This document shows, one piece after another, positions 1-58,160 of a stretch of 58,160 nt of DNA. The DNA lies in contig DATLYP010000069.1 of NCBI GenBank assembly GCA_035574655.1, positions 1 through 58,160 on the forward strand, written 5' to 3'. The notes beneath the pieces are model-generated. The model saw only the letters and a program-made list of their open reading frames with translations, had not been told where the DNA came from and did no database searches. Position 1 is the stretch's first letter, and each line of letters starts with the position of its first letter. This DNA comes from Gaiellaceae bacterium (GTDB lineage: Bacteria; Actinomycetota; Thermoleophilia; Gaiellales; Gaiellaceae). The translations under genes were made by a program, and so were the position numbers.

Positions 1-203
1 GGCTCGCGCGTCGCGTAGTCGTAGTCGAGGCCGTAGTGGCGCGCCGTCCGGCGGGCCGCCCGCCCGCGGAGGACGATCGGGTGGAAGCGGAGCGCCTCGA
101 GCTCGCGGAGCAGCGCCGCCTCCTCCTCGGGCGTGAGGAAGCCCGGGCGGTAGAGGAGCCCCTGCGGGCGCGCCTCGATCGCCCTCGCCCGCGCCGTGGT
201 CAG
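1..203 (-). CDS. 2OG-Fe(II) oxygenase, AlkB-like, N-terminal fragment running off the left edge
   Basis: Reverse translation of 1-200 reads ARPQGLLYRPGFLTPEEEAALLRELEALRFHPIVLRGRAARRTARHYGLDYDY, an AlkB-type N-terminal pattern. There is no ATG/GTG in frame. The only nearby candidate start is CTG at 201-203, overlapping the stop of the next gene. Confidence 0.4.
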   Translation of the reverse strand, partial: MTTARARAIEARPQGLLYRPGFLTPEEEAALLRELEALRFHPIVLRGRAARRTARHYGLDYDYATRE

Positions 204-1039
204 CGCCTCCCGACCGCGTAGCGGGCGAAGAGGTGGTCTCCGTGCCGGCGCAGGCTGAGCGGGCGCAGGTCGAGGAGCGGCACGAGATCGGCGCCCTCGA
301 CGAGCCGCAGCCTGCTTCCAGGCCCCGCGTCGCCGGCGAGCGCGGGGGAGGTGGTGAGGAAGAGCTCGTCCACGACGCCGGCGGCGAGCAGCGTCCCGAA
401 CGCGCGCGGCCCCGCCTCCGAGAGGACGCGCCGGTGCCCCCGCCCGCGCAGGGCGTCCACGACCGCCCGCCCGTCGAGGCGGGGGCCCTCGCCGAGGACG
501 AGGAGCGCGCAGGCGGGCGGCAGCCTCCCCTCGAGGCGCCGCGCGCCCGCCTCGCCCGTGAGGACGAGCGCGCCCGCCGCGAGCCGCGGGTGGCGGGGGT
601 CGATCTCCCCCCGGCCGCTGAGCACGGCCACCTCCGGCTCGGGGGCGAGCCCGAGCGCCCGCCGAAGCTCGGCGAACGCCGCCGCCGCGGGCGGGTACAC
701 CTTCTCCGGCAGCCACGTCCCCCGCGGCGAGTCGCGGAGGACGCCCGCCCCGATGAGCACCGCGTCGGCGTGGGCGCGCAGGAGCCCCATCAGGAAGCGG
801 TCGGCCTCGCTCCCGCCGGCGACGAGCTCGTTGGAGCCGGGCACCCCGGGAAGGGCGACGACGCCGTCCACGGTGGCGACGAAGTTCGCGTACAGGCAGC
901 GCTCGGGGAGCCCGAGCCCGCCCCCGTAGACGCGCGCGAGCTCCTCCGGGAGCTCCCCGCGCGGCAGGCCCTCGTCCTCGAAGAGCACCTGGAAGGGCTC
1001 GAGCGCTTCGTTTTCCCGGCCGTCCGCGTCCCCGCTCAT
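200..1039 (-). CDS. RibD C-terminal domain / dihydrofolate-reductase-like protein (279 aa)
   Basis: This is the C-terminal part of the 200..3664 ORF, starting at MSGDADGRENE. It carries the pattern ANFVATVDGVV...GGSEADRFLMGLLRAHADAVLIGAGV...VLSEAGPRAFGTLLAAGVVDELFLTTSP, typical of RibD_C reductases. The rest of the 1154-aa ORF is Arg/Pro junk. Confidence 0.75.
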   Translation of the reverse strand: MSGDADGRENEALEPFQVLFEDEGLPRGELPEELARVYGGGLGLPERCLYANFVATVDGVVALPGVPGSNELVAGGSEADRFLMGLLRAHADAVLIGAGVLRDSPRGTWLPEKVYPPAAAAFAELRRALGLAPEPEVAVLSGRGEIDPRHPRLAAGALVLTGEAGARRLEGRLPPACALLVLGEGPRLDGRAVVDALRGRGHRRVLSEAGPRAFGTLLAAGVVDELFLTTSPALAGDAGPGSRLRLVEGADLVPLLDLRPLSLRRHGDHLFARYAVGRR

Positions 1040-1345
1040 CCCCGTTACATACCCGCTGCGGCCCGTTCGGCGGCCGACGCTCGGCCCCCCGGGCGGCGAT
1101 GCGCTCCGCGGTAACCGGGGGCTCTGGTCGGGCGCGCGGCCGAGCTCGAGCGGGTCGCAAACTCTTCGGCGGCGCGCCGGCGGCGGCCGGAGACGGCTCG
1201 CCTCATCGCCTCGGGCAACCACCCCGGAGCAGCCGAACCCATGCTGGTGAGGGGGCCCGGGCGAGGAACGCCTAGAAGCGGCGGCGCGGCCGGGCGGGGG
1301 GTTTCCACCCCGCCCGGCCGCGGTCGATCCTACGCCTGCTACTGT

Positions 1346-1597
1346 ATGCACATCTTCGAGCGCCGGCTGCAGATCCTGCTCGACGAGCGCCGCTACGCGC
1401 GGCTCGCCGCGCACGCCAGGGAGCGCAACGTGTCCGTCGGCGCCGTGGTGCGGGAGGCGATCGACCGCCTGCTGCCGGCGACGTCGGCGGAGCGGTCGTC
1501 GGCGGCGCGCCGCATCCTCGGTGCCGAGCCGATGCCGGTACCCGATCCGGCCGCCTTGCGCGAGGAGCTGGACGAGCTCCGCAGCAGGCGGGCGTGA
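1346..1597 (+). CDS. vapB: Ribbon-helix-helix (CopG/VapB-like) antitoxin
   Basis: Internal ATG of ORF 1241..1597 gives MHIFERRLQILLDERRYARLAAHARERNVSVGAVVREAIDRLL, an RHH pattern. Its stop overlaps the GTG start of the PIN gene by 4 nt. Confidence 0.7.
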   Translation: MHIFERRLQILLDERRYARLAAHARERNVSVGAVVREAIDRLLPATSAERSSAARRILGAEPMPVPDPAALREELDELRSRRA

Positions 1598-2025
1598 TCG
1601 TCCTCGACACGACCGTCCTCGTGTACGCGGTCGGCGAGGAGCACGGGCTACGCGCGCCCGCGCGGTCGCTCGTCGAGGCGATCCAACGCGGAAGCCTCCA
1701 AGCGACGACGACGCTGGAGGCGATTCAGGAGTTCGCGCACGTGCGGGCGCGGCGGCGCGGCCGGCGCGACGCCGCGGCCCTTGCCCGCGCGTACGCGACG
1801 CTCCTCGGCCCGCTGCTGCGCCCGTCCGAGGACGACCTTCTCCGCGGCCTGCAGCTCTTCGAGCGCCACCGCGACCTGGGCGCGTTCGACGCCGTGCTCG
1901 CGGCCGCCGCGCTGGCCGCGAGGGCGGAGGCCCTCGTCTCGGCCGACCGCTCGTTCGGGGCCGTCCGCGGGCTACCGTTCGTCGACCTCTCCTCGCCCGG
2001 CCTGGGACGGCTGACTTCGGCCTGA
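1594..2025 (+). CDS. vapC: PIN-domain toxin (VapC family)
   Basis: MIVLDTTVLVYAV...EAIQEF...FDAVLAAAALA...LVSADRSF matches the acidic-residue pattern of PIN domains (D5, E, D, D). It overlaps the upstream antitoxin by 4 nt. Confidence 0.75.
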   Translation: MIVLDTTVLVYAVGEEHGLRAPARSLVEAIQRGSLQATTTLEAIQEFAHVRARRRGRRDAAALARAYATLLGPLLRPSEDDLLRGLQLFERHRDLGAFDAVLAAAALAARAEALVSADRSFGAVRGLPFVDLSSPGLGRLTSA

Positions 2026-2046
2026 CCGCGGCGGCCCCGACCGGGC

Positions 2047-2532
2047 TCAGGTCTCCTTGACCGGCGCGTACTCCTCCGCCCGCTCGAACCCGAACGTCCA
2101 GGCGACCGCCTCCCGGGGCGTCCGCACATGCGGCGGCACGCGCAGGGCGTAGCGGCGCCGCGAGCCGTCCGGCTGCGGGGTCGCGTCCGTGACCTCGAGC
2201 CAGCAGAGGGGCTCTCCGCCGGCGGCGCCGGTGTCCCGCCAGAGCGCCCCGAACTCGTCCTCGCCGAGCAGGACGCGCGCCCGCTCGAGCCGCCGCCCGC
2301 GCAGCCACTCGGAGCGGGCGAACGCGTAGCAGGAGGTCGCGGCGAGGAACGAGCACGCGGCGGCGAGGCCCGCCCACTCGCCCCCGAGGACGTGCACGGG
2401 ACGCAGGAGGACGTCCGCGACGACCAGCGTGGCGAGGGCCGGGCCGAGCAGGCCCGTCTCCCCGTCGGCCCTCATCCAGAGGTGGGCGCCGACGAACACG
2501 GCCGCCAGCTCGGCGACCTCGAACAGGCTCAC
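2047..2532 (-). CDS. Hypothetical membrane protein (hydrophobic N-terminal segments, soluble C-terminal domain)
   Basis: 161-aa ORF. The N-terminal half is hydrophobic (LAAVFVGAHLW, LATLVVADVLL, LAAACSFLAATSCYAF). It sits 9 nt downstream of ORF 2542..2895 on the same strand. No family was recognised. Confidence 0.5.
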   Translation of the reverse strand: MSLFEVAELAAVFVGAHLWMRADGETGLLGPALATLVVADVLLRPVHVLGGEWAGLAAACSFLAATSCYAFARSEWLRGRRLERARVLLGEDEFGALWRDTGAAGGEPLCWLEVTDATPQPDGSRRRYALRVPPHVRTPREAVAWTFGFERAEEYAPVKET

Positions 2533-2541
2533 GGCGCCGGC

Positions 2542-2895
2542 TCAGTCGATGGCGCGGCGCTCGCCCGAGCGCGAGTACTCGCGCTGCCGGCGCACCTCGT
2601 ACGCCCCGGGGGCGAGGCGGATCGGGGCGTGCTCCTCGTGCACGAGCGTGACGGGCTCCTCCTCGACGAGGAGCACGAGCGGCTCCTCGCCGTCCGGGTC
2701 GAGCGGCGAGCCCAGGAGCCGGGCGCCGGGCTCGAGGACGGCGTGCGCGTGCCCGCTTTGCTCCCCGCGCGCGAGCACGAGGCGCCCGTCCCGGCGCGGC
2801 CGCTCGACGAGGGGCGGCTCGGGGAGCGTCTCGGCCGGCACGAGCAGCAGGTCTCCTTGGCGGACCATGCCGCGAAGCGGTGTCTCGTCTCCCAT
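2542..2895 (-). CDS. Conserved hypothetical small protein (phage-associated type, GDLLLVP...GEQSGHAH...HEEHAPI...RQREY pattern)
   Basis: 117-aa ORF with non-biased composition. From memory, the motif string resembles small proteins seen in actinophage and prophage regions. Function is unknown. Confidence 0.5.
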   Translation of the reverse strand: MGDETPLRGMVRQGDLLLVPAETLPEPPLVERPRRDGRLVLARGEQSGHAHAVLEPGARLLGSPLDPDGEEPLVLLVEEEPVTLVHEEHAPIRLAPGAYEVRRQREYSRSGERRAID

Positions 2896-3169
2896 CGTGC
2901 CCTCCTTGGCATCGTCGGGTCTCGAGAAGAGAGTCGCGCGGGGCGAGCGCGCGTCTTACGGTGCCGTCGGCGCCGCTCGCTACGGTGCGCGCCTGCATCA
3001 CGAGCGACGTGGCCCGATCGTCCACCAACCTGCTTCGCCGCAAGGTGGTCAAACGATGCGGCCCCGCTCCGGGGCAACGGCGAAACGCGAGACGGTGCGC
3101 GATCGCACGAGCCCTCCGAAAGGAGGACCCGATGCTGGACAGCGGAAGGAAGGCCCGTAAGATCGGGCG

Positions 3170-3703
3170 GTGGCCGAAGTGACCGTGTCCGGGATGCACG
3201 ATGCGCGGGACGCGGAAGACAGCCGGCTGCTCGAGGCGGGGGAGAAGCGCCGTCTCATGGAGAGCTACTACGGGCTCGTCGTCGATCGCTGCCGGCTCAG
3301 GCTCCGCGACGACGCGGTCGCGCTCGACGTGGCGCACGAGGTGGTCGTGCGGCTCTTGGACGAGCTCGACCGCGGCCGGCGCTACGGCGTCCCCTTCCGC
3401 GTGGTCGTCCACAAGGTGATCGAGTGGAAGATCGCCGAGCACCTCGCTTCGCGCCGCTCGGAGGCCGCGCTCGACGAGTGGCTGGAGCGTGCCTCGCTCG
3501 ACTCCGGCGAGCCGCCGGAGGCGATCGACGGCTTCGAGGCGCTGCTCGAGGGGCTGACCGAGCTCGAGCGGACGGTGGTGCGCCTGCGCTACGAGGAGGA
3601 CCTGGACTTCGGCACGATCGCCCGCCGGCTGGGCAAGGAGGCGAACGCCGTCCACCAGATCCACTTCCGGGCGCTCTCCAAGCTGCGCAGGAGGGCCGCG
3701 TGA
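3170..3703 (+). CDS. Sigma-70 family (ECF-like) RNA polymerase sigma factor
   Basis: Region 2-like segment YYGLVVDRCRLRLRDDAVALDVAHEVVVRLL...FRVVVHKVIEWKIAEHL. Region 4 HTH segment LTELERTVVRLRYEEDLDFGTIARRLGKEANAVHQIHFRALSKLRR. Confidence 0.75.
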   Translation: MAEVTVSGMHDARDAEDSRLLEAGEKRRLMESYYGLVVDRCRLRLRDDAVALDVAHEVVVRLLDELDRGRRYGVPFRVVVHKVIEWKIAEHLASRRSEAALDEWLERASLDSGEPPEAIDGFEALLEGLTELERTVVRLRYEEDLDFGTIARRLGKEANAVHQIHFRALSKLRRRAA

Positions 3704-4284
3704 GCGAGTCGGCCGTCGAGCACGTGTTCGACGAGTTCGCGCTCGCCTACCGGCGCGGCGAGCGGCCGGACGTGCGCGAGTACCTGGAGCGGGTGCCCGA
3801 GGGCCCCGAGCGGGAGGCGCTCGCCGACCTGATCGACCGCTTCCTGGTGGCGGTGCCCGCGCGCGAGCCCTCCGAGGAGGAGATCGTGCTCCTCGAGGCG
3901 CGGCTCGAGCGCGAGCCGGCGCTGCTCGTCCTGCGGCGGCGGCGGCGCCTCCGCCGGGAGGCCGTGGTGGACGCGCTCGTGCGGGCGCTCGGCCTCGACC
4001 CCCGGAAGCGGGACAAGGTGGCGGGCTACTACCACCAGCTCGAGACCGGGCTCCTCGACCCGGAGCCGGTCGACCGCAGCGTGTGGGAGGCGCTGGCGGA
4101 GGTGCTGCGGGCGAACGTGCGGGCGCTGGCCGCGCGCGTGCCGCCGCCTCCGGCCGCTCTCGCCTACCGGCGCGCGGAGCAGGGGTTCGTCCTCCAAGCC
4201 CGACTGGGGGAACGGCCGCCGTCGCCTGCAGCCGAGGCCGGAGGCCTGGACGAGGTGGACAGGCTCTTTACAGGCGCCTCCTGA
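3700..4284 (+). CDS. Hypothetical protein, probable HTH partner of the ImmA-like protease
   Basis: The GTG start overlaps the sigma stop (GTGA). The sequence VSESAVEHVFDEFALAYRRGERPDVREYLERVPEG...REAVVDALVRALGLDPRKRDKVAGYYHQLETGLLDP is XRE-like in spacing. It lies 10 nt upstream of the ImmA/IrrE gene. Confidence 0.45.
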   Translation: MSESAVEHVFDEFALAYRRGERPDVREYLERVPEGPEREALADLIDRFLVAVPAREPSEEEIVLLEARLEREPALLVLRRRRRLRREAVVDALVRALGLDPRKRDKVAGYYHQLETGLLDPEPVDRSVWEALAEVLRANVRALAARVPPPPAALAYRRAEQGFVLQARLGERPPSPAAEAGGLDEVDRLFTGAS

Positions 4285-4293
4285 GCGGCGAGG

Positions 4294-4836
4294 ATGAGCG
4301 CGATCGTGGGGACATACGAGGATCCGCGCGCGCATGCCGTCCGCGAGCGCTACCTCGGCACGTTCGGCGGGGAGGGGCTGCCGGTCCCGGTCGAGGCGAT
4401 CGCGGAGGACCTGCTCGGCCTGCGCATCGAGCGCTCTTGGGGGATCGCCTGCTCGGGGATGCTCTTGCCCGCCGAGCGCCGGATCGTGCTGAATGCGGCC
4501 GAGGCTGCGGTCGGCCGCGACACGCCTCCGCTGCGCCGTTTCCGGTTCACGGTCGCGCACGAGATCGGCCACTGGGTGTGCCACTGCCTGGAGGGCCGGG
4601 CGCCGGTGCTGGAGGCCGTCTACTGCCGCCCGGTCGATCTGACGGAGGCGACGGATCGTGCGCTCGAGCGGGAGGCGAACGTGTTCGCGGCGGAGCTGTT
4701 GATGCCGGAGCCCGCTGTGCGAGAGGCGTGGGAGGAGCTCGGCGACGTCGCCGCCTGCGCGCGCCGCTTCGACGTCTCCCCGACGGCGATGCACTGGCGG
4801 CTCTACAGCTTCGGGCTCGTCGACAGACCTGTTTGA
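4294..4836 (+). CDS. ImmA/IrrE family (DUF955) zinc metallopeptidase
   Basis: HEXXH motif in FTVAHEIGHWVCH, followed by EREANVFAAELLMPEPAV, the canonical ImmA/IrrE signature. Confidence 0.8.
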   Translation: MSAIVGTYEDPRAHAVRERYLGTFGGEGLPVPVEAIAEDLLGLRIERSWGIACSGMLLPAERRIVLNAAEAAVGRDTPPLRRFRFTVAHEIGHWVCHCLEGRAPVLEAVYCRPVDLTEATDRALEREANVFAAELLMPEPAVREAWEELGDVAACARRFDVSPTAMHWRLYSFGLVDRPV

Positions 4837-4864
4837 GGCACGAGGAGGACGAGGAGCTTCGGAA

Positions 4865-6064
4865 ATGAGTGCTTCGGTCGAGTCGAGAGGAGGAACGCTC
4901 GAGTTTCTAGACATCCTTCGTGAGGCTGATGTCTTCCGCGAGGAAGACCTCCGTGGGGTTCGAACAATGGACGCGCTCCCGGCCTCTCACGCAGACGAAT
5001 TTCCTTCCAGTCTTCACCCGGCGCTCGTCGACGCGTGCAAGGCGGAAGGAATCGAGTCGCTTTACGAGCACCAAGCGCAGGCCATCCAGGCAATTCAGGA
5101 AGGGAAAGACATCGTACTTGTCTCTCCTACCGCGACCGGCAAGACGCTGTGCTTCAATCTTCCGATCATCTCGAAGCTCTGGGAGGATCGAAGCAGACAC
5201 GCGCTATACCTCTATCCCACAAAGGCTCTTGCCCACGATCAGTTGTTCGCCGTTAAGCGGCTCACCGCCAATCTGCCTGAGAAGCACGCCGTAAGCGCCT
5301 GGCCTTTCGACGGTGATACGGAGCAGGAGGTGCGGCGCGGACTCAAGGATGCTCCGCCGAACATTCTGATCACGAATCCCGACAGTCTTCACTATGCCCT
5401 TCTCGCGTACAACGAACACTGGGTCAAGCTTCTGCCACGGCTCAAATACGTCGTCCTCGACGAAATTCATGAGTATCGAGGCTACTTCGGGACGAACGTC
5501 GCCTACGTGGTCCGCAGGCTTCTCGCGCTCTGCAAGTACCATGGCACGAGGCCTCAGCTGATTCTCAGCTCGGCCACGGTCGCTAACCCCGTGGAGCACG
5601 GGAAGGCACTGACGGGGCGGAATGTCATCGAAGTTCGGAGCGAGTCCGCAGGTCGCTGCAAGAAGCATCTCGTCTTCCTGAACCCGCAGTATCCCGACTA
5701 CCGATATGAGACGATTCTCATGCACCGACTCGCCCGGCTTGTGGTCGCGTGTGTGGAGGAGGAAGTCTCAAACCTCGTCTTCTGCCCGACGCGACGGTTT
5801 GTCGAGCGACTAGCGAAGCTGGCGGCTGACGAGTTGCGGACGCGGGGTCTCGATTCGGAGCGAGTTGCACCGTATAAAGCGGGTTACACTGCGGAGGAGC
5901 GCCGCGAGATCGAGGCGGGCCTCAAGAGCGGTGAGAGGCTCGTGGTAATGTCGACGAACGCTCTCGAGGTTGGAATCGATATGGGACGGCTCGACATGGT
6001 CACCATGGTTGGCTTCCCTGAGACTGTGATGTCCGCATGGCAACGAGCTGGTCGCGCCGGCGGC
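4865..6064 (+). pseudogene. DEAD/DEAH-box SF2 helicase of the YprA/MrfA/DUF1998-associated type, truncated just after motif VI
   Basis: Walker A SPTATGKT (aa 88-95), DEIH box (VVLDEIHEY), SAT (LSSATV), and motif VI QRAGRAG at nt 6041-6061. After that the frame degenerates into Arg/Pro/Ala junk up to the stop at 6523. No C-terminal DUF1998-type domain is present. GC is markedly lower than in the flanks. Confidence 0.7.
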
Positions 6065-6479
6065 GTGCGAATGGCTCGAGCGCCCGTGGCACTGGGTCGC
6101 GAACCGAGTTCTCGAACTCACGTATACGGCGTGGGACGTGCAACCCTTCGCGCTCGCGCTGGACTACTCCGGGTCGCCATTCCAGTGGGTTGCCGAGCGC
6201 CGGGCGCGGCTCCGGGCCGAGCTCGACGCAGCGTTCTTCCATCTCTACGGACTCGAGCGCGACGACGTCGACTACGTCATGGACACCTTCCCGATCGTCC
6301 GCCGCAAAGACGAGAAGGCGTACGGCGAATACCGGACGAAGCGCCTGATCCTCGAGATCTACGCCGAGCTGGCGGAGGCGATCGCCACTGGCCGGCCGTA
6401 CCAGACCCGCCTCGATCCCCCGCCTGCCGACCCCCGCGTCGCCCACCCACCCCGCACGATCCACGCAGTGAGCCCGTAG
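6060..6479 (+). pseudogene. C-terminal remnant of an N6-adenine DNA methyltransferase / type IIG RM enzyme (YeeA/Eco57I-like tail)
   Basis: The frame of ORF 6138..6479 stays open back to 6030 and reads ...[98 protein letters not shown] recognise this tail from large RM/BREX/DISARM-type methylases. There is no N-terminal methylase body and no plausible start. Confidence 0.6.
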
Positions 6480-7106
6480 GTGGCCGGCAAGCCGAGGTAC
6501 ACGAAGTCGTTCCAACGGCTTAGAAGGAATCTCAGTCGTGGGCGCACGCTGCTGGACAAGTTCTTTGACAACCCCGGCGGCACGCGGCGTGGTTCCGGTC
6601 AACCCGCGGCTCACGAGCAGGAACTCCTGCGGTCGGTTCTGGTTCTGGGGATCGGAGCGCTCGATGCGTACCTGTCGGAGCTCGTCGTTGAGTTGATGCC
6701 CAAGCTTGCGGCTGCCGGGAAGGCGCAGATGATCTTCGAGAGGCTGATGAAGGACAACGCGGGACTCATTCTCCAAGCCGTCTACCTCGGCCGGGAGGCC
6801 CTTGACGCTGCGCTTTCCTCAGCGGTCGAGTTGCAGTTCCAGAGCTCCGTCATGCATGGTTCCAAGGCGGTGCGACAGGTGTACGACTGGTGCGCTCTGG
6901 GTCTCGGATTCGATGACTTCAACACCGAGCGCTTCCCTCAGGCGATGAAGCTCCTCGATGAGTGGACCGACAAGCGTCACCGAATCGTCCACCGCGGCGA
7001 GCTCGTCAAGATGAGGCGCCAAGACGCGACTGACGTCCTCGACCTTGTCGAGTCGATCGGGAAGACGCTCAACGATCGAGCCCTACGAACACCGGAGGCG
7101 ACGTGA
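6480..7106 (+). CDS. HEPN-domain protein (RiboL-PSP-HEPN-like)
   Basis: 208-aa ORF with an Rx4H motif R166-HRIV-H171 (KRHRIVHRG, nt 6975-6992) near the C-terminus. It is predicted helical. It overlaps the GmrSD-like gene by 4 nt (GTGA). Confidence 0.55.
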   Translation: MAGKPRYTKSFQRLRRNLSRGRTLLDKFFDNPGGTRRGSGQPAAHEQELLRSVLVLGIGALDAYLSELVVELMPKLAAAGKAQMIFERLMKDNAGLILQAVYLGREALDAALSSAVELQFQSSVMHGSKAVRQVYDWCALGLGFDDFNTERFPQAMKLLDEWTDKRHRIVHRGELVKMRRQDATDVLDLVESIGKTLNDRALRTPEAT

Positions 7107-9415
7107 GCGGCACGGTCTTCAAGAAGGTCGACTACGGGCTGAACACGCTCGTCGACAGCATCGAGCTCGGCGAGATCGGCCTTCCCGATCTCCAGCGCCC
7201 GTTCGTCTGGGACAGCGTCAAAGTTCGAGATCTCTTCGACTTCATGTATCGCGGGTACCCGGTCGGCCACCTTCTCTTCTGGGAGAGCGGCGCTGAACCG
7301 GGGGCGCGCCAGATCGGTGCTTCGGCCAAGCAGCTCGCACCGCGGCTCCTCATCGTCGACGGCCAGCAACGGCTCACGTCGCTCTTCGCAGTCATGAAAC
7401 AGAAGCCGGTAGTCACGAAGGACTACGCGACACGGCGGATCCAGATCGCATTTCGGCCGCGCGACGCGACGTTTGCCGTCGCGGACGCGACGACGGCGAA
7501 GGATCCCGCGTTTCTCGCGGACATCGGCGAGATCTGGGCGCGTCCCGTCTACCAAGTCATCACGGAGTTCCTGGAACGGCTACGTGAAGCTGGCGGGCTC
7601 GGCGGGCACGACGAGGAGGTCATCCCCGCCGCGCTTGGCCGGCTCGAGGGGCTGAAGTCGTATCCGTTTACCGCCCTCGTGCTCGGCGCGGACATCGACG
7701 AAGAGCGGGTCGCGGAGGTGTTCGTCCGTGTCAACTCCCAGGGCAAGAACCTGAACCAGGCGGACTTCATCCTCACGCTCATGAGCGTGTTTTGGGACGA
7801 GGGCCGGGCCGAGCTCGAGCAGTGGTCGCGGGACGTCCGTGCTCCCGGGGACCCGGCTCACAACGCATACATCGCCCCGGATCCAGATCAGCTTCTGCGC
7901 GTCGCGATCGCGCTCGGGTTCAGGAGAGGGCGGCTCGAGGACGCGTACTCGGTACTTCGCGGAAGAGACCGTGCCACCGGGAAGGTCTCACCGGAGCTCC
8001 GCGAGAAGCAGTTCGCGCGGCTGGAGGCGGCACAGGACAAGGTCCTCGACAAGGAGGTCTGGAAGGAGTACCTACAGTGCCTGCTCCGTGCGGGGCATCG
8101 ATCGTCGGCGACGATCAGCTCGAACCTCGCGATCCTCTACTCGTACGCCTTCTACCTCATCGGCAAGCACGACTACGGAGTGCCGTGGAAGCAGCTTCGC
8201 GAGGTGATCGCACGGTGGTTCTTCATGAGCTCGCTCACGGCGCGGTACTCGGCCAGTCCCGAGACGACGGTCGCCGCGGATCTCGCGTCGCTTCCCGCCG
8301 ACGGCGGCGCTGGAGGGTTTATCGCCCGGCTGGACGAGATGATCGCCCAGCGACTTACGAACGACTACTGGGAGATCACGCTCCCAGGCGACCTGGCAAC
8401 GTCCGCGAGCCGCTCCCCGTCGCTCTTCGCCTACCTGGCGGCACTCAACATCCTCGACGCGCCCGTTCTCTTCTCGAAGATGCGTGTCGCGGAGCTCTTC
8501 GACCCCGCGCTCGCCGGAGGGTGGGTCAAGGTCCAACGGCATCACCTCTTTCCACGGAAGTACCTGGAAGGCTTGGGAATCACCGATCTCAAGCAGGTCA
8601 ACCAGATCGCGAACCTGGCCGTGCTCGAGTGGCACGACAACCTGTCGATCTCCGCGACCGACCCCACCGTGTACTGGCCGGCCTATCTCGATGCGATGCG
8701 CAATCCGCCGGGCGGGATGGCGCCGTTCACCGAGCCCGAGATCGAGTCGATGCTCCATCTCCACGCGCTGCCGGAGGGGTGGCCGGAGATGCCGTTCGAC
8801 GAGTTCCTCGCTGAGCGTCGCCGGCTGATGGCCGGTGTAATCCGGGAGGCGTACGAGCGCCTTGTGCACGGCGTACCCGACGCGGTCACGACGGTCTCAT
8901 GGCCGCCCTCGCCCGCTGCAGTCGAGCACCTTCTGCATGCGGGGGAGACGACTGGAGTCGAGCTGAAGTCCTCGCTCCGGGCGGACACGCTGAACCGAGG
9001 GGTTCCGCCGAAGGTGATCGAGAAGGTCGTCGCCCGAACCGTCGCGGGGTTCATGAACGCCCACGGCGGTGTGCTCGTGATCGGAGTCGACGACGACGGC
9101 AACCCCCTCGGGCTCGAGCGTGATCTCGCCACGCTGGGCCGCAAGGATCTCGACGGTTTCCAGCAGGCACTCATCGGAGTCCTGTCCTCGTACCTCGGTA
9201 CAGATGTCGCGGCAAGCGTCCGCGTGCACCTGACCAAGGTCGGCCCAGGCGGCCACGACGTCGCACTCGTCGACTGTCCTGCGTATGGAAAGCCGGTCTT
9301 CCTGGGCGATGGCCAGGGCAAGGAGTTCCACGTCCGCGCCGGGAACACGACTCGGCTCATGGACGTCGAGGAGGCTGCGACCTACACTCGCCAGCATTGG
9401 AAGACGCCGGCGTAG
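7103..9415 (+). CDS. GmrSD-family type IV restriction enzyme (DUF262 + DUF1524 His-Me nuclease) fused to a C-terminal AlbA_2/Schlafen-like domain
   Basis: DUF262 motif LLIVDGQQRLTSLF (aa 82-95). DUF1524-type motif VQRHHLFPRKYL...NQIANLAVLEWHDNLSIS (aa 477-516). The C-terminal aa ~612-770 read GVELKSSLR...VIEKVVARTVAGFMNAHGGVLVIGVDDDGNPLGLERD, typical of the AlbA_2 (divergent AAA_4) domain. Confidence 0.8.
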   Translation: MSGTVFKKVDYGLNTLVDSIELGEIGLPDLQRPFVWDSVKVRDLFDFMYRGYPVGHLLFWESGAEPGARQIGASAKQLAPRLLIVDGQQRLTSLFAVMKQKPVVTKDYATRRIQIAFRPRDATFAVADATTAKDPAFLADIGEIWARPVYQVITEFLERLREAGGLGGHDEEVIPAALGRLEGLKSYPFTALVLGADIDEERVAEVFVRVNSQGKNLNQADFILTLMSVFWDEGRAELEQWSRDVRAPGDPAHNAYIAPDPDQLLRVAIALGFRRGRLEDAYSVLRGRDRATGKVSPELREKQFARLEAAQDKVLDKEVWKEYLQCLLRAGHRSSATISSNLAILYSYAFYLIGKHDYGVPWKQLREVIARWFFMSSLTARYSASPETTVAADLASLPADGGAGGFIARLDEMIAQRLTNDYWEITLPGDLATSASRSPSLFAYLAALNILDAPVLFSKMRVAELFDPALAGGWVKVQRHHLFPRKYLEGLGITDLKQVNQIANLAVLEWHDNLSISATDPTVYWPAYLDAMRNPPGGMAPFTEPEIESMLHLHALPEGWPEMPFDEFLAERRRLMAGVIREAYERLVHGVPDAVTTVSWPPSPAAVEHLLHAGETTGVELKSSLRADTLNRGVPPKVIEKVVARTVAGFMNAHGGVLVIGVDDDGNPLGLERDLATLGRKDLDGFQQALIGVLSSYLGTDVAASVRVHLTKVGPGGHDVALVDCPAYGKPVFLGDGQGKEFHVRAGNTTRLMDVEEAATYTRQHWKTPA

Positions 9416-9466
9416 CGGCGATCTCACGCTCAATGAAGCTCGGCTGGGTGGCGATATCTCCGCAAG

Positions 9467-12400
9467 ATGGTTGACCGAGGTCTCGAAGCGCTGGAGTGCC
9501 CCGAGTGCGGCGGGCCGATGGAGGTCAGGCGCGCTCGTCGCGGACGCAATGCCGGAGGGCTCTTCTGGGGGTGCATGGACTACCCCAACTGTCGCGGAAC
9601 GCGCGACTACGAGGTGGCGGAGCCCCACGGGGTCGGCGCCGACGGCGAGGGCGTCGGGCCGCGGCCGGACTGTCCCCGAGGTCACGGGCCGATGGTTCTC
9701 AAGCTGGCGCGACGCGGCAGGAACGCCGGGCGGGCGTTCTGGTCGTGCTCGATCTATCCGACGTGTAACGAGACGGTAGACGCCGAGGAAGGCATGGCCG
9801 CACACGCCGATGCGCGACGCCCGTCCGCGTCGTCGCGGCGCTCGGTGCAGTGGGTCGATCGGACGCTCGACCGGCATGGATGGACGTGCCGCTACACCAC
9901 GGCTGGCGCGTCGCTTCGCGCGCTCGTTGGCTCGATCGAGCTTGGCGCGGAGGTCAGCCAGGCGTGGATCGCACGGAGCGAAGGCACGGCGTTCCCCCCC
10001 GAGCCTGTTCTGCGCGTCGTAGGCCTGTGTCGCAAGATTCTCCAGCGCGGGTCGGCTCCGCCGCTGGATCCGTTTGCCGAGCAAGCCCTGCTCGAGCGTA
10101 TAGGACTCGGCGACGAGCTCGAGTCGGCGCCCTTGCCGGGTGATCTGAGCAAGCGGCTTCGCAACCCACCACGCATCGATGCGCTCGCCGGTGTGATCGG
10201 CTCGGGCGCAGCGGAACTGCGGCTCGACCCGGGCCTCGAGCTCGACTCGGAGGAAGAGCGGCTTGCCCTGGAGGCTTTGGTGGCGGAGGCAGGCCCCGAG
10301 GTCGCGCGGTGGCTTGTTCCTCAGCCCTCTCTCGAGGCACTGATCGGCTCGGCGGAGCCGTTCGGCCGCCGCGTCGACCTGCTCGTAGCCGCGCCTTGGA
10401 GCGATCCGTTCGTGCTCGAGATCGACGGGAGCCAGCACGCGAGCTCCACAGCCGTCGACGACGATCGAGACGACGCACTCCGCGCCGCCGGACTCCCAGT
10501 CCACCGCGTCCCCGCCGACGCTGTGCGCAACCGCGAGCGACTTTGGCTCGACGAGGTTCGGGCCAGGCTCCCTCGACGTCAGCCTCAACGGGACAGCCGT
10601 GCGTCAGACCTCGTCTATGGCCCGGCACAGGTGCACCGGTTCGCTCTCGCCGTGCTCGAGGCTCTCGGCGCGGGGCACCTCTCGGGCACTCGCTGGGTGA
10701 TCGATGTCCGCGACGACCTCGATCTTCTCGGCGACGACCTGGTCTCGCCGTACTTCGGGCTGATTGCGGCCGTCGACTCTCTCTGGGCGGGAACCGTCGC
10801 GCCTGACGAAGTCGTTCTCGGGGTCAACGGTCGGTGGCGTCTTCTGCGCAGGCAGGGCATCACCTTCGAGGCTGTCGGTACAGCATCCCCCGAGCCCGCG
10901 ATGGTGGTGATCCACCTTGAGGCCGGACGAAGCGCGATCGAGGAGCTCCCTGCTCTCGGAGAGGTGCCTGCAGTGGTGGTGCGGAGCGCGTTCCTTCCGG
11001 CACGAATCGCTGATCCGGTCTACGAGGGGTCGAGACGCGCGGTCGTTCAGACGGAAGGGGAGGAGATCGAGAAGGCACTGGTCTTCCTGTTGCGGTCGAT
11101 CTTCGCGAAGGAGGACTTCCGCGAAGGCCAGCTCGATGCGCTGTTGGAGGTCGTCGAAGGGCGAGACTGCGTTGTTCTTCTTCCGACCGGTGCTGGCAAG
11201 AGTCTCATCTACCAACTTGCCGGCCTGTGTCTCCCTGGCCGCACGTTGATCGTGGATCCGCTGGTGTCGCTGATGGAGGATCAGGTCGAGGGGCTGGCGG
11301 TACACGGCGTCGATCGGGTCGCCCTGATCAGCTCCTACTTGGTTCGGCAAGGGCTTCGAGCGAGGATCCTCGACGAGATCAGCTCCGGCGAAGCGCTCTT
11401 TGTCTTCGTCTCTCCGGAGCGTTTGCAGCAGCCGGAGTTTCGCTCGACTCTTCGCGCGCTTGCGCAGACGAGCCCAATCAACATCGCAGTTGTCGACGAG
11501 GCGCATTGCGTGTCCGAGTGGGGACACGACTTCCGGACGGCGTACCTCAACGTCGCTCGCGTGCTGCGCGAGGTCTGTCGCGACGCCGACGGAGTTCCGC
11601 CGCCACTCCTCGCGCTCACCGGCACCGCGTCGCGTGCGGTCTTGAGGGACGTGTTGATCGAGCTGGGGATCGAGCGGAACTCGGAGCGGGCCGTCGTCCG
11701 TCCGCGGTCGTTCGACCGTCCGGAGCTGCGATACACGGTTCAGCGCGTAGATCCCTCGGAAGCTGCGGCCGCGTTGGTCGGCTATCTCCGCTCCTTGCCG
11801 TCGAAGTTCGGCGTGCCTGCGACGGACTTCTTCCGCGCGCGCGGCGACCGGACCTTCTCAGGTCTCGTCTTCTGCCCGAACGTCAACGGCCGAGCTGGTG
11901 TCGTCGAGGTCTCCGAAGCGCTTCGGGGCGTCCTGGGAGTGCCGCCTCCGATCTACAGCGGCTCGACGGCACCGAAAGGGATGGACTCGGGGGACTGGGA
12001 GTCCGCCAAGCGGCGCAACGCGAACGCCTTCAAGCGCAACGAGGCACCGCTGCTCGTCTCGACGAAAGCGTTCGGGATGGGGATCGACAAGCCGAACATC
12101 CGCTACGTCGTGCACTTCGGGATCCCGGGGTCGATCGAGGGGTACTACCAGGAGGTCGGCCGCGGGGGCCGGGATCGCCAGCGCGCCGAATGCGGACTGT
12201 TCCTGGTCGAGTACGACGAGCGACGAGCCCGCGAGCTGCTGGACGACGAGGCTGATCTCGAGAAGGCGCGTGCTGATCACGAGGCGATCACCTGGGCTGA
12301 GGCCGACGACATCTCGGGCCAGCTCTACTTCCATCTCCGCGCGTTCTCGGGAGTCGACGAAGAGGCCGCCGTACTCGATGACGTGCTCGAGGAGCTTGGC

Positions 12401-13363
12401 GAGATCTCTCGCCGCCGTACGGTCGAGATTCCAATGGGAGACGACGACGATGCACGCGAGCGCGCGCTTCACCGGCTGGTCGTTCTGGGAGTGGTTCAGG
12501 ACTACCTCGTCGAGTGGGGCTCCAAGAAGTTCGTTGTCGAGGTGCGCGGGGTCGGCTCGGACGACGTCGTCGATTCGTTGTTGCGATACGTGGGCCGGAA
12601 CCAGCCCGGACGCGTGGAGACCATCGCCGCACACGCGGCGCCGTGTCGGCTGATGGACGCAAGTGAGGCGGCCGAGGGTTGCGGCCGGATCCTGATCGAG
12701 TTCGTCTACGACACCGTGGAACGGTCGCGCAGGCGGAGCCTGCGGGAGATGTGGCTCGCCGCACGCGAGAGCGGCGGAGACGCCAACGTCACGTTCAGAC
12801 AGCGGATTCTCGACTATCTCTCCGAGGGCGACATCAGTCCGACGCTCGAGCGGCTCGTGGACGCCCCGCGATTCCGGTACTCCGAGTGGCAGGAGGAGCT
12901 CTCGAAGCTCCTCGGCACCGACGAGGCGCGCGAGCTTCGCGGCAACACGGCGCGCCTGCTCAGCTCGTATCCCGACCACCCCGGGATGCTCCTCGCGCGT
13001 GGATTCAGCGAGCTCGCGGACGACCGCGGGAACCTCTCCGAGCTCGTTTCCTCTCTGGAGACGTCTGTTGCGAGCTCGGTGGCCAGATACGCGAGCACCG
13101 AGTCGGAGCTCGAGGAGCTCTTCTCTTGGCTGCTCGAGGAGGCCGATCGCCGCCGTCGGCCCGCCGCGCGGACCGCCGTGGTCTCAGTGGCGCTGAGGTT
13201 CGATGCGCTTGTACCGATCGGAACTCGGGAGCTGGAGCGCGCTCTCGACGCTCCGGATCGTGCCGAACCAGGACTTCTCGTGCTTGCGCTCGCCGATGCG
13301 CTCGATAGAACCGCGTCGCACGTTGAAGCGCTGCTGTCAGAGACGGAAGGAGTTCTCGGATGA
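9467..13363 (+). CDS. Large RecQ-family SF2 helicase (1298 aa) with two N-terminal topoisomerase-type Zn ribbons and a Vsr/DUF559-like endonuclease-fold module
   Basis: Zn ribbons: CPECGGPMEV..FWGCMDYPNC (aa 11-42) and CPRGHGPMVL..FWSCSIYPTC (aa 69-100). DUF559-like segment: RRVDLLVAAPWSDPFVLEIDGSQH..DDDRDDALRAAGLPVHRV (aa 301-348). RecQ core: LLPTGAGKSLIYQ, VVDEAHCVSEWGHDFR, LTGTAS, FGMGIDKPNIRYVVHFGIPGSIEGYYQEVGRGGRD. Confidence 0.8.
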   Translation: MVDRGLEALECPECGGPMEVRRARRGRNAGGLFWGCMDYPNCRGTRDYEVAEPHGVGADGEGVGPRPDCPRGHGPMVLKLARRGRNAGRAFWSCSIYPTCNETVDAEEGMAAHADARRPSASSRRSVQWVDRTLDRHGWTCRYTTAGASLRALVGSIELGAEVSQAWIARSEGTAFPPEPVLRVVGLCRKILQRGSAPPLDPFAEQALLERIGLGDELESAPLPGDLSKRLRNPPRIDALAGVIGSGAAELRLDPGLELDSEEERLALEALVAEAGPEVARWLVPQPSLEALIGSAEPFGRRVDLLVAAPWSDPFVLEIDGSQHASSTAVDDDRDDALRAAGLPVHRVPADAVRNRERLWLDEVRARLPRRQPQRDSRASDLVYGPAQVHRFALAVLEALGAGHLSGTRWVIDVRDDLDLLGDDLVSPYFGLIAAVDSLWAGTVAPDEVVLGVNGRWRLLRRQGITFEAVGTASPEPAMVVIHLEAGRSAIEELPALGEVPAVVVRSAFLPARIADPVYEGSRRAVVQTEGEEIEKALVFLLRSIFAKEDFREGQLDALLEVVEGRDCVVLLPTGAGKSLIYQLAGLCLPGRTLIVDPLVSLMEDQVEGLAVHGVDRVALISSYLVRQGLRARILDEISSGEALFVFVSPERLQQPEFRSTLRALAQTSPINIAVVDEAHCVSEWGHDFRTAYLNVARVLREVCRDADGVPPPLLALTGTASRAVLRDVLIELGIERNSERAVVRPRSFDRPELRYTVQRVDPSEAAAALVGYLRSLPSKFGVPATDFFRARGDRTFSGLVFCPNVNGRAGVVEVSEALRGVLGVPPPIYSGSTAPKGMDSGDWESAKRRNANAFKRNEAPLLVSTKAFGMGIDKPNIRYVVHFGIPGSIEGYYQEVGRGGRDRQRAECGLFLVEYDERRARELLDDEADLEKARADHEAITWAEADDISGQLYFHLRAFSGVDEEAAVLDDVLEELGEISRRRTVEIPMGDDDDARERALHRLVVLGVVQDYLVEWGSKKFVVEVRGVGSDDVVDSLLRYVGRNQPGRVETIAAHAAPCRLMDASEAAEGCGRILIEFVYDTVERSRRRSLREMWLAARESGGDANVTFRQRILDYLSEGDISPTLERLVDAPRFRYSEWQEELSKLLGTDEARELRGNTARLLSSYPDHPGMLLARGFSELADDRGNLSELVSSLETSVASSVARYASTESELEELFSWLLEEADRRRRPAARTAVVSVALRFDALVPIGTRELERALDAPDRAEPGLLVLALADALDRTASHVEALLSETEGVLG

Positions 13364-13815
13364 GTGAGAGCGAAGACGGGTTGACGCTCGACGCCGTCGT
13401 CAAGAGGTTTGCGGATTCCGAGCGGGCACTCGGCGAAGTGCGTGAGAGGCTGACGGCGCTGGCGGCGTCTGCGACGGAAGCGAACGCTTCAGCAGCGTCC
13501 CTCCGGGAGACCGCGGACTCGGTGCGTGAGTTCGCGCAGCGCGCCGCCATGGTTACCGACGAGCTTCGCGAGGTAACTGCGCAGGCTCGCGGAGTGCTCG
13601 AGCGTGGCGCCGCTGTGCTCGACGGAAGCGCTCTCCGCGCGATTGAGCAGCGGCTCGTGGAAGTGGTTGGTGAGCTCCGAGAGGCGCATACCTCCATGGC
13701 GGGTTCGCTGCACGAGATCGAGGCGCGCGTCACGCGCATCGACGCCGGCGCCGCTCGGATTTTCAAGAACACACTTCCCCGGCGCCAGCGGAATCTGGAG
13801 TACCCGGGCGAGTGA
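13360..13815 (+). CDS. Coiled-coil hypothetical protein (151 aa)
   Basis: The ATG overlaps the RecQ-like stop (ATGA). The sequence is Ala/Glu/Arg/Leu heptad-like throughout (EVRERLTALAASATEANASAASLRETADSVREFAQRAAMVTDELREVTAQARG). No catalytic motif was seen. Confidence 0.5.
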   Translation: MSESEDGLTLDAVVKRFADSERALGEVRERLTALAASATEANASAASLRETADSVREFAQRAAMVTDELREVTAQARGVLERGAAVLDGSALRAIEQRLVEVVGELREAHTSMAGSLHEIEARVTRIDAGAARIFKNTLPRRQRNLEYPGE

Positions 13816-13817
13816 GC

Positions 13818-14309
13818 ATGAGCTACCTCCTGCCGATCGCCGACCGCGAGCCGCTCGTCTGGATCCTCCGCGAGCAGCGAACCGCCTTCGGCGAGAACCG
13901 CGCCCGCGACGCGCGGGCGCTCGAGGTCGGGGACGTCCTTTACCTGTACACGACCCGCGGCTGCTTCCGGAACCCGACCCGCGATCGCGGGCGCATCATC
14001 GGGCGCGCGACCGTCAAGAACCGCGCGAATGAGGTGCGCACCCCGCCGACCTTCGGCGGGCGCGAGTACCCGTACGTGGTCGAGCTCGAGATCGAGACGC
14101 TCGCCCCGCTCCGCCACGGCCTCGAGCTCGCCCCGCTCGTCCCGCGCCTCCCGCGCACCTTTCCCGACGCGAGGACGTGGAGCGTTCGCCTGCGCCGGGC
14201 CTTGGTGCCGCTCGACGAGCGCGACGCGGCCGAGATCGAGCGCCGGCTGGACGAGGAGGTCGCGCCGTACCCCGAGGCGCTGCCCTCGTACGGCGCCGCC
14301 GCCCGGTGA
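13818..14309 (+). CDS. EVE/PUA-like (ASCH-superfamily-like) small protein
   Basis: MSYLLPIADREPLVWILREQRTAFGENRARDARALEVGDVLYLYTTRG...RGRIIGRATV...YVVELEIETLAPL fits the EVE-type pattern (N-terminal beta strand, GD-hyd-hyd-hyd-Y, G-x-hyd-x-G). It starts 2 nt after the previous stop; an alternative GTG start lies at 13812. Confidence 0.5.
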   Translation: MSYLLPIADREPLVWILREQRTAFGENRARDARALEVGDVLYLYTTRGCFRNPTRDRGRIIGRATVKNRANEVRTPPTFGGREYPYVVELEIETLAPLRHGLELAPLVPRLPRTFPDARTWSVRLRRALVPLDERDAAEIERRLDEEVAPYPEALPSYGAAAR

Positions 14310-14373
14310 TCGACGCCCGCCGGCAGACGGCGCCGAGGCGGGTCGCGCTCCGGCGCTGCAAGCCGAAAGCGGC

Positions 14374-17300
14374 GTGAGCTCGACCTGGAGCGGGCCGTCC
14401 ACGCTCGCGGCGACGACGCTCGCGCAGTTCGTCCGCCTCGAGTCGTGCGAGCGCTACCTCTGGTACCGGCTGCACGCCAAGGAGACGCGCGACCTCTTCC
14501 GGCGCTACCGCGTCACCGAGCAGCCGCTGACGCCTCTCCTCAGCCAGCGAGGCGCTCGCCACGAGTCCGAGATCACGACCCAGCTCGCCGCCGAGGGCCG
14601 CGAGCTCGTCGACCTCGCCGAGCAGGGCGCGGACCGGACCGCGGCCGAGCTCGCCCGCGGCGCCACCTCCGCCCGCGTGCTCCTGCAGGCGAGGGTCGAA
14701 GGGACGATCGGGGCCTTCCCCGCGGCGGGGGTCGCCGACCTCGTCCTCGTCGAGCCGGGGAGCGAGGGCGGCGTCCGGGTCACCGTGGGCGACGCGAAGG
14801 CGAGCCGCCGCGACCGGCCCGAGCACCGCCTCCAGGTCGCGTTCTACGCCCTCCTCCTCCGCCAGCTCGCCGCCCGCGCCGGCGTCCACATCGAGGAGAT
14901 GCGCGGCTGCGTCTGGCGGGTCCCGCAGGGGCCGGAGGACGAGCAGCCGTCCCTCTTCGACCTCCAAGCCTACGAGGAGGCCGTCGAGCTCCTCGCGGGC
15001 GAGGGAAGCCGGCTCCTCCCCGTGGCGGCCGGATCCCGCGAGCAGGCGCGCTTCCACCTCACCTACAAGTGCGACGGCTGCCTCTACAACGCGCTCTGCA
15101 TGCGGGAGGCGGCGGAGGGGGAGACGCTGGCGCTCGTCCCCTTCCTCTCCAGCCGCGACCGGACCGCGCTCGAGCGGCACGGCGTCCGCTCGCTCCTCGA
15201 CCTCGCCCGCCTCAAGGGCCTGCCGCCGCCCGGCGACTACGAGGCGCCGCTCGCTCCCGTGGCCGACCCGTCCCTGCTCGCGCGGCTCGCCGCCGAGTGG
15301 CCGCTCGGCGCGAACCTCGACCTGCACGTGCAGCGCGCCCGGGCCGTCGCGCGCAACTGGCACGCCGAGGTCGAGTGGCGCCCCTGGATCCACGGCTCGG
15401 GCTTCGGCACCCTCCCCGACCCGGAGGCGTTTCCCGGCCTCGTCCGCGTCTACCTGGACGCCCAGCACGACTTCCTCGAGGACCGCGTCTACCTCGCCGC
15501 CGGGCTCGTCGTCGGCCCCCGGGGCCGGCGCGAGGTGCTCGAGATCACGGACGGCCCTCCCGGAGAGGAGCAGGAGGGGAGGCTCGTCGAGGCCTGGGTG
15601 ACACGGCTCCTCGCCGCCGTGCGCGAGGTCGCCGACGGCGACACCCTCTACCTCCACCTGTACGTGTACGACGGCTACGACCAGAAGGTCGTCCTGGACG
15701 CGATCCGCCGCCACCTCGACCGGCTCGCGGGGCTTCCCGACGTCTTCGACCTCCTCACCGAGACGGCGGCGACCTCGCAGGCGATGTTCAGCTTCCTCGC
15801 CCGGGAGGTCCGGGAGCGCAAGAACCTCGGCCTCCTCTGCCACTCGCTCCCGCTCGTCGCGCGCCGGCTCGGCTTCGACTGGAGCTTCGAGGGCGTCGAG
15901 CTGCACCGCGTCTTCCAGGCGCGCGTGTTCGACAACCGCCGCACGCTTCCCGACGGGCGCTGGTACGAGAGCGCCGCGCGCTTCAACTCGCAGATCCCGC
16001 TCGAGTACGCCTACGGCGCCTGGGGGCGGCTTCCCGAGCCGGAGGACGCGGAGTCGCGGCGCCTGCTCGAGCCCTTCCGCGTGACGCTCGACGAGCTCCT
16101 CCACTTCGCGCGCGCCCGCCTGCACGCGCTCCACCACCTCGACGAGTCGTTCCGCGTGCGCAACCGCTTCCTGCCGAAGGAGCCGATCCGCCTCCCCGAC
16201 CCCCGCGTCGCGAGCGGCGCCGAGCCGCGGCTCGCCGATGTCCTCCTCGAGTTCCTGTACGTCGAGCACCACGCCAAGCTGCAGGGGCTCCTCTCGCTCT
16301 TCGCCCTGCCGCTCGAGCGGCGGGTGGCGAGCGGCGCCTCCCTCCTCCTCGAGGCGCTCGAGGACGCAGATCGCGGGCGCTGCCGCTTCCGCATCCGCTT
16401 CGACTTGGCCGGCCTCGACCCGGTGCCCGCGCTCCAGCAGATGGCGCCCGAGGAAGGCGACTGGATGGTGATCGGGCCCGCGCGCGCGTCGGCGAAGCCG
16501 TGGGACGTGGTGCGCGGGCGGATCGCCGTCATCGACGCGATCGAGGACGACGAGATCGTCCTCCACCTGATGCCGATGTCGTTCGGGAGGAGCGAGTTCC
16601 GGTTCGCGCACAACGCCTCGCTCGCCATCGCGCGCGGCGCCCTGTACGTGCTCGACCCGATGGCGGACGACCTCGTCGCCGAGCGCGTGCTCGACGCCTG
16701 CCGAAACGCCGACCACAACGCGTTCCTCGCCTGGATCGAGCGCGGGCCGGAGGCGATCGGCAGCCGCGGGGTCTCGGCCGCGGAGCGGCAGGCGCTCGGC
16801 GCGTTCCTCGAGGCGCTCGAGCAGGCGGCGAGCATCCTGACTCCCACCCAGCGGCAGGGGGACGTGATCGCCCACCGCTCGCGCGAGCGGGTCCTGCTCG
16901 TGCAGGGGCCGCCCGGTACCGGCAAGACGCACACGCTCGCGTGGGCCATCCTCGCCAGGGCGTATGCGGCGGCGCTCGCCGGGAGGTCGTTCCACGTGCT
17001 CGTCAGCGCGATGACTCACACCGCAGTCGAGGTCGTGCTTCGCTCGATTGCGGACAAGCTCGGGCAGCTCGACCAGGAGCCTGCGGCCGCGCACCTCGCG
17101 GAGGCGCTCTCGGGGCTTCGGCTCTTCAAGGAGCAGTCGGTTCCCGGCCCGGTGCCCGAGGGGGTGGAGGCGGTCGAGCGGGACGACCTGCTCGAGTGCT
17201 TGGAGCACGAGCTGGCGGTGATCGCGGCAGTGCCGTCGGGCGTGCACCGGCTGCTGCAGGGGGTGTCGAAGCCGATCGACTGGAGCCGCAGGCGGTTCGA

Positions 17301-18219
17301 CCTGCTCGTGATCGACGAGGCCTCGCAGCTCAGCCTGCCGGCGGCGGTGCTCGCGGGCGCGCCCCTGCGCGACGAGGGGCAGGCGATCGTGGTCGGCGAC
17401 CACCGGCAGATGCCGCCGATCCTCACGCACGACTGGAAGCACGAGCCGCGCCGCCGCGCCCAGGAGACGAACGTCTACGCCTCCGCCTTCGAGTCCCTGC
17501 GCGACCGGGGGTTCCCGATCGTCGGCCTCGACCAGTCCTTCCGCCTGCACCGCGAGCACGCGGCGTTCCTCGAGCACCACGTCTATCGCGAGGACAACGT
17601 GGGGTTCCACTCGCTGCGCGCGGAGCTCCTGCCGTCCTGCGCGGGGCTCGACGGGCACGTCGCGGCGGCGCTCGCCCCCGAGTTCCCGGTCGTCGTGGTC
17701 GAGCACGCGGAGCAGAGCTCGCTCAAGCGCAACGACACGGAGATCGCGATCCTCGCGCCCATCGTCGAGGCGGCGCGCGACAGGCTCGGGCTGGACGCGA
17801 CGGACGGCCTCGGCGTCGTCGTCCCCCATCGGGCCCAGCGGGCGGCGCTCAAGGCGCTCTTCCCCGACCTCGCGGGCGCAGGGGCGATCGACACCGTCGA
17901 GCGCTTCCAGGGCGGGGAGCGCGACCTGATCGTCGTCTCGGCGACCGCCTCCGACCCCGAGTTCGTGCTCGCCGAGGCGCGCTTCCTGCTCAACCCGAAC
18001 CGGCTCAACGTCGCCTTCTCCCGGCCCCGCAAGAAACTGATCGTGATCGGCTCGACGACCGTCTTCCGGCTCGTCCCGCCCGACATGGAGGTGTTCGAGA
18101 GCGCGCTCCTCTGGAAGCGCCTGCGCTACGAGTTCTCCGCCGAGGTGCTGTGGGAAGGGGAGGTCGCAGGCGTCCCGGTGCGGGTCAGCGGTCGCCGCGC
18201 GCTTCGCCCGTCGCGGTGA
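14374..18219 (+). CDS. Nuclease-helicase (1281 aa): Cas4/RecB-like PD-(D/E)xK Fe-S nuclease (TM0106 type) + RNaseH-like region + SF1B (AAA_11/AAA_12, Upf1/DNA2-like) helicase
   Basis: Nuclease motifs: ESCERY (first Cys), VADLVLVE, VGDAKASRR, LQVAFYALLL, then YKCDGCLYNALC. Helicase motifs: LLVQGPPGTGKTHT, LLVIDEASQL, VVGDHRQMPPI, TVERFQGGERDLIVVS, RLNVAFSRPRKKLIVIG. The GTG start is chosen at the first in-frame start after the previous gene. The upstream part of ORF 14029..18219 overlaps the EVE-like gene. Confidence 0.8.
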   Translation: MSSTWSGPSTLAATTLAQFVRLESCERYLWYRLHAKETRDLFRRYRVTEQPLTPLLSQRGARHESEITTQLAAEGRELVDLAEQGADRTAAELARGATSARVLLQARVEGTIGAFPAAGVADLVLVEPGSEGGVRVTVGDAKASRRDRPEHRLQVAFYALLLRQLAARAGVHIEEMRGCVWRVPQGPEDEQPSLFDLQAYEEAVELLAGEGSRLLPVAAGSREQARFHLTYKCDGCLYNALCMREAAEGETLALVPFLSSRDRTALERHGVRSLLDLARLKGLPPPGDYEAPLAPVADPSLLARLAAEWPLGANLDLHVQRARAVARNWHAEVEWRPWIHGSGFGTLPDPEAFPGLVRVYLDAQHDFLEDRVYLAAGLVVGPRGRREVLEITDGPPGEEQEGRLVEAWVTRLLAAVREVADGDTLYLHLYVYDGYDQKVVLDAIRRHLDRLAGLPDVFDLLTETAATSQAMFSFLAREVRERKNLGLLCHSLPLVARRLGFDWSFEGVELHRVFQARVFDNRRTLPDGRWYESAARFNSQIPLEYAYGAWGRLPEPEDAESRRLLEPFRVTLDELLHFARARLHALHHLDESFRVRNRFLPKEPIRLPDPRVASGAEPRLADVLLEFLYVEHHAKLQGLLSLFALPLERRVASGASLLLEALEDADRGRCRFRIRFDLAGLDPVPALQQMAPEEGDWMVIGPARASAKPWDVVRGRIAVIDAIEDDEIVLHLMPMSFGRSEFRFAHNASLAIARGALYVLDPMADDLVAERVLDACRNADHNAFLAWIERGPEAIGSRGVSAAERQALGAFLEALEQAASILTPTQRQGDVIAHRSRERVLLVQGPPGTGKTHTLAWAILARAYAAALAGRSFHVLVSAMTHTAVEVVLRSIADKLGQLDQEPAAAHLAEALSGLRLFKEQSVPGPVPEGVEAVERDDLLECLEHELAVIAAVPSGVHRLLQGVSKPIDWSRRRFDLLVIDEASQLSLPAAVLAGAPLRDEGQAIVVGDHRQMPPILTHDWKHEPRRRAQETNVYASAFESLRDRGFPIVGLDQSFRLHREHAAFLEHHVYREDNVGFHSLRAELLPSCAGLDGHVAAALAPEFPVVVVEHAEQSSLKRNDTEIAILAPIVEAARDRLGLDATDGLGVVVPHRAQRAALKALFPDLAGAGAIDTVERFQGGERDLIVVSATASDPEFVLAEARFLLNPNRLNVAFSRPRKKLIVIGSTTVFRLVPPDMEVFESALLWKRLRYEFSAEVLWEGEVAGVPVRVSGRRALRPSR

Positions 18220-18298
18220 CGGCTGCTCCGGCCGAGCAAGCGCTTCGGGTCGACATCGCTCGCGGTTGGCGCTGTAACTCCGGCTCGTGCCCGCGCAC

Positions 18299-18337
18299 TA
18301 CCTGTTGCCGATCGTCGACCGCGAGCCGCCCGGCTGA
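18299..18337 (+). pseudogene. 5' remnant of a second EVE-like gene (12 codons, then stop)
   Basis: tac ctg ttg ccg atc gtc gac cgc gag ccg ccc encodes YLLPIVDREPP. It matches codons 3-13 of the EVE-like gene (13824-13856, YLLPIADREPL) at 29 of 33 nt. It has no start codon, and its TGA overlaps the ATG of the next gene. Confidence 0.45.
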
Positions 18338-19077
18338 TGCCGATCGATGTGGGCGCCCACCTCGAGAGCCTGGTCGGCCAGGAGATCCGAACGCTGACGG
18401 AAAGACAGCCGAACCGGATACTCCGAATCGAGGGGGGCGACGTCATCGTCGGCACTCGAAGGTCGCCAGGCGGCCGGCCGGTGCCGATCCAGTGGCTCCA
18501 GGATGCCGTCGACCTCCTCGAGGAGCGAGGAGAGATACCGGTCGACGTCGAGACCCTCGGTCACCGTGGGGCCTTCGTCGGTGCGTTCCTGGCGACCCTC
18601 CCAGGGGCAATCGTCCGGCCGACCACGCCGCGGCGCGTTGCGCTGGCACGCGAGCCGAGGATCGACGAGCGGCTCGAGGAAGTCAGACGGCTCGTACACG
18701 AGCACCTGAACGCGGCGATGATCATGGTCCCGCTCGACGATCCCCTCGACCCCGAGATGCCGATCGCGGATGCACTCGCGTACCTCGACGAGAACGAGTT
18801 CGACTTGGCGTTACTGCGAAGCGAGGACCTGAGGGTGGTGTACAGACGGCGACTCGCAACCGTCCCCGAGGTGCACCGGCACGAGCCGGTCAAGACGAGA
18901 TGGTCGAGTCCGCGCGGCGATCGACTCGTACAGCACACCTTGGAGCTCGGCGAGGTCGCAAGGAGGCTACGAGACGACGATGTTCCGCTACTCGTCGTCG
19001 GTAGAGCAGGGCCTGAGTTCATCATCACTCGGTCCGACTTCACGCGGCCCGCCGGCCTTGTGGGCGTCTTAGCGTGA
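18337..19077 (+). CDS. Hypothetical protein with unassigned N-terminal domain and C-terminal CBS-pair-like domain
   Basis: The C-terminal half shows two CBS-like units: AAMIMVPLDDPLDPEMPIADALAYLDENEFDLALL, and DRLVQHTLELGEVARRL..DDVPLLVVGRAGPEFIITRSDFTR. The stop overlaps the next GTG start (GTGA). Confidence 0.55.
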   Translation: MPIDVGAHLESLVGQEIRTLTERQPNRILRIEGGDVIVGTRRSPGGRPVPIQWLQDAVDLLEERGEIPVDVETLGHRGAFVGAFLATLPGAIVRPTTPRRVALAREPRIDERLEEVRRLVHEHLNAAMIMVPLDDPLDPEMPIADALAYLDENEFDLALLRSEDLRVVYRRRLATVPEVHRHEPVKTRWSSPRGDRLVQHTLELGEVARRLRDDDVPLLVVGRAGPEFIITRSDFTRPAGLVGVLA

Positions 19078-19445
19078 TCGCAGCGCTTGATGCGCAGCTC
19101 GACGAGCTGCTTCACCCCTTCGACCAGGAGGCGTGGGCGGTGCTCCCCGAGGAGACGCGAACGAGGCTCGAGCAAGACGTCGAGTGCGCGCGGCAGCGCT
19201 CGGAGGAAGTCCATCGCCTGAGCTACCTGACGCTCCGCGAGCGGCTCTTCGTCGTCCAAGCGCTCGAGCTCGGGCGGCGACTCGGGATCGACTTCGGCAC
19301 GCAGGCCGAAGACGAGCGCATCGTCAGCGTCCGCAACGACATCGCACACGGGAGGCCCGTACGCAGTGGTGCGGACGTCATCGACGCGCTCGCGGCCGCA
19401 GAGCGGATCCTCGACTCGATCCGGGAGGCGCTCGGTCGATCGTGA
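19074..19445 (+). CDS. HEPN-domain protein (Swt1-like type), 123 aa
   Basis: Canonical Rx4H motif VRNDIAHG (R87-H92, nt 19332-19349) lies in an all-helical small protein. It overlaps the CBS-pair gene by 4 nt. Confidence 0.65.
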   Translation: MIAALDAQLDELLHPFDQEAWAVLPEETRTRLEQDVECARQRSEEVHRLSYLTLRERLFVVQALELGRRLGIDFGTQAEDERIVSVRNDIAHGRPVRSGADVIDALAAAERILDSIREALGRS

Positions 19446-19531
19446 CCGGATCTCGGTCATCGGCGTGACGGTCATGTCGCTTCCGCCGATCGTCCTCCGC
19501 CGAGCCCAGCGAGCGTCCCGCTTCGCTTAGG

Positions 19532-19813
19532 ACGATCGAGGTCGAGATCTTCCGCGACGACGACGAGGGTTACCTCACGTGGATTGCCGCGCATCCCCGC
19601 GGCTTCGTCTTGAACGCGGAGCGGAGCCCTCGCCCTGGCTACCTCATCCTCCATCGGGCGACCTGCCGCACGATCACCACGCAGCCGAGTCGAGGCGGTC
19701 CCTGGACCGGGCCGTACATCAAGATCTGCTCGGACGACGAGTTGCGGATCGCGGCCTGGGCCGGGCATGCGGTCGGCGGCGTTCCGACGCGCTGCGGCGT
19801 CTGCCTGCGGCCG
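19532..19813 (+). pseudogene. Small conserved Cys-containing domain ORF lacking a canonical start and stop
   Basis: The frame reads TIEVEIFRDDDEGYLTWIAAHPRGFVLNAERSPRPGYLILHRATCRTITT..WTGPYIKICSDDELRIAAWA..PTRCGVCLRP. I recall this as a stand-alone small actinobacterial protein. There is no ATG/GTG/TTG between the in-frame stop at 19466-19468 and the TTG at 19610. The codon where M is expected is ACG (19532). The frame runs on, without a stop, into the NYN gene. Confidence 0.35.
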
Positions 19814-19996
19814 CAGTGGCTCGTCTCTCCGTGGCGGCCCGCCCGAGGGGATCTACCGCGGTATAGGCATCCTCCCGGTTGGAGCCCTGTCCGTGGTAGC
19901 CGTCTTGATCGGCGACGCGATTCGGGCATACTTGGACCGCATTGCTCCCCGCCGTCCGGCGCGAGCCGCACTGGCGGGGTTCTTCTTTGCTCCGGG

Positions 19997-20599
19997 ATGT
20001 CTGCGGAAGAGCGCACGCGCGTAGCCGTCTTCATCGACTGGCAGAACACGTGGCACGCGGCTCGGGAGGCGTTCGGGTGGACCGCGTTCCCGAACGAGTA
20101 CGGCAACTACAGCCCGCTCAGGCTCGCGGAGTTCGTGGCCGAGGGGAACGGGCGCGGAGCGCTCGGTCAGGTCGTGCGCGTGAATATCCATCGCGGGCTG
20201 CCATCGAACAAGCGTGATCCTCAGGGCTACGGGGCGGTACGTCGTCAGGCTCAGGCCTGGATCGCTGAGAACCCGGACGTGGTCGTGCCGAAGCTTCGCC
20301 CGCTGAGGTACTACGGGCCGGAGGCCGAGCCGCGCGAGAAGGGGATCGACGTTGAGATGGCGATCGAGGCCGTTCGTTTTGTTCTCGAGGGCCGCTGCGA
20401 TGTCGCCGTCCTCTTCAGCCACGACACCGACCTCGTTCCGGCGATCGACGCGATCGCAGCGCTCGTCGAGACCGTCTCGTGGGTCGCTCCGGGCTTCCCG
20501 CGGAGGCTCCGTGTGCGGCGCCGTATCTACCACCACGAGCTCGACGAGAACCACTTCGCATGGGTAGAGGACCGCGTGAACTACGCGTACAGGGGCTGA
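19997..20599 (+). CDS. NYN-domain (LabA-like PIN-fold) ribonuclease
   Basis: Internal ATG (aa 130) of ORF 19610..20599. RVAVFIDWQNTWHAAREAF and GIDVEMAIEAVRFVLEGRCDVAVLFSHDTDLVPAIDAI match the NYN acidic-residue pattern. Confidence 0.7.
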   Translation: MSAEERTRVAVFIDWQNTWHAAREAFGWTAFPNEYGNYSPLRLAEFVAEGNGRGALGQVVRVNIHRGLPSNKRDPQGYGAVRRQAQAWIAENPDVVVPKLRPLRYYGPEAEPREKGIDVEMAIEAVRFVLEGRCDVAVLFSHDTDLVPAIDAIAALVETVSWVAPGFPRRLRVRRRIYHHELDENHFAWVEDRVNYAYRG

Positions 20600-20621
20600 G
20601 GGTCGATCGAGCGATGCTGCG

Positions 20622-20852
20622 CTACGCGACCGCGAGTACGGGCCCGAGGCCCTTGGCCACGACGCGCCGCCTCGGAAGCGTGATCCCGATCTCGCCGTCT
20701 TTCTCCAAGGGCCTGCGCGCGTTCACGATCGTGACTCCGACGATCGAACCGTCCGGTCCATAGCGAAGGGCGTGTCCCTCCTCGGACTCGTCCCAGTCGA
20801 CTGCGCTGCTCGGATCGCCGAGGTGGAGGTACAGAACGTCCGCGTCATCCTG
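20622..20852 (-). CDS. DUF2283-like small protein, start unresolved (possibly 5'-truncated)
   Basis: The C-terminal 76 aa of ORF 20622..21149 read DDADVLYLHLGDPSSAVDWDESEEGHALRYGPDGSIVGVTIVNARRPL, the DUF2283 pattern. The only in-frame start is about 100 Arg/Pro-rich codons upstream at 21149. Confidence 0.45.
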   Translation of the reverse strand, partial: QDDADVLYLHLGDPSSAVDWDESEEGHALRYGPDGSIVGVTIVNARRPLEKDGEIGITLPRRRVVAKGLGPVLAVA

Positions 20853-21151
20853 GCCGGGCGAGGTCGCGGGCGCAGGAGCTCGGTCATCGGAGTGCCACTC
20901 TCTTGGCCCTCGAGGGGCAAACCTGGGCGGCGGAGCCTTCCTCTCCCGCTCCGCTCTTCGGTTCGGACACGGCTCCCGCGCCCGCGGGCCGAGGTTACGC
21001 CTCGTCCGCGCCGGGCTCTGGGAGGCGCTCGAGGCCGACGAGCGCTCGGTCGCGGCATAGCTCGCCGCGGCCCGAGGCGCCTGCGCAGGCGTCCGGGGCC
21101 GCGTGGAGGCCCGAGGCGTGCCGTCGGGCTCCCGTGATACGGTCGGCATGC

Positions 21152-22504
21152 GTGTCGGTGACGGCGGCGGAGCGGGCGGACTTCCGGCGGATCGTCGGGC
21201 CCGCGCTCGCGCGCGCCGCCTCCGACCTGGCCGGGCTTCCCGACCCCGGCGCGCGCGAGGCGGGCGCGGTGGAGCTCCTGCCGGGGTCGCTCCTCGAGCT
21301 GCCCGAGGGCATCCTCGCCGAGGCGCTCGACGTCGTGGCCGGCGCGCGGGGAGGCCCCGAGCTCCTCGCCGGGCTCGCCGTCTCCGGCCCGACGCCGGTG
21401 GCGGTGCGGGCGCGGGCGCTCCTCGCCGAGCGCGGCCACGCTCCCGCCGGGCTCGGGGCGCTGCGCGTCGAGCGGGCCTGGGAGATGGATGCGGACGAGC
21501 CCGTCCTCGCGCTCTTCCTCCTCTGCTCGCGCGAGCGGGCTGCGGGCAGGCAGCTCTTCTCCTTCGTCCTCGAGCGGGCGCTCACCGGCGGGGCGGTCAA
21601 GGACGGCTTCGTCAGCGGAACGTCCGAGGGGACGCGCATCGCGAAGAAGGTCACCGGCGAGGCCCCGACCGAGGTCGCCGTGCGCGAGCTCGAACCCGGT
21701 GAGGCGGCGGAGCGGGTCGTCGCGGCCGCGCGGCGGGGCGCCCGCGAGGGGCTCGCGCCGAGCGAGGACGGGCTCCGCGCGCTGACCGTCTTCCTCCGCG
21801 CGGCCGGCGTCACCGACGCGGACGCGATCGTGCAGGCGCTCGAGCTCGGGGAGTCGCTGCCCGATCGGATCGACGCCCTCGAGGACGAGGCGCGCGCCGC
21901 GGCCGTGGACGCCCTCGCGGCCGAGGCGCGGGGCTGGGTCGAAGGCAGAGGGCTGGGCGCAGCGCGCGCCGAGGCCGCCGCCTTCGCCGCCGGGCTGATG
22001 GGCGACTTCCGGGCCTTCCACCTCGGCCTCGACGTGGCCGGCTGGGACGAGGACGAGCTCGAGGAGTTCCTCCTCGACTGGGTCCCCCGGAAGGTCGCGC
22101 TCGAGCCCGAGGAGGCGGAGGCCTTCCCGCAGGCGGTTGCGGACGTGCTCGGCTTCCTGGGCGCGAGCGGGCGCCTCCCGGCCGGCGGGGCGGAGCGGCT
22201 TGCGGCGCACGCGCTCGCGCTCCGGGACGAGCTCCTCGACGCGCTCGCCGACCCCGCGCTCGGCGGGCCGGCGAGGCTGCTCCTCCAGGCCATGGCGGCC
22301 GAAGGGGTCGAGCTCGGGGACGCAGAGGCGATGCGGGCCTGGCTCGAGGACTTCAACGCGCGCCCGTTCGAGGAGCGGAACCGGATCCTCGGTCCCGCGC
22401 TCGCTCCTTCCCCGCCCGGGAGGCGGGCGCCCGCCAGGCCGCGCCCGAAGGCGGCGCGCCGGAAGGCGCAGCGGCAGGCGCGGCGCCGCAACCGGGGCCG
22501 GTAG
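21152..22504 (+). CDS. Hypothetical protein (~450 aa), Ala/Glu/Leu-rich helical, basic C-terminal tail
   Basis: GTG at 21152 within ORF 20903..22504. Downstream the composition is protein-like (VSVTAAERADFRRIVGPALARAASDLAG...WDEDELEEFLLDWVPRKVALEPEE...). The tail is RRKAQRQARRRNRGR. No family was recognised. Confidence 0.5.
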   Translation: MSVTAAERADFRRIVGPALARAASDLAGLPDPGAREAGAVELLPGSLLELPEGILAEALDVVAGARGGPELLAGLAVSGPTPVAVRARALLAERGHAPAGLGALRVERAWEMDADEPVLALFLLCSRERAAGRQLFSFVLERALTGGAVKDGFVSGTSEGTRIAKKVTGEAPTEVAVRELEPGEAAERVVAAARRGAREGLAPSEDGLRALTVFLRAAGVTDADAIVQALELGESLPDRIDALEDEARAAAVDALAAEARGWVEGRGLGAARAEAAAFAAGLMGDFRAFHLGLDVAGWDEDELEEFLLDWVPRKVALEPEEAEAFPQAVADVLGFLGASGRLPAGGAERLAAHALALRDELLDALADPALGGPARLLLQAMAAEGVELGDAEAMRAWLEDFNARPFEERNRILGPALAPSPPGRRAPARPRPKAARRKAQRQARRRNRGR

Positions 22505-22508
22505 GGCG

Positions 22509-22961
22509 GTGCCCTCCGAGGAGGAGGCGCGCCGCGCGTTCGCTTGTCCCCGGCGCAGGGGGCGCTACCGCGGGCTCGTCCTCGACGGCCTGGATCCCGC
22601 CGACCCCGACGAGCGCCGCTTCCTGATCGAGGCCGAGCACCCGGAGCTCCAGGACGCCTTGGAGCGGCATGAGGACGTGCTCGTCGGCGGGCGGGCGGTG
22701 AACCCGCGCCTCCACATCCTCGTGCACGAGATCGTCGCGAACCAGCTTTGGGACGGGGATCCGCCGGAGGTGTGGGAGACCGCGAAGCGGCTGCTTGGGC
22801 TCGGCTACGAGCGCCACGAGGTGCTGCACATGCTCGGCTCGGTCGTCACGCGCGAGCTGTGGAGCGCGCTCCACGACCGCCGTCTCGCCGACACCGCCCG
22901 CTACGTCGCCGCGCTCGACGAGCTGCCCGGCTCCTATCACGCGCTCGCGCACGAGAGCTGA
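22509..22961 (+). CDS. DUF1841-like protein
   Basis: GTG in frame of ORF 22137..22961, 4 nt after the previous stop. NPRLHILVHEIVANQLWDGDPPEVWETAKRLLGLGYERHEVLHMLGSVV matches my memory of the DUF1841 signature. Confidence 0.55.
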   Translation: MPSEEEARRAFACPRRRGRYRGLVLDGLDPADPDERRFLIEAEHPELQDALERHEDVLVGGRAVNPRLHILVHEIVANQLWDGDPPEVWETAKRLLGLGYERHEVLHMLGSVVTRELWSALHDRRLADTARYVAALDELPGSYHALAHES

Positions 22962-23366
22962 GAGGCGGATGGGCGGGCCTGCCCGGGCACCCGCCCGACC
23001 GCTGGAGATTCGCTCGAGGTGTACGACGACGTCGTGAGCGTTCGCCTGGCTCGCTGGCGGGAGATGCTCGACACCGGGACGCGGCCCACGCGGACGACCA
23101 AGGTCAGCCGCAACGGCACGGTCGAACGCCGCGCCTCGTAGCGGCGATCGAACGGCGCGGCGGCGCTTCGTGAGCGACACGGGGCTCATCCACCGCCTCG
23201 AGCGGTCGGCGCCCCCTCGCGTGCGCGCCGCCGTGGACGACCTCTTCGACCGGGTCGCGGACGGCTTCCTCCGCTCGCCGCCGGCCGGCCCGCCCGCGCG
23301 GTCGGAGCGCCGCTCGTCCGGCGATGCGCGTAAGAGCGCGCCGCCGGCCGCCCGATACTCCAGGCG

Positions 23367-26300
23367 ATGCAGCTCGCCTCCGACGGCACAATCCGCCTCT
23401 CCCCGTCCGACCTCGCGAACCACCTCGCGTGCCCGCACCTGACCACGCTCGAGCTCGCCGTCCAGCGCGGCGAGCTCGCGAAGCCGCAGCCCGACAACCC
23501 CTACGGCGACCTGCTCCGCGCGAAGGGGGAGGCGCACGAGCAGGCGGTCCTCGCCCGCTACGAGGCCGAGGGCAGGCGCGTCCTCCGGCTCCCCCGCTAC
23601 GAGGACCCGGGCTTCGACGCCGAGCAGGCGCTGCGGCGGACCGAGGAGGCGGTCCGCGCCGGCGAGGCGGACGTGATCTACCAGGCCCACCTCGCCGACG
23701 GGCCCTGGCGCGGCTTCGCCGACTTCCTGGAGCGACAGCCGGACGGGACGTACGAGCCGGTGGACGCGAAGCTCGCCCGCTCGGCCAAGCCCGGGCACGT
23801 GCTCCAGCTCTGCGTCTACGCGGCCGCGCTCGAGCGCATCCAGGGGCGTCTCCCCGAGCGGGCGCACGTCGAGCTCGGCACCGGCGAGCGGCAGAGCTTC
23901 CGCACCGCCGACGTCGCCGCCTTCTTCCGCCGCGCCCGGGAGCGCCTCCTCGCCGCCCTCGCCGCGGGCGCGGACGCGGGCACGTACCCGTGGCCGTGCG
24001 AGCACTGCCCGCTCTGCGACTTCCGCAGGGTCTGCCGCGCCCGGCTCGAGGCGGACGACCACCCCGTCCTCGTCGCCGGCCTCGGGCGCCGGCACGCGGA
24101 GCGGCTGCTCGCGGCGGGCGTCCCCACCCTGACCGCGCTCGGCCAGCGCCGGGACGGGCTCGAGGTGCCGGGGATCCGCGCCGAGACGCTCGAGCGGCTG
24201 CGCCACCAGGCCGAGCTCCAGCTCCACCTCGCGCGCACCGGCGAGCGGCGCGTCGACCCGCTGCCGGTCGAGGAGGGCAAGGGCTTCCGCATCCTCCCCG
24301 CGCCCTCGCCCGGCGACGTCTGGCTCGACCTCGAGGGTCACCCCTTCTACGAGCCGGCGCGCGGGCTCGAGTACCTCTTCGGCTGGTGCTACCGGGAGGA
24401 CGGCGAGCTCCGCTACGAGGCGGCCTGGGGCGCCGACCGCGCCGGCGAGCGGGCCGCCTTCGAGCGCTTCGTGGACTGGGTGGAGGCGCGCCGCCGCCGC
24501 CACCCCGACCTGCACGTCTACCACTACGCGGGCTACGAGAAGGCCGCGCTCCGCCGGCTCATGGGCGAGCACTCCACGCGCGAGGCGGAGATCGACGACT
24601 GGCTGCGGCGCGGCCTGCTCGTCGACCTCTACCGGGTCGTCCGGCAGGCGCTGCGCGCCTCCGTCGAGAGCTACTCGCTGAAGGAGGTGGAGAAGCTGTA
24701 CGGCTTCGCCCGCACCGCGGACGTGTCCGGCGGAGACGAGTCCGCCGTCCTCTTCGAGCGCTGGCTGGAGCTCGGCGAGGCCTCGCTCCTCGAGCGCATC
24801 CGCGCCTACAACGAGGAGGACTGCCGCTCGCTCGCCGCCCTGCACCGGTGGCTGCTCGCGATCCGTCCACCCGGCCTTCCCTGGCGGGAGCCGCCTGAGG
24901 AGGCGGAGCGCCGGCCGGAGGCGGAGGAGCGCGACGCGGAGCTGGCGGCCCTGCACGCGCGCCTGTGCGCGGGCGCCGACCCGGGCAGCCCGCGCGCTCT
25001 CCTCGCCCACCTCCTCTACTACCACCGGCGCGAGGCGAAGTCGCAGTGGTGGGAGTGGTTCCACCACCTGGAGCTCGTGGGGGAGGAGCTCGAGGAGGAC
25101 ACGGACACGATCGGCGGCCTCGCCCTCGCCGGCGAGCCCGTGCCCGACAAGCGCTCGCTCGTCTACACGTTCACCTTCCCCCCGCAGGAGCACAAGATCG
25201 AGGGGCGCGCGGTCGATCCGCGGACGAGGCGCCTGTACGAGGTGGAGGTGGACGACGCGCAGGGCCTCGTCCGGCTGCGCCGGGGCCGGGCGCGGGCGAG
25301 GGAGCCGCTGCCGGAGGCGCTCATCCCACCCTCGCCGATCCCGGACACGGAGCAACGGAAGGCCGTGGCGCGCGTCGCCGAGTCCTACCTCGCGGGCGGC
25401 GGCCGCCACCCGGCGCTCGTCGAGGTGCTCGAGCGGAGGCCGCCGCGGGCGCGGCTCGACCTGCCGGTGCCGGAGGCGGCCCTCTCCCTGGACGGGAGCT
25501 ACCTCTTCGTCCAGGGCCCGCCCGGGTCGGGGAAGACGTGGTGGGGCGCGAGGGCGGCGGTCGCGCTCATGCGGGCGGGGAGGCGGGTCGGGGTCACCTC
25601 GCTCAGCCACAAGGCGATCGGCAAGCTCCTGCAGGAGATCGAGCGGGAGGCGCGCGAGCAGGGCTTCCGCTTCCGCGGGCGCAAGAAGTCGTCCGCGGAC
25701 GATCCCGAGTCCCGCTTCCAGGGCGCGTTCGTGGACTCGCGCGACGGCTGGCGCGACCTCCTCGATCCCGGGCTCGACCTCGTCGCCGGCACCGCCTGGC
25801 TCTTCGCGCGCGAGGACTTCGCGGGGGTCTGCGACACGCTGATCGTGGACGAGGCGGGGCAGGTCGCGCTCGCCGACGTCGTCGCCGTCGGGCATGCCGC
25901 GCGCAACCTCGTCCTCCTCGGCGACCCGAACCAGCTCCCCCAGGTCTCCCAGGGCGCGCAGCCGGAGGAGGCGAAGCGCTCGGTCCTCCAGCACCTGCTC
26001 GGGGAGGAGCGGACGGTGCCGCCGGGGCGGGGCGTCTTCCTCGCGGAGACGTGGCGGCTGCGGCCGGAGCTCGCCGCCTTCACCTCGGAGGCCTGGTACG
26101 AGGGGCGCCTGCGCTGCGCCGAGCCCTGCGCGCGGCGCACGCTCGCCGCGGGGGACGGGCTCGTCTACCGTCCGGTCGAGCACGCCGGGAACGGGCAGCT
26201 CTCCTGGGAGGAGGCGGAGGAAGTCGCGGCCGCGATCGGCGCCCTGCTCGGCACGGCCTACACCGACGAGCGGGGGCGGACGCGGCCGCTCACCGAGGCG

Positions 26301-26633
26301 GACGTTCTCGTCGTCGCCCCCTACAACGCGCAGGTGCGCGCGCTCCGGCGCACGCTGCCGGCGGGCGTGCGGGTGGGGACGGTGGACAAGTTCCAGGGGC
26401 AGGAGGCGCCGGTCGTGCTCGTCTCGCTCGCGAGCTCGAGCGGGGAGGAGGCGCCGCGCGGGATCTCCTTCGTCTTCGACGCGCACCGGGTCAACGTCGC
26501 CACCTCGCGCGCCCAGTGCCGGGTCGAGCTCGTCTGCTCGCCGCGGCTGCTCGAGGCGGACTGCAAGACCGTGCAGGACATGCGGCTCGTGAACGCGCTC
26601 TGCCGCTTCGTCGAGCTCGCCGAGCGCGCGTGA
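23367..26633 (+). CDS. Nuclease-helicase paralogue (1088 aa): TM0106-type RecB/Cas4-like Fe-S nuclease + RNaseH-like domain + SF1B AAA_11/AAA_12 helicase
   Basis: Nuclease motifs: LACPHL (first Cys), ADFLER, PVDAKLARS, LQLCVYAAAL, WPCEHCPLCDFRRVC. RNaseH-like: VWLDLEGHPFYEP..LEYLFGW..HVYHYAGYEKAAL. Helicase: LFVQGPPGSGKTWW, LIVDEAGQV, LLGDPNQLPQV, VGTVDKFQGQEAPVVLVS, RVNVATSRAQCRV. Confidence 0.8.
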   Translation: MQLASDGTIRLSPSDLANHLACPHLTTLELAVQRGELAKPQPDNPYGDLLRAKGEAHEQAVLARYEAEGRRVLRLPRYEDPGFDAEQALRRTEEAVRAGEADVIYQAHLADGPWRGFADFLERQPDGTYEPVDAKLARSAKPGHVLQLCVYAAALERIQGRLPERAHVELGTGERQSFRTADVAAFFRRARERLLAALAAGADAGTYPWPCEHCPLCDFRRVCRARLEADDHPVLVAGLGRRHAERLLAAGVPTLTALGQRRDGLEVPGIRAETLERLRHQAELQLHLARTGERRVDPLPVEEGKGFRILPAPSPGDVWLDLEGHPFYEPARGLEYLFGWCYREDGELRYEAAWGADRAGERAAFERFVDWVEARRRRHPDLHVYHYAGYEKAALRRLMGEHSTREAEIDDWLRRGLLVDLYRVVRQALRASVESYSLKEVEKLYGFARTADVSGGDESAVLFERWLELGEASLLERIRAYNEEDCRSLAALHRWLLAIRPPGLPWREPPEEAERRPEAEERDAELAALHARLCAGADPGSPRALLAHLLYYHRREAKSQWWEWFHHLELVGEELEEDTDTIGGLALAGEPVPDKRSLVYTFTFPPQEHKIEGRAVDPRTRRLYEVEVDDAQGLVRLRRGRARAREPLPEALIPPSPIPDTEQRKAVARVAESYLAGGGRHPALVEVLERRPPRARLDLPVPEAALSLDGSYLFVQGPPGSGKTWWGARAAVALMRAGRRVGVTSLSHKAIGKLLQEIEREAREQGFRFRGRKKSSADDPESRFQGAFVDSRDGWRDLLDPGLDLVAGTAWLFAREDFAGVCDTLIVDEAGQVALADVVAVGHAARNLVLLGDPNQLPQVSQGAQPEEAKRSVLQHLLGEERTVPPGRGVFLAETWRLRPELAAFTSEAWYEGRLRCAEPCARRTLAAGDGLVYRPVEHAGNGQLSWEEAEEVAAAIGALLGTAYTDERGRTRPLTEADVLVVAPYNAQVRALRRTLPAGVRVGTVDKFQGQEAPVVLVSLASSSGEEAPRGISFVFDAHRVNVATSRAQCRVELVCSPRLLEADCKTVQDMRLVNALCRFVELAERA

Positions 26634-26681
26634 CGGGAGGGAGTAGGGATCGGCCCGGGCGGGTACAGGGCCCGGCACGGG

Positions 26682-26918
26682 ATGCCTCGAGCTCGAGAGG
26701 GGGTGGTTGCGGTGAGCGGCGAGCCGGAGGAGCAGACCGCGGAGAGCGGCTACGGGGGTGCGAGCGAGGGCGCGGGCGGGCCGCCGCAGGTCGATCCCTC
26801 CCCGCCCGATCCCGACGAGCCGTGGAGCGAGCCGCAGCCGCCGGAGCCGCAGCCGCCGGAGCCGCTGGCGCCGACGCCGCAGCCGCCGCCGCCGCCCTAC
26901 GAGCCGCCGCAGATCTGA
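26682..26918 (+). CDS. Possible small Pro/Glu-rich protein (78 aa)
   Basis: The ORF carries a PEPQPPEPQPPEP repeat encoded by two tandem gagccgcagccgccg units. Support is weak: it could be a chance ORF in a GC-rich spacer. Confidence 0.2.
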   Translation: MPRAREGVVAVSGEPEEQTAESGYGGASEGAGGPPQVDPSPPDPDEPWSEPQPPEPQPPEPLAPTPQPPPPPYEPPQI

Positions 26919-26967
26919 CGGGCTCGGGCCGCGCCGGCTCTCCGCGAGCTGCGGCTACCCTTAACAA

Positions 26968-27471
26968 GTGAGGCTTTCGGTCGGGGACGCCGTCGTCTAC
27001 GGGACGCACGGGATCGGGCGGATCGTCGCCCGCGAGGAGCGCGAGGTTCTGGGGGCCCGGCGGGAGGTGGTGGTCGTCGAGCTCGCCGGCGGCCTGACCG
27101 CCACGCTTCCCCTCGAGCGCGCGAAGGAGCACCTGCGCCCGCTCGCGAGCAAGGACGTGATCCGCAAGGTGCAGGAGACGCTCCGCACCGACCGGACGCT
27201 GCGCAGCGATCCCTGGCTCTCGCGGCGCCGCGAGGCGCTCGAGAAGCTCGCCGCGGGCGACCCCGTGCAGCTCGCGGAGATCGTCCGCGAGGGGGCGCAG
27301 CGCGAGAAGATGCGCCGCGGCAACGGCGGCAAGTCCGGTCTCTCGCCCGGCGAGCGCGACCTCTTCACGCGCGCCTGGAAGCTGCTCGCGGGGGAGATCG
27401 CGAGCGCGCGCGGCATCGACGTGGCGGAAGCCGACCGGTGGATCGAGGAGCAGCTCGCGAGCGCGGAGTAG
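26968..27471 (+). CDS. carD: CarD/CdnL family RNA-polymerase-binding transcription regulator
   Basis: MRLSVGDAVVYGTHGIGRIVAREEREVLGARREVVVVELAGGLTATLPLERAKEHLRPL is the CarD_CdnL_TRCF N-terminal domain. The C-terminus is helical. Confidence 0.85.
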   Translation: MRLSVGDAVVYGTHGIGRIVAREEREVLGARREVVVVELAGGLTATLPLERAKEHLRPLASKDVIRKVQETLRTDRTLRSDPWLSRRREALEKLAAGDPVQLAEIVREGAQREKMRRGNGGKSGLSPGERDLFTRAWKLLAGEIASARGIDVAEADRWIEEQLASAE

Positions 27472-27618
27472 CGCAACACCCGGGGTCAGGTCCCTTCCGT
27501 TGCGGTCCGCAACACCGGGGTCAGGTCTTCTCCGTTGCGTGCAACGAACGGGACCTGACCCCGGGTGTTGCGCGCTAGGCAGCCGCGCAACAAGCGGGAC
27601 CTGACCCCGGTGTTGCAG
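27472..27618. repeat. REP-like palindromic element array (2 forward + 2 inverted units)
   Basis: The unit is CGCAAC-A-C(C)GGGGTCAGGTC(C/T)(C/T)T(T/C)CCGTTGCG. There are two forward copies (27472-27539), then two reverse-complement copies (GCAACGAACGGGACCTGACCCCGGGTGTTGCG; CGCAACAAGCGGGACCTGACCCCGGTGTTGCA). Confidence 0.8.
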
Positions 27619-27748
27619 GTATCGTCCCCGCCGCGTAGGGGAGTATCCCCGCGCGCTCCGTCGTCACTGCGCGGCCTTCGGCCCGGCGGAGCGGCCCGGT
27701 CGGGCGGGAGAGACCTACGAGGGGCAAGCGACTCTTCGGAGGTGTCTC

Positions 27749-28567
27749 GTGTACACCAATGCATCCGTACCGGGGGCCGGCCGCGAGCGAGCCCAAGACG
27801 CGGTCTTCGGCCACGTCTTGGTTGGCCTCGACGACACGCCGGAGAGCCTGCTCGCGGCCGCGCAGGCCGGGGTGCTGCGAGCCCCGGACGGCCGACTCGA
27901 GCTGCTCGCCGTCGCCGAGCGGCACCTGGCCGCGCATGCGGGCATGGCCGCGCCGGACGCGGAGGAGCACGTCTACGCGGACACGGCCGCGAACCTGGAG
28001 CGCGCCAAGGAGCTCGTGGACGCCGACGAGGCCGTTCTCGCCGCCGGCCGCCTCGTCCCCCTGCTCCGCCTCGAGGCGGAACGGCGCGGCGCCACGCTGA
28101 TCGCGGTCGGCGCCCGCTCCCACCGGCGGCTGGCCGCGCTCGCCCTGGGCGGGCACGACGTGGAGGCGCTGCACGACGCCCCGTGCTCGGTGCTCCTCGC
28201 GCGCCCGGGGTGGGGGCCGCACCGGCCGGACCGGATCGTCGTCGCGATCGACGGCTCCCCCGAGTCGCGGGCGGCGGAGGAGACGGCGCGCGCGCTCGCG
28301 GCCCGCCTCGGATGCGACCTCGTCCCCGCCGTCGGGCTCGCGGACGCCGCCGCTCCGGACGTGCTCCGGGCCGAGCGCGAGAACGGGCTCGTCGATCCGC
28401 GCCCTCTCCTCGACGCAGTCGCCGAGGCGGCCACCGCTGCCAGCCTCGTCGTCGTCGGGCGCCGCGCGCCGCGGCGCGGCAGGCGCGCCGACCTCGCCGA
28501 GCGCGCCGCCTACCGCGTACGCTGCTCGGTGCTCGTCGTCCGCCACCACATGCCAGCGCAGGGGTGA
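27749..28567 (+). CDS. Universal stress protein, tandem Usp domains
   Basis: Two Usp-like halves: HVLVGLDDTPES...ATLIAVGARSHRRL..ALGGHDVEALHDAPCSVLLAR, and RIVVAIDGSPESR...SLVVVGRRAPRR...AERAAYRVRCSVLVV. The exact start is uncertain (GTG 27749). Confidence 0.7.
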   Translation: MYTNASVPGAGRERAQDAVFGHVLVGLDDTPESLLAAAQAGVLRAPDGRLELLAVAERHLAAHAGMAAPDAEEHVYADTAANLERAKELVDADEAVLAAGRLVPLLRLEAERRGATLIAVGARSHRRLAALALGGHDVEALHDAPCSVLLARPGWGPHRPDRIVVAIDGSPESRAAEETARALAARLGCDLVPAVGLADAAAPDVLRAERENGLVDPRPLLDAVAEAATAASLVVVGRRAPRRGRRADLAERAAYRVRCSVLVVRHHMPAQG

Positions 28568-28571
28568 CGGA

Positions 28572-31316
28572 GTGATCCCCCGCTCGGCGCTCACCGAGAC
28601 GCCCCCCCGCGGTCCTGCGCCAACTGCGGCCCCGCTCGCTGAGGCGTGGCACGCCCTCGAGGTCGAGGAGGCCGCGGCCCGCCTCGACGCCGACTTGGAG
28701 GCGGGCCTCTCCTCCCGCGCGGCCGCCGAGCGCCTCGCCCGCTACGGACCCAACGAGCTCGAGGCCGCCGGAGCGGTGCGGCCGTGGAGGCTGCTGCTCG
28801 ACCAGTTCAAGAACGTCCTCATCCTGATCCTGCTCGCCGCGGTCGGCCTGTCCGTCGTGCTCGGGCACGCGACCGAGGCGATCGTCATCTCGGTGATCGT
28901 CCTCCTCGCCGCCCTGCTCGGCTTCGTGCAGGAGTACCGGGCCGAGCGGGCGATCGAAGCCCTCCGCCGGTTGGCCGCCCCCACCGCCACCGTGCTCCGG
29001 GACGGGGAGGAGACGGAGGTGGCTGCGCGCGACCTCGTCCCCGGCGACGTCCTGCTCCTGCGCGCGGGTGACAAGGTGTCGGCGGATGGACGCCTCGTAG
29101 AGGCGGTCAACCTCCAAGTCGAGGAGTCGGCCCTCACGGGGGAGTCGCATCCGGTCGAGAAGCGCACAGAGGCCGTCCCCGGCGACGTGTCGGTCGCGGC
29201 GCGCGCCAACATGGTCTACGCGGGGACGGCGGTCACCTACGGGCGCGGCCGGGCGCTCGTCGTGGCCACGGGCATGAGCACCGAGTTCGGCGGCATCGCC
29301 CGCCTGCTGGAGACGATCGAGCGGGCGAAGACGCCGCTCCAGGAGAGCCTCGACCGAGTGGCGATGGTGCTCGCGCGCGCCGCCCTCGTCATCGTGCTGA
29401 TCGTCGTCTCCCTGGGGCTCGTCCGGGGGCAGCCGTTCTTCGACATGCTCCTCTTCGGCACGGCGCTCGCGGTCGCCGTCGTCCCGGAGGCGCTGCCCGC
29501 GGTCATCACCATCTCCCTGACTCTGGCCGCGCAGCGGATGGTGCGCCGCAACGTGCTCGTCCGCCGCCTGCCCGCGATCGAGACCCTGGGCAGCGTCTCC
29601 GTCATCTGCACGGACAAGACGGGGACGCTGACGAGGGACGAGATGACCGTGCGCAGGATCTACGCCGGGGGCGAGCTGCTCGAGCTCTCGGGCGCGGGCT
29701 ACGAGCCGGAGGGGGAGGTGCTCCGCGCGGGCACTCCGGTCGAGCCGCCGCCCGCCCTGGTGGAGACGCTGCGCGGCGCCGCTCTCGCCTCCGACGCGCG
29801 CCTCGTCCGCGAGGAGGGGCAGTGGGCGGTCCGGGGCGACCCGACGGAGGGGGCGCTGCTCGTCGCGGCTGCGAAGGTCGGTCTCGACCGGGAGGAGCTC
29901 GAGCGGCGCTGCCCGCGCGTTGCCGAGATCCCGTTCACGTCGGAGAGCAAGCGGATGACGACCATCCACGAGACGCCGGAAGGGCGGCTCGCCTACCAGA
30001 AGGGCGCGCCGGAGGTCGTCCTCGCCGCCTGCACGCGCGTGCTCGGTCCCTCCGGAGAGGAGCCGCTCGACCCGGCGAAGCGCGACGCGCTCGCGGAGGT
30101 GGCCCGGGCGATGGCCGGGGACGCCCTGCGCGTGCTCGCGGTCGCGCGCCGGCGGGAGGCGACGCTCGAGAACGCGGAGCGCGAGCTCACGCTGCTCGGG
30201 CTCGTGGGCATGCTCGACCCGCCCCGGCCGGAGGCGAAGCCGGCCGTCGAGACCTGCTTGCAGGCGGGCATCCGGCCGGTGATGATCACGGGCGACCACC
30301 CGCTCACGGCCCAGGCGATCGCACGCGAGCTCGGGATCCTCACGCACGGGCGCGCGGTCACCGGAAGCGAGCTGGACGCGATGGACGACGCGGAGCTCGA
30401 GCGGGAGATCGAGGCGATCCAGGTCTACGCCCGCGTCGCCCCCGAGCACAAGCTGCGCGTGGTCTCCGCGCTGCAGGCCAAGGGGCACGCGGTCGCCGTG
30501 ACCGGGGACGGGGTGAACGACGCGCCCGCGCTCAAGAAGGCGGACATCGGCGTCGCGATGGGCATCACCGGCACGGACGTGGCGAAGGAAGCGGCGGCCA
30601 TGACGCTGACAGACGACAACTTCGCTTCCATCGTGGCCGCGGTCGAGGCGGGCCGCGGCGTCTTCGCGAATATCAAGAAGTACCTCATGTACCTCCTCGC
30701 CGCGAACCTCGGCGAGATCGGCCTCCTCCTCGGCTCCTCCCTGCTCGGCCGGCCGCTGCCGCTGAGCGCCGTCCAGATCCTCTACGTGAACCTGGCGACG
30801 GACGGGCTCCCCGCGCTCGCTCTCTCCCTCGACCCGCACGAGAGCGACCTGATGCGGCAGCCGCCGCGCCGGCGCCGGGAGGGCATCTTCACCCGCCCCG
30901 TCGTCACCCTGATCGGCGTGGGCGGCATCTGGTCGGCGCTCGTCACGCTCGCTCTCTTCAGCTTCGCGCTCTCCTCCGGCAGGCCCCTCGAGGAGGCGAT
31001 GACGATCACGTTCGCCACCCTCGTCGTGATCGAGTTCTTCAAGGCGTACAGCTACCGCTCCGACCGGCGCTCCGTGCTCGAGCGGCCGTTCGCGAACCGC
31101 TGGCTGAACCTCGCCATCCTCTGGGAGCTCTTCCTCGTCACGCTCGTCCTCAACGTGCCCTTCCTGCAAGACGCGTTCGGGACGGAGTCGCTCTCGGCGG
31201 GGACGTGGCTTCTGGTCGTCGGCGCCGCGGCGACGATCGTGCCCGTGCTCGAGGTCGCGAAGCGGGTGCTGCGGCGGCGGGCGGCGGGCGGCGAGGCCGA
31301 GCGGCGCACCTCGTAG
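28572..31316 (+). CDS. Cation-transporting P-type ATPase (P2-type, Ca2+/Mg2+-ATPase-like), 914 aa
   Basis: N-terminal Cation_ATPase_N segment (WHALEVEEAAARLDADLEAGLSSRAAAERLARYGPNELE), TGES, phosphorylation site ICTDKTGTLT, hinge TGDGVNDAPALKKADIGVAMG, and about 10 hydrophobic segments. Confidence 0.9.
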   Translation: MIPRSALTETPPRGPAPTAAPLAEAWHALEVEEAAARLDADLEAGLSSRAAAERLARYGPNELEAAGAVRPWRLLLDQFKNVLILILLAAVGLSVVLGHATEAIVISVIVLLAALLGFVQEYRAERAIEALRRLAAPTATVLRDGEETEVAARDLVPGDVLLLRAGDKVSADGRLVEAVNLQVEESALTGESHPVEKRTEAVPGDVSVAARANMVYAGTAVTYGRGRALVVATGMSTEFGGIARLLETIERAKTPLQESLDRVAMVLARAALVIVLIVVSLGLVRGQPFFDMLLFGTALAVAVVPEALPAVITISLTLAAQRMVRRNVLVRRLPAIETLGSVSVICTDKTGTLTRDEMTVRRIYAGGELLELSGAGYEPEGEVLRAGTPVEPPPALVETLRGAALASDARLVREEGQWAVRGDPTEGALLVAAAKVGLDREELERRCPRVAEIPFTSESKRMTTIHETPEGRLAYQKGAPEVVLAACTRVLGPSGEEPLDPAKRDALAEVARAMAGDALRVLAVARRREATLENAERELTLLGLVGMLDPPRPEAKPAVETCLQAGIRPVMITGDHPLTAQAIARELGILTHGRAVTGSELDAMDDAELEREIEAIQVYARVAPEHKLRVVSALQAKGHAVAVTGDGVNDAPALKKADIGVAMGITGTDVAKEAAAMTLTDDNFASIVAAVEAGRGVFANIKKYLMYLLAANLGEIGLLLGSSLLGRPLPLSAVQILYVNLATDGLPALALSLDPHESDLMRQPPRRRREGIFTRPVVTLIGVGGIWSALVTLALFSFALSSGRPLEEAMTITFATLVVIEFFKAYSYRSDRRSVLERPFANRWLNLAILWELFLVTLVLNVPFLQDAFGTESLSAGTWLLVVGAAATIVPVLEVAKRVLRRRAAGGEAERRTS

Positions 31317-31326
31317 GCGCCCTCGC

Positions 31327-31550
31327 GCGCAACAGCGGGGTCAGGTCCCGTTCGTTGCGACAGCGGGGTCAGGTCCCGTTCGTTGCGCGCAACACGGGGT
31401 CAGGTCCCGTTCGTTGCGTGCACCAGACGAGACCTGACCCCCCGGGGTGTTGCGCGTCAGCGCAACGGCAGGGACCTGACCCCGGTGTTGCATCGCCTCT
31501 GATCCCACGGGTTCCGTACGCAACGGAAGAGACCTGACCCCGCTGTTGCA
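31327..31550. repeat. REP-like palindromic element array (3 forward + 3 inverted units), same family as 27472-27618
   Basis: Three forward CAACA(G)CGGGGTCAGGTCCCGTTCGTTGCG copies (31327-31418), followed by three inverted copies containing GACCTGACCCC(G)GTGTTGC (31419-31550). Confidence 0.8.
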
Positions 31551-31569
31551 GGCGGAGAGCGCAGACGCC

Positions 31570-32043
31570 TCAGGCGGCGGGGCGGCAGTCCGCGCAGGCG
31601 CCGCGGAGGACGACCTCGTGCGCGTCGACGGCGAAGCCGAGGCGGCCCGCGACGCGGCCGAGCGCGCGCTCCAAGGGCGCGTCCGAGAACGCCTCCACGC
31701 GGCCGCAGCCGTCGCAGACGACGTGGTGATGGTGCTCGCCGCCCGGCCACGCGGGCTCGAAGCGGGCGACGCCGTCGCCGAGGTCGACGCGCTGCACGAG
31801 CCCGAGCTCGGCGAGCGTGTCGAGGGCCCGGTAGACGCTCGCCATGCCCGCCTTGCCGCCCCTCGCCCGGATGCCGTCGAAGATCTCCTGCGCCGACAGG
31901 CAGCAGTCCTGGCCGTCGAGGAAATCGACCACCGCCCGGCGGGCGCCTCCGCTACGGAAACCTGCGCGCCGCAGCCCCTCGAGCGCGTGCCGAAGCCACG
32001 AGGACGAGGAGAGGGGACGGGAACGACCGCTCACCGTGCCCAT
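31570..32043 (-). CDS. zur: Fur-family metalloregulator, probable Zur
   Basis: Internal ATG (M34) of ORF 31570..32142. wHTH segment SAQEIFDGIRARGGKAGMASVYRALDTLAELGLVQRV. Metal sites EHHHHVVCDGCG and ACADC. It is divergent from znuACB, with a palindromic box in between. Confidence 0.8.
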   Translation of the reverse strand: MGTVSGRSRPLSSSSWLRHALEGLRRAGFRSGGARRAVVDFLDGQDCCLSAQEIFDGIRARGGKAGMASVYRALDTLAELGLVQRVDLGDGVARFEPAWPGGEHHHHVVCDGCGRVEAFSDAPLERALGRVAGRLGFAVDAHEVVLRGACADCRPAA

Positions 32044-32053
32044 CCTACCGCAC

Positions 32054-32074
32054 TGAGAATGCGAATGATTCTCA
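32054..32074. promoter_or_regulatory. Candidate Zur box (TGAGAAT-N7-ATTCTCA)
   Basis: Perfect 7-nt inverted repeat TGAGAATgcgaatgATTCTCA. It is AT-rich within a GC-rich genome. It lies 10 nt upstream of the zur start and 12 nt upstream of the znuA GTG. Confidence 0.6.
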
Positions 32075-32086
32075 AAGCGTGCTAGG

Positions 32087-33118
32087 GTGAGCGACATGCG
32101 AGTCGAAGGAGCGTCGGCAGGCCCGCTCGCCGCTTCCGGCACGGCGGCGCCTCCCTCGGCCGTCGGCGGGGCGCTCCTCGCCCGCGGGGCGCTCCTTGCC
32201 CGCGGGGCGCTCCTCGCCGCCCGCGGGGCGCTCCTTGCCCGCCGGGCGCTCCTTGCCGGCGCGGCGCTCCTCGCCGCGGCCGTTGTCGCCGGCTGCGGCG
32301 GCGCGGATCAGGGCGGAGGCGCGCAGGGGGCGGGGGGCGCGCCGCAGGTCGTCGCCGCCTTCTACCCCCTGGCGTACGCAGCGCAGCGGATCGCCCCCGA
32401 GGCCCACGTCCGCAACCTCACACCGGCGGGGGCGGAGCCGCACGACCTCGAGCTCTCCCCACGTGACGTGCAGGCGCTCCGAGAGGCGGACCTCGTCGTG
32501 TACGTGGGGGGCGGCTTCATGCCCGCGCTCGAGGACGCGGTGCGCGGGCGGGCGAACGCGGTGGACGTGCTCGAGGGGCTCGACCTGCGCCCGGCGGCAG
32601 GAGAAAAAGGGGCGGGAGCGGCCGACCCGCACGTCTGGCTCGACCCGCGCCGCTACGCCGCGGTCGTGCGCCGGATCGCCCGCGTGCTCGGCCGGCCGGA
32701 CGCCGCGCGTCCGCTCCTCGCGGAGCTGCGCGCGCTCGACCGCGAGTTCCGCCTCGGCCTCGCCCGCTGCGCACGGAGGGAGATCGTGACGAGCCATGCC
32801 GCCTTCGGCTACCTGGCCGAGGCGTACGGCCTCGAGCAGGTGGCGCTCGCGGGCGTCTCCCCGGAGGCAGAGCCGGGCGCGCGCGCGATCGAGCGGCTCG
32901 CCGAGGAGGTGCGGACGAGGGGCGCGACGACCGTCTTCTTCGAGACGCTCGTCTCGCCGCGGCTCGCGAAGACGGTGGCCCGGGAGGCGGGGGCGCGGAC
33001 GGCCGTGCTCAACCCGCTCGAGGGCCTCACCCCGGAGGAGGCCGAGGCGGGCGAGGACTACGTCTCCCTCATGCGGGACAACCTCGCCGCGCTCCGGGAG
33101 GCGCTCGGATGCCGGTAG
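32087..33118 (+). CDS. znuA: Zinc/manganese ABC transporter substrate-binding lipoprotein (ZnuA/TroA family)
   Basis: Lipobox AAVVAGCGG. Core motifs VVAAFYPLAYAAQRI, AEPHDLELSPRDV, DPHVWLDP, VTSHAAFGYLAEAYGL, TVFFETLVSPRLA. The start is GTG 32087 or ATG 32096. Confidence 0.8.
   Translation: MSDMRVEGASAGPLAASGTAAPPSAVGGALLARGALLARGALLAARGALLARRALLAGAALLAAAVVAGCGGADQGGGAQGAGGAPQVVAAFYPLAYAAQRIAPEAHVRNLTPAGAEPHDLELSPRDVQALREADLVVYVGGGFMPALEDAVRGRANAVDVLEGLDLRPAAGEKGAGAADPHVWLDPRRYAAVVRRIARVLGRPDAARPLLAELRALDREFRLGLARCARREIVTSHAAFGYLAEAYGLEQVALAGVSPEAEPGARAIERLAEEVRTRGATTVFFETLVSPRLAKTVAREAGARTAVLNPLEGLTPEEAEAGEDYVSLMRDNLAALREALGCR
32167..32278 (+). repeat. Imperfect tandem ~18-21 bp repeat inside the znuA signal-peptide coding region
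   Basis: Six units of GGGGCGCTCCT(C/T)GCC(GCC)CGC encode GALLARGALLARGALLAARGALLARRALLAGAALLA. Confidence 0.7.
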
Positions 33119-33837
33119 AGGATCCGGTCGCCGCCTTCGAGCGCGTCTCCTTCGCGTACGGCGTCGGCCCGCCCGTCCTGCGGGACGTCAGCGTGGAGAT
33201 CCGGGCCGGCGAGTTCGTCGCCGTCGCGGGGCCGAACGGCGGCGGGAAGACGACGCTCGTCCGGCTCCTGCTCGGCCTGGAGCGTCCTCTCTCCGGGCGC
33301 GTGCTCCTCTTCGGCCGGCCCGCGCACGCCGCCTCCCACCGGGGGAAGGTCGGCTACCTGGCCCAGCGCACGCGGCTGGGCACGGAGGCCCCCGCGACCG
33401 TGCGCGAGGTCGTGGCCGCCGGTCGGCTCCCGGTCACCGGCCTTCTCGGCCGGCCCGGGCGCGCCGACCGGGCGGCGGTCGAGGAGGCGATCGCCCGGGT
33501 CGGCCTCGCCGAGCGGGCCTCCTGGCCGCTGCGGGAGCTCTCGGGCGGCCAGCAGCAGCGCGCGTTCATCGCGAAGGCGCTCGCCGCCGAGCCCTCCCTG
33601 CTCGTCCTCGACGAGCCCACCGCGGGCGTGGACGCGGATGCCCAGGAGTCGCTCGCCGCCTTCCTGGCCCGCCTGCACGCGGAGCTTCGGACGACGATCG
33701 TCTACGTCTCGCACGAGTTCGGCGCGGTTGAGAGGTACGTCGAGCGGCTGCTGCTCGTGCGCGGCGGGATCGCCTTCGACGGCCATCCCTCCGCGCTGCC
33801 CGGGCTCTGGCACGACCCCTCGCACGTCCATGCCTGA
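33109..33837 (+). CDS. znuC: Zinc ABC transporter ATP-binding protein
   Basis: Walker A GPNGGGKTT, signature LSGGQQQR, Walker B LLVLDEPTAGVD. It overlaps znuA and znuB. Confidence 0.85.
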   Translation: MPVEDPVAAFERVSFAYGVGPPVLRDVSVEIRAGEFVAVAGPNGGGKTTLVRLLLGLERPLSGRVLLFGRPAHAASHRGKVGYLAQRTRLGTEAPATVREVVAAGRLPVTGLLGRPGRADRAAVEEAIARVGLAERASWPLRELSGGQQQRAFIAKALAAEPSLLVLDEPTAGVDADAQESLAAFLARLHAELRTTIVYVSHEFGAVERYVERLLLVRGGIAFDGHPSALPGLWHDPSHVHA

Positions 33838-34645
33838 CCTGCTCGAGCCGGAGTTCATGCGCCTCGCCTTCGCCGCCGGCGCGATCGTGGGCGTGCTCGC
33901 GCCCGCGGTGGGGTTCTTCCTCGTCCAGCGGCAGCTGAGCCTGATCGGGGACGGGATCGGCCACGTCGCCTTCGCCGGCGTCGCCGGCGGCCTGCTCCTC
34001 GACGTCTCGCCGGTGCTCGGAGCGCTCGTCGCCGCCGTCGCGGGCGCGGTCGCGATCGAGCTCCTGCGCGCGCGCCGGCACGCGGCGGGCGACCAGGCGC
34101 TCGCGCTCGTCTTCTACACGGGGATCGCGGCCGGCGTCGTGCTCGTCTCCCTCGCCGGCGCGCTCGACGTCGGCCTCTTCCAGTACCTCTTCGGCTCGCT
34201 CCTGACCGTCACCCGCGGCGACGTCGCCTTGGTCGCGGGGCTCGGCGCAGCCGGGCTCGCCGTCCTCGGCCTCCTCTACCGCGCGCTCGCCGCCGTCGTC
34301 CTCGACGAGGAGGGCGCGCGCGTCGCCGGCGTGCCCGTGGACGCCCTCAACGTCGCCCTCGCCGCTCTCGCCGCGGTCACGGTCGCCCTCTCGCTGCGCG
34401 TCGTCGGCGTGCTTCTCATCGCCGCCCTCATGGTGCTCCCCGTGAGCGCGGGCACCCGCCTCGGCTGGAGCATGCGCTCGGCGTTCGCGCTCTCGCTCGC
34501 GACGGGCCTGGCGAGCGTCCTCCTCGGCCTCACGATCGCCTACTACGCCGACCTGCCGCCGGGGGGGACGATCGTGCTCTGCGCTGCGGCCGCCATGCTC
34601 GCGGCCACGTTCTGGGGAGGCCTGCGCCCGGCGAGAGCGCGCTGA
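33830..34645 (+). CDS. znuB: Zinc ABC transporter permease
   Basis: Internal ATG (M65) of ORF 33638..34645. MPDLLEPEFMRLAFAAGAIVGVLAPAVGFFLVQRQLSLIGDGIGHVAFAG is the ABC-3 family N-terminus. The protein is hydrophobic throughout. Confidence 0.85.
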   Translation: MPDLLEPEFMRLAFAAGAIVGVLAPAVGFFLVQRQLSLIGDGIGHVAFAGVAGGLLLDVSPVLGALVAAVAGAVAIELLRARRHAAGDQALALVFYTGIAAGVVLVSLAGALDVGLFQYLFGSLLTVTRGDVALVAGLGAAGLAVLGLLYRALAAVVLDEEGARVAGVPVDALNVALAALAAVTVALSLRVVGVLLIAALMVLPVSAGTRLGWSMRSAFALSLATGLASVLLGLTIAYYADLPPGGTIVLCAAAAMLAATFWGGLRPARAR

Positions 34646-34663
34646 GCGCGCGGTCGCTCCCGG

Positions 34664-35179
34664 TCAGTACGCCTCACCGGTAACGAGCTTCGCCACCAGC
34701 ATGACGAGCGTGATCGTGGCGCCGACGATCGCGAGGAGGGCGGCGATGAAGATCCCGATCAGGTAGGCGGGCGGGAGGTGGCGGCGCAGGCGGAGGCGGG
34801 CGGTCAGCCTCCTCGCCGCCCGCGCCGGCAGCCGGCTCAGCGGCCGGCGGGGCGCGGCGGAAAGCTCCTCGCCCGTCGTCTCCCAGCGGGCGGCGAGCGA
34901 TCGTTCTCCCGTCCCGCGAGGGCCCGCGAGGCGGGGGCGGCGCAGCTCGAGGACGTGCGGGTGCGGGCGGACGACGACCCAGCGGTAGTCGCGATCGACG
35001 GCGAGGACCTCCTCGCGCAGCACGAGCCCGTGCCTGCCGTCGTGCATGCGGACGGCGAGCGCGCACGGCTCGCCCCGTTCGTCCAGCCACACGTCCTCCA
35101 CCCAGCCGAGGTCGCCGTCGGCCGACTCCACCACGTACCCGTCGGTCTGCGTCAGCTCCACGTCGGCGACGCCCGCCAT
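34664..35179 (-). CDS. PRC-barrel-like protein with C-terminal transmembrane anchor (171 aa)
   Basis: This is the tail of ORF 34664..37795, starting at MAGVADVELTQTDGYVVESADGDLGWVEDVWLDERGEPCALAVRM (PRC-barrel-like). The C-terminus is YLIGIFIAALLAIVGATITLVMLVAKLV. Confidence 0.5.
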   Translation of the reverse strand: MAGVADVELTQTDGYVVESADGDLGWVEDVWLDERGEPCALAVRMHDGRHGLVLREEVLAVDRDYRWVVVRPHPHVLELRRPRLAGPRGTGERSLAARWETTGEELSAAPRRPLSRLPARAARRLTARLRLRRHLPPAYLIGIFIAALLAIVGATITLVMLVAKLVTGEAY

Positions 35180-35238
35180 GGCGGCTCCAGGGTACTCCGG
35201 CGCCGCGCGCGCCCGCGCGCACCGGCTCGTCGCACGCG

Positions 35239-35829
35239 CTACCCGTCCCGGGCGTCGACCGCCCCGAGGAAGCCGAGGACGCGCGACAGGAGCAGCGCGG
35301 CCGCAGCCGCGTCGTAGGAGGGGAGGCTCGCGTCGGCGAAGAGGTGCTGCGAGCCGGGGTAGAGGAAGAGCTCGGCCTCCCCGGCCGTCTTCGCGAGCTC
35401 GCGGGCGGCCTCGAAGTCGCCCTCCTCGACGAAGAACGGGTCCGCCTCCATCGCGTGGACCTGCACGGGCACCCCCGCCGGCCAGGAGGCCCCGAGCGCG
35501 GTCACGGGCACGCAGGCGTGGAAGAGGAGGGCGCCGCGCGCGCCGGGGCGGGTCTGGGCGAGCGTCTGCGCGGGCAGCACGCCCAGGGAGAAGCCGGCGT
35601 AGACGAGCTCCCCGGGCAGAGCGTCCGCGGCCCGCTGGCCGCGCTCGACGACCTCGCCGAAGCCGAGCTGCTCGGCGTACGCGACGCCCTCCTCGAGGCT
35701 CGCGAACGTGCGGCCGTCGTAGAGGTCGGGCACGTGCACCGTGTGCCCGGCCCGCCGCAACTCGACGGCGAAGGCGCGGACGCCCGCCGTCCGGCCCTGC
35801 GCGTGGTGGAACAGCAGCACCTCCGCCAT
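35239..35829 (-). CDS. Dienelactone hydrolase family protein (196 aa)
   Basis: Internal ATG of ORF 35239..36129. MAEVLLFHHAQGRTAGVRAFAVELRRAGHTVHVPDLYDG, nucleophile region LVYAGFSLG, C-terminal PGSQHLFAD. Confidence 0.7.
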   Translation of the reverse strand: MAEVLLFHHAQGRTAGVRAFAVELRRAGHTVHVPDLYDGRTFASLEEGVAYAEQLGFGEVVERGQRAADALPGELVYAGFSLGVLPAQTLAQTRPGARGALLFHACVPVTALGASWPAGVPVQVHAMEADPFFVEEGDFEAARELAKTAGEAELFLYPGSQHLFADASLPSYDAAAAALLLSRVLGFLGAVDARDG

Positions 35830-35934
35830 CGCTCCTCCTCGCCCCGCGTGCCCGGCTCCCGCCTGCTCGCCTGCTGCTGGGATGGTACGTACGCGCCGAG
35901 CGCCGGGCGCGACGTCGGCCGCCCGCCGGCTCTT

Positions 35935-35996
35935 TTGCATGCATTTCAAGGCCCAAGCCTCCGATTCCCGGGCTGGACTGGCGCCGATTGCATGCA
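35935..35996. promoter_or_regulatory. Two copies of the palindromic TTGCATGCA motif upstream of the ligM-like/metF operon
   Basis: TTGCATGCA occurs at 35935-35943 and again at 35988-35996, 53 bp apart. Both lie in the 235-bp divergent intergenic region and stand out as AT-rich islands. Confidence 0.35.
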
Positions 35997-36064
35997 CTAG
36001 GCTCACGGTGGTGGCGAAGAGCGCCACGGTTTTGCTGACGTCCGCTCGCTGAGGAGGCCGGAGG

Positions 36065-37459
36065 ATGAGCCATCGAAGCCTGGAAGACGCGCTGCGCGAG
36101 GCCGGAAGCGCCGTCCAGCTCGCGCGCACCTCGCAGCTCGGCCCGTACGTCTACCCGGCGGTCCCGTCGGAGTTCTCGAACTGGCGCGACGAGCAGGTCG
36201 CCTGGCGGGAGACGTGCGCGCTCTTCGACCAGTCGCACCACATGACCGACCTCTACCTGGAGGGGCCGGACGTCCTCCGGCTGCTCTCCGAGCTCGGCGT
36301 CAACACCTTCTCGAACTTCGTCCCCAACCGCGCCAAGCAGTTCGTCGCCTGCAACCACGACGGGTACGTGATCGGGGACGCGATCCTCTTCTTCCTGGAC
36401 GAGAACCGGGTCTCGCTCGTGGGCCGCCCGTCGGCGCACAACTGGGTGCAGTTCCACGCCGAGACGGGCGACTACGACGTGCGCGTGGAGCGGGACGAGC
36501 GCACGGCCGTGAACCCGACGGGCCGGCGCAAGCAGTACCGCTTCCAGCTGCAGGGCCCGACCGCGCCGCAGGTGCTCGAGCGGGCGACGGGAGGGCCGCT
36601 TCCCGACATCCCCTTCTTCCGCATGGGCGAGATCACGATCGCCGGCCGCCGCGTGCGGGCCTTCCACCACGGGATGTCCGGCGCCCCCGGCATGGAGCTC
36701 TTCGGCCCCTGGGAGGACGCCGAGGAGGTGCGCGGCGCGCTCATCGAGGCCGGCCGCGACTACGGCCTTCGCCAGGTCGGCTCGCGTGTCTACGCGACGA
36801 ACACGCTCGAGTCGGGCTGGATCCCCTCCCCGCTGCCGGCCGTGTTCACGGGCGAGGAGATGCGCCCCTACCGGGAGTGGCTGCCCGCGGACGGATACGA
36901 GGGCACCGGGTCGCTCGGCGGCAGCTACTACTCGGACGACATCACCGACTACTACCTCACCCCCTGGGACCTCGGGTACGGCCAGTTCGTCAAGTTCGAC
37001 CACGACTTCGTCGGCCGTGAGGCGCTCCAGGAGATGGCCGCGTCGCCGCCGCGGCGGAAGGTGACGCTCGCCTGGAACGCGGGCGACGTCACGCGCGCGT
37101 TCGCGACCCTGTTCCAGAAGGGCACGCCCGCCAAGTACATCGACCTGCCGCTCTCCAACTACGCGACCTGGCCGTACGACCGGCTCATGGTCGGCGACGA
37201 GCTCGTCGGGATCTCCACCTTCAGCGGCTACAGCTACAACGAGCGCTCCATGCTCTCGCTCGCGATCGTCGACAACGACGTCAAGATCGGCAACGAAGTG
37301 ACGCTGATCTGGGGCGAGGAAGGCGGCGGCTCCCCGCGGCCGGTCGTGGAGCGGCACGTGCAGTGCGAGATCCGCGCCATCGTCAGCCCCTGCCCGTACT
37401 CGGAGGTCGCGCGGACCCGGTACGCGCCCGGCTGGCGGACGAAGGCGGCGGCGGTCTAG
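36065..37459 (+). CDS. ligM: Tetrahydrofolate-dependent aromatic O-demethylase (LigM/DesA-type aminomethyltransferase family), 464 aa
   Basis: Length and motifs fit the vanillate/3-O-methylgallate O-demethylase family: FSNWRDEQVAWRETCALFDQSHHM, GYVIGDAILF, LESGWIPSPLPAVFTGEEMRPYREWL, DYYLTPWDLGYGQFVKFDHDF. A MetF-like gene follows. Confidence 0.8.
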   Translation: MSHRSLEDALREAGSAVQLARTSQLGPYVYPAVPSEFSNWRDEQVAWRETCALFDQSHHMTDLYLEGPDVLRLLSELGVNTFSNFVPNRAKQFVACNHDGYVIGDAILFFLDENRVSLVGRPSAHNWVQFHAETGDYDVRVERDERTAVNPTGRRKQYRFQLQGPTAPQVLERATGGPLPDIPFFRMGEITIAGRRVRAFHHGMSGAPGMELFGPWEDAEEVRGALIEAGRDYGLRQVGSRVYATNTLESGWIPSPLPAVFTGEEMRPYREWLPADGYEGTGSLGGSYYSDDITDYYLTPWDLGYGQFVKFDHDFVGREALQEMAASPPRRKVTLAWNAGDVTRAFATLFQKGTPAKYIDLPLSNYATWPYDRLMVGDELVGISTFSGYSYNERSMLSLAIVDNDVKIGNEVTLIWGEEGGGSPRPVVERHVQCEIRAIVSPCPYSEVARTRYAPGWRTKAAAV

Positions 37460-37475
37460 CGCCGCCGCCGCGGCG

Positions 37476-39020
37476 ATGGCGGCCCTCCGCGAGAAGCTGG
37501 CAGCGCCGGGCGCGTTCGTCGTCGCCGCCGAGATCGTCACCAGCCGGGGCGTGATCACCGCCGAGCGGGGGCGGGGCGTGCTCCGGCTCGCCCGCGAGCT
37601 GGCGGAGGACCCGCGCATCGACGTCCTCTCGATCACGGACAACCCGGGCGGGCACGCGATGCTCGCCCCCGACACGCTCGGCACCGACCTCGTCTCCCGC
37701 GGGCAGGAGGTGATCATCCACCTCGCCTGCAAGGACTGGAACCGGAACGCGCTCGAGAGCCGGGGGTGGAAGCTCGCCTCCGAGGGCTTCCACAACGTGC
37801 TCGCGATGTCCGGCGACTACCCGGTGACCGGGCACGAGGGGCTCGCGAAGCCGGTCTTCGACATCGACTCGGTCGGCCTCCTCAAGCTGCTCTCGGACAT
37901 GAACGAGGGCCTGCCCGCCGGGCGCCCGCCCGGGAGCCGGCTCGACCGCACCGACTTCTTCCTCGGCTGCGTGGTCACGAATCACAAGCGCTACGAGCGG
38001 GAGGTGGTGCCGCAGTACCTGAAGCTGCGCAAGAAGGCGCGCGCGGGCGCGCGCTTCGTCGTCAACCAGATCGGCTGGAACGCGCGCAAGGACGACGAGC
38101 TGCTGCGCTACATCCGGCGCGAGCGGCTGCCGCTGCGGGCGCTCGCGAACGTGTACCTCCTCTCCCCGGCCGCGGCGCGCGCCTTCCACCGGGGGAGGAT
38201 CCCGGGGGTGGTCGTGAGCGACGAGCTGCTCGAGCTCGCGGAGCGGCAGGGCGCCTCCCCCGACAAGGGGCGGGCGTTCTTCGTCGAGCTGGCGGCGAAG
38301 CACGCGGCGGTCGCGCGCGGCCTCGGCTTCGACGGCGTCTACCTGGGCGGGCACATGCCCGCGGCCACGTTCGGGGAGATCGTCGACCGCGCCGCCTCCT
38401 TCGCGCCGGACGACTGGCGCGCGTTCGCGCGCGAGATCCACTTCCCCCTGCCCGGCGAGTTCTACCTCTTCGAGGCCGACCCGGAGACGGGGCTCTCGAG
38501 CGACGAGCTGAGCCGCGCCTACCTGGAGTCGAAGCGGGCGCGCCGGACGGAGCTCCGGGTCCCGCTCCGCTACCGGCTGAGCCGGCGCGCCCACGACGCG
38601 GTCTTCGCGCCGGAGGCGCCTCTCCGCCCCGCCGGGCGGGCGCTCTACCGCGCGGTCGAGCGCGGCCCCAGGGCGCTGGGCCGGGCGCTGCACGTGCTCG
38701 AGCAGGGGGTGAAGGTGCCGCTGTTTCGCTGCCGGGACTGCGGCGACTGCTCGCTGTCCGAGATCGCGTACGTGTGCCCGGAGTCGATGTGCGCGAAGAA
38801 CCAGCGCAACGGCCCCTGCGGCGGCACCCGCGACGGCCTGTGCGAGGTGTACGACTGGGAGTGCATCTGGTCGCAGGCCTACGAGCGCCTGAAGGCATAC
38901 GGCGAGGAGGAGGCCATGCTCGATGGCCCCGTCGTCGTCAAGGACAACGCCCTCCAGGGCACGAGCGCCTGGGCGAACACCTTCCTCGGCCGCGACCACC
39001 AGGCCGTGGAGCGGCGCTGA
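37476..39020 (+). CDS. metF: Methylenetetrahydrofolate reductase fused to a C-terminal MTHFR_C zinc-ribbon domain
   Basis: MTHFR-like TIM barrel segment (VLSITDNPGGHAM...VIIHLACKDWNRN...NVLAMSGDYP). Cys-rich tail FRCRDCGDCSLSEIAYVCPESMCAKNQRNGPCGGTRDGLCEV, typical of the MTHFR C-terminal domain. Confidence 0.8.
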   Translation: MAALREKLAAPGAFVVAAEIVTSRGVITAERGRGVLRLARELAEDPRIDVLSITDNPGGHAMLAPDTLGTDLVSRGQEVIIHLACKDWNRNALESRGWKLASEGFHNVLAMSGDYPVTGHEGLAKPVFDIDSVGLLKLLSDMNEGLPAGRPPGSRLDRTDFFLGCVVTNHKRYEREVVPQYLKLRKKARAGARFVVNQIGWNARKDDELLRYIRRERLPLRALANVYLLSPAAARAFHRGRIPGVVVSDELLELAERQGASPDKGRAFFVELAAKHAAVARGLGFDGVYLGGHMPAATFGEIVDRAASFAPDDWRAFAREIHFPLPGEFYLFEADPETGLSSDELSRAYLESKRARRTELRVPLRYRLSRRAHDAVFAPEAPLRPAGRALYRAVERGPRALGRALHVLEQGVKVPLFRCRDCGDCSLSEIAYVCPESMCAKNQRNGPCGGTRDGLCEVYDWECIWSQAYERLKAYGEEEAMLDGPVVVKDNALQGTSAWANTFLGRDHQAVERR

Positions 39021-39027
39021 GCGGGCG

Positions 39028-39771
39028 TCAGCGCGCGGAGGGCAGGCGGAGCAGCGAGGCCCCCGGCACCCGCTCGAGCAGGTCGCGGTTGGCGAGCGCG
39101 ACGTCGAGGTTGCGCCGCGCGATGCGCGCGTGCTCGCGCGCGATCGCCTCCGCGCGCGCCCCCTCCCGGCGCCCGATCGCCTCGACGAGCGCCACGTGCT
39201 GGTGCTGGGCGACGAGCAGGATCTCCCACGACTCGGGAAGCGCGGCGTGGACGCGGAGGAGGGCGCTCGGGGGGGCGAAGGGGAGCGCGAGCACGTGCTC
39301 CAGGGCGCGGCTCAGCTGCCGGCTCTTCGCCAGGTCGCGGAAGCCGTCGTGGAACGCCTGGTTGAGCTCGATGTACGTCATGAACGCGCTCTCGCTCGGG
39401 TCGCGCACGACCTCGTCCAGCGCTCGCAGGAGCTCGTGCAGCGGCTCCAGCTCGTCGTCGGACTCGAGGCGCTCGGCGGCGAGGCGCGCCGCCATCCCCT
39501 CGAGCACGCCCCGTAGCTCGATCGCGTCGTCGATGTCGGTCCGGGTGAACTCGCGGACGACGAAGCCGCCGCCGGGGAGCGCCTCCAGCAGCCCCTCGTG
39601 GGCGAGGGTCATGAGCGCGATCCGGAGCGGCGTCCGCGAGACGCCGAGCTCCTCGACGAGGCGCAGCTCGGGGACGCGGTCGCCCGGCCCGAACGCCCCG
39701 CTCAGCAGGAGCTCGCGGAGCCCGAGCGTCGCCTTCGTCGTCTGCGAGCTCGCGCTGTTCCCCCTGGGCAT
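39028..39771 (-). CDS. GntR-family transcriptional regulator (FadR/FCD subfamily)
   Basis: wHTH segment LRELLLSGAFGPGDRVPELRLVEELGVSRTPLRIALMTLAHEGLLEALPGGGFVV, followed by a helical FCD-like C-terminal domain. It is the last gene of the minus-strand ABC-transporter operon. Confidence 0.8.
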   Translation of the reverse strand: MPRGNSASSQTTKATLGLRELLLSGAFGPGDRVPELRLVEELGVSRTPLRIALMTLAHEGLLEALPGGGFVVREFTRTDIDDAIELRGVLEGMAARLAAERLESDDELEPLHELLRALDEVVRDPSESAFMTYIELNQAFHDGFRDLAKSRQLSRALEHVLALPFAPPSALLRVHAALPESWEILLVAQHQHVALVEAIGRREGARAEAIAREHARIARRNLDVALANRDLLERVPGASLLRLPSAR

Positions 39772-39828
39772 TGCGGCGGGAGCCTACCGGGGACGCCCGC
39801 GGGCCGTGCCCGGGCGGCCCCCGAGTGC

Positions 39829-40821
39829 TCACTTGGCGGCCGGCTGCTCCTTGACCGCCGCCGGGCGCCGCCTCGCCCGCAGCCTGCGGACGAGGTCGGC
39901 GGCCGTGTGGACGATGCCGCGTCGGAAGCCGAGGAAGAGCGCGATCACGAACAGCCCGTACAGGACCTCGCGGAGCTGGAGGCTCTCCGTCAGCCGCTCG
40001 TCCACGAACGCGAAGACCCCCGCCCCCAGCACGGGCCCGAGCAGCGTCCCCAGGCCGCCGAAGGCGACGAGCACGAGGACGCGCACGTCCACGCGCTCGA
40101 ACGCGTACGTGGCCGGGCTGATGAAGCCCGCGCTGTACGCGTAGAGCGCGCCCGTCAGGCCGATCATCGCGGAGCCCACCGCCGCCGCGTAGATCCGGTA
40201 GCGCGCGACGTCGACGCCCGAGAGCTCGGCGGCCACCTCGTCGTCGCGCAGGGCGCGGAACGCCCAGCCGGCGCGGGAGAGCTGGAGGGCGCGGAAGACG
40301 AGGAGGAAGGCGACGAGCAGCCCGGCGAAGAGGTAGTAGCCCCCGACCCGGTCCTCGGCCAGGTCGGCGGCGGCCTGCGGCACGACGAGCCCCGTCTCCC
40401 CCTGGGTCAGGTCGCGCTGGCCGAGGAGCAGGTTCGTGAACGCGAGCGAGAAGACAAGGGTCACGATCCCCGTGAAGATGACCCCCAGCGAGCGGCGCAC
40501 GGAGATCCAGCTCAGAAGCCCGCCGACGACGGCCGCCGCCGCCGTCCCCACGGCCGCAGCGAGCCAGATCGAGAGCGACGTCCGCTCGGCGAGGATCCCC
40601 GTCGTGTAGCCGGCGAGGCCGGCGAGCGCGCCCACGCACAGGAAGAGCTGGTTCGTGCTCCCGAAGACGAGGTTGAAGCCGACCCCGTACGAGGCGAAGA
40701 CGAGCGCTTGGGCGGCGAGGGAGGTCGTGTAGGGCGAGTCGCCGAACCAGAGCGGGGGGAGGAGGGCGAGGACCGCGGCCGTGACCGCGATCGGGGCGAG
40801 CGCGAGTCCGAGCCTGCCCAC
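39829..40821 (-). CDS. Branched-chain-amino-acid-type (HAAT family) ABC transporter permease, LivM-like
   Basis: 330-aa hydrophobic ORF with a BPD_transp_2 pattern (LFLCVGALAGLAGY, GWAFRALRDDEVAAELSGVDV). Confidence 0.85.
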   Translation of the reverse strand: MGRLGLALAPIAVTAAVLALLPPLWFGDSPYTTSLAAQALVFASYGVGFNLVFGSTNQLFLCVGALAGLAGYTTGILAERTSLSIWLAAAVGTAAAAVVGGLLSWISVRRSLGVIFTGIVTLVFSLAFTNLLLGQRDLTQGETGLVVPQAAADLAEDRVGGYYLFAGLLVAFLLVFRALQLSRAGWAFRALRDDEVAAELSGVDVARYRIYAAAVGSAMIGLTGALYAYSAGFISPATYAFERVDVRVLVLVAFGGLGTLLGPVLGAGVFAFVDERLTESLQLREVLYGLFVIALFLGFRRGIVHTAADLVRRLRARRRPAAVKEQPAAK

Positions 40822-40824
40822 CGC

Positions 40825-41676
40825 CTACCGCCCCAGCAGCCCGCGCGGCCGGACGAGGAGCGTGAGCGCGGCCGCGCCCAGGAGGATGACGCTCGTGATG
40901 TACTGGCCGATGTAGTGGACGCTGAGCGCGTTCACGACCCCCAGGAGCACCCCGGCCAGGAACGCGCCCGCGACGCTCCCCAGGCCGCCCACGACGGTGA
41001 CGATCAGCGCGAAGACCGTGAGCTCGAAGCCGGCCGTGACCGTCAGCGGGCCGCTCATCGAGTGCGTGATCGCCACGATCCCGGCCAGGGCGCCGCTCAT
41101 CGCGAAGATCACCGTGCGCACGGAGGAGGGGTTGATGCCGACGAGCTGCGCCCCGATCTCGTCCTGGATCACCGAGCGGACGCCGCGCCCGAAGGTGGTC
41201 GCGCCGAAGAAGAGCAGGAGCAGCGCCGCCACGGCGAGCGCGATCGCGGACGCCCAGATGCTCCCCCGCGACATCGGCACCCCCAGGATCGAGACCGGGT
41301 CGCCGGCGACGTTGATGTAGAGCGCGCCCGTCGGGTAGCGCCAGTTGAGGAGGCCGGCGACGACGAACGCGGCCCCGAGCGTGAGCAGGAGGCCGAGGAG
41401 CGTCCGCTCCTCGCCCTCCTGCCGGTAGACCGGGCGCATGAGGGTGAGGTCGAGGAGGACGGCGAGCGCCGTCGCGGCGAGCACGCCCACGACGGCGGCG
41501 AGCGCCGTCGGCGCCCCGTCGTCCATGAGCAGCGAGATCGCAATCGCCCCGACGACGACGATCTGGCCGTAGGCGAGGTTGAGGACGCCGCCGAGGCCGT
41601 AGACGAGCGTCATGCCCACGCCGAGCAGGCCGAAGGCGAGCCCCAGGACGACGCCGTCGAAGACGACCGCCTTCAT
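40825..41676 (-). CDS. HAAT-family ABC transporter permease, LivH-like
   Basis: 283-aa hydrophobic ORF (LNLAYGQIVVVGA, RSVIQDEIGAQLVGINP). It overlaps the upstream ATPase gene by 4 nt. Confidence 0.85.
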   Translation of the reverse strand: MKAVVFDGVVLGLAFGLLGVGMTLVYGLGGVLNLAYGQIVVVGAIAISLLMDDGAPTALAAVVGVLAATALAVLLDLTLMRPVYRQEGEERTLLGLLLTLGAAFVVAGLLNWRYPTGALYINVAGDPVSILGVPMSRGSIWASAIALAVAALLLLFFGATTFGRGVRSVIQDEIGAQLVGINPSSVRTVIFAMSGALAGIVAITHSMSGPLTVTAGFELTVFALIVTVVGGLGSVAGAFLAGVLLGVVNALSVHYIGQYITSVILLGAAALTLLVRPRGLLGR

Positions 41677-42371
41677 GCGACCCCGAGGTACGCGCGCCGG
41701 ACCTCCGGGTTACGCTCCAGCTCGGCCGGCGTCCCCTGGAGCCGGATGCGGCCGTTCTCGAGCACGTACCCGCGGTCGGCGACGGAGAGCGCGAGCGGGA
41801 CCTGCTGCTCGGCGATCAGGAGCGTGACCCCCTTCCGCTTCAGGTCCTGGAGCGCCTCGAACGCGGCCTGGGCGACGATCGGCGCGAGGCCGGTCGTCGG
41901 CTCGTCCAGGAGGAGCAGGCGCGGGCGCGCGACGAGGGCCCGGGCGACCGCGAGCATCTGCTGCTCGCCGCCGCTCAGCGTCCCCGCCTGCTGGCGCAGC
42001 CGCTCCTTGAGGCGGGGGAAGAGCTCGTACACGAGCTCCAGCGTCTCCCGGTCCGGCCGGCGCGGGTAGGCGCCGAGGAGCAGGTTGGTCTTCACGGTCA
42101 TGGCCGGGAAGAGGTGCCGCTCGGCCGGGACGTACGCGATGCCGGCGCGGGCCCGGCGGTAGGCGGGACGGCGGGTCAGGTCCCGCCCGTCGAGCACGAC
42201 CCGGCCCTCGAGCGCGGGCAGGAGGCCGGCGATGGCGCGGAAGAGCGTCGTCTTGCCCGCGCCGTTCGAGCCCACGATCGCCACCGCCTCCCCGGTCTCG
42301 ACCTCGAGGTCGATGTCCTCGACGACCTTCTCGCCGAGGTAGCCGGCTGCCAGCCCGACGACCTCAAGCAA
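41673..42371 (-). CDS. HAAT-family ABC transporter ATP-binding protein, LivF-like
   Basis: Walker A GSNGAGKTT, signature LSGGEQQML, Walker B LLLLDEPTTGL. Confidence 0.85.
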   Translation of the reverse strand: MLEVVGLAAGYLGEKVVEDIDLEVETGEAVAIVGSNGAGKTTLFRAIAGLLPALEGRVVLDGRDLTRRPAYRRARAGIAYVPAERHLFPAMTVKTNLLLGAYPRRPDRETLELVYELFPRLKERLRQQAGTLSGGEQQMLAVARALVARPRLLLLDEPTTGLAPIVAQAAFEALQDLKRKGVTLLIAEQQVPLALSVADRGYVLENGRIRLQGTPAELERNPEVRRAYLGVA

Positions 42372-43095
42372 CGTGGGCCTGCCCGAGGTAGGCGTCGATG
42401 ACGCGGGGGTCCCGCATGACCACCTCAGGCGGGCCTTCGGCCAGGATCCTGCCGAAGTTCAGGACGATCGCGCGCTCGGCGAGCTGGACGACGGCGCTCA
42501 TCACGTGCTCGACCCAGAGGATCGTCGTTCCCAGCCTGTCGCGGACGCTGCGGACGATCTCGATGGAGGCCGCGAGCTCCGTCTCGTTCAGGCCCGCCAT
42601 CACCTCGTCGATGAGCAGCACCTGGGGGCGGCCCGCGAGCGCCTTCGCGAGCTCGAGGAAGCGGAGCTCGTGCAGGTTCAGGCTCGAGATGGGGTGGTCG
42701 GCGCGCTCGTGCAGGCCGACGAAGGCCAGCGACTCGGCCGCCCGCCTCCGCGCCTCGCCCTCGCCGACGACGCCGTCCCCGCCGAACATGGCCGCGACCA
42801 CGACGTTCTCGAGGACGGTCAGGGAGCCGAAGGGGAGGGGTCTCTGGGCCGCCATCGCGATTCCCCTGCGCCGCACCTGGTGGGGGAACAGGCCGTCCAC
42901 CTTCGCGCCGCGCAGGCGCACGCTCCCCTCCGTGGGCCGCTCGAGGCCGACGATGACCTTCAGGAGGGTGCTCTTGCCGGCCCCGTTCGGGCCGACGACG
43001 GCGACGATCTCGCCGTCGTCGACCCGGAACGTGACGCCGTCCACGGCCGGGAGGCCGCCGAAGCGCTTCGTGACCTTCTCGACCTCGAGCAGCAG
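42364..43095 (-). CDS. HAAT-family ABC transporter ATP-binding protein, LivG-like (start codon uncertain)
   Basis: Walker A GPNGAGKST, signature region, Walker B VLLIDEVMAGL. The ORF-track start (GTG at 43044) cuts off the conserved LLEVEKVTKRFGGLPAVDGV N-terminus. The frame is open back to the stop of the upstream gene, and the only candidates are CTG codons at 43093-43095 and 43090-43092. Confidence 0.75.
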   Translation of the reverse strand: MLLEVEKVTKRFGGLPAVDGVTFRVDDGEIVAVVGPNGAGKSTLLKVIVGLERPTEGSVRLRGAKVDGLFPHQVRRRGIAMAAQRPLPFGSLTVLENVVVAAMFGGDGVVGEGEARRRAAESLAFVGLHERADHPISSLNLHELRFLELAKALAGRPQVLLIDEVMAGLNETELAASIEIVRSVRDRLGTTILWVEHVMSAVVQLAERAIVLNFGRILAEGPPEVVMRDPRVIDAYLGQAHVA

Positions 43096-43113
43096 ATCGC
43101 GGCTCCTCTCCGA

Positions 43114-44343
43114 CTACGGACGGTAGGGCGTCAGCGGCTGCGAGCGGAAGAGCACCCGCGGCCACCAGCTGCCGGCGGTGTTCAGGCCGGGCTCCGGCGG
43201 CGGCCCCTTCGTCAGGATGGCGAACTGCACCTGCGGCCCCTGGATCTCGCCCCACGCCGTCCACCGGAGCGGGAACGCGTACCCGGGGATGTTGAACGTG
43301 TTGGAGCGGACGTAGGCCGCGATCCGCTCCGTGTTCGTGCCCACCTTGCTGATCGCCTCCGCGACGATCTTCACGGATGCGTACGCCGCCAGCGCGTCGT
43401 CCTCGAAGAACCCGTTCTGCGGGAACGTCCGCAGGTACCGCTTGGCGAGCGCCTTGTACTCCTTCGACGCGGTCGCCATGCACTTGAAGTCGCCCCAGCG
43501 GCCGTAGGCGGCCTCGCCCGCCGCCCGCGCGGTCACGGTGTAGGGCGAGTAGGCCCCCACCACCGGCGCCTTCATCCCGAGCTGCCCCGCCTGGGCGAGG
43601 ATCGCGCCCGCCCCCGGGGGATGGCCCGTCGCCACGATCAGGGACACGTCGCCGAGCGCGCGCAGGGAGGGGATGAAGTTGGTCGCGGTGACCGGCACGA
43701 CCTGCATGTTCAGGCGGATGTTCGGCGCCGCCTTGAACGCCTGCTCGAGCGACTCCTTGAACGACTGGCCCCAGGCGTAGTCGGCGATGATCGCGCCCAC
43801 GCTGCGCAGGCCGCGGCGCTGCGCAAGCTGCACGATCGGGATGCCCACCTCCGCGGCCGCGGGCAGGCAGGTGCGGAACGTGTACCGGCTGCTCCGCGTC
43901 AGGATCTCGTTCGCGCCCGCCTTCACCAGGAAGAGCGGCACGCGCGCCTGCTCCGCGAGCCGGGCCGTCGCGAGCGCGATGTTGCTGCCGATGATGCCGC
44001 CGATGGCGACCACGCGCTCCTGCTCGGTGAGCCGCCGGAAGCCGTCGACCGCGGCGTTCGCGTCCACCGACCGGTCGTCCGCGACGACGAGGTTGAGGCG
44101 CCGCCCCTGGCCGCGGCCCTTGACTCCGCCCGCCCTGTTGATCTCGTTGATCGCGAGCGCCATCCCTGCGCGCACCTGGATGCCCCAGGGCGCGAAGGGG
44201 CCCGTCAGCGGGGTGATCGCGCCGATCTTGATCGGCTCCCGCTGCGCGGAACCGCTCGACTCCCCGTATGCGCTCGACCCGCTGAGGGCGGCCGTGAGCG
44301 ACGCCAGGACGCCCACAGCCGCGACCAATCTCAACCGGTTCAC
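43114..44343 (-). CDS. ABC transporter substrate-binding protein (Peripla_BP_6 / LivK-like), probable aromatic-acid binder
   Basis: GTG (V73 of ORF 43114..44559) preceded by AGGAAGGAGGAAGG. Signal-like segment VNRLRLVAAVGVLASLTAALSGSSA, then IKIGAITPLTGPFAPWG...AINEINRAGGV. Confidence 0.8.
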   Translation of the reverse strand: MNRLRLVAAVGVLASLTAALSGSSAYGESSGSAQREPIKIGAITPLTGPFAPWGIQVRAGMALAINEINRAGGVKGRGQGRRLNLVVADDRSVDANAAVDGFRRLTEQERVVAIGGIIGSNIALATARLAEQARVPLFLVKAGANEILTRSSRYTFRTCLPAAAEVGIPIVQLAQRRGLRSVGAIIADYAWGQSFKESLEQAFKAAPNIRLNMQVVPVTATNFIPSLRALGDVSLIVATGHPPGAGAILAQAGQLGMKAPVVGAYSPYTVTARAAGEAAYGRWGDFKCMATASKEYKALAKRYLRTFPQNGFFEDDALAAYASVKIVAEAISKVGTNTERIAAYVRSNTFNIPGYAFPLRWTAWGEIQGPQVQFAILTKGPPPEPGLNTAGSWWPRVLFRSQPLTPYRP

Positions 44344-44376
44344 CAGCCTTCCTCCTTCCTCGGTGTGCTTGCCCGT

Positions 44377-44425
44377 GGGGTCAGGTCTTCCGCGGTGCAC
44401 CGGGCAACGCGGAAGACCCGACCCC
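44377..44425. repeat. Single hairpin copy related to the REP-like family
   Basis: GGGGTCAGGTCTTCCGCG-N13-CGCGGAAGACC-CGACCCC. It shares the GGGGTCAGGTC core with the arrays at 27.5 and 31.4 kb. It lies 34 nt upstream of the SBP start. Confidence 0.6.
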
Positions 44426-44469
44426 CGACCCGCTGCGTGCCCGCCCTGCTCGACCCGGGCATGGAGCGA

Positions 44470-44542
44470 TGTATACAGGAACGCTCGAGCGTGCTCCAAA
44501 CGCGGGCCGATCCGTTGCCGTGGAGGCCGGCTTTGCATACAG
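44470..44542. promoter_or_regulatory. AT-rich palindromes TGTATACA and TTTGCATACAG in the promoter region of the ABC-transporter operon
   Basis: TGTATACA at 44470-44477. TTTGCATACAG at 44532-44542, sitting in the loop of GCCGGCT...AGCCGGC. The identical 11-mer recurs at 50824-50834. Confidence 0.3.
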
Positions 44543-44608
44543 CCGGCGAGCGCCGGCACGCGCTCGCCCGCTGCCGGGCGGCGCCGAGGATGGGCGCGGC
44601 CGCGCCCC

Positions 44609-46003
44609 TCAGGCTCGGGCGGCGCGCCACGTCCCCGGCGCGTAGGCCTCCCGGACCGTCTCCACGTACGGGGCCGGGCAGACGACGGCGCCGATCTCCA
44701 CCTGCACGTGCCGCTCCACCGTCGGCTTCGCGGTCCCGCCGTCCTCCTCGCCCCAGACCAGCGTCACGGGCGTTCCCGGCTCGGCGTGCTCCGCGTCCAC
44801 GACGGCCAGCGTCAGCATCTTGCCCTCGTTGGCGCTGTACCCGATCCAGGTCGAGACGCCGACGGTCTCCCCGTCCACGGTCACCCGATCGTACGGGTGC
44901 ATCGAGTACACCGCGGACGGCCAGTCGATGAACTTCGCCCGGCCCTCCTTCCGGAACATCGTCCCGATCGCCCGGAGCACGTCCTCGTCGTCGAGCTCGA
45001 GCGTCACCTTGCGCCGGTGCTCGCCCTCCGCCATCTCCTCGAGCGCTTGGCGCCCGATGAACTCGTGGTCGAACTTCACGTAGTGGCCGTACCCCAGGTC
45101 CCAGGGCGTGAAGTAGTAGTCCTCGATGTCGTCCGAGACGAAGCTCCCCCCGATGGAGGCCGTGCCCTCGTAGCCCGTCGCCGGCAGCCACTCGCGGTAG
45201 GGCCTCAGGCTCTCGCCCGTGTACACGGCCGGCAGCGGGGAGGGGATCCATCCTGACTCGAGCGTGTTGCAGGAGTAGGCCCGGCCGCCGACCAGGCGCA
45301 GCCCGAACTCCTCGCCCGCGCGGACGAGCGCCTCGTGCACGGCCTCGCGCTCCTCCCACGGCCCGAAGAGCTCCCAGCCCGGCTGGCCGGCCATCCCGTG
45401 CCGGAGCGCGTGCACGTCCTTGCCGGCGATGCGCACCACCGTCGTGTGGAAGAAGCGGAGCTCGGGCGGCTCACGGCCGAGGGCCTTCTCGATCACCTGC
45501 ATCGCGTTCGGGCCCTGCACCTGGAAGCGGTACGAGCGGCGGCGCCCGTCGGTTCGCAGCGCCCACCGCTCGTCGAGCTCGACCTCGACGTCGTAGCCCC
45601 CCGTCTCCGCGTGGTAGCGCACCCAGTTGAGCGCGGGCGCCCGCCCCACGAGGGTGAACTCGTCCTCGGCGAGCGCGTACAGGATCACGTCCCCGATCAC
45701 GTAGCCCTCCGGGGTGCAGGGCACGAAGTGCTTGGCCCGGTCGGGGGTGAAGCCGGCGAAGCTGTTGATCGCGAGCCGGGAGAGGAGCGTCAGCGCGTCC
45801 GGCCCGCGCACGGCCAGGTCGGCCATGTGGTAGGAGAGGTTGAAGAGCACGCACGTCTCCTGCCAGGCCATCACCTCGTCGCGCCAGTTCGTGTACTCCG
45901 CCGGCACGCCCGGGTAGACGTTGGGCCCCACCGGGGCGTTGCGCAGCAGCCGCACCGGGCTCTCCACCGAGCGGAGGAGGTCCTCCAGGCTGCGCGCGCT
46001 CAC
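44609..46003 (-). CDS. Second LigM/DesA-type tetrahydrofolate-dependent aromatic O-demethylase (464 aa)
   Basis: GTG (V239 of ORF 44609..46717) preceded by GAGGGAGGGG. It is collinear with the 36065 paralogue: YTNWRDEVMAWQETCVLFNLSYHM, GYVIGDVILY, LESGWIPSPLPAVYTGESLRPYREWL, DYYFTPWDLGYGHYVKFDHEF. It overlaps the GntR stop by 4 nt. Confidence 0.8.
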   Translation of the reverse strand: MSARSLEDLLRSVESPVRLLRNAPVGPNVYPGVPAEYTNWRDEVMAWQETCVLFNLSYHMADLAVRGPDALTLLSRLAINSFAGFTPDRAKHFVPCTPEGYVIGDVILYALAEDEFTLVGRAPALNWVRYHAETGGYDVEVELDERWALRTDGRRRSYRFQVQGPNAMQVIEKALGREPPELRFFHTTVVRIAGKDVHALRHGMAGQPGWELFGPWEEREAVHEALVRAGEEFGLRLVGGRAYSCNTLESGWIPSPLPAVYTGESLRPYREWLPATGYEGTASIGGSFVSDDIEDYYFTPWDLGYGHYVKFDHEFIGRQALEEMAEGEHRRKVTLELDDEDVLRAIGTMFRKEGRAKFIDWPSAVYSMHPYDRVTVDGETVGVSTWIGYSANEGKMLTLAVVDAEHAEPGTPVTLVWGEEDGGTAKPTVERHVQVEIGAVVCPAPYVETVREAYAPGTWRAARA

Positions 46004-46677
46004 CGCGCCCCTCCCTCGAGGACCCCGCGGCTCGCCTGGTCGATGCCGCCCGGAAGCGCGCGCCGCTGCACGGCCCGGGCGACGTTGAAGAGGTGGGCGC
46101 GCATCGCCGCCTCCGCCTCGTCCGGCCGCCCGGCGGCGACCGCCTCCACGATCGCCGTGTGCTCCCGAAGCGACGCCGCGGCGCGGCCCGGAAGCAGGAT
46201 CGTCCGGTACTGGTAGCGCACGGTCTGCGAGCTCAGGGAGCGGATCAGCCTGCACGCCGTGGCGTGCCCGGAGAGCTCGAGCAGGGTCGCGTGCAGGTCG
46301 GCGTTCGCGTCGGAGGCGGCGAGCAGGTCGCCCGCCTCCAAGAGCTCGCGCTGCCGGGCGAGGCGGGCGCGCAGCCGCTCCGCGCCTGCGTCCTCGATCC
46401 GCTCGGCCGCCTGCCGCGCCGCCAGCCCCTCGAGGACGGCGCGCGCCTGGAGGATCTCGATCGCCTCCTCGTCCGTGACCCGGCGCACGCGCGCTCCCCG
46501 GTGCGGCTCCCGCACGACGAGACCCTCCTGCTCGAGCCGGATCAGCGCGGTGCGGACGGCTCCCCGCGACATGTCGAAGGCGGCGCCGATGTCCGCCTCC
46601 ACGAGCCGGGCGTCCGGCGCGATGTACCCGCGGACGATGGCCTCGCGGAGCGCCTCGAAGCTGGCATCGGTCGGCAT
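46000..46677 (-). CDS. GntR-family transcriptional regulator (FCD subfamily)
   Basis: wHTH segment ALREAIVRGYIAPDARLVEADIGAAFDMSRGAVRTALIRLEQEGLVVREPHRGARV, plus an FCD-like helical domain. Confidence 0.8.
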   Translation of the reverse strand: MPTDASFEALREAIVRGYIAPDARLVEADIGAAFDMSRGAVRTALIRLEQEGLVVREPHRGARVRRVTDEEAIEILQARAVLEGLAARQAAERIEDAGAERLRARLARQRELLEAGDLLAASDANADLHATLLELSGHATACRLIRSLSSQTVRYQYRTILLPGRAAASLREHTAIVEAVAAGRPDEAEAAMRAHLFNVARAVQRRALPGGIDQASRGVLEGGAR

Positions 46678-46709
46678 CGCGCGCCTCCATCCTGCCGATT
46701 GCTGGAAAG

Positions 46710-46721
46710 ATCGTCAACGAT
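46710..46721. promoter_or_regulatory. Candidate GntR operator ATCGT-CA-ACGAT
   Basis: Perfect 5-nt inverted repeat with a GT..AC core. It lies in the 83-bp divergent region between the GntR gene (start 46677) and the 46761 operon. The flanks are AT-rich (GATTGCTGGAAAG, TTTTGTCGAAAAG). Confidence 0.35.
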
Positions 46722-46760
46722 TTTGTCGAAAAGCCGGTAGGGTTCGCTCCCGCGAGGCCG

Positions 46761-47567
46761 ATGAGCGACGGGGCAGGCGAGCAGGTGCGCGAGAGGAAGC
46801 CGCTCCGGGTGGCGGTCCTCGGGCTCGGCGAGGCGGGAGGCAGGCTCGCGGCCGAGCTGGCCGCGGCCGGGGCCGAGGTGCGCGGCTACGACCCCGACCC
46901 CGGCCGGGAGGAGCCCGCCGTTGCGCGGGCGCCGACGGCCGCCGTCGCCGTCGGGGGGTGCGACGCGGTGCTGAGCGTCAACTCGGCGAAGGCGGCGCTC
47001 GAGGCCGCGGAAGCGGCGCTCCCCGCCCTGCGCGCGGGGGCGCTCTACGCCGACCTGAACACCGCCTCCCCCGCGCTCAAGCGGGAGCTCGCCGCGCTCG
47101 CAGAGCGAGCGGGCGCGCGCTTCGCCGACGTCGCCCTGCTTGGCCCGGTGCCGGAGCGCGGGCTCCGCACGCCCGCGCTCGCCTCGGGCACGGGGGCAGC
47201 CGCTTTCGCCGAGCTCTTCGGCCCGCTCGGGATGCCGGTCACGGTCGTCTCCCCGGAGGCGGGCGAGGCGGCAGCGCGGAAGCTCCTGCGCTCCGTGTTC
47301 ATGAAAGGGCTTGCCGCCGCCGTCGTCGAGAGCATGCAGGCGGCGGAGGCGGCGGGGTGCGGCGAGTGGCTCGCGCGCGAGATCGAGGCGGTGGTCGGCA
47401 GGCGCTACCTGGAGCGCGCCCTCGCGGGCAGCCGCGCCCACGCCGCCCGGCGCGTGGACGAGATGGAGGCCGCCCGCGAGCTTCTGGTCGAGCTCGGCGT
47501 GGAGCCGCACGTCGCCTCCGCGAGCGCGGCGCAGCTCGCGGGGCTGGCGGCGGCGCGAGGGCGGTAG
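46761..47567 (+). CDS. NAD(P)-binding oxidoreductase (6-phosphogluconate-dehydrogenase-like N-domain + DUF1932-like C-domain)
   Basis: Rossmann segment RVAVLGLGEAGGRLAAELAAAGAEVRGYDP. C-terminal segment AARKLLRSVFMKGLAAAVVESMQAAEAAGC. Confidence 0.6.
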   Translation: MSDGAGEQVRERKPLRVAVLGLGEAGGRLAAELAAAGAEVRGYDPDPGREEPAVARAPTAAVAVGGCDAVLSVNSAKAALEAAEAALPALRAGALYADLNTASPALKRELAALAERAGARFADVALLGPVPERGLRTPALASGTGAAAFAELFGPLGMPVTVVSPEAGEAAARKLLRSVFMKGLAAAVVESMQAAEAAGCGEWLAREIEAVVGRRYLERALAGSRAHAARRVDEMEAARELLVELGVEPHVASASAAQLAGLAAARGR

Positions 47568-47573
47568 GCGGGG

Positions 47574-48503
47574 ATGGCGGCGCCTACCACCGAAGCGCGG
47601 CCGAGCGGGCGCGCGCGCGCGCTCGTCCGGGGCGGCTTCGACCTGCACGTGCACGTCGCCCCCGACGTCCCCCCGCGGCGCATCGACGACGTCGCGCTCG
47701 CCCGGCGCTTCGCCGAGGTCGGGCTCGGCGGCTTCGCCCTCAAGTCGCACTACACCTCGACCGCGGAGCGGGCGCAGGTGGTCGCGGGCGTGGTCCCAAA
47801 GGTGCGGGTCGTCGGCACGCTCGCCCTGAACCGGGCGGTGGGCGGGATGAACGCGCTCGCCGTCGAGATCGCCGCCCGCGAGGGTGCCCGCATCGTCTGG
47901 ATGCCGACCGTCGACTCGCCGGCGGAAACGGCCGGGCGGAGGGAGCCGCGGCCGGGCGACAAGGTGCCCCAGTGGGCGCGCCTGCAGCACGAGCTGCGCG
48001 CCCTCGGGCTCGGCGTGGAGCCGGTGCAGGTGACCGGGCCCGGCCGCGAGCTGCTCCCGGAGACGCGCGAGGTGCTGCGCGCGGTCGCCCGCCACGGGCT
48101 CGTCCTCGCCACCGGCCACCTCGACCGGGACGACACGTTCGCGGTCGTGGAGGGGGCGCTCGAGGAGGGCGTCGCCGAGATCGTGATCACCCACCCCGAG
48201 TACCCCTGCCAGAACCTCTCCCTCGAGGACCAGCGCGCGCTCGCCGACCGCGGCTGCCTGCTCGAGCGCTGCCTGAGCACCCCGCTCTCCGGCAAGACGA
48301 CCTGGGAGCGCGTCTTCGAGGGGGTGCGCGCGGTCGGGCCCGAGCGCACGCTCTTCTCGAGCGACTGCGGCAACCCCGACTACCCGCCGGTGGAGGACGG
48401 GCTCGCCCTCTGGGCCGACCGCCTGCTCGAGGCCGGCTTCGACGAGGACGAGGTGCAGGGGATGATCGTCGACCAGTCGCGCCGGCTGGCGGGTGCGGCA
48501 TGA
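47574..48503 (+). CDS. Amidohydrolase-fold (TIM-barrel metal-dependent hydrolase-like) protein
   Basis: HxH-type start GGFDLHVHVAPD, then LKSHYTS, WMPTVDS, LATGHLD, ITHPEYP, FSSDCGNP. This spacing resembles amidohydrolase-superfamily ligands. The family assignment is tentative. Confidence 0.5.
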   Translation: MAAPTTEARPSGRARALVRGGFDLHVHVAPDVPPRRIDDVALARRFAEVGLGGFALKSHYTSTAERAQVVAGVVPKVRVVGTLALNRAVGGMNALAVEIAAREGARIVWMPTVDSPAETAGRREPRPGDKVPQWARLQHELRALGLGVEPVQVTGPGRELLPETREVLRAVARHGLVLATGHLDRDDTFAVVEGALEEGVAEIVITHPEYPCQNLSLEDQRALADRGCLLERCLSTPLSGKTTWERVFEGVRAVGPERTLFSSDCGNPDYPPVEDGLALWADRLLEAGFDEDEVQGMIVDQSRRLAGAA

Positions 48504-49213
48504 GCCGGCGCCTGCTCGTCGTGGGCGCCCACGCGGCGGACTTCGTCTGGCGGGCGGGCGGCGCGATCGCGCTCGCCGCCTCGGGGGGCGGCGAGGCGCT
48601 CGTGCTCGCGCTCTCCTACGGGGAGCGGGGCGAGTCGGGGGAGCTCTGGGCCGAACCCGGCCAGACGGTGGAGCGGGTGAAGGAGATCCGGCACCAGGAG
48701 GCGGAGCGGGCGGCCGCGGCGCTCGGGGCGAGGTTCGAGTGCCTCGACCTCGGCGACTACCCGCTCGAGGTGGGCGGGGACGCGCTCGCCGCCCTCGCCG
48801 ACCGCATCCGCGCCTTCGCGCCCGACGTCCTGCTCACCCACACGGACCGCGACCCGTTCAACCCGGACCACGCGGCGGCGTACGCCGCCGTCGAGCGGGC
48901 GCGCGCGCTCGCCGCGGGGGCGGGGGTGCCGAGCGCGTTCGAGACGGTGCGGCCGCCGGAGCTCCTCCTCTTCGAGCCGCACCAGCCGGAGCTCTGCAAC
49001 TTCGTCCCCACCACGTTCGTCGACATCACGCCCGTCATCGAGCGGAAGCGCGCGGCGATGGCGGAGATGCGGTCGCAGGCATACCTCGCCGCCCACTACG
49101 AGCAGCGGGCAGAGCAGCGGGGAAACCACGCCCGGCGCTCCTCGGGCGACGCCGCGATCCGCTACGCGGAGGCCTTCCAGCGCGTGACCCCCCAGGTCGT
49201 GAGCGCCCTGTGA
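48500..49213 (+). CDS. galB: PIG-L/LmbE-family hydrolase, GalB-like 4-oxalomesaconate hydratase candidate
   Basis: LLVVGAHAADFVWRAGGAIALAASGGGEALVLALSYGERGESGELW...FECLDLGDYPL...HTDRDPFNPDH closely matches my recollection of Pseudomonas putida GalB, a PIG-L family member. The ATG overlaps the previous stop. Confidence 0.65.
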   Translation: MSRRLLVVGAHAADFVWRAGGAIALAASGGGEALVLALSYGERGESGELWAEPGQTVERVKEIRHQEAERAAAALGARFECLDLGDYPLEVGGDALAALADRIRAFAPDVLLTHTDRDPFNPDHAAAYAAVERARALAAGAGVPSAFETVRPPELLLFEPHQPELCNFVPTTFVDITPVIERKRAAMAEMRSQAYLAAHYEQRAEQRGNHARRSSGDAAIRYAEAFQRVTPQVVSAL

Positions 49214-49836
49214 GCGACGTCTTCGCCGAGCTCGCGCGGCTGGGGACGGCCACCGTGCACGAGGCGGCCGGCCGCGCGCCGGTCGTGGACGTCCCGCTTC
49301 TGCAGGTCGTCCCCGGCTCGCGCGCCGCCGGCCCCGCGCGCACGGTCCGCTGCGGCCAAGGCGACAACCTGATGGTGCACGCGGCCGTCGCGGAGGCGGA
49401 GCCGGGCGAGGTCCTCGTCCTTACCATGCCCGCGCCCGCCCCCGTCGCGCTCGTGGGCGAGCTGCTCGCGATCCAGGCGAAGGGGCGCGGGGTCGCGGCG
49501 CTGCTCGTGGACGGCGCGGTGCGCGACCTCGACGGCCTGCGCGCCCTCGGCCTCCCGATCTGGGCCCGCTACGTCCGGGTGCGGGGGGCGGAGAAGAAGG
49601 TGGCGGGCGCGATCGGCGAGCCGGTGGAGGTGGGCGGGGCGACGATCCGCCAGGGGGACGCCGTCGTCTTGGACGCGGACGGGGCGGTCGTCGTCGCCCG
49701 GGAGCGGGTGGCGGAGGTGCTGGCGGCGGCGAGGGCGCGCGCGGAGTGGGAGCGGGAGAAGCGCGCAAAGCTCGAGGCCGGCGCCCTCTCCTACGACCTG
49801 GACGGGCTGCGCGGGCTGGTGGAGCGGGCGCGGTGA
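49210..49836 (+). CDS. galC: RraA-like 4-carboxy-4-hydroxy-2-oxoadipate aldolase / oxaloacetate decarboxylase (LigK/GalC type)
   Basis: LGTATVHEAAGR..., RCGQGDNLMVHAAV, GEVLVLTM, GELLAIQAKGRGVAALLVDGAVRD, GLPIWARYV is the RraA/HMG-CHA aldolase pattern. The GTG overlaps the previous stop. Confidence 0.7.
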   Translation: MSDVFAELARLGTATVHEAAGRAPVVDVPLLQVVPGSRAAGPARTVRCGQGDNLMVHAAVAEAEPGEVLVLTMPAPAPVALVGELLAIQAKGRGVAALLVDGAVRDLDGLRALGLPIWARYVRVRGAEKKVAGAIGEPVEVGGATIRQGDAVVLDADGAVVVARERVAEVLAAARARAEWEREKRAKLEAGALSYDLDGLRGLVERAR

Positions 49837-50819
49837 GCGGGCCGCGCGAGCCGCTGCACGAGGTCGCGCGGATCGCCCACGCCGAGCTGCTCACGCCCGC
49901 GCCGGAGGAGAGCCTCCGCTTCTTCCGGGACGTGCTCGGGATGGAGGAGGAGGCGCGCGCAGGCCAGTCGGTCTTCCTCCGCGGCTGGGGCGACTACCTG
50001 CGCTACAGCCTCAAGCTCACGGAGGCCCCGCAGGCCGGCCTGGGCCACGTCGCGCTCCGCGCCTGGAGCCCGGCCGCGCTCGAGCGACGCGTGGCCGCGC
50101 TCGAGGCGGCGGGCGCCGGCACCGGGTGGATCGAGGGCGACGTCGGCCACGGGCCCGCCTACCGTTTCACCGACCCGGACGGGCACGTCTTCGAGCTCCT
50201 CTACGAGGCGGAGCGGTACGTTCCGCCCGAGCACCTGCGTCCGTCTTGGCGGAACCAGCCGCAGCGCTACGTCGGCCGGGGCGCGGCGGTGAAGCGGCTC
50301 GACCACGTCAACCTGCTCGCCGCCGACGTGCGCGCGAACCGGGAGTTCGCGCAGGAGCTCCTCGGCTACCGCCTGTACGAGCGGATCGAGCTCGACGACG
50401 GCACCGAGGCGGGCGCCTGGCTCAGCCTCACGATCGCCGCCCACGAGCTGATCTACGTCGCCGACGCCTACCGCGCCCGTGGGCGCCTCCACCACCTCGC
50501 CTTCTGGGTGGACACGCGCGAGGAGTGCCTGCGCGCCGCCGACCTCTTCGTCGAGCACGGGGTCCCGATCGAGGCCGCCCCCTCCAAACACGGGATCGCC
50601 CAGGGCTTCTTCCTCTACGGCTTCGAGCCGGGGGGCAACCGGATCGAGGTGACGACGGGCGGCTACTTCGTCTACGACCCGGACTTCGAGCCGATCACGT
50701 GGTCGGCCGCCGAGCGCGCCCGCGGCCAGTACTGGGGCGTGAAGACGGTCGAGAGCTTTCACACGTACGGGACGCCCGACGTGGCCGGGGGAGGCGGCGG
50801 GCCGGGCGCCCCGCGATAG
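49833..50819 (+). CDS. Type I extradiol ring-cleavage dioxygenase (two-domain VOC, catechol 2,3-dioxygenase-like)
   Basis: Two glyoxalase/VOC repeats: IAHAELLTP..SLRFFRDVLGM...GLGHVALR, and RLDHVNLLAADV...REFAQELLGYRL...LHHLAFWV...GFEPGGNRIEV. Confidence 0.75.
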   Translation: MSGPREPLHEVARIAHAELLTPAPEESLRFFRDVLGMEEEARAGQSVFLRGWGDYLRYSLKLTEAPQAGLGHVALRAWSPAALERRVAALEAAGAGTGWIEGDVGHGPAYRFTDPDGHVFELLYEAERYVPPEHLRPSWRNQPQRYVGRGAAVKRLDHVNLLAADVRANREFAQELLGYRLYERIELDDGTEAGAWLSLTIAAHELIYVADAYRARGRLHHLAFWVDTREECLRAADLFVEHGVPIEAAPSKHGIAQGFFLYGFEPGGNRIEVTTGGYFVYDPDFEPITWSAAERARGQYWGVKTVESFHTYGTPDVAGGGGGPGAPR

Positions 50820-50823
50820 GGTG

Positions 50824-50834
50824 TTTGCATACAG
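50824..50834. promoter_or_regulatory. TTTGCATACAG motif upstream of pobA
   Basis: This is the same 11-mer as at 44532-44542. It lies 58 nt upstream of the pobA GTG, in the only sizeable gap (72 nt) of the 46.7-57.8 kb + strand gene string. Confidence 0.3.
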
Positions 50835-50891
50835 GTGCGAGGGCGAGGCGAGACGACGGCGAGGCGCGCGTAGGCGCGCCGGGACGCGGGC

Positions 50892-52061
50892 GTGCGCACG
50901 CAGGTGGGGATCGTCGGAGCCGGGCCCGCGGGCCTCACCCTCGGCCACCTGCTCGCCCGGGAGGGGATCGAGTCGGTCGTGCTCGAGTCGCGGTCGCGGG
51001 AGTACGTGGAGCACCGGATCCGGGCCGGCGTCCTGGAGCAGGGCTCGGCGCAGCTCCTGCGCGACGCGGGCGTCGGCGAGCGCATGGACCGGGAGGGGAT
51101 GGTGCACGGCGGCATCTACCTGCAGTTCGGGGGAGAGCGCCACCACGTGCCGATGCGCGAGCTCACCGGCGCCGCCATCCTCATCTACGGCCAGACCGAG
51201 ATCGTGAAGGACCTGATCGCGGCGCGGCTCCAGGCGGGGCTTCCCCTCCTCTTCGAGGCGGAGGCGGTCGCGGTGCGCGGCCTGGAGAGCGAGCGCCCGC
51301 GCGTCGAGTTCGTGCACGAGGGGCGGCGGGAGGAGCTCGAGTGCGACGTCGTCGCGGGCTGCGACGGCTTCCACGGCGTCTGTCGGGAGTCGATCCCGCG
51401 CGGAGCCCTGCGCTCGTACGTCCGCGAGTACCCGTTCGGCTGGCTCGGCATCCTCGCCCGGGTGGCCCCCTCGACGGACGAGCTCGTGTACGCCCACTCG
51501 GACCGCGGCTTCGCCCTCCTCTCGCTGCGCTCGCCGCAGCTCTCCCGCTACTACCTGCAGGTGGCCCACGACGAGGACGTCGCCGAGTGGCCCGACGAGC
51601 GCATCTGGGAGGAGCTCGCGCGCCGCACCGCGCTCGAAGGGTGGACGCTCGCGGAGGGGCCGATCCTGGAGAAGGGCGTGACCGGGATGCGCAGCTTCGT
51701 CTGCGAGCCGATGCAGTACGGGCGCCTCTTCCTGGCCGGCGACGCCGCGCACATCGTCCCGCCGACGGGAGCGAAGGGGCTGAACCTGGCCCTGCGCGAC
51801 GTGCAGGTGCTCGCGGAGGCGCTCATCGCCTGGTACCGGCGCGGCGACCGCTCGGCGCTCGAGCGCTACTCGGAGCGCTGCCTGCGCCGCGTCTGGCGCT
51901 TCGAGCACTTCGCCTGGTGGATGACGACCATGCTCCACCTCGACCCGGGCGGGGACGAGTTCGACCGCAGGCTGCAGCTCGCGCAGCTCCGGCACGTGAC
52001 CGGATCGCGCGCGGCGGCGACGGCGCTGGCCGAGAACTACACGGGGGTCGTCGCTGTCTAG
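50892..52061 (+). CDS. pobA: 4-hydroxybenzoate 3-monooxygenase
   Basis: MRTQVGIVGAGPAGLTLGHLLAREGIESVVLE (FAD GxGxxG) and RLFLAGDAAHIVPPTGAKGLNLA. The 389-aa length and overall pattern are classic PobA. Confidence 0.9.
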   Translation: MRTQVGIVGAGPAGLTLGHLLAREGIESVVLESRSREYVEHRIRAGVLEQGSAQLLRDAGVGERMDREGMVHGGIYLQFGGERHHVPMRELTGAAILIYGQTEIVKDLIAARLQAGLPLLFEAEAVAVRGLESERPRVEFVHEGRREELECDVVAGCDGFHGVCRESIPRGALRSYVREYPFGWLGILARVAPSTDELVYAHSDRGFALLSLRSPQLSRYYLQVAHDEDVAEWPDERIWEELARRTALEGWTLAEGPILEKGVTGMRSFVCEPMQYGRLFLAGDAAHIVPPTGAKGLNLALRDVQVLAEALIAWYRRGDRSALERYSERCLRRVWRFEHFAWWMTTMLHLDPGGDEFDRRLQLAQLRHVTGSRAAATALAENYTGVVAV

Positions 52062-52071
52062 GGCGACGCTG

Positions 52072-52908
52072 ATGCCGCTCGCGGAGGCCGTCGCCCGCGA
52101 CGTGCGGGACGGGGACACGGTCGCCTTGGAGGGGTTCACGCACCTGATCCCGCACGCCGCCGGGCACGAGCTGATCCGCCAAGGCCGGCGCGAGCTCACG
52201 CTCGTGCGCATGACCCCGGACGTGATCTACGACCAGCTGATCGGCATGGGCTGCGCGCGCAAGCTCGTCTTCTCCTGGGGCGGCAACCCGGGGGTCGGCT
52301 CCCTGCATCGGCTGCGGGACGCGGTCGAGAACGGCTGGCCGGCCCCGCTCGAGCTCGAGGAGCACTCGCACACGGGGATGGCGGCCGCCTACGCGGCGGG
52401 CGCCGCGAACCTCCCCTTCGGCGTGCTCCGCGGCTACGAGGGCACCGACCTGGCGGCACGGACGCGCGTCGCGACCATCGCCTGCCCCTTCACCGGGGAG
52501 CGCGTGCGCGCCGTGCCCGCGCACCGGCCGGACGTGGGGATCGTGCACGCCCAGCGGGCCGACCGGCGCGGCAACGTGCAGCTGTGGGGGATCCTCGGCG
52601 TCCAGAAGGAGGTGGTGCTCGCCTCCCGGCGCGCGATCGTGACCGTCGAGGAGGTCGTGGACGAGCTCGAGCCCCTGCCCGGCGCGATCGTGCTTCCCTC
52701 CTGGGTGGTCGGCGCCGTCTGCCCGGCGCCCGGGGGCGCCCATCCCTCCTACGCGCACGGCTACTACGACCGGGACAACGACTTCTATCGCCGCTGGGAC
52801 GCCATCAGCCGCGACCGGGACGTGTTTCGGCAGTGGATGGAGCGGCACGTGCTCGGAACCGCGGACGTCGTCGAGTACCGGCGGAGCCTGGAGGCAGCGG
52901 CCGCGTGA
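52072..52908 (+). CDS. pcaI: CoA-transferase subunit A (3-oxoadipate CoA-transferase, glutaconate-CoA-transferase-like type)
   Basis: VRDGDTVALEGFTHLIPHAAGHELIRQG..LTLVRMTPD...GNPGVGSLHRLRDAVE...VGIVHAQRADRRGNVQLWG. It sits within the pca operon. Confidence 0.7.
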   Translation: MPLAEAVARDVRDGDTVALEGFTHLIPHAAGHELIRQGRRELTLVRMTPDVIYDQLIGMGCARKLVFSWGGNPGVGSLHRLRDAVENGWPAPLELEEHSHTGMAAAYAAGAANLPFGVLRGYEGTDLAARTRVATIACPFTGERVRAVPAHRPDVGIVHAQRADRRGNVQLWGILGVQKEVVLASRRAIVTVEEVVDELEPLPGAIVLPSWVVGAVCPAPGGAHPSYAHGYYDRDNDFYRRWDAISRDRDVFRQWMERHVLGTADVVEYRRSLEAAAA

Positions 52909-53621
52909 CCGCGCCCGCCTACACCGCCGACGAGATGATGGCGATCGAGGCCGCCCGCCGGCTGCGGGACGGCAGCGTCTGCTTCGTCGGCATCGGCCTC
53001 CCCAGCCTCGCCTGCAACCTCGCGCGCGCCACGCACGCCCCGGAGACGGTGCTCGTGTACGAGAGCGGCACGATCGGGGCGAAGCCGCGGGAGCTTCCGC
53101 TCTCGATCGGCGACGGCGAGCTCGCCGAGACGGCGGACGTCGTCGTCTCCGTCCCGGAGATGTTCGCCTACTGGCTGCAGGGAGGGCGCATCGACGTGGG
53201 CTTTCTCGGCGCCGCCCAGATCGACCGGTACGGCAACCTGAACAGCACGGTGATCGGCAGCTACGACCGACCCAGGGTGCGGCTGCCCGGCGGGGGAGGC
53301 GCGCCGGAGATCGCGACCCAGGCGCGCGAGGTGTTCGTCATGCTCCGCCACAGCCCCCGCGCGTTCGTCGAGCGGCTCGACTTCCGCACGAGCTCCGGCG
53401 AGCGCGTGCGCGTCGTCGTCACCGACCTCGGCGTGCTCGAGCCACGCGGCCGCGAGCGCGAGCTGACGCTGACCCGCGTCCACCCCGGCGTCTCCGCCGA
53501 GCAGGCGCGGGCGGCCACCGGCTGGCCGCTCCGCGTCGCCGACGACCTGCGGGAGACCGAGCCCCCGAGCGAGCGCGAGCTGGCCGCGCTCCGCTCCCTG
53601 AAGACGAAAGGAGCCGCATGA
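52905..53621 (+). CDS. pcaJ: CoA-transferase subunit B
   Basis: GTG overlapping the previous stop. FVGIGLPSLACNLA...VLVYESGTIGAKP...GAAQIDRYGNLNSTVIG...RLPGGGGAPEIA. Confidence 0.7.
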   Translation: MTAPAYTADEMMAIEAARRLRDGSVCFVGIGLPSLACNLARATHAPETVLVYESGTIGAKPRELPLSIGDGELAETADVVVSVPEMFAYWLQGGRIDVGFLGAAQIDRYGNLNSTVIGSYDRPRVRLPGGGGAPEIATQAREVFVMLRHSPRAFVERLDFRTSSGERVRVVVTDLGVLEPRGRERELTLTRVHPGVSAEQARAATGWPLRVADDLRETEPPSERELAALRSLKTKGAA

Positions 53622-54298
53622 CCGCCGTTCCCGGCCTCGACCCCGACCCGCCCTACCTGTACCCCGACTACGTCGCCACGCGGACGCGGGCGCCGCGGCG
53701 CCCGCTGCTCCCGCTCCCCGAGGAGCTGCACTCGCTCGAGGCGCCGGTCTTCGGGGAGGACGCCCTCGACCCGAACGACGCCGACCTCACCGCCCACGGC
53801 GAGGGGCCGCCGCTCGGGGAGCGGATCATCGTCTCCGGCCGGCTCGTGGACGAGGACGGGCGGCCGATCCCGAACGCGCTGATCGAGATCTGGCAGGCGA
53901 ACGCGGCCGGCCGCTACCGGCACGAGGTCGACCGCCACCCGGCTCCGCTCGACCCCAACTTCACGGGCGCCGGAAGGACGCTGACCGACGCCGACGGCCG
54001 CTACCGCTTCCTCACGATCAAGCCGGGCGCCTACCCGTGGAAGAACCACCCGAACGCGTGGCGGCCCGCCCACATCCACTTCTCCGTCTTCGGACGGGCG
54101 TTCACGCAGCGGCTCGTCACCCAGATGTACTTCCCGGGCGACCCGCTCTTCCCCTACGACCCCATCTTCAACTCGGTTCGCGACCCGGCCGCGCGCGAGC
54201 TGCTCGTGGCGGCCTTCGACCTGGAGGCGACGGAGCCGGAGTGGGCGCTCGCGTACCGCTTCGACATCGTCCTCCGCCGAACCCCCTTCGAGCCATGA
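53618..54298 (+). CDS. pcaH: Protocatechuate 3,4-dioxygenase beta subunit
   Basis: IEIWQANAAGRYRHEVD...LDPNFTGAGRTLTDADGRYRFLTIKPGAYPWKNHPNAWRPAHIHFSVFG is the PcaH signature. Confidence 0.9.
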   Translation: MTAVPGLDPDPPYLYPDYVATRTRAPRRPLLPLPEELHSLEAPVFGEDALDPNDADLTAHGEGPPLGERIIVSGRLVDEDGRPIPNALIEIWQANAAGRYRHEVDRHPAPLDPNFTGAGRTLTDADGRYRFLTIKPGAYPWKNHPNAWRPAHIHFSVFGRAFTQRLVTQMYFPGDPLFPYDPIFNSVRDPAARELLVAAFDLEATEPEWALAYRFDIVLRRTPFEP

Positions 54299-54702
54299 GG
54301 ACGCCCTCGCAGACGGCCGGGCCGTTCCTCTCGATCGGGCTCGCGCGGCGCGTGCAGAACGAGCTTCCCGGGGGGAGCGTGCCGCTGCGGGGCTACGTCT
54401 GGGACGGCGAGGGCCGGCCCGTGGACGACGCGCTCGTCGAGCTCTGGAACCCCGCCTTCGGCTTCGCCCGCTGCCCGACGGACGCGGAGGGCGGGTTCAC
54501 CTTCCTGCTCCCGCCCGCGGCCCGCCGCTTCGAGGTGATGGTCTTCGCGCGCGGGCTGCTCAAGCCCGTCCTCACCCGGCTGTACGCCCCGCCCGGCGAG
54601 GGGGCCGAGGATCCGACGATGGTCGCCCGCCCGGAGGGGGACGGCCTGCGCTTCGACGTGCACCTGCAGGGCGAGCGGGAGACGGCGTTCTTTGAGCTCT
54701 GA
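54295..54702 (+). CDS. pcaG: Protocatechuate 3,4-dioxygenase alpha subunit (short, 135 aa)
   Basis: Internal ATG (M87) of ORF 54037..54702, overlapping the pcaH stop. TPSQTAGPFLSIGL...LRGYVWDGEGRPVDDALVELWN...GGFTF...VMVFARGLLKPVLTRLY. Confidence 0.8.
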   Translation: MRTPSQTAGPFLSIGLARRVQNELPGGSVPLRGYVWDGEGRPVDDALVELWNPAFGFARCPTDAEGGFTFLLPPAARRFEVMVFARGLLKPVLTRLYAPPGEGAEDPTMVARPEGDGLRFDVHLQGERETAFFEL

Positions 54703-55813
54703 CTCGCTCTTCCGGCCGATCTTCGTCCCGGACGAGCTGCGCGAGGCGCTCTCCGCCCGCGCCTGGCTGCAGGCGATGCTCGACGCCGAGCGCGCCCTCG
54801 CCGCCGCCATGGGCGTGGACGGGGTGGCGGCGGCCTGCGACGCCTCGCTGTACGACCCGGCGGCGATCGCGGAGGAGGCGCGGGGGCCGGGGAACCCGGT
54901 CGAGCCGCTCGTGCGCGCGCTCCGGGAGCGGAGCGGGGCGGCGGAGGCGCACCGGGGGGCGACGAGCCAGGACATCCTGGACACGGCCGCGGTGCTCGTC
55001 GCGCGGCGGGCGCGCGGGCTCGTCCTCCGCGAGCTGGACGCGGCGGCCAGCGCCTGCGCCCGCCTGGCCGAGGAGCACCGGGCGACGGTCATGCCCGCCC
55101 GCACGCTCCTGCAGCAGGCGGTTCCCACCACCTTCGGCCTGAAGGCGGCGGGCTGGCTGGTCGCCCTGCTCGACGCCCGCCGCCGGCTCGTCGCCTGGAC
55201 GCCGGTCGCGCAGCTCGGGGGCGCCGCCGGCACGCTCGCCCTGCTCGGGGAGCGGGGGCCTGCGGCGCTCGCCGCGTACGCCCGCGAGCTCGGGCTCGCC
55301 GAGCCGGAGCTGCCCTGGCACGCGACCCGGACGCCGCTCCGCGAGCTCGTCGCCGCCTGCGAGGCGGTCGCCGGCGCCTGCGCGAAGGTGGCGCTCGACC
55401 TCGTCCTCCTCGCCCAGACCGAGGTCGGGGAGGTCCGCGTCCCGGACGGGGCGTCCTCGACGATGCCGCACAAGCGGAACCCGGTCGCCCCCGTCCTCGC
55501 CCGGGCCTGCGCGTTGCGGGTGCGCGCGCTCGCTGGCACGTTCACGGGCGAGCACGAGCACGAGCGGGCGGCCGGCGCCTGGCACGCGGAGTGGGAGGCG
55601 CTCGCTGACGTGCTCGCGCTCACGGGTGGCGCCGCCTTCCACGTCCGGCGCGCCCTCGAAGGCCTCGAGGTCGAGCGCGAGCGCATGCGCGGGAACCTGC
55701 GGCCGGAAGCGCTCTCCGAGGCGGGGCGCGACGTCGCGCCGGAGGAGTACCTGGGGTCGGCGTCCGTCTTCGTCGACCGCGCGCTCGCCCGCTTCCGCGC
55801 CGACCTGGGATGA
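54692..55813 (+). CDS. pcaB: 3-carboxy-cis,cis-muconate cycloisomerase (fumarase/lyase class II family)
   Basis: GATSQDILDTAAVL, MPARTLLQQAVPTTFG and GASSTMPHKRNPV are the lyase_1 signatures. A TTG start is proposed at 54692, so the start is uncertain. Confidence 0.8.
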   Translation: MSSDSLFRPIFVPDELREALSARAWLQAMLDAERALAAAMGVDGVAAACDASLYDPAAIAEEARGPGNPVEPLVRALRERSGAAEAHRGATSQDILDTAAVLVARRARGLVLRELDAAASACARLAEEHRATVMPARTLLQQAVPTTFGLKAAGWLVALLDARRRLVAWTPVAQLGGAAGTLALLGERGPAALAAYARELGLAEPELPWHATRTPLRELVAACEAVAGACAKVALDLVLLAQTEVGEVRVPDGASSTMPHKRNPVAPVLARACALRVRALAGTFTGEHEHERAAGAWHAEWEALADVLALTGGAAFHVRRALEGLEVERERMRGNLRPEALSEAGRDVAPEEYLGSASVFVDRALARFRADLG

Positions 55814-56523
55814 GGCTGCACCGTGTCCTGGAGGGCGAGGGCCCGCCGCTCCTTCTCTCCTCCTCGCTCGGGACGACGCACCGGCTCTGGGACACGAACG
55901 TGGGCGCGCTCGCCCGCCGCTTCCGGGTCGTCCGCTACGACCATCCGGGCCACGGGGGGTCGCCGCCCGGCCCGCGCACGATCGAGGGCCTCGCGCGGGC
56001 GGCGCTCTCCCTGCTCGACGAGCTCGGCTTGGAGCGGGTGGCCTTCTGCGGCCTCTCGCTCGGCGGCATGGTCGGCATGTGGCTCGGCGCGCACGCGCCG
56101 GAGCGCCTCGACCGGCTCGTGCTCGCCTGCACCGCGCCCCGCCTGCCGCCCGCCGAGCAGTGGCTGGAGCGGGCTGAGACCGTGCGCCGGGAGGGGATGG
56201 AGGCGATCGCGGACGCGGTTCTCGCGCGCTGGTTCACGCCGGGCTTCGCCGGCGACCGGGCCCCCTGGCGGGCGATGCTCGTCTCCACGCCCCCGGAGGG
56301 GTACGCGCGCTGCTGCGAGGCGATCGCGGCCGCCGACTTGCGCGCGGAGCTGCGGGCGGTCAGGGTCCCGCTCACGGTGATCCTCGGCCGCCACGACCCG
56401 GTGATCGGCGACGAGGCGCGGCGCCTGCTCGCCGAGGCCGGGCCCGTCGTCGAGCTCGACGCCGCCCACCTCGCGAACGTCGAGCAGCCGGAGGCCTTCG
56501 CCGAGGCGGTGCTCGCCGCGTGA
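55810..56523 (+). CDS. pcaD: 3-oxoadipate enol-lactonase (alpha/beta hydrolase)
   Basis: PPLLLSSSLGTTHRLWD, nucleophile elbow FCGLSLGGMVG, C-terminal AAHLANVEQPEAF. It sits between pcaB and pcaC. Confidence 0.8.
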   Translation: MRLHRVLEGEGPPLLLSSSLGTTHRLWDTNVGALARRFRVVRYDHPGHGGSPPGPRTIEGLARAALSLLDELGLERVAFCGLSLGGMVGMWLGAHAPERLDRLVLACTAPRLPPAEQWLERAETVRREGMEAIADAVLARWFTPGFAGDRAPWRAMLVSTPPEGYARCCEAIAAADLRAELRAVRVPLTVILGRHDPVIGDEARRLLAEAGPVVELDAAHLANVEQPEAFAEAVLAA

Positions 56524-56915
56524 GCTACGAGGAGGGCATGCGGGTCCGGCGGGAGGTGCTCGGGGACGAGCACGTCGAGCGCGCGCTCGCGCGGACGACG
56601 GACTTCACCCGCGACTTCCAGGATCTGATCACGCGCTACGCCTGGGGGGAGATCTGGGCGCGGCCCGGCCTCGACCGGAGGACGCGGAGCTGCGTCACGC
56701 TCGCGGCCCTCGTCGCCCTCGGACGCGACGAGGAGCTCGCGCTGCACGTGCGCGCCGCGCTCCGGAACGGGCTGACCGTCGACGAGATCAAGGAGGTCCT
56801 CCTGCAGACCGCGATCTACTGCGGCGTGCCCGCCGCCAACTCGGCGTTCGCGGTCGCCCAACGGGTGCTGGGGGAGACGCCCCAGTGGCCGACGGGAGAG
56901 CGGCGGCGGCCGTGA
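56520..56915 (+). CDS. pcaC: 4-carboxymuconolactone decarboxylase
   Basis: FQDLITRYAWGEIWARPGLDRRTRSCVTLAALVALGRDEELALHVRAALRNGLTVDEIKEVLLQTAIYCGVPAAN is the CMD family signature. Confidence 0.85.
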   Translation: MSYEEGMRVRREVLGDEHVERALARTTDFTRDFQDLITRYAWGEIWARPGLDRRTRSCVTLAALVALGRDEELALHVRAALRNGLTVDEIKEVLLQTAIYCGVPAANSAFAVAQRVLGETPQWPTGERRRP

Positions 56916-57535
56916 TCCCGGCGCGAGACGAGGCCCTCGTGGCGGCGCTCCGGGCGGGCGACCGGGACGTCCTCGCCCGCCTCGTCCGCGGCTGGTCGAA
57001 CGGGATGCTGCGCCTCGCCGCCGCCTACGTGGACGACCGCGCCGCGGCGGAGGAGGTCGTGCAGGACGCCTGGATCGCGGTGCTCGAGGGCATCGACCGC
57101 TTCCAGGGCCGGGCCGCCCTGCGGACGTGGGTCTTCCGCATCGTCGCCAACCTGGCCCGGAGACGCGCGGCGCGGGAGCGGCGCACCGTGCCCCTCTCCG
57201 CTCTCGGCGGCGCGGACGAGCCGCCTGTGGAGCCGGAGCGGTTCGTGGCGGCCGGCCGCGCGCTCGCCGGGCACTGGGCGGACCCGCCGCGGGCGCTCAC
57301 CGCGGAGGAGCGCCTGCTGGCGGCCGAGACGCGGGCGCGGCTGCTCGAGGCGATCCGCGACCTGCCCCCCGGCCAGCGGGCCGTGATCACCCTCCGCGAC
57401 GTCGACGGCTGGAGCGCGGAGGACGTCTGCGCGACGCTCGAGCTGACTCGGGCGAACCAGCGGGTGCTCCTGCACCGGGCGCGGAGCAGCGTCCGGCGTG
57501 CGCTCGCGCCGTACCTGGAGGAGGGCGGACGGTGA
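56912..57535 (+). CDS. ECF-type RNA polymerase sigma factor
   Basis: The GTG overlaps the pcaC stop. Region 2: AEEVVQDAWIAVLEGIDRFQGRAALRTWVFRIVANLA. Region 4: LPPGQRAVITLRDVDGWSAEDVCATLELTRANQRVLLHRARSSVR. Confidence 0.8.
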   Translation: MIPARDEALVAALRAGDRDVLARLVRGWSNGMLRLAAAYVDDRAAAEEVVQDAWIAVLEGIDRFQGRAALRTWVFRIVANLARRRAARERRTVPLSALGGADEPPVEPERFVAAGRALAGHWADPPRALTAEERLLAAETRARLLEAIRDLPPGQRAVITLRDVDGWSAEDVCATLELTRANQRVLLHRARSSVRRALAPYLEEGGR

Positions 57536-57783
57536 CCCTCGACCTCACCTGCCGCGAGCTCGTCGAGTTCGCCAGCGACTACCTGGAGCAGGCGCTCCCC
57601 GCGCGGGAGCGCGTGCGCTGCGAGCAGCACCTCGTCCTCTGCACCGGCTGCGCCCGCTATTTGGATCAGATGCGCGCCGTCGTCCGGCTCGCGGGGACGC
57701 TCGCCGCCGAGGACGAGCTCGGCGAGGCCGGCCGCGAGCGCCTGCTCGCGGCGCTCGACGCGTGGAGGTCGCGCCGGCGGTGA
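57532..57783 (+). CDS. Anti-sigma factor, zf-HC2 type (83 aa)
   Basis: The GTG overlaps the sigma stop. LTCRELVEFASDYLEQALPARERVRCEQHLVLCTGCARYLDQMR carries the H-x3-C-x2-C zinc-binding anti-sigma motif. Confidence 0.7.
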   Translation: MTLDLTCRELVEFASDYLEQALPARERVRCEQHLVLCTGCARYLDQMRAVVRLAGTLAAEDELGEAGRERLLAALDAWRSRRR

Positions 57784-58160
57784 TCGCGTACAAGTTCCTG
57801 CGGGAGGGTGCGGTCGGCCCGTTCAGCGGGGTGCGGTGGCCGGCGCCGGCGGGCGGGCGTCCCGGCGCCTGGCTGGAGGCCGAGGGCGCCCTGGAGACGT
57901 GCGTCGCCGGCGTCCACGCCTGCCCGCCCGGGGCGCTCGCCTACTGGTTCGACGAAGAGCTCTGGCGGGTGGAGCTCGCGGGGGAGGTCCTCGACGAGGG
58001 GACGGTCCTCGTCGCCCGGCGCGGGCGGCTGCTCGAGCGCGTGGCCGGCTGGCCGGCGGTGGCGCGAGACTTCGCGGAAGACTGCCGCGAGCGCGCGCTG
58101 GGGCGGGCCGCGGCGGGCCAGCTGGCCGACCCGCGGGTCGGCGAGCTGCTCGGCCTGGTC
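57780..58160 (+). CDS. Hypothetical protein, 5' part only (runs off the right edge)
   Basis: The GTG overlaps the anti-sigma stop. VIAYKFLREGAVGPFSGVRWPAP...WLEAEGALETCVAGVHACPPGALAYWFDEELWRVELAGEV is protein-like. No family was assigned. Confidence 0.4.
   Translation, partial: MIAYKFLREGAVGPFSGVRWPAPAGGRPGAWLEAEGALETCVAGVHACPPGALAYWFDEELWRVELAGEVLDEGTVLVARRGRLLERVAGWPAVARDFAEDCRERALGRAAAGQLADPRVGELLGLV

Follow-up and report, generated by a model that had tools for sequence, protein, structure and literature searches.

Four tightly packed genes, here called g1 to g4, lie at positions 9467–18219 of the window, which is the whole 58,160-nucleotide stretch analysed from a contig of a Gaiellaceae bacterium. 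They are a piece of a co-directional defence island of about 16 kb (~4865–20599, about 10 genes). The region probably contains at least three defence-type modules with separate histories that were joined by recombination, rather than one four-gene machine. Two of the genes, g1 and g2, form a conserved, translationally coupled pair, and we consider them a candidate for a possibly new two-gene nuclease-helicase defence module.

Layout of the array and its neighbours

The preliminary description had presented the four genes as a packed operon between GmrSD-type and HEPN/NYN genes. The packing was re-found, with an ATGA overlap of g1 and g2 at 13360–13363, a 2-nt gap between g2 and g3 (13816–13817) and 64 nt ahead of the g4 start at 14374. 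The frames of all four genes follow the pattern GC1>GC2<GC3, as expected for real genes in a genome of ~73% G+C. Two long competing reading frames, 14014–17829 (−) and 14445–19004 (+), do not show this pattern. The neighbours were likewise seen (GmrSD_N+AlbA_2, HEPN and NYN genes), and the defence-island context is real. The four genes are not, however, a delimited unit. No terminator-like site was found from 4000 to 19500, spacing is operon-like throughout, and no sequence mark sets the four-gene boundary off within the larger array.

Table 1. Features of the array and of the g4 paralogue in the window.
Feature	Position (nt)	Strand	Length	Remarks
3′ remnant of ARMADA-type PglX-like methyltransferase gene	6030–6479	+		in-frame stop codons upstream
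HEPN gene, RiboL-PSP type	6480–7106	+		Pfam and PADLOC HEC-05; overlaps GmrSD gene
GmrSD_N+Schlafen/AlbA_2 gene	7103–9415	+		Pfam and PADLOC HEC-05
g1	9467–13363	+	1298 aa	multidomain nuclease-helicase (domains predicted)
g1 Zn ribbons	9494–9604 and 9668–9769	+		Zn_ribbon_Top1
g1 DUF559/Vsr-like PD-(D/E)xK domain	~10364–10561	+		Pfam and family profile
g1 RecQ-type SF2 core	~11087–12256	+		NCBIfam; Walker A PTGAGKS at 11183–11203
g1 DpdF-like C-terminal extension	12257–13360	+		PADLOC DpdF model PDLC02868
g2	13360–13815	+	151 aa	Ala/Glu/Arg-rich coiled coil; start overlaps g1 stop (ATGA)
g3	13818 (ATG) or 13812 (GTG, overlapping g2 stop) to 14309	+	163 or 165 aa	stand-alone EVE/YTH-type PUA fold
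g4	14374 (GTG)–18219	+	1281 aa	Dna2-like nuclease-helicase (predicted)
g4 4-Cys Cas4/RecB-type PD-(D/E)xK nuclease	~14401–15123	+		PDDEXK_1, conserved residues
g4 RNase H-like domain	~15439–16053	+		RNase HI/PIWI fold matches
g4 SF1B (Upf1/Dna2-type) helicase	~16804–18123	+		AAA_11/AAA_12
p18337	start 18337	+	246 aa	no known family; overlaps HEPN gene
HEPN gene	19074–19445	+	123 aa	
g4 distant paralogue	23367–26633	+	1088 aa	TM0106-family RecB-like nuclease + RNase_H_2 + SF1B helicase

The methyltransferase remnant at the upstream side is 71% identical to residues 1183–1301 of the 1310-aa enzyme of locus L092 (66% for L091, 50% for L016) and marks the former site of a YprA/BrxHII/PglX array. 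The HEPN and GmrSD genes that follow it (6480–9415) share a low-GC3 block with g1-g2. A GmrSD gene lies directly upstream of g1-g2 also in a 22532-bp contig and in L102, where the homologue is 80% identical to that of the window. The p18337-HEPN pair (18337–19445) accompanies g1-g2 and g4 on other contigs at differing positions. In L102 the corresponding genes (70% and ~73% identical) separate g2 from g4, and shorter p18337-like reading frames come after g2 or g3 in the 22532- and 18004-bp contigs and in L091.

The g1-g2 pair

As had been claimed from the letters, g1 combines two topoisomerase-type Zn ribbons, a Vsr/DUF559-like block and a full RecQ core. The ribbons score 53.8 bits in Pfam (Zn_ribbon_Top1 twice, cutoff 32). 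The DUF559 match is weak in g1 proper (Pfam, E = 4.7e-4) and above threshold in its orthologues (27–46 bits), and the family profile finds the DUF559 structure 3hrl at E = 1.6e-7. The catalytic residues (D304, E318-x-D320-G, Q323-H324 and R334-D335) and all RecQ motifs are invariant in an alignment of six sequences from three phyla. The NCBIfam RecQ-family model TIGR00614 is passed with 260 bits (cutoff 219.8). The family profile aligns with RecQ 1oyw (1.4e-83) over the core only, and the RQC, HRDC and Zn-binding parts of RecQ are missing from g1. Near full-length matches to g1 fall into at least 150 clusters at 50% identity; deposited phage genomes gave RecQ-core matches only, and the g1-g2 module was absent from them.

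The small protein g2 shows heptad periodicity (z = 3.6 against shuffled sequences), which bears out its earlier reading as a coiled coil and indicates an amphipathic one. Searches of Pfam, PADLOC and NCBIfam yielded no family match beyond background, the sole similarities being to coiled-coil segments of ZorA, JetC and DndD, and relatives of g2 are rare, with only 14 clusters among 5.8 billion proteins. In all nine contexts where the sequence ahead of a g2 relative can be read (the window; JGI contigs of 18004, 23901 and 22532 bp; L102; L092-94; L006; L007; L008), a g1 orthologue stands before it, and the two reading frames overlap in most of these and abut in the rest. Solirubrobacter locus L006 and contig L007 carry the pair without g3 or g4. 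Outside Actinomycetota, a DUF559-RecQ gene with an overlapping or abutting small helical reading frame occurs in a Rhodothermus plasmid (L099), an E. coli phage-plasmid (L100) and a prophage-like locus (L103), where g3 and g4 are absent. These small reading frames have no detectable homology to g2 and are thus positional analogues. The positional partner of the g1-like gene in other phyla is probably membrane-anchored.

Neither g1-g2 nor the set of four genes was assigned to a named system, as the preliminary description had supposed; PADLOC 2.0 and NCBIfam 20 returned only partial, sub-threshold helicase-core matches (DpdF, PsyrT, DpdJ, MkoA, PLuB and Hhe). The best PADLOC matches of g1 are to DpdF, the RecQ-like helicase of the Dpd 7-deazaguanine modification and restriction cluster (1.7e-88 over the core). 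Both cores are without RQC and HRDC, and one DpdF model, PDLC02868, aligns g1 residues 541–1207, extending through the C-terminal extension. However, g1 scores 169.9 bits with the NCBIfam DpdF equivalog (cutoff 550), carries Zn ribbons and a DUF559 nuclease in addition, and is paired with a coiled-coil protein of its own; genes for dpdA/TGT, dpdB-C and deazaguanine synthesis are all absent from the window.

PsyrTA/RqlHI, a RecQ-like toxin with a DprA-like antitoxin, resembles g1-g2 in its RecQ-like core (PADLOC PsyrT, 5.7e-65) and its two-gene operon, and in E. coli phage-plasmids the gene immediately ahead of the g1-like gene encodes DprA. Toxicity of RqlH and its binding of RqlI require a C-terminal PRTase domain (PMC4670107). 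In contrast, g1 has no PRTase match in Pfam, and the partner gene, encoding a coiled coil that is not DprA-like, lies downstream. Both Hhe and Nhi, like g1 and g4, place a nuclease and a processive helicase in a single polypeptide and occur in defence islands. Hhe joins a helicase to a Vsr-type nuclease, the combination seen in g1. The motor of g1 is nevertheless an SF2 RecQ rather than SF1, and the NCBIfam Hhe model does not match g1 and gives 36 bits with g4 (cutoff 2000).

The EVE-type protein g3 and the Dna2-like protein g4

A structure check agrees with the EVE/PUA-like barrel previously proposed for g3. Its AlphaFold2 model has a pLDDT of 92.4, and the top Foldseek matches are PH1033 (TM 0.72), MJECL36, the EVE-HNH enzyme VcaM4I, YTH domains, THYN1 and 2eve. 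PF01878 is carried by a few homologues and has no Pfam match in g3 proper. From this model we are confident that the predicted fold is an EVE/YTH-type PUA, and g3 is probably a reader of a modified base, in either DNA or RNA. The fold is shared with VcaM4I, THYN1 and the EVE-like N-terminus of DISARM class 1 DrmA, and the surroundings of g3 resemble the restriction-type neighbourhoods recorded in a census of EVE domains (PMC7641849). Unlike VcaM4I, g3 stands alone without nuclease fusion. It also differs from these readers in being found most often in tight association with an ARMADA-type PglX-like methyltransferase, a link without mention in the ARMADA description (bioRxiv 10.1101/2025.09.15.676423).

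The g3 family has 122 loci in actinobacterial species-representative genomes. Among the 80 loci fetched, none has g1, g2 or g4 within 10 kb, and 23 have an ARMADA-type methyltransferase within that distance. This gene is directly upstream of g3 in six loci (L016, L035, L037, L075, L077 and L091); outside the window the family usually has ARMADA-type methyltransferase, GmrSD or McrBC genes as neighbours, and PIN genes also occur beside it. In the window, g3 looks like a leftover of an ARMADA-type methyltransferase array.

All three parts ascribed to g4 were recovered. The four-cysteine Cas4/RecB-like nuclease matches PDDEXK_1 (Pfam, 28.9 bits, cutoff 22), with C25, C233, C242, D122, K142, Q154 and Y158 invariant and C236 nearly so. 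The AlphaFold2 model (pLDDT 89) matches Cas4 and RNase HI/PIWI folds, and the SF1B helicase is indicated by AAA_11/AAA_12 and by DNA2 as the best PDB sequence match (6.8e-21). Eukaryotic and bacterial Dna2 share this order of four-cysteine PD-(D/E)xK nuclease and SF1B helicase. Nhi likewise joins a PD-(D/E)XK nuclease to an SF1B helicase, for which the predicted structures resemble Upf1/Dna2 (bioRxiv 10.1101/776245). DUF2075, the helicase type of Nhi, has no match in g4, where AAA_11/AAA_12 are accompanied by an Fe-S Cas4-type nuclease and an RNase H-like domain. The TM0106-family paralogue at 23367–26633 (TIGR03491, 235.8 bits, cutoff 97.45; PF13482, 1.2e-26) has the whole architecture in common with g4 (hhalign probability 99.7%, E = 4.8e-27, 1020 columns). 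Yet the two are only 16% identical, and TIGR03491 gives 31.8 bits with g4. Unlike Dna2 and the TM0106 family, g4 occurs in RM and defence neighbourhoods across phyla, its orthologues in other phyla adjoining RM systems.

Relatives of g4 without g1-g2 are found at 74–78% identity in L091 (a 70467-bp contig) and a 23565-bp contig, at 40–46% in L095-98 and L101, and also on haloarchaeal plasmids. One possibility is that g3 and g4 form a modification-dependent, Type IV-like restriction pair, in which the EVE reader would recruit or license the Dna2-like enzyme on modified-base DNA, with g1-g2 an unrelated neighbour. The two genes are adjacent in the window with a common native-like GC3, and they share a contig in at least six cases (18004, 70467, 23565, 8567 and 7467 bp, and the window; the 8567- and 7467-bp contigs were matched by equal size alone). 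Fusions of EVE domains with nucleases are known modification-dependent endonucleases (PMC7897488, PMC7641849), and an ASCH (PUA-like) gene is present in the same array as a g4 orthologue of another phylum. We regard this pairing as rather unlikely, however: g4 is missing from all 80 g3 loci, the g4 orthologues of L092-94, L098 and L101 lack g3, in L091 and the 23565-bp contig the two are kept apart by three intervening genes, and in six loci g3 sits directly behind the methyltransferase.

The RecQ-family score of g1 and the likeness of g4 to Dna2 might also suggest that the large genes are housekeeping or MGE-replication enzymes of DNA repair and recombination (a RecQ paralogue and a bacterial Dna2) rather than immunity genes. 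Consistent with this, g4 and its paralogue have native composition, the paralogue lies upstream of carD (26968–27471), and the g1-like gene of E. coli phage-plasmids stands among genes for DnaB, primase, DprA and ligase. We consider such a role very unlikely. The spread is patchy, as seen in the few g2 clusters and in the E. coli version of g1 (7 of 5426 genomes), the composition of g1-g2 is foreign, and only the core of g1 resembles RecQ. In L103 the module lies among prophage cargo at a prophage end, adjoining serine recombinases and an endolysin. GmrSD, HEPN, NYN, RM, ARMADA or Abi neighbours appear in nearly every context.

Co-occurrence and mosaicism

The preliminary description had proposed one defence system of four components. 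In such a system, either g1-g2-g3-g4 or a g1-g2-g4 core with optional g3 and p18337-HEPN, the EVE protein would sense modified foreign DNA, and nuclease-helicases of opposite polarity (RecQ 3′-5′, SF1B 5′-3′) would degrade it, as with the two motors of RecBCD/AddAB. One part of this proposal stood: the complete set is present on a second contig (18004 bp) with its order unchanged. Throughout the clade of nearest relatives (g1 identity of 66% or more), g4 follows g1-g2 at a distance of no more than two genes in each of the five visible contexts (the window, the 18004- and 22532-bp contigs, L102 and L092-94). Sampling of the related contexts is thin, since most are on short metagenomic contigs from a single lineage. 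The small overlaps and gaps, the terminator-free array and the invariable abutment of g4 to a same-strand gene upstream also fit one system.

The synteny of the four families largely did not hold up. Every component is found without the others. Gene order varies among relatives: L092-94 have g1-g2-g4 without g3, the order in L102 is g1-g2-p18337-HEPN-g4, and elsewhere g4 lies behind a CBS protein and a 466-aa helicase, a SACS/NOV_C protein or an Mrr-type nuclease. GC3 rises at the g2/g3 junction and drops after g4 (g1 0.79, g2 0.76, g3 0.96, g4 0.97, p18337 and HEPN 0.80–0.85), so that the switches fall at gene junctions. The identities are discordant: g1 is 73% identical to L102 and 66% to L092, and g4 ~56% to L102 and 74% to L092 and L091. 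A single four-gene system thus appears quite unlikely. As an alternative to a shared hotspot, selection for joint function could keep g4 near g1-g2 despite rearrangement and allele exchange.

The folds, motifs, pairing statistics and mosaicism are shown by the data described here; for the favoured reading of separate modules, all enzymatic activities, targets and the defence role are inferred. In module A, the Zn ribbons and RecQ-type 3′-5′ motor of g1 would load onto and track along invading or replicating DNA, its Vsr-like domain would nick or cut the tracked DNA, and g2 may bind g1 as a regulator, dimeriser or sensor. Module B would be g3 as a stand-alone EVE reader. Module C would be g4, an autonomous Dna2/Nhi-like enzyme whose Fe-S Cas4-type nuclease, RNase H-like domain and 5′-3′ SF1B helicase might degrade foreign DNA ends or replication intermediates. 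Recombination at a hotspot downstream of an ARMADA methyltransferase probably placed A beside B and C, and any cooperation among them would be a synergy of neighbours rather than an obligatory subunit function.

The g2/g3 junction of the window is probably not recent, because the 18004-bp contig repeats the same 2-nt junction. Such an age is an odd fit with the sharp GC3 step at this position.

Layout and composition of the gene array

The preliminary description had presented four genes as one undescribed defense operon: a 1298-aa nuclease-helicase gene (g1), a 151-aa coiled-coil gene (g2), an EVE-fold gene (g3), and a 1281-aa Dna2-like nuclease-helicase gene (g4). ORF calls place all four exactly where it had put them (see the table), and their reading frames are backed by codon-position G+C. 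The same measure ruled out two shadow ORFs, at 14014-17829 on the minus strand and 14445-19004 on the plus strand, as well as a 1396-aa extension of g4 that would begin at 14029.

The same-strand array extends beyond these genes. It comprises about 10 genes (4865-20599) that overlap or are separated by at most 164 nt, and the earliest terminator-like hairpin on its strand lies at 19586. The window has a G+C content of ~73%, which drops between roughly 4 and 14 kb. The g3-g4 segment has GC3 values of at least 0.85 throughout (40-codon windows), and the GC3 switch points are the g2/g3 junction and the spacer between g4 and the gene for a 246-aa protein at position 18337 (p18337). As this locus illustrates, system calling can be misled by genes packed as tightly as in an operon.

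Coordinates and GC3 of features in the window and in related loci
Location	Feature	Coordinates	Strand	GC3	Remark
Window	DEAD-helicase ORF (552 aa)	4865-6523			
Window	Methyltransferase remnant (149-aa ORF)	6030-6479	+		
Window	HEPN gene; GmrSD_N gene	6480-9415	+	0.76-0.84	GC3 range shared with g1 and g2
Window	g1	9467-13363	+	0.76-0.84	ORF call
Window	g2	13360-13815	+	0.76-0.84	ATGA overlap with g1
Window	g3	13818-14309, or from GTG 13812	+	0.96	GTG start would overlap g2 stop
Window	g4	14374 (GTG)-18219	+	0.97	64-nt gap before start
Window	p18337; downstream HEPN gene	18337-19445	+	0.80; 0.85	
Window	NYN-domain ORF	19610-20599	+		
Window	Distant g4 paralogue	23367-26633	+	0.98	just upstream of carD
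Window	Native flanking genes			~0.95-0.98	
L004	PIN-EVE cassette	8692-10519			
L004	C-terminal end of DUF6308 gene	11363-11560			
L016, L035, L037, L075, L077	g3 homologue	~10001-10480 in each			
L091	g3 homologue	6864-7361			
L099	Small ORF overlapping g1-like gene end	8301-8909			Rhodothermus plasmid
L100	Small ORF overlapping g1-like gene end	8304-8792			E. coli and Klebsiella IncFIB phage-plasmids
L102	Counterpart of p18337-HEPN pair	9238-10336			
L103	Small ORF overlapping g1-like gene end	9639-10052			prophage end beside serine recombinases and endolysin

The g1-g2 pair

By Pfam, g1 carries a pair of Top1-type Zn ribbons (53.8 bits) together with a DEAD/Helicase_C core, and DUF559 matches only weakly; the protein also exceeds the NCBIfam RecQ-family cutoff (TIGR00614, 260 bits versus 219.8). 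Orthologues score 27-46 bits for DUF559. In an alignment of six sequences from Actinomycetota, Rhodothermota, and an E. coli plasmid, residues D304, E318-x-D320-G, Q323-H324, and R334-D335 are invariant, as are all RecQ motifs. The family profile matches both E. coli RecQ (1.4e-83) and the DUF559 structure 3hrl (1.6e-7). On these alignments, the predicted DUF559 domain is secured at the family level. Thus, the Zn ribbons, the Vsr/DUF559-like block, and the RecQ core previously read in g1 all stand, as do the coiled coil proposed for g2, which fits its composition and heptad periodicity (z=3.6), and the Cas4/RecB-like, RNaseH-like, and SF1B segments proposed for g4. Neither Pfam nor PADLOC assigns g2 to a family.

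The g1 protein resembles PsyrT/RqlH in its RecQ-like core (PADLOC PsyrT, 5.7e-65, residues 539-742). However, the C-terminal phosphoribosyltransferase (PRTase) domain of RqlH is needed for toxicity and RqlI binding (PMC4670107), and g1 has no match to a PRTase family (Pfam, E<=0.1). Its C-terminal 360 aa instead align with the DpdF-type extension of one PADLOC model, whose alignment spans residues 541-1207. A DprA-like partner is likewise lacking: the neighbors of g1 are a GmrSD_N gene and g2, and the genes in 4865-26633 have no DNA_processg_A match. With both the PRTase domain and an adjacent DprA-like partner absent, we rejected an assignment to PsyrT/RqlH.

Although g1 is related to DpdF, it scores 169.9 bits against an equivalog cutoff of 550 (NF041063). 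The Dpd cluster comprises dpdA (a TGT paralogue), dpdB/C, and 7-deazaguanine synthesis genes, whereas Pfam scans of the other window ORFs reveal only housekeeping and defense families, with no TGT or other Dpd modification gene, and the remainder of the window carries housekeeping genes. An assignment of g1 to DpdF was therefore rejected on its score and the missing cluster genes. Hhe is a single protein that combines a DUF4011-containing helicase with Vsr. The g1 protein would work like Hhe-type nuclease-helicases, but it has no match to the NCBIfam Hhe_antiphage model (cutoff 2000), for which g4 scores 36.3 bits; the PADLOC Hhe match to g4 is confined to the helicase C-terminal region (8.4e-9). 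Nuclease-helicase defenses are a known kind, while the g1-g2 pair itself is unnamed.

The g1 family is large, with at least 150 clusters at 50% identity that match over nearly the full length, and it spans several phyla. The g2 family is rare (14 clusters), and a scan of metagenomic contigs with the g2 alignment recovered only four short loci. A g1 orthologue lies directly upstream of the g2 relative in nine of nine contexts with readable upstream sequence (the window; the JGI 3300056388 contigs of 18004, 23901, and 22532 bp; L102; L092-94; the Solirubrobacter locus L006; L007; and L008), and the two ORFs overlap in most of these and abut in the others. Two of those four short loci (L009 and L010) carry a distant g2-like ORF (36% identity) without g1 upstream. 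The strict coupling of g2 to g1 suggests that g2 acts stoichiometrically, as a regulator or adaptor.

Outside the phylum, g1-like genes that combine DUF559, RecQ, and the extension are followed by an overlapping ORF for a helical protein of 137-202 aa in L099, L100, and L103. These small partners are coiled coils with a C-terminal hydrophobic, TM-like helix (a predicted tail anchor) that the actinobacterial g2 family lacks, and their hhalign probability against that family is below 1%. Judged by such comparisons, they are positional and compositional analogues rather than demonstrable homologues of g2. The E. coli example (pLAO18, NZ_OP242248.1 29008-43017) is an overlapping trio of a DprA gene, a HAD + DUF559 + RecQ gene (1558 aa), and a 162-aa ORF, located among DnaB, primase, and ligase genes of an IncFIB phage-plasmid of ~110 kb. 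Of 5426 complete E. coli genomes, 7 carry this module, with plasmid-borne and integrated copies both represented. A phage collection searched with g1 and g4 yielded only RecQ- or SF1-core matches and hence gives no evidence that either is a phage gene. An IMG/VR scan with the g1 alignment returned 80 loci, among which only L103-L105 are g1-like and the others are generic RecQ cores.

RecQ-type SF2 motors translocate 3'-5', DUF559/Vsr-fold domains are PD-(D/E)xK endonucleases, and Top1-type Zn ribbons bind DNA. From these domain properties, the most economical model is that a single g1 protein would track and cut DNA while being held or targeted by the coiled-coil g2 protein. We tentatively entertain a broader reading, in which g1-g2 might be an undescribed, widespread two-gene anti-phage/anti-plasmid system whose partner is membrane tail-anchored in Rhodothermota, Enterobacteria, and a prophage and soluble in Actinomycetota, and which, in the Gaiellales-like lineage, could act in synergy with downstream g4 and sometimes with an EVE reader. 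If validated, the pair would extend the DNA-degrading defenses by a nuclease-helicase that has a RecQ motor and a coiled-coil partner, which in some cases is membrane-anchored, and the E. coli phage-plasmid version is directly testable. Beyond the four-gene claim, this unnamed, widespread candidate two-gene defense is the main point of interest, and the association of the EVE-fold gene with ARMADA, described below, is secondary.

The Dna2-like and EVE-fold genes

Pfam assigns PDDEXK_1 and AAA_11/AAA_12 domains to g4, whose helicase is nearest to DNA2 (6.8e-21) and Upf1. Among 35 homologues, three of the four cysteines (C25, C233, and C242) never vary and C236 hardly does; D122, K142, Q154, and Y158 are invariant. 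A model of the N-terminal 820 aa (pLDDT 89) matches Cas4, Exo5, and AdnAB nucleases in addition to RNase HI/PIWI folds. Hence g4 is predicted to be a Dna2-like, four-cysteine Fe-S PD-(D/E)xK nuclease N-terminal to an SF1B helicase. It would work like Dna2, following the logic of Dna2, AddB, and Cas4, in which an Fe-S nuclease would be threaded by a 5'-3' SF1B motor.

In principle, this fusion resembles the single-gene defense Nhi, but the Nhi helicase is of the DUF2075 type with SERP2475 homology, and g4 has no DUF2075/PF09848 match in Pfam. No Nhi model appears among the PADLOC matches of g4, and PADLOC 2.0 may hold none. Of the single-gene relatives that the preliminary description had listed, PsyrT/RqlH shares the RecQ core with g1 and Nhi the nuclease-SF1B fusion with g4, but the Hhe score, DUF2075, the PRTase domain, and the DprA partner are all lacking. 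Mokosh was taken as a full-length MkoA/MkoC match plus a PLD nuclease, separate or fused; here MkoA and MkoC match only the C-terminal part of the g4 helicase (residues 971-1237), and g1-g4 contain no PLD domain. The best NCBIfam name for g4 is the PLuB helicase-like protein (NF040671), yet it scores 135 bits against a cutoff of 999, over the helicase part only; we found no literature on PLuB. DpdJ is YprA-like (bioRxiv 10.1101/2025.09.15.676423), and g4, which lacks MZB/DUF1998, was rejected as DpdJ.

With the TM0106-family model (TIGR03491, cutoff 97.45), g4 reaches 31.8 bits and the gene at 23367-26633 reaches 235.8. Nonetheless, the g4 family profile aligns with that gene over 1020 columns at an hhalign probability of 99.7%, so the distant homology is real, and by profile comparison g4 is a distant member of the TM0106-type superfamily. 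The paralogue is native in composition and carries a full TM0106 RecB-like nuclease, RNase_H_2, and an SF1B helicase, and a degraded remnant of such a gene is present in L004/L005.

Pfam has no match for g3 itself. Its predicted structure (pLDDT 92.4) is an EVE/YTH-type barrel for which Foldseek returns PH1033 (TM 0.72, E 6e-8), the EVE-HNH enzyme VcaM4I, THYN1, and 2eve, in agreement with the earlier guess of an EVE/PUA-like protein. The family is well conserved (342 matches; 122 loci in species-representative genomes), with W121, Y44, and F115 invariant, and g3 would read a modified base, which EVE domains bind in an aromatic pocket. Its neighbors include McrBC/AAA_5, type IIG or PglX-like methyltransferases, RAMA, SMC-like ATPases, GmrSD, kinases, UvrD, and pPIWI-RE; another setting is a pair of a 291-aa protein and a PIN protein. 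In the Thermoleophilia/Gaiellales loci L001-L005, the g3 homologue is third in a conserved cassette, after a protein of ~291-305 aa with no assigned function and a PIN protein of 135-137 aa, and is followed by variable genes (RelA_SpoT, DUF6308).

In six loci (L016, L035, L037, L075, L077, and L091), g3 directly follows the methyltransferase of a YprA-like/SNF2/PglX-like array, and an ARMADA-type PglX-like methyltransferase lies within 10 kb of g3 in 23 of 80 species-representative loci. This array matches ARMADA type I, which consists of a YprA-like helicase, a BrxHII-like helicase, and a PglX-like methyltransferase, and whose description includes no stand-alone EVE accessory (bioRxiv 10.1101/2025.09.15.676423). 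The link suggests that a modified-base reader is an unrecognized accessory of this newly described system. Intact arrays occur in the same six loci and in L092, whereas the window keeps only a 3' remnant of the methyltransferase.

One unit or separate modules at a mosaic locus

As the preliminary description had supposed, no named system among those compared combines these parts: PADLOC, NCBIfam, Pfam, and the literature show that the full defining features of PsyrTA/RqlHI, Dpd, Hhe, Nhi, Mokosh, PLuB, and ARMADA are absent. Its proposal of a single four-gene system is weakened by a refutation test of its own. Obligatory co-function of g1-g4 would fit the position of g4, which closely follows g1-g2 in each of the five contexts visible for the closest clade, but we consider it improbable, because g1, g2, and g4 are absent within 10 kb of all 80 g3 loci examined (of 122), and g4 orthologues occur without g1-g2. 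Those at 74-78% identity follow a CBS protein and a 466-aa helicase in L091 and a SACS/NOV_C protein on a 23565-bp contig. At 40-46% identity, orthologues neighbor type III-like RM and Mrr genes in L095-98, which come from other phyla; one stands alone on a Chlorohelix plasmid, and haloarchaeal plasmids also carry the gene. We therefore lean toward independent, possibly synergistic modules, namely g1-g2, g3, and g4.

Gene order varies among the five contexts: g1 g2 g3 g4 p18337 HEPN in the window, g1 g2 g3 p18337-like g4 on the 18004-bp contig, g1 g2 p18337-like g4 on the 22532-bp contig, g1 g2 p18337 HEPN g4 in L102, and g1 g2 g4 in L092-94. Identities disagree between the genes: g1 and g2 of the window are 73% and 64% identical to those of L102 versus 66% and 44% for L092; g4 is 74% identical to its counterparts in L092 and L091 versus about 56% for L102. 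The ARMADA-type methyltransferase is followed directly by g3 in L091 and by g1 in L092, and the truncated remnant in the window, with stop codons upstream, shares 71% identity with the L092 enzyme over the final ~120 residues of that enzyme. Most simply, cassettes would be exchanged at a recombination hotspot located downstream of this methyltransferase, and the locus clearly exemplifies such shuffling at a single hotspot.

The remnant overlaps the end of the DEAD-helicase ORF, whose last ~120 codons have a GC3 of only 0.40-0.47 and are probably non-coding. Upstream of g1, a GmrSD_N + Schlafen/AlbA_2 gene lacking a GmrSD_C (HNH) domain shares 4 nt with the RiboL-PSP-type HEPN gene before it. 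The GmrSD_N+AlbA_2 gene recurs upstream of g1 in L102. The 22532-bp contig has a comparable arrangement upstream of g1, in which a 213-aa gene is followed by a GmrSD_N+GmrSD_C gene.

Downstream of g4, the gene for p18337 and a small RiboL-PSP-type HEPN gene share a 4-nt overlap; p18337 itself drew no match from Pfam, PADLOC, NCBIfam, or PDB. This pair, or a short p18337-like ORF, shifts position relative to g2, g3, and g4 among related contigs, and may form a toxin-type module of its own. Over its first 66 residues, the NYN-domain ORF shares 85% identity with the C-terminus of a DUF6308 gene located after the g3 homologue in L004/L005, so this ORF is either a chimera or retains a DUF6308 remnant.

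Follow-up and report, generated by a model that had tools for sequence, protein, structure and literature searches.

A Gaiellaceae operon joins GalB/GalC-type enzymes to a VOC extradiol dioxygenase: a candidate route for gallate and 3-O-methylgallate

Introduction

Which enzyme opens the aromatic ring when GalB- and GalC-type genes share an operon with a VOC (type I) dioxygenase, and which substrate does such an operon serve? The question is raised by contig DATLYP010000069.1 of a Gaiellaceae bacterium, a soil actinobacterium (assembly GCA_035574655.1), of which we analyzed a stretch of 58,160 nt, hereafter the window. We found no paper describing this five-gene module, and its ring opener most likely belongs to a protein family different from that of every published pathway of this type. 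The gene content suggests that the operon most likely degrades lignin- or tannin-derived trihydroxy- or dihydroxybenzoates to pyruvate and oxaloacetate.

Operon structure and lower pathway

The five genes span 46761-50819 on the + strand and are translationally coupled: g1 and g2 are separated by 6 nt, and stop/start overlaps occur at g2/g3 (ATGA), g3/g4 (GTGA) and g4/g5 (GTGA). The gene calls and junctions, together with a third-position GC of 0.9-1.0 in the called frames, agree with the five-gene operon proposed in an earlier sequence-only reading. Since all five genes occur in the same order in 54 of 80 Gaiellaceae species loci, the arrangement is not a product of chance; split variants of the module still hold all five. 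Of all units, DUF6282 and VOC stay together most tightly across ten Gaiellaceae loci.

Table 1. Features of the operon and its surroundings in the window.
Feature	Position	Strand	Length	Assignment and basis
LigM-type gene	36065-37459	+		Vanillate/3-O-methylgallate O-demethylase; NF047885 643.7 (cut-off 580)
MetF-like gene	37476-39020	+		Methylene-THF reductase; paired with LigM-type gene
DesA-type gene	44609-46000	-		Tetrahydrofolate-dependent syringate O-demethylase; NF047633 833 (cut-off 800); co-directional with GntR gene
GntR/FCD-family gene	46000-46677	-		Regulator; Pfam GntR + FCD; divergent from operon
Operator-like element	46707-46726	.		AAGATCGTCAACGATTTTGT; in 83-bp GntR/g1 spacer
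g1	46761-47567	+	268 aa	NAD_binding_2 + DUF1932; beta-hydroxyacid-dehydrogenase-like
g2	47574-48503	+	309 aa	DUF6282 metal hydrolase
g3	48500-49213	+	237 aa	GalB-type (PIG-L fold) 4-oxalomesaconate (OMA) hydratase
g4	49210-49836	+	208 aa	LigK/GalC-type CHA aldolase, RraA-like
g5	49833-50819	+	328 aa	Two-domain VOC (type I) extradiol dioxygenase

The lower pathway can be assigned securely by homology. The g3 product (Pfam PIG-L) matches the solved OMA hydratase GalB of P. putida (PDB 5cgz; E 5e-56) at full length, over residues 4-235. For g4, the assignment as CHA aldolase rests on homology (PDB 3noj, E 5e-42; TIGR02798, E 1e-45; NF006731, E 3e-50, with a score of 170.9 just below the cut-off of 179) and on the active site: with residue roles taken from PMC5065237, g4 keeps 10 of the 11 published catalytic or binding residues at a constant offset of 18 (Arg40, Asn71, His75, Gly101, Arg123, Asp124, Gly144, Lys147, Arg195 and Glu199). 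Asn71 and Lys147 are proposed to bind the C5-carboxylate of CHA (PMC5065237).

The ring-opening dioxygenase

That g5 is the sole ring-cleaving candidate beside this lower pathway, as had been claimed, is supported by two observations. A search for LigB-family genes (PF02900) gave no match in the window's own genome, which is 81% complete, nor in a complete Gaiellaceae chromosome of 3.1 Mb that bears the operon; and VOC genes are again paired with GalB/GalC genes in Thermus, in other Actinomycetota and in Alpha- and Gammaproteobacteria. In alignment, the Fe ligands of g5 (H158, H221 and E272) correspond to H155, H214 and E267 of HPCD, while its second-sphere residues are H204, H253 and Y262, with H204 and Y262 corresponding to HPCD H200 and Y257. 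Phylogenetically, g5 and every GalB/GalC-linked VOC form one distinct clade (support 98/97). This clade sits with GalB/GalC genes in five phyla or classes, and the catechol-pathway enzymes of Rhodococcus and of T. thermophilus HB8 fall outside it.

Residues R295 and Q299 are invariant in this clade and are accompanied by K/R140 and K/R297; the basic residues are missing from catechol-pathway relatives, and the loop that carries them corresponds in alignment to the R292/R293 loop of homoprotocatechuate dioxygenase. Judging from the sequence alignment and from the HPCD literature, R295 and Q299 presumably line the pocket. This set of residues is consistent with a carboxylated substrate, and we propose g5 as a gallate/3-O-methylgallate dioxygenase, with activity of the protocatechuate 4,5-type also possible. 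The two-domain fold, Fe ligands and catalytic His/Tyr of g5 are shared with PDB 9wgj and with the type I catechol 2,3-dioxygenase subfamily (3lm4, 7q2a and the T. thermophilus HB8 plasmid enzyme), but g5 differs from that subfamily in its separate clade, extra conserved basic residues and GalB/GalC context. Structure 9wgj matches g5 at E 2e-119 and has the R, Q, T and H residues that are specific to the clade; its entry is titled 'catechol 1,2-dioxygenase', and we found no paper on it.

An ordinary operon for meta-cleavage of catechol, alkylcatechol or some other substituted catechol, in which g3 and g4 would have unrelated substrates, is very improbable. The TIGR03211 (catechol 2,3-dioxygenase) score of g5, 329.5 against an equivalog cut-off of 320.2, fits such an operon and counts against a gallate substrate, and the relatives 3lm4 and 7q2a are annotated as catechol 2,3-dioxygenases; a real phenol-pathway enzyme is 53% identical to g5. 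However, the operon contains no semialdehyde (HMS) dehydrogenase or hydrolase, 4-oxalocrotonate tautomerase or decarboxylase (4-OT, 4-OD), hydratase or DmpFG of that route, relatives from catechol clusters group apart, and g4 retains the proposed binding residues for the additional carboxylate of CHA.

The DUF6282 hydrolase

The g2 product belongs to Pfam DUF6282 (201 bits) and not to PF04909 (Amidohydro_2), and no PDB sequence match was found for it. Its assignment to the amidohydrolase fold is supported: the best structural neighbors of an AlphaFold2 model (pLDDT 93) are dipeptidases, TatD, phosphotriesterase homology protein and the lactonase Lmo2620 (Z 18-20), and the invariant residues D23, H25, H27, K57, H59, H182, H207, E231 and D264 include a full ligand set of the binuclear type. 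Structure 4i6k, a probable PDC hydrolase, ranks lower (Z 16.6) than TatD, PHP and dipeptidases (Z 19-20). Because DUF6282 appears to be a hydrolase family of the amidohydrolase superfamily, hydrolysis of a ring-fission ester or lactone is a plausible function for g2. A LigI-like role is plausible on the model, with g2 in the same superfamily as LigI but in another family; a role as methyl-esterase of the 3-O-methylgallate fission product is plausible too and fits equally well.

No PrpF/GalD gene (PF04303) was found in the window's genome or in the operon. Among the GalB-containing clusters examined, DUF6282 (Gaiellales, Actinomycetota family f18, genomes G150 and G070, and Thermus) and PrpF (family f26, contig L089, Agrobacterium/Thioclava and Pantoea) never co-occurred. 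This strict alternation could mean that the operon serves gallate only, with g2 as a non-orthologous replacement of the OMA tautomerase GalD/LigU that supplies GalB's isomer and g1 as a lower-pathway accessory; the amidohydrolase superfamily does include isomerases, such as uronate isomerase. We consider this improbable: g2 keeps the full binuclear-type ligand set, its top structural neighbors are all hydrolases, and the alternation is equally explained if ester or lactone hydrolysis and direct cleavage plus a tautomerase are two routes to OMA.

The DUF1932 dehydrogenase and the protocatechuate alternative

The g1 product was correctly read as an NAD(P)-binding oxidoreductase of the DUF1932 type; by Pfam it is NAD_binding_2 + DUF1932, not Gfo/Idh/MocA (the LigC family). 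Across 18 module-linked homologues, the near-invariant residues are GxG, D44, K107, K174 (in a G-x5-K motif of the HIBADH type), R177, K182, H227, R230 and R231, and D44 suggests a preference for NAD+. The suggestion that g1 stands in for LigC is weakened because DUF1932 coexists with a LigC-position gene, pairs with ligK alone and is sometimes missing. An Acidovorax LigAB cluster carries DUF1932 between ligK and a LigI-like gene and also a 315-aa Gfo/Idh/MocA gene in the LigC position, and Azospirillum has an isolated ligK-DUF1932 pair. DUF1932 is absent from some complete genomes that otherwise carry the module, and genome G150 has DUF6282 but no DUF1932 anywhere. Across phyla, the genomic partner of g1 homologues is the CHA aldolase or lower pathway, as in Pantoea, where DUF1932 follows galD. 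We take the g1 product to be a probable NAD+-dependent hydroxyacid dehydrogenase; regardless of dioxygenase type, it accompanies the CHA-aldolase step across bacteria. A pure gallate route offers no function for it, although most lineages retain it.

These patterns bear on the alternative in which g5 acts on protocatechuate, g1 oxidizes CHMS, and g3 and g4 complete the route. This would give every gene a step and would suit the resemblance of g1, with its many conserved basic residues, to an NAD+-dependent dehydrogenase, as well as the presence of pobA next to the module in both the window and Thermus oshimai. Furthermore, DUF1932 overlaps a LigI-like lactonase gene adjoining a LigAB-like dioxygenase in Roseomonas, and an aldehyde dehydrogenase gene lies 3' of the VOC gene in contig L089. 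Still, we regard this alternative as rather unlikely: in addition to the Acidovorax, Azospirillum and G150 cases, in Agrobacterium, Thioclava and Pantoea DUF1932 accompanies GalD where no lactonase is present, and protocatechuate 3,4-dioxygenase (true pcaH) is already present in 10 of 10 module-bearing genomes tested. The T. oshimai plasmid, where the module lies beside pobA and a Rieske oxygenase and where neither a demethylase nor pcaH was found, points to protocatechuate as the substrate there.

Genomic context and proposed pathway

Gaiellaceae, families f18 and f26, G150 and T. oshimai all have a GntR gene with the module. In the window, the operator-like element between this gene and g1 has the core ATCGTCAACGAT (46710-46721), and a near-identical 20-mer, AAGATCGTCAACAATTCTGT, occupies the same spacer in most Gaiellaceae loci compared. 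We take this element, which matches the T.GT-N-AC.A logic of GntR operators, to be a putative operator site. The operon had been described as lying between a GntR/LigM-type demethylase pair and a complete pobA-pca operon. Both flanks are there, but the adjacent demethylase is of the DesA type, with the LigM-type gene further off (Table 1). Completeness of the downstream pobA-pca string is not supported because, although pcaH, pcaB, pcaD and pcaC are present, pcaG, at 135 aa, is short, the match of the CoA-transferase pair to PcaIJ is weak and no thiolase was seen. DesA-type genes (>70% identity) occur in 33 and LigM-type genes in 70 of 80 Gaiellaceae loci, and the LigM-type/MetF-like pair lies directly 3' of the VOC gene in other Gaiellaceae.

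Beyond Gaiellaceae, the module is carried by the T. oshimai plasmid and Actinomycetota families f4, f18, f26 and f31. The VOC gene occurs with GalB, GalC and GalD in Agrobacterium (a walnut isolate, whose cluster adjoins a tannase) and Thioclava. In G150 and L088 it adjoins a SnoaL_4 gene; in Roseomonas, near VanA/VanB-like genes, its neighbor is an alpha/beta hydrolase gene.

On balance, we lean towards an operon that serves the syringyl/tannin (gallate/3-O-methylgallate) branch through a VOC ring opener and a GalB/GalC-type lower pathway, because of the ubiquity of pcaH among the tested module genomes, the linkage to DesA and LigM, and the Agrobacterium tannase; protocatechuate may also be accepted. 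DesA and LigM would demethylate syringate to 3-O-methylgallate and then gallate. Cleaving the ring adjacent to the vicinal diol, g5 would convert gallate to OMA/4-carboxy-2-hydroxymuconate, and 3-O-methylgallate to the methyl ester CHMOD, which would cyclize to the lactone PDC. Hydrolysis of the CHMOD ester, the PDC lactone or both would fall to g2, hydration of OMA to CHA to g3, and cleavage of CHA to g4; with protocatechuate as substrate, g1 could oxidize the semialdehyde product. The GntR/FCD protein would act as a repressor of the divergent promoters. The pcaH distribution also fits the earlier idea of two fates for demethylated lignin monomers, with protocatechuate probably entering ortho-cleavage and gallate and 3-O-methylgallate the operon.

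Comparison with known pathways

The gal cluster of P. putida KT2440 (GalA, GalD, GalB, GalC) has in common with the operon a GalB-type PIG-L hydratase and a GalC-type RraA-like aldolase, and its GalD is also found in proteobacterial and f26 actinobacterial relatives of the operon. In contrast, its ring opener is the LigB-type GalA rather than a VOC protein, GalD (PrpF) is absent from the window's genome, and DUF6282 and DUF1932 are additional in the operon. Sphingobium sp. SYK-6 (LigAB, LigC, LigI, LigU, LigJ, LigK; DesA, LigM, DesZ, DesB) shares the DesA/LigM demethylases with MetF, the LigK-type aldolase and the end products, and its LigI and LigC are paralleled by a hydrolase and an NAD-dehydrogenase. 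The families differ, however: Amidohydro_2 versus DUF6282 for the hydrolase, Gfo/Idh/MocA versus 6PGDH-like + DUF1932 for the dehydrogenase, and LigJ versus a GalB-type hydratase, and the operon has no LigAB-, DesZ- or DesB-type enzyme.

Pseudomonas sp. NGC7 uses the same logic in its linear syringate pathway (VanA1B1, MgaAB, MgaC, MgaD, GalD, GalB and GalC), in which 3-O-methylgallate ring fission and methyl-ester hydrolysis precede GalB and GalC (PMC12314914), as proposed here. The SnoaL_4 and alpha/beta hydrolase genes beside VOC genes parallel NGC7 MgaD and MgaC, respectively. Nevertheless, MgaAB is LigAB-type and MgaC an alpha/beta hydrolase, whereas the operon's candidates are VOC and DUF6282 proteins, and demethylation is Rieske-type in NGC7 but THF-dependent in the window.

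Implications

A broader joint reading, which we offer as possible but tentative, would give three families their first functions: the VOC clade as the true gallate/3-O-methylgallate (perhaps protocatechuate 4,5-type) dioxygenases in numerous soil Actinomycetota, in Thermus and in plant-associated Proteobacteria; DUF6282 as a new family of ring-fission ester/lactone hydrolases; and DUF1932 dehydrogenases as catalysts of a step so far overlooked at the CHA-aldolase end of the pathway, and present in canonical LigAB clusters too. If true, a conserved, unassigned DUF1932 gene would be flagged within textbook protocatechuate 4,5-cleavage clusters, and lignin valorization would gain a single-subunit ring opener, of which T. 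oshimai has a homologue, along with new families of hydrolases and dehydrogenases, for example for making PDC or OMA-derived products. Among the major plant carbon inputs to soil are syringyl lignin units and gallotannins, and the uncultured Gaiellaceae are abundant there. If the proposed function is true, annotation mislabels the key ring opener as catechol 2,3-dioxygenase, and gallate/syringate catabolism would therefore be under-counted in metagenomes.

Operon structure and surroundings

Gene calls based on frame-specific third-position GC and ORF analysis resolved five co-directional genes, g1 to g5, with a 6-nt gap between g1 and g2 and ATGA or GTGA overlaps at the remaining three junctions. 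These calls and the family matches confirm the operon proposed in the sequence-only reading, in which GalB/GalC-type enzymes accompany a type I extradiol (VOC) dioxygenase. The source is a Gaiellaceae (Thermoleophilia) metagenome-assembled genome of 2.07 Mb, 81% complete and with about 75% GC. The downstream pobA-pca ortho operon had been described as complete: pobA, pcaH, pcaB, pcaD and pcaC are indeed present, but its completeness is put in doubt by a short pcaG, a CoA-transferase pair that matches PcaIJ models weakly, and a thiolase that was not seen in the string.

The 20-mer in the GntR-g1 spacer is conserved, nearly identically, in the matching spacers of most Gaiellaceae loci compared. 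Consensus scans of 46500-51100, which are uninformative at 75% GC, returned neither a sigma-70-like promoter nor an intrinsic terminator. Since such a scan, equally uninformative, also detected no terminator in the 72 nt separating g5 from pobA, transcription may continue from the meta operon into the pobA-pca string. The sequencing runs holding the stretch comprised the probable source metagenome only, with no RNA runs listed.

Features of the window and comparison genes in other loci
Feature	Locus	Coordinates	Strand	Description
LigM-type demethylase and MetF-like gene	window	36065-39020
Demethylase	window			upstream, divergent side; scores as DesA-type syringate O-demethylase (833; cut-off 800)
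GntR/FCD regulator	window			upstream of g1, divergent
AAGATCGTCAACGATTTTGT	window	46707-46726		GntR-g1 spacer
g1	window	46761-47567	+	NAD_binding_2 + DUF1932
g2	window	47574-48503	+	DUF6282
g3	window	48500-49213	+	PIG-L; matches P. putida GalB hydratase structure 5cgz (E 5e-56)
g4	window	49210-49836	+	RraA-like; matches CHA aldolase 3noj (5e-42)
g5	window	49833-50819	+	two-domain VOC dioxygenase; TIGR03211 score 329.5 (cut-off 320.2)
TTGCATACA	window	50825-50833		within g5-pobA spacer
Downstream string	window			pobA, CoA-transferase pair, pcaH, short pcaG, pcaB, pcaD, pcaC
CoA-transferase pair	window	52072-53621		29.8 and 62.8 bits on PcaIJ models
pcaG candidate	window	54295-54702		135 aa; 77.5 bits (cut-off 126)
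DUF1932 gene	L202 (Acidovorax carolinensis pACP3.2)	7968-8900		between ligK and LigI-like gene
DUF1932 gene	L203 (Pantoea At-9b)	7998-8882		after galB-galC-galD
DUF1932 gene	L204 (Azospirillum lipoferum 4B)	7965-8894		lone ligK-DUF1932 pair
SnoaL_4 (NTF2-like) gene	L163 (genome G150)	11191-11943		directly adjoins VOC gene
SnoaL_4 (NTF2-like) gene	L088	229-654		directly adjoins VOC gene
VOC gene of the g5 clade	L105 (Pantoea sp. At-9b pPAT9B03)	7983-8963		alone amid ABC-transporter genes

Recurrence of the module

All five genes occur in the same order in 54 of the 80 Gaiellaceae species loci compared, and a LigM-type demethylase in 70. Ten loci have DUF6282-VOC alone, followed by LigM-MetF, and three have DUF1932-VOC. 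Two genomes with a split module carry the rest elsewhere as GalB-GalC-DUF1932 or DUF6282-GalB-GalC and therefore retain all five genes.

Outside the Gaiellaceae, related clusters include VOC-GntR-DUF6282-PIG-L-aldolase-DUF1932, adjoining pobA, on a Thermus oshimai JL-2 plasmid; DUF6282-GalB-GalC-VOC-DUF1932, flanked by two LigM-type genes, in Actinomycetota family f18; GntR-DUF6282-GalB-GalC-VOC-SnoaL_4 in genome G150; and GntR-GalB-GalC-PrpF-VOC in Actinomycetota family f26. On plasmids of Agrobacterium vitis, walnut A. tumefaciens and Thioclava, LysR-DUF1932 is divergent from GalB-VOC-GalC-GalD.

Lower pathway and candidate ring opener

The end of the pathway, from 4-oxalomesaconate through the aldolase substrate CHA to pyruvate and oxaloacetate, is well supported as the predicted work of g3 and g4, because g3 matches GalB over its full length and the g4 active-site residues are conserved. 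Of the P. putida HMG/CHA aldolase residues compared, g4 keeps Arg40, Asn71, His75, Gly101, Arg123, Asp124, Gly144, Lys147, Arg195 and Glu199 at a constant numbering offset of 18; Thr145 alone is replaced, by Ala. The roles of these residues, including those of Asn71 and Lys147 toward the C5-carboxylate of CHA, have been described (PMC5065237). Two database proteins from Gaiellaceae relatives, P0002 (525 aa) and P0003 (503 aa), contain both RraA-like and VOC domains; they are either aldolase-dioxygenase fusions or gene calls that read through the GTGA overlap.

The sequence-only reading left the placement of the dioxygenase to phylogeny, which sets g5 in a GalB/GalC-linked clade apart from phenol/catechol-cluster enzymes. 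In a tree that included more distant VOC proteins, g5 joined every GalB/GalC-adjacent VOC found (support 98/97), with members from Gaiellales, T. oshimai, Methylobacterium, Roseomonas, Agrobacterium, Thioclava and one metagenomic contig. An enzyme from T. thermophilus HB8, 53% identical and encoded within a classical phenol/catechol meta-cleavage cluster, grouped with Rhodococcus enzymes in another clade. In the GalB/GalC-linked clade R295 and Q299 are invariant and K/R140 and K/R297 conserved, whereas the catechol clade has hydrophobic residues at the same positions. A HMMER alignment maps these positions onto the R292/R293 loop of homoprotocatechuate 2,3-dioxygenase, which we take to help bind the substrate carboxylate. 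Despite its title, 'catechol 1,2-dioxygenase', PDB entry 9wgj is a VOC-type protein that belongs to the GalB/GalC-linked clade and shares R295, Q299, T305 and H310; a literature search found no paper on it. A homologue search with g5 returned only near-identical Gaiellaceae proteins and no distant context. In Pantoea sp. At-9b, the clade's VOC gene and galB-galC-galD-DUF1932 lie on different plasmids.

Neither LigB-family (type II) nor PrpF genes were found in the window's genome (81% complete), and a search of a complete, operon-bearing 3.1-Mb Gaiellaceae chromosome likewise yielded no LigB-family gene.

The two DUF families

AlphaFold2 predicts a TIM barrel for g2 from 25 homologues (pLDDT 93), and D23, H25, H27, K57, H59, H182, H207, E231 and D264 are invariant. 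A PDB sequence search gave no match. Structural comparison placed dipeptidases, TatD nucleases, the E. coli phosphotriesterase homology protein and the lactonase Lmo2620 highest, at Z 18-20 and with rmsd 3.1-3.4 Å over 236-260 residues; a probable hydrolase of the lactone PDC scored Z 16.6. Because all of these matches are metal hydrolases, the simplest reading is that g2 would hydrolyze a ring-fission ester or lactone. Alternatively, g2 could fill a GalD-like role, as DUF6282 and PrpF strictly alternate among GalB clusters.

With its GxG motif, D44, K174 in a HIBADH-type lysine motif and six conserved basic residues or His, g1 looks like an active dehydrogenase, and D44 suggests NAD+ as cofactor. 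A protein-atlas search returned only DUF1932 clusters without names. The proposal that g1 stands in for LigC, also our initial working model, was dropped. In Acidovorax carolinensis (LigJ-ligK-DUF1932-LigI-ligA-ligB-Gfo/Idh/MocA), DUF1932 coexists with the Gfo/Idh/MocA gene, which encodes 315 aa and takes the place of LigC; the Pantoea and Azospirillum contexts also argue against it, DUF1932 was found nowhere in G150 or two f26 genomes (each 100% complete), and the most constant neighbor of the DUF1932 gene is the CHA aldolase. These DUF1932 genes form a conserved element of a textbook pathway, lying within or next to LigAB/LigK or GalBCD clusters that are canonical in other respects.

Substrate of the operon

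Three lines of evidence favor the gallate/3-O-methylgallate branch. In all ten tested genomes with a DUF6282-type module, a pcaH gene exceeds the equivalog cut-off, which means that an ortho route for protocatechuate is in place. The operon shares a regulator region with the DesA gene, whose presence implies syringate use, and elsewhere it is joined with LigM-MetF in a single gene string; nothing else in these genomes is a candidate for opening the gallate ring. In Pseudomonas NGC7, syringate is converted to 3-O-methylgallate, which MgaAB opens to the methyl ester CHMOD, followed by MgaC (an alpha/beta-hydrolase methylesterase), MgaD (SnoaL-like, pfam13577; a putative CHMA isomerase) and GalD/B/C (PMC12314914). 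The SnoaL_4 genes of G150 and L088 belong to the same Pfam family as MgaD, and in Roseomonas, close to VanA/VanB-like genes, a MenH/PcaD-like alpha/beta hydrolase gene, parallel to MgaC, separates the VOC gene from a LigAB-like gene. Together with the tannase gene adjoining the cluster in walnut A. tumefaciens, these parallels form a third line that would favor the same branch.

Other contexts point to protocatechuate in the organisms concerned: the T. oshimai plasmid has pobA and a Rieske oxygenase while lacking a demethylase and pcaH, and contig L089 carries a VOC-aldehyde dehydrogenase gene pair. Beyond phylogeny, no residues split the VOCs of DUF6282-type from those of PrpF-type clusters, because the T. 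oshimai enzyme falls in with the PrpF set; sequence therefore makes no call between gallate and protocatechuate. A g5-type enzyme of broad specificity, as LigAB is, would reconcile the protocatechuate contexts with those that favor gallate/3-O-methylgallate.

Literature searches on DUF6282, DUF1932, 9WGJ, VOC with oxalomesaconate or gallate, and Gaiella with lignin acids, in which most subscription journals fell outside coverage, turned up no account of the module. Other than for g3 and g4, we infer function from homology and gene neighborhood. The pathway is of a known kind, with its ring opener swapped for one of a different superfamily and two DUF families in its middle.
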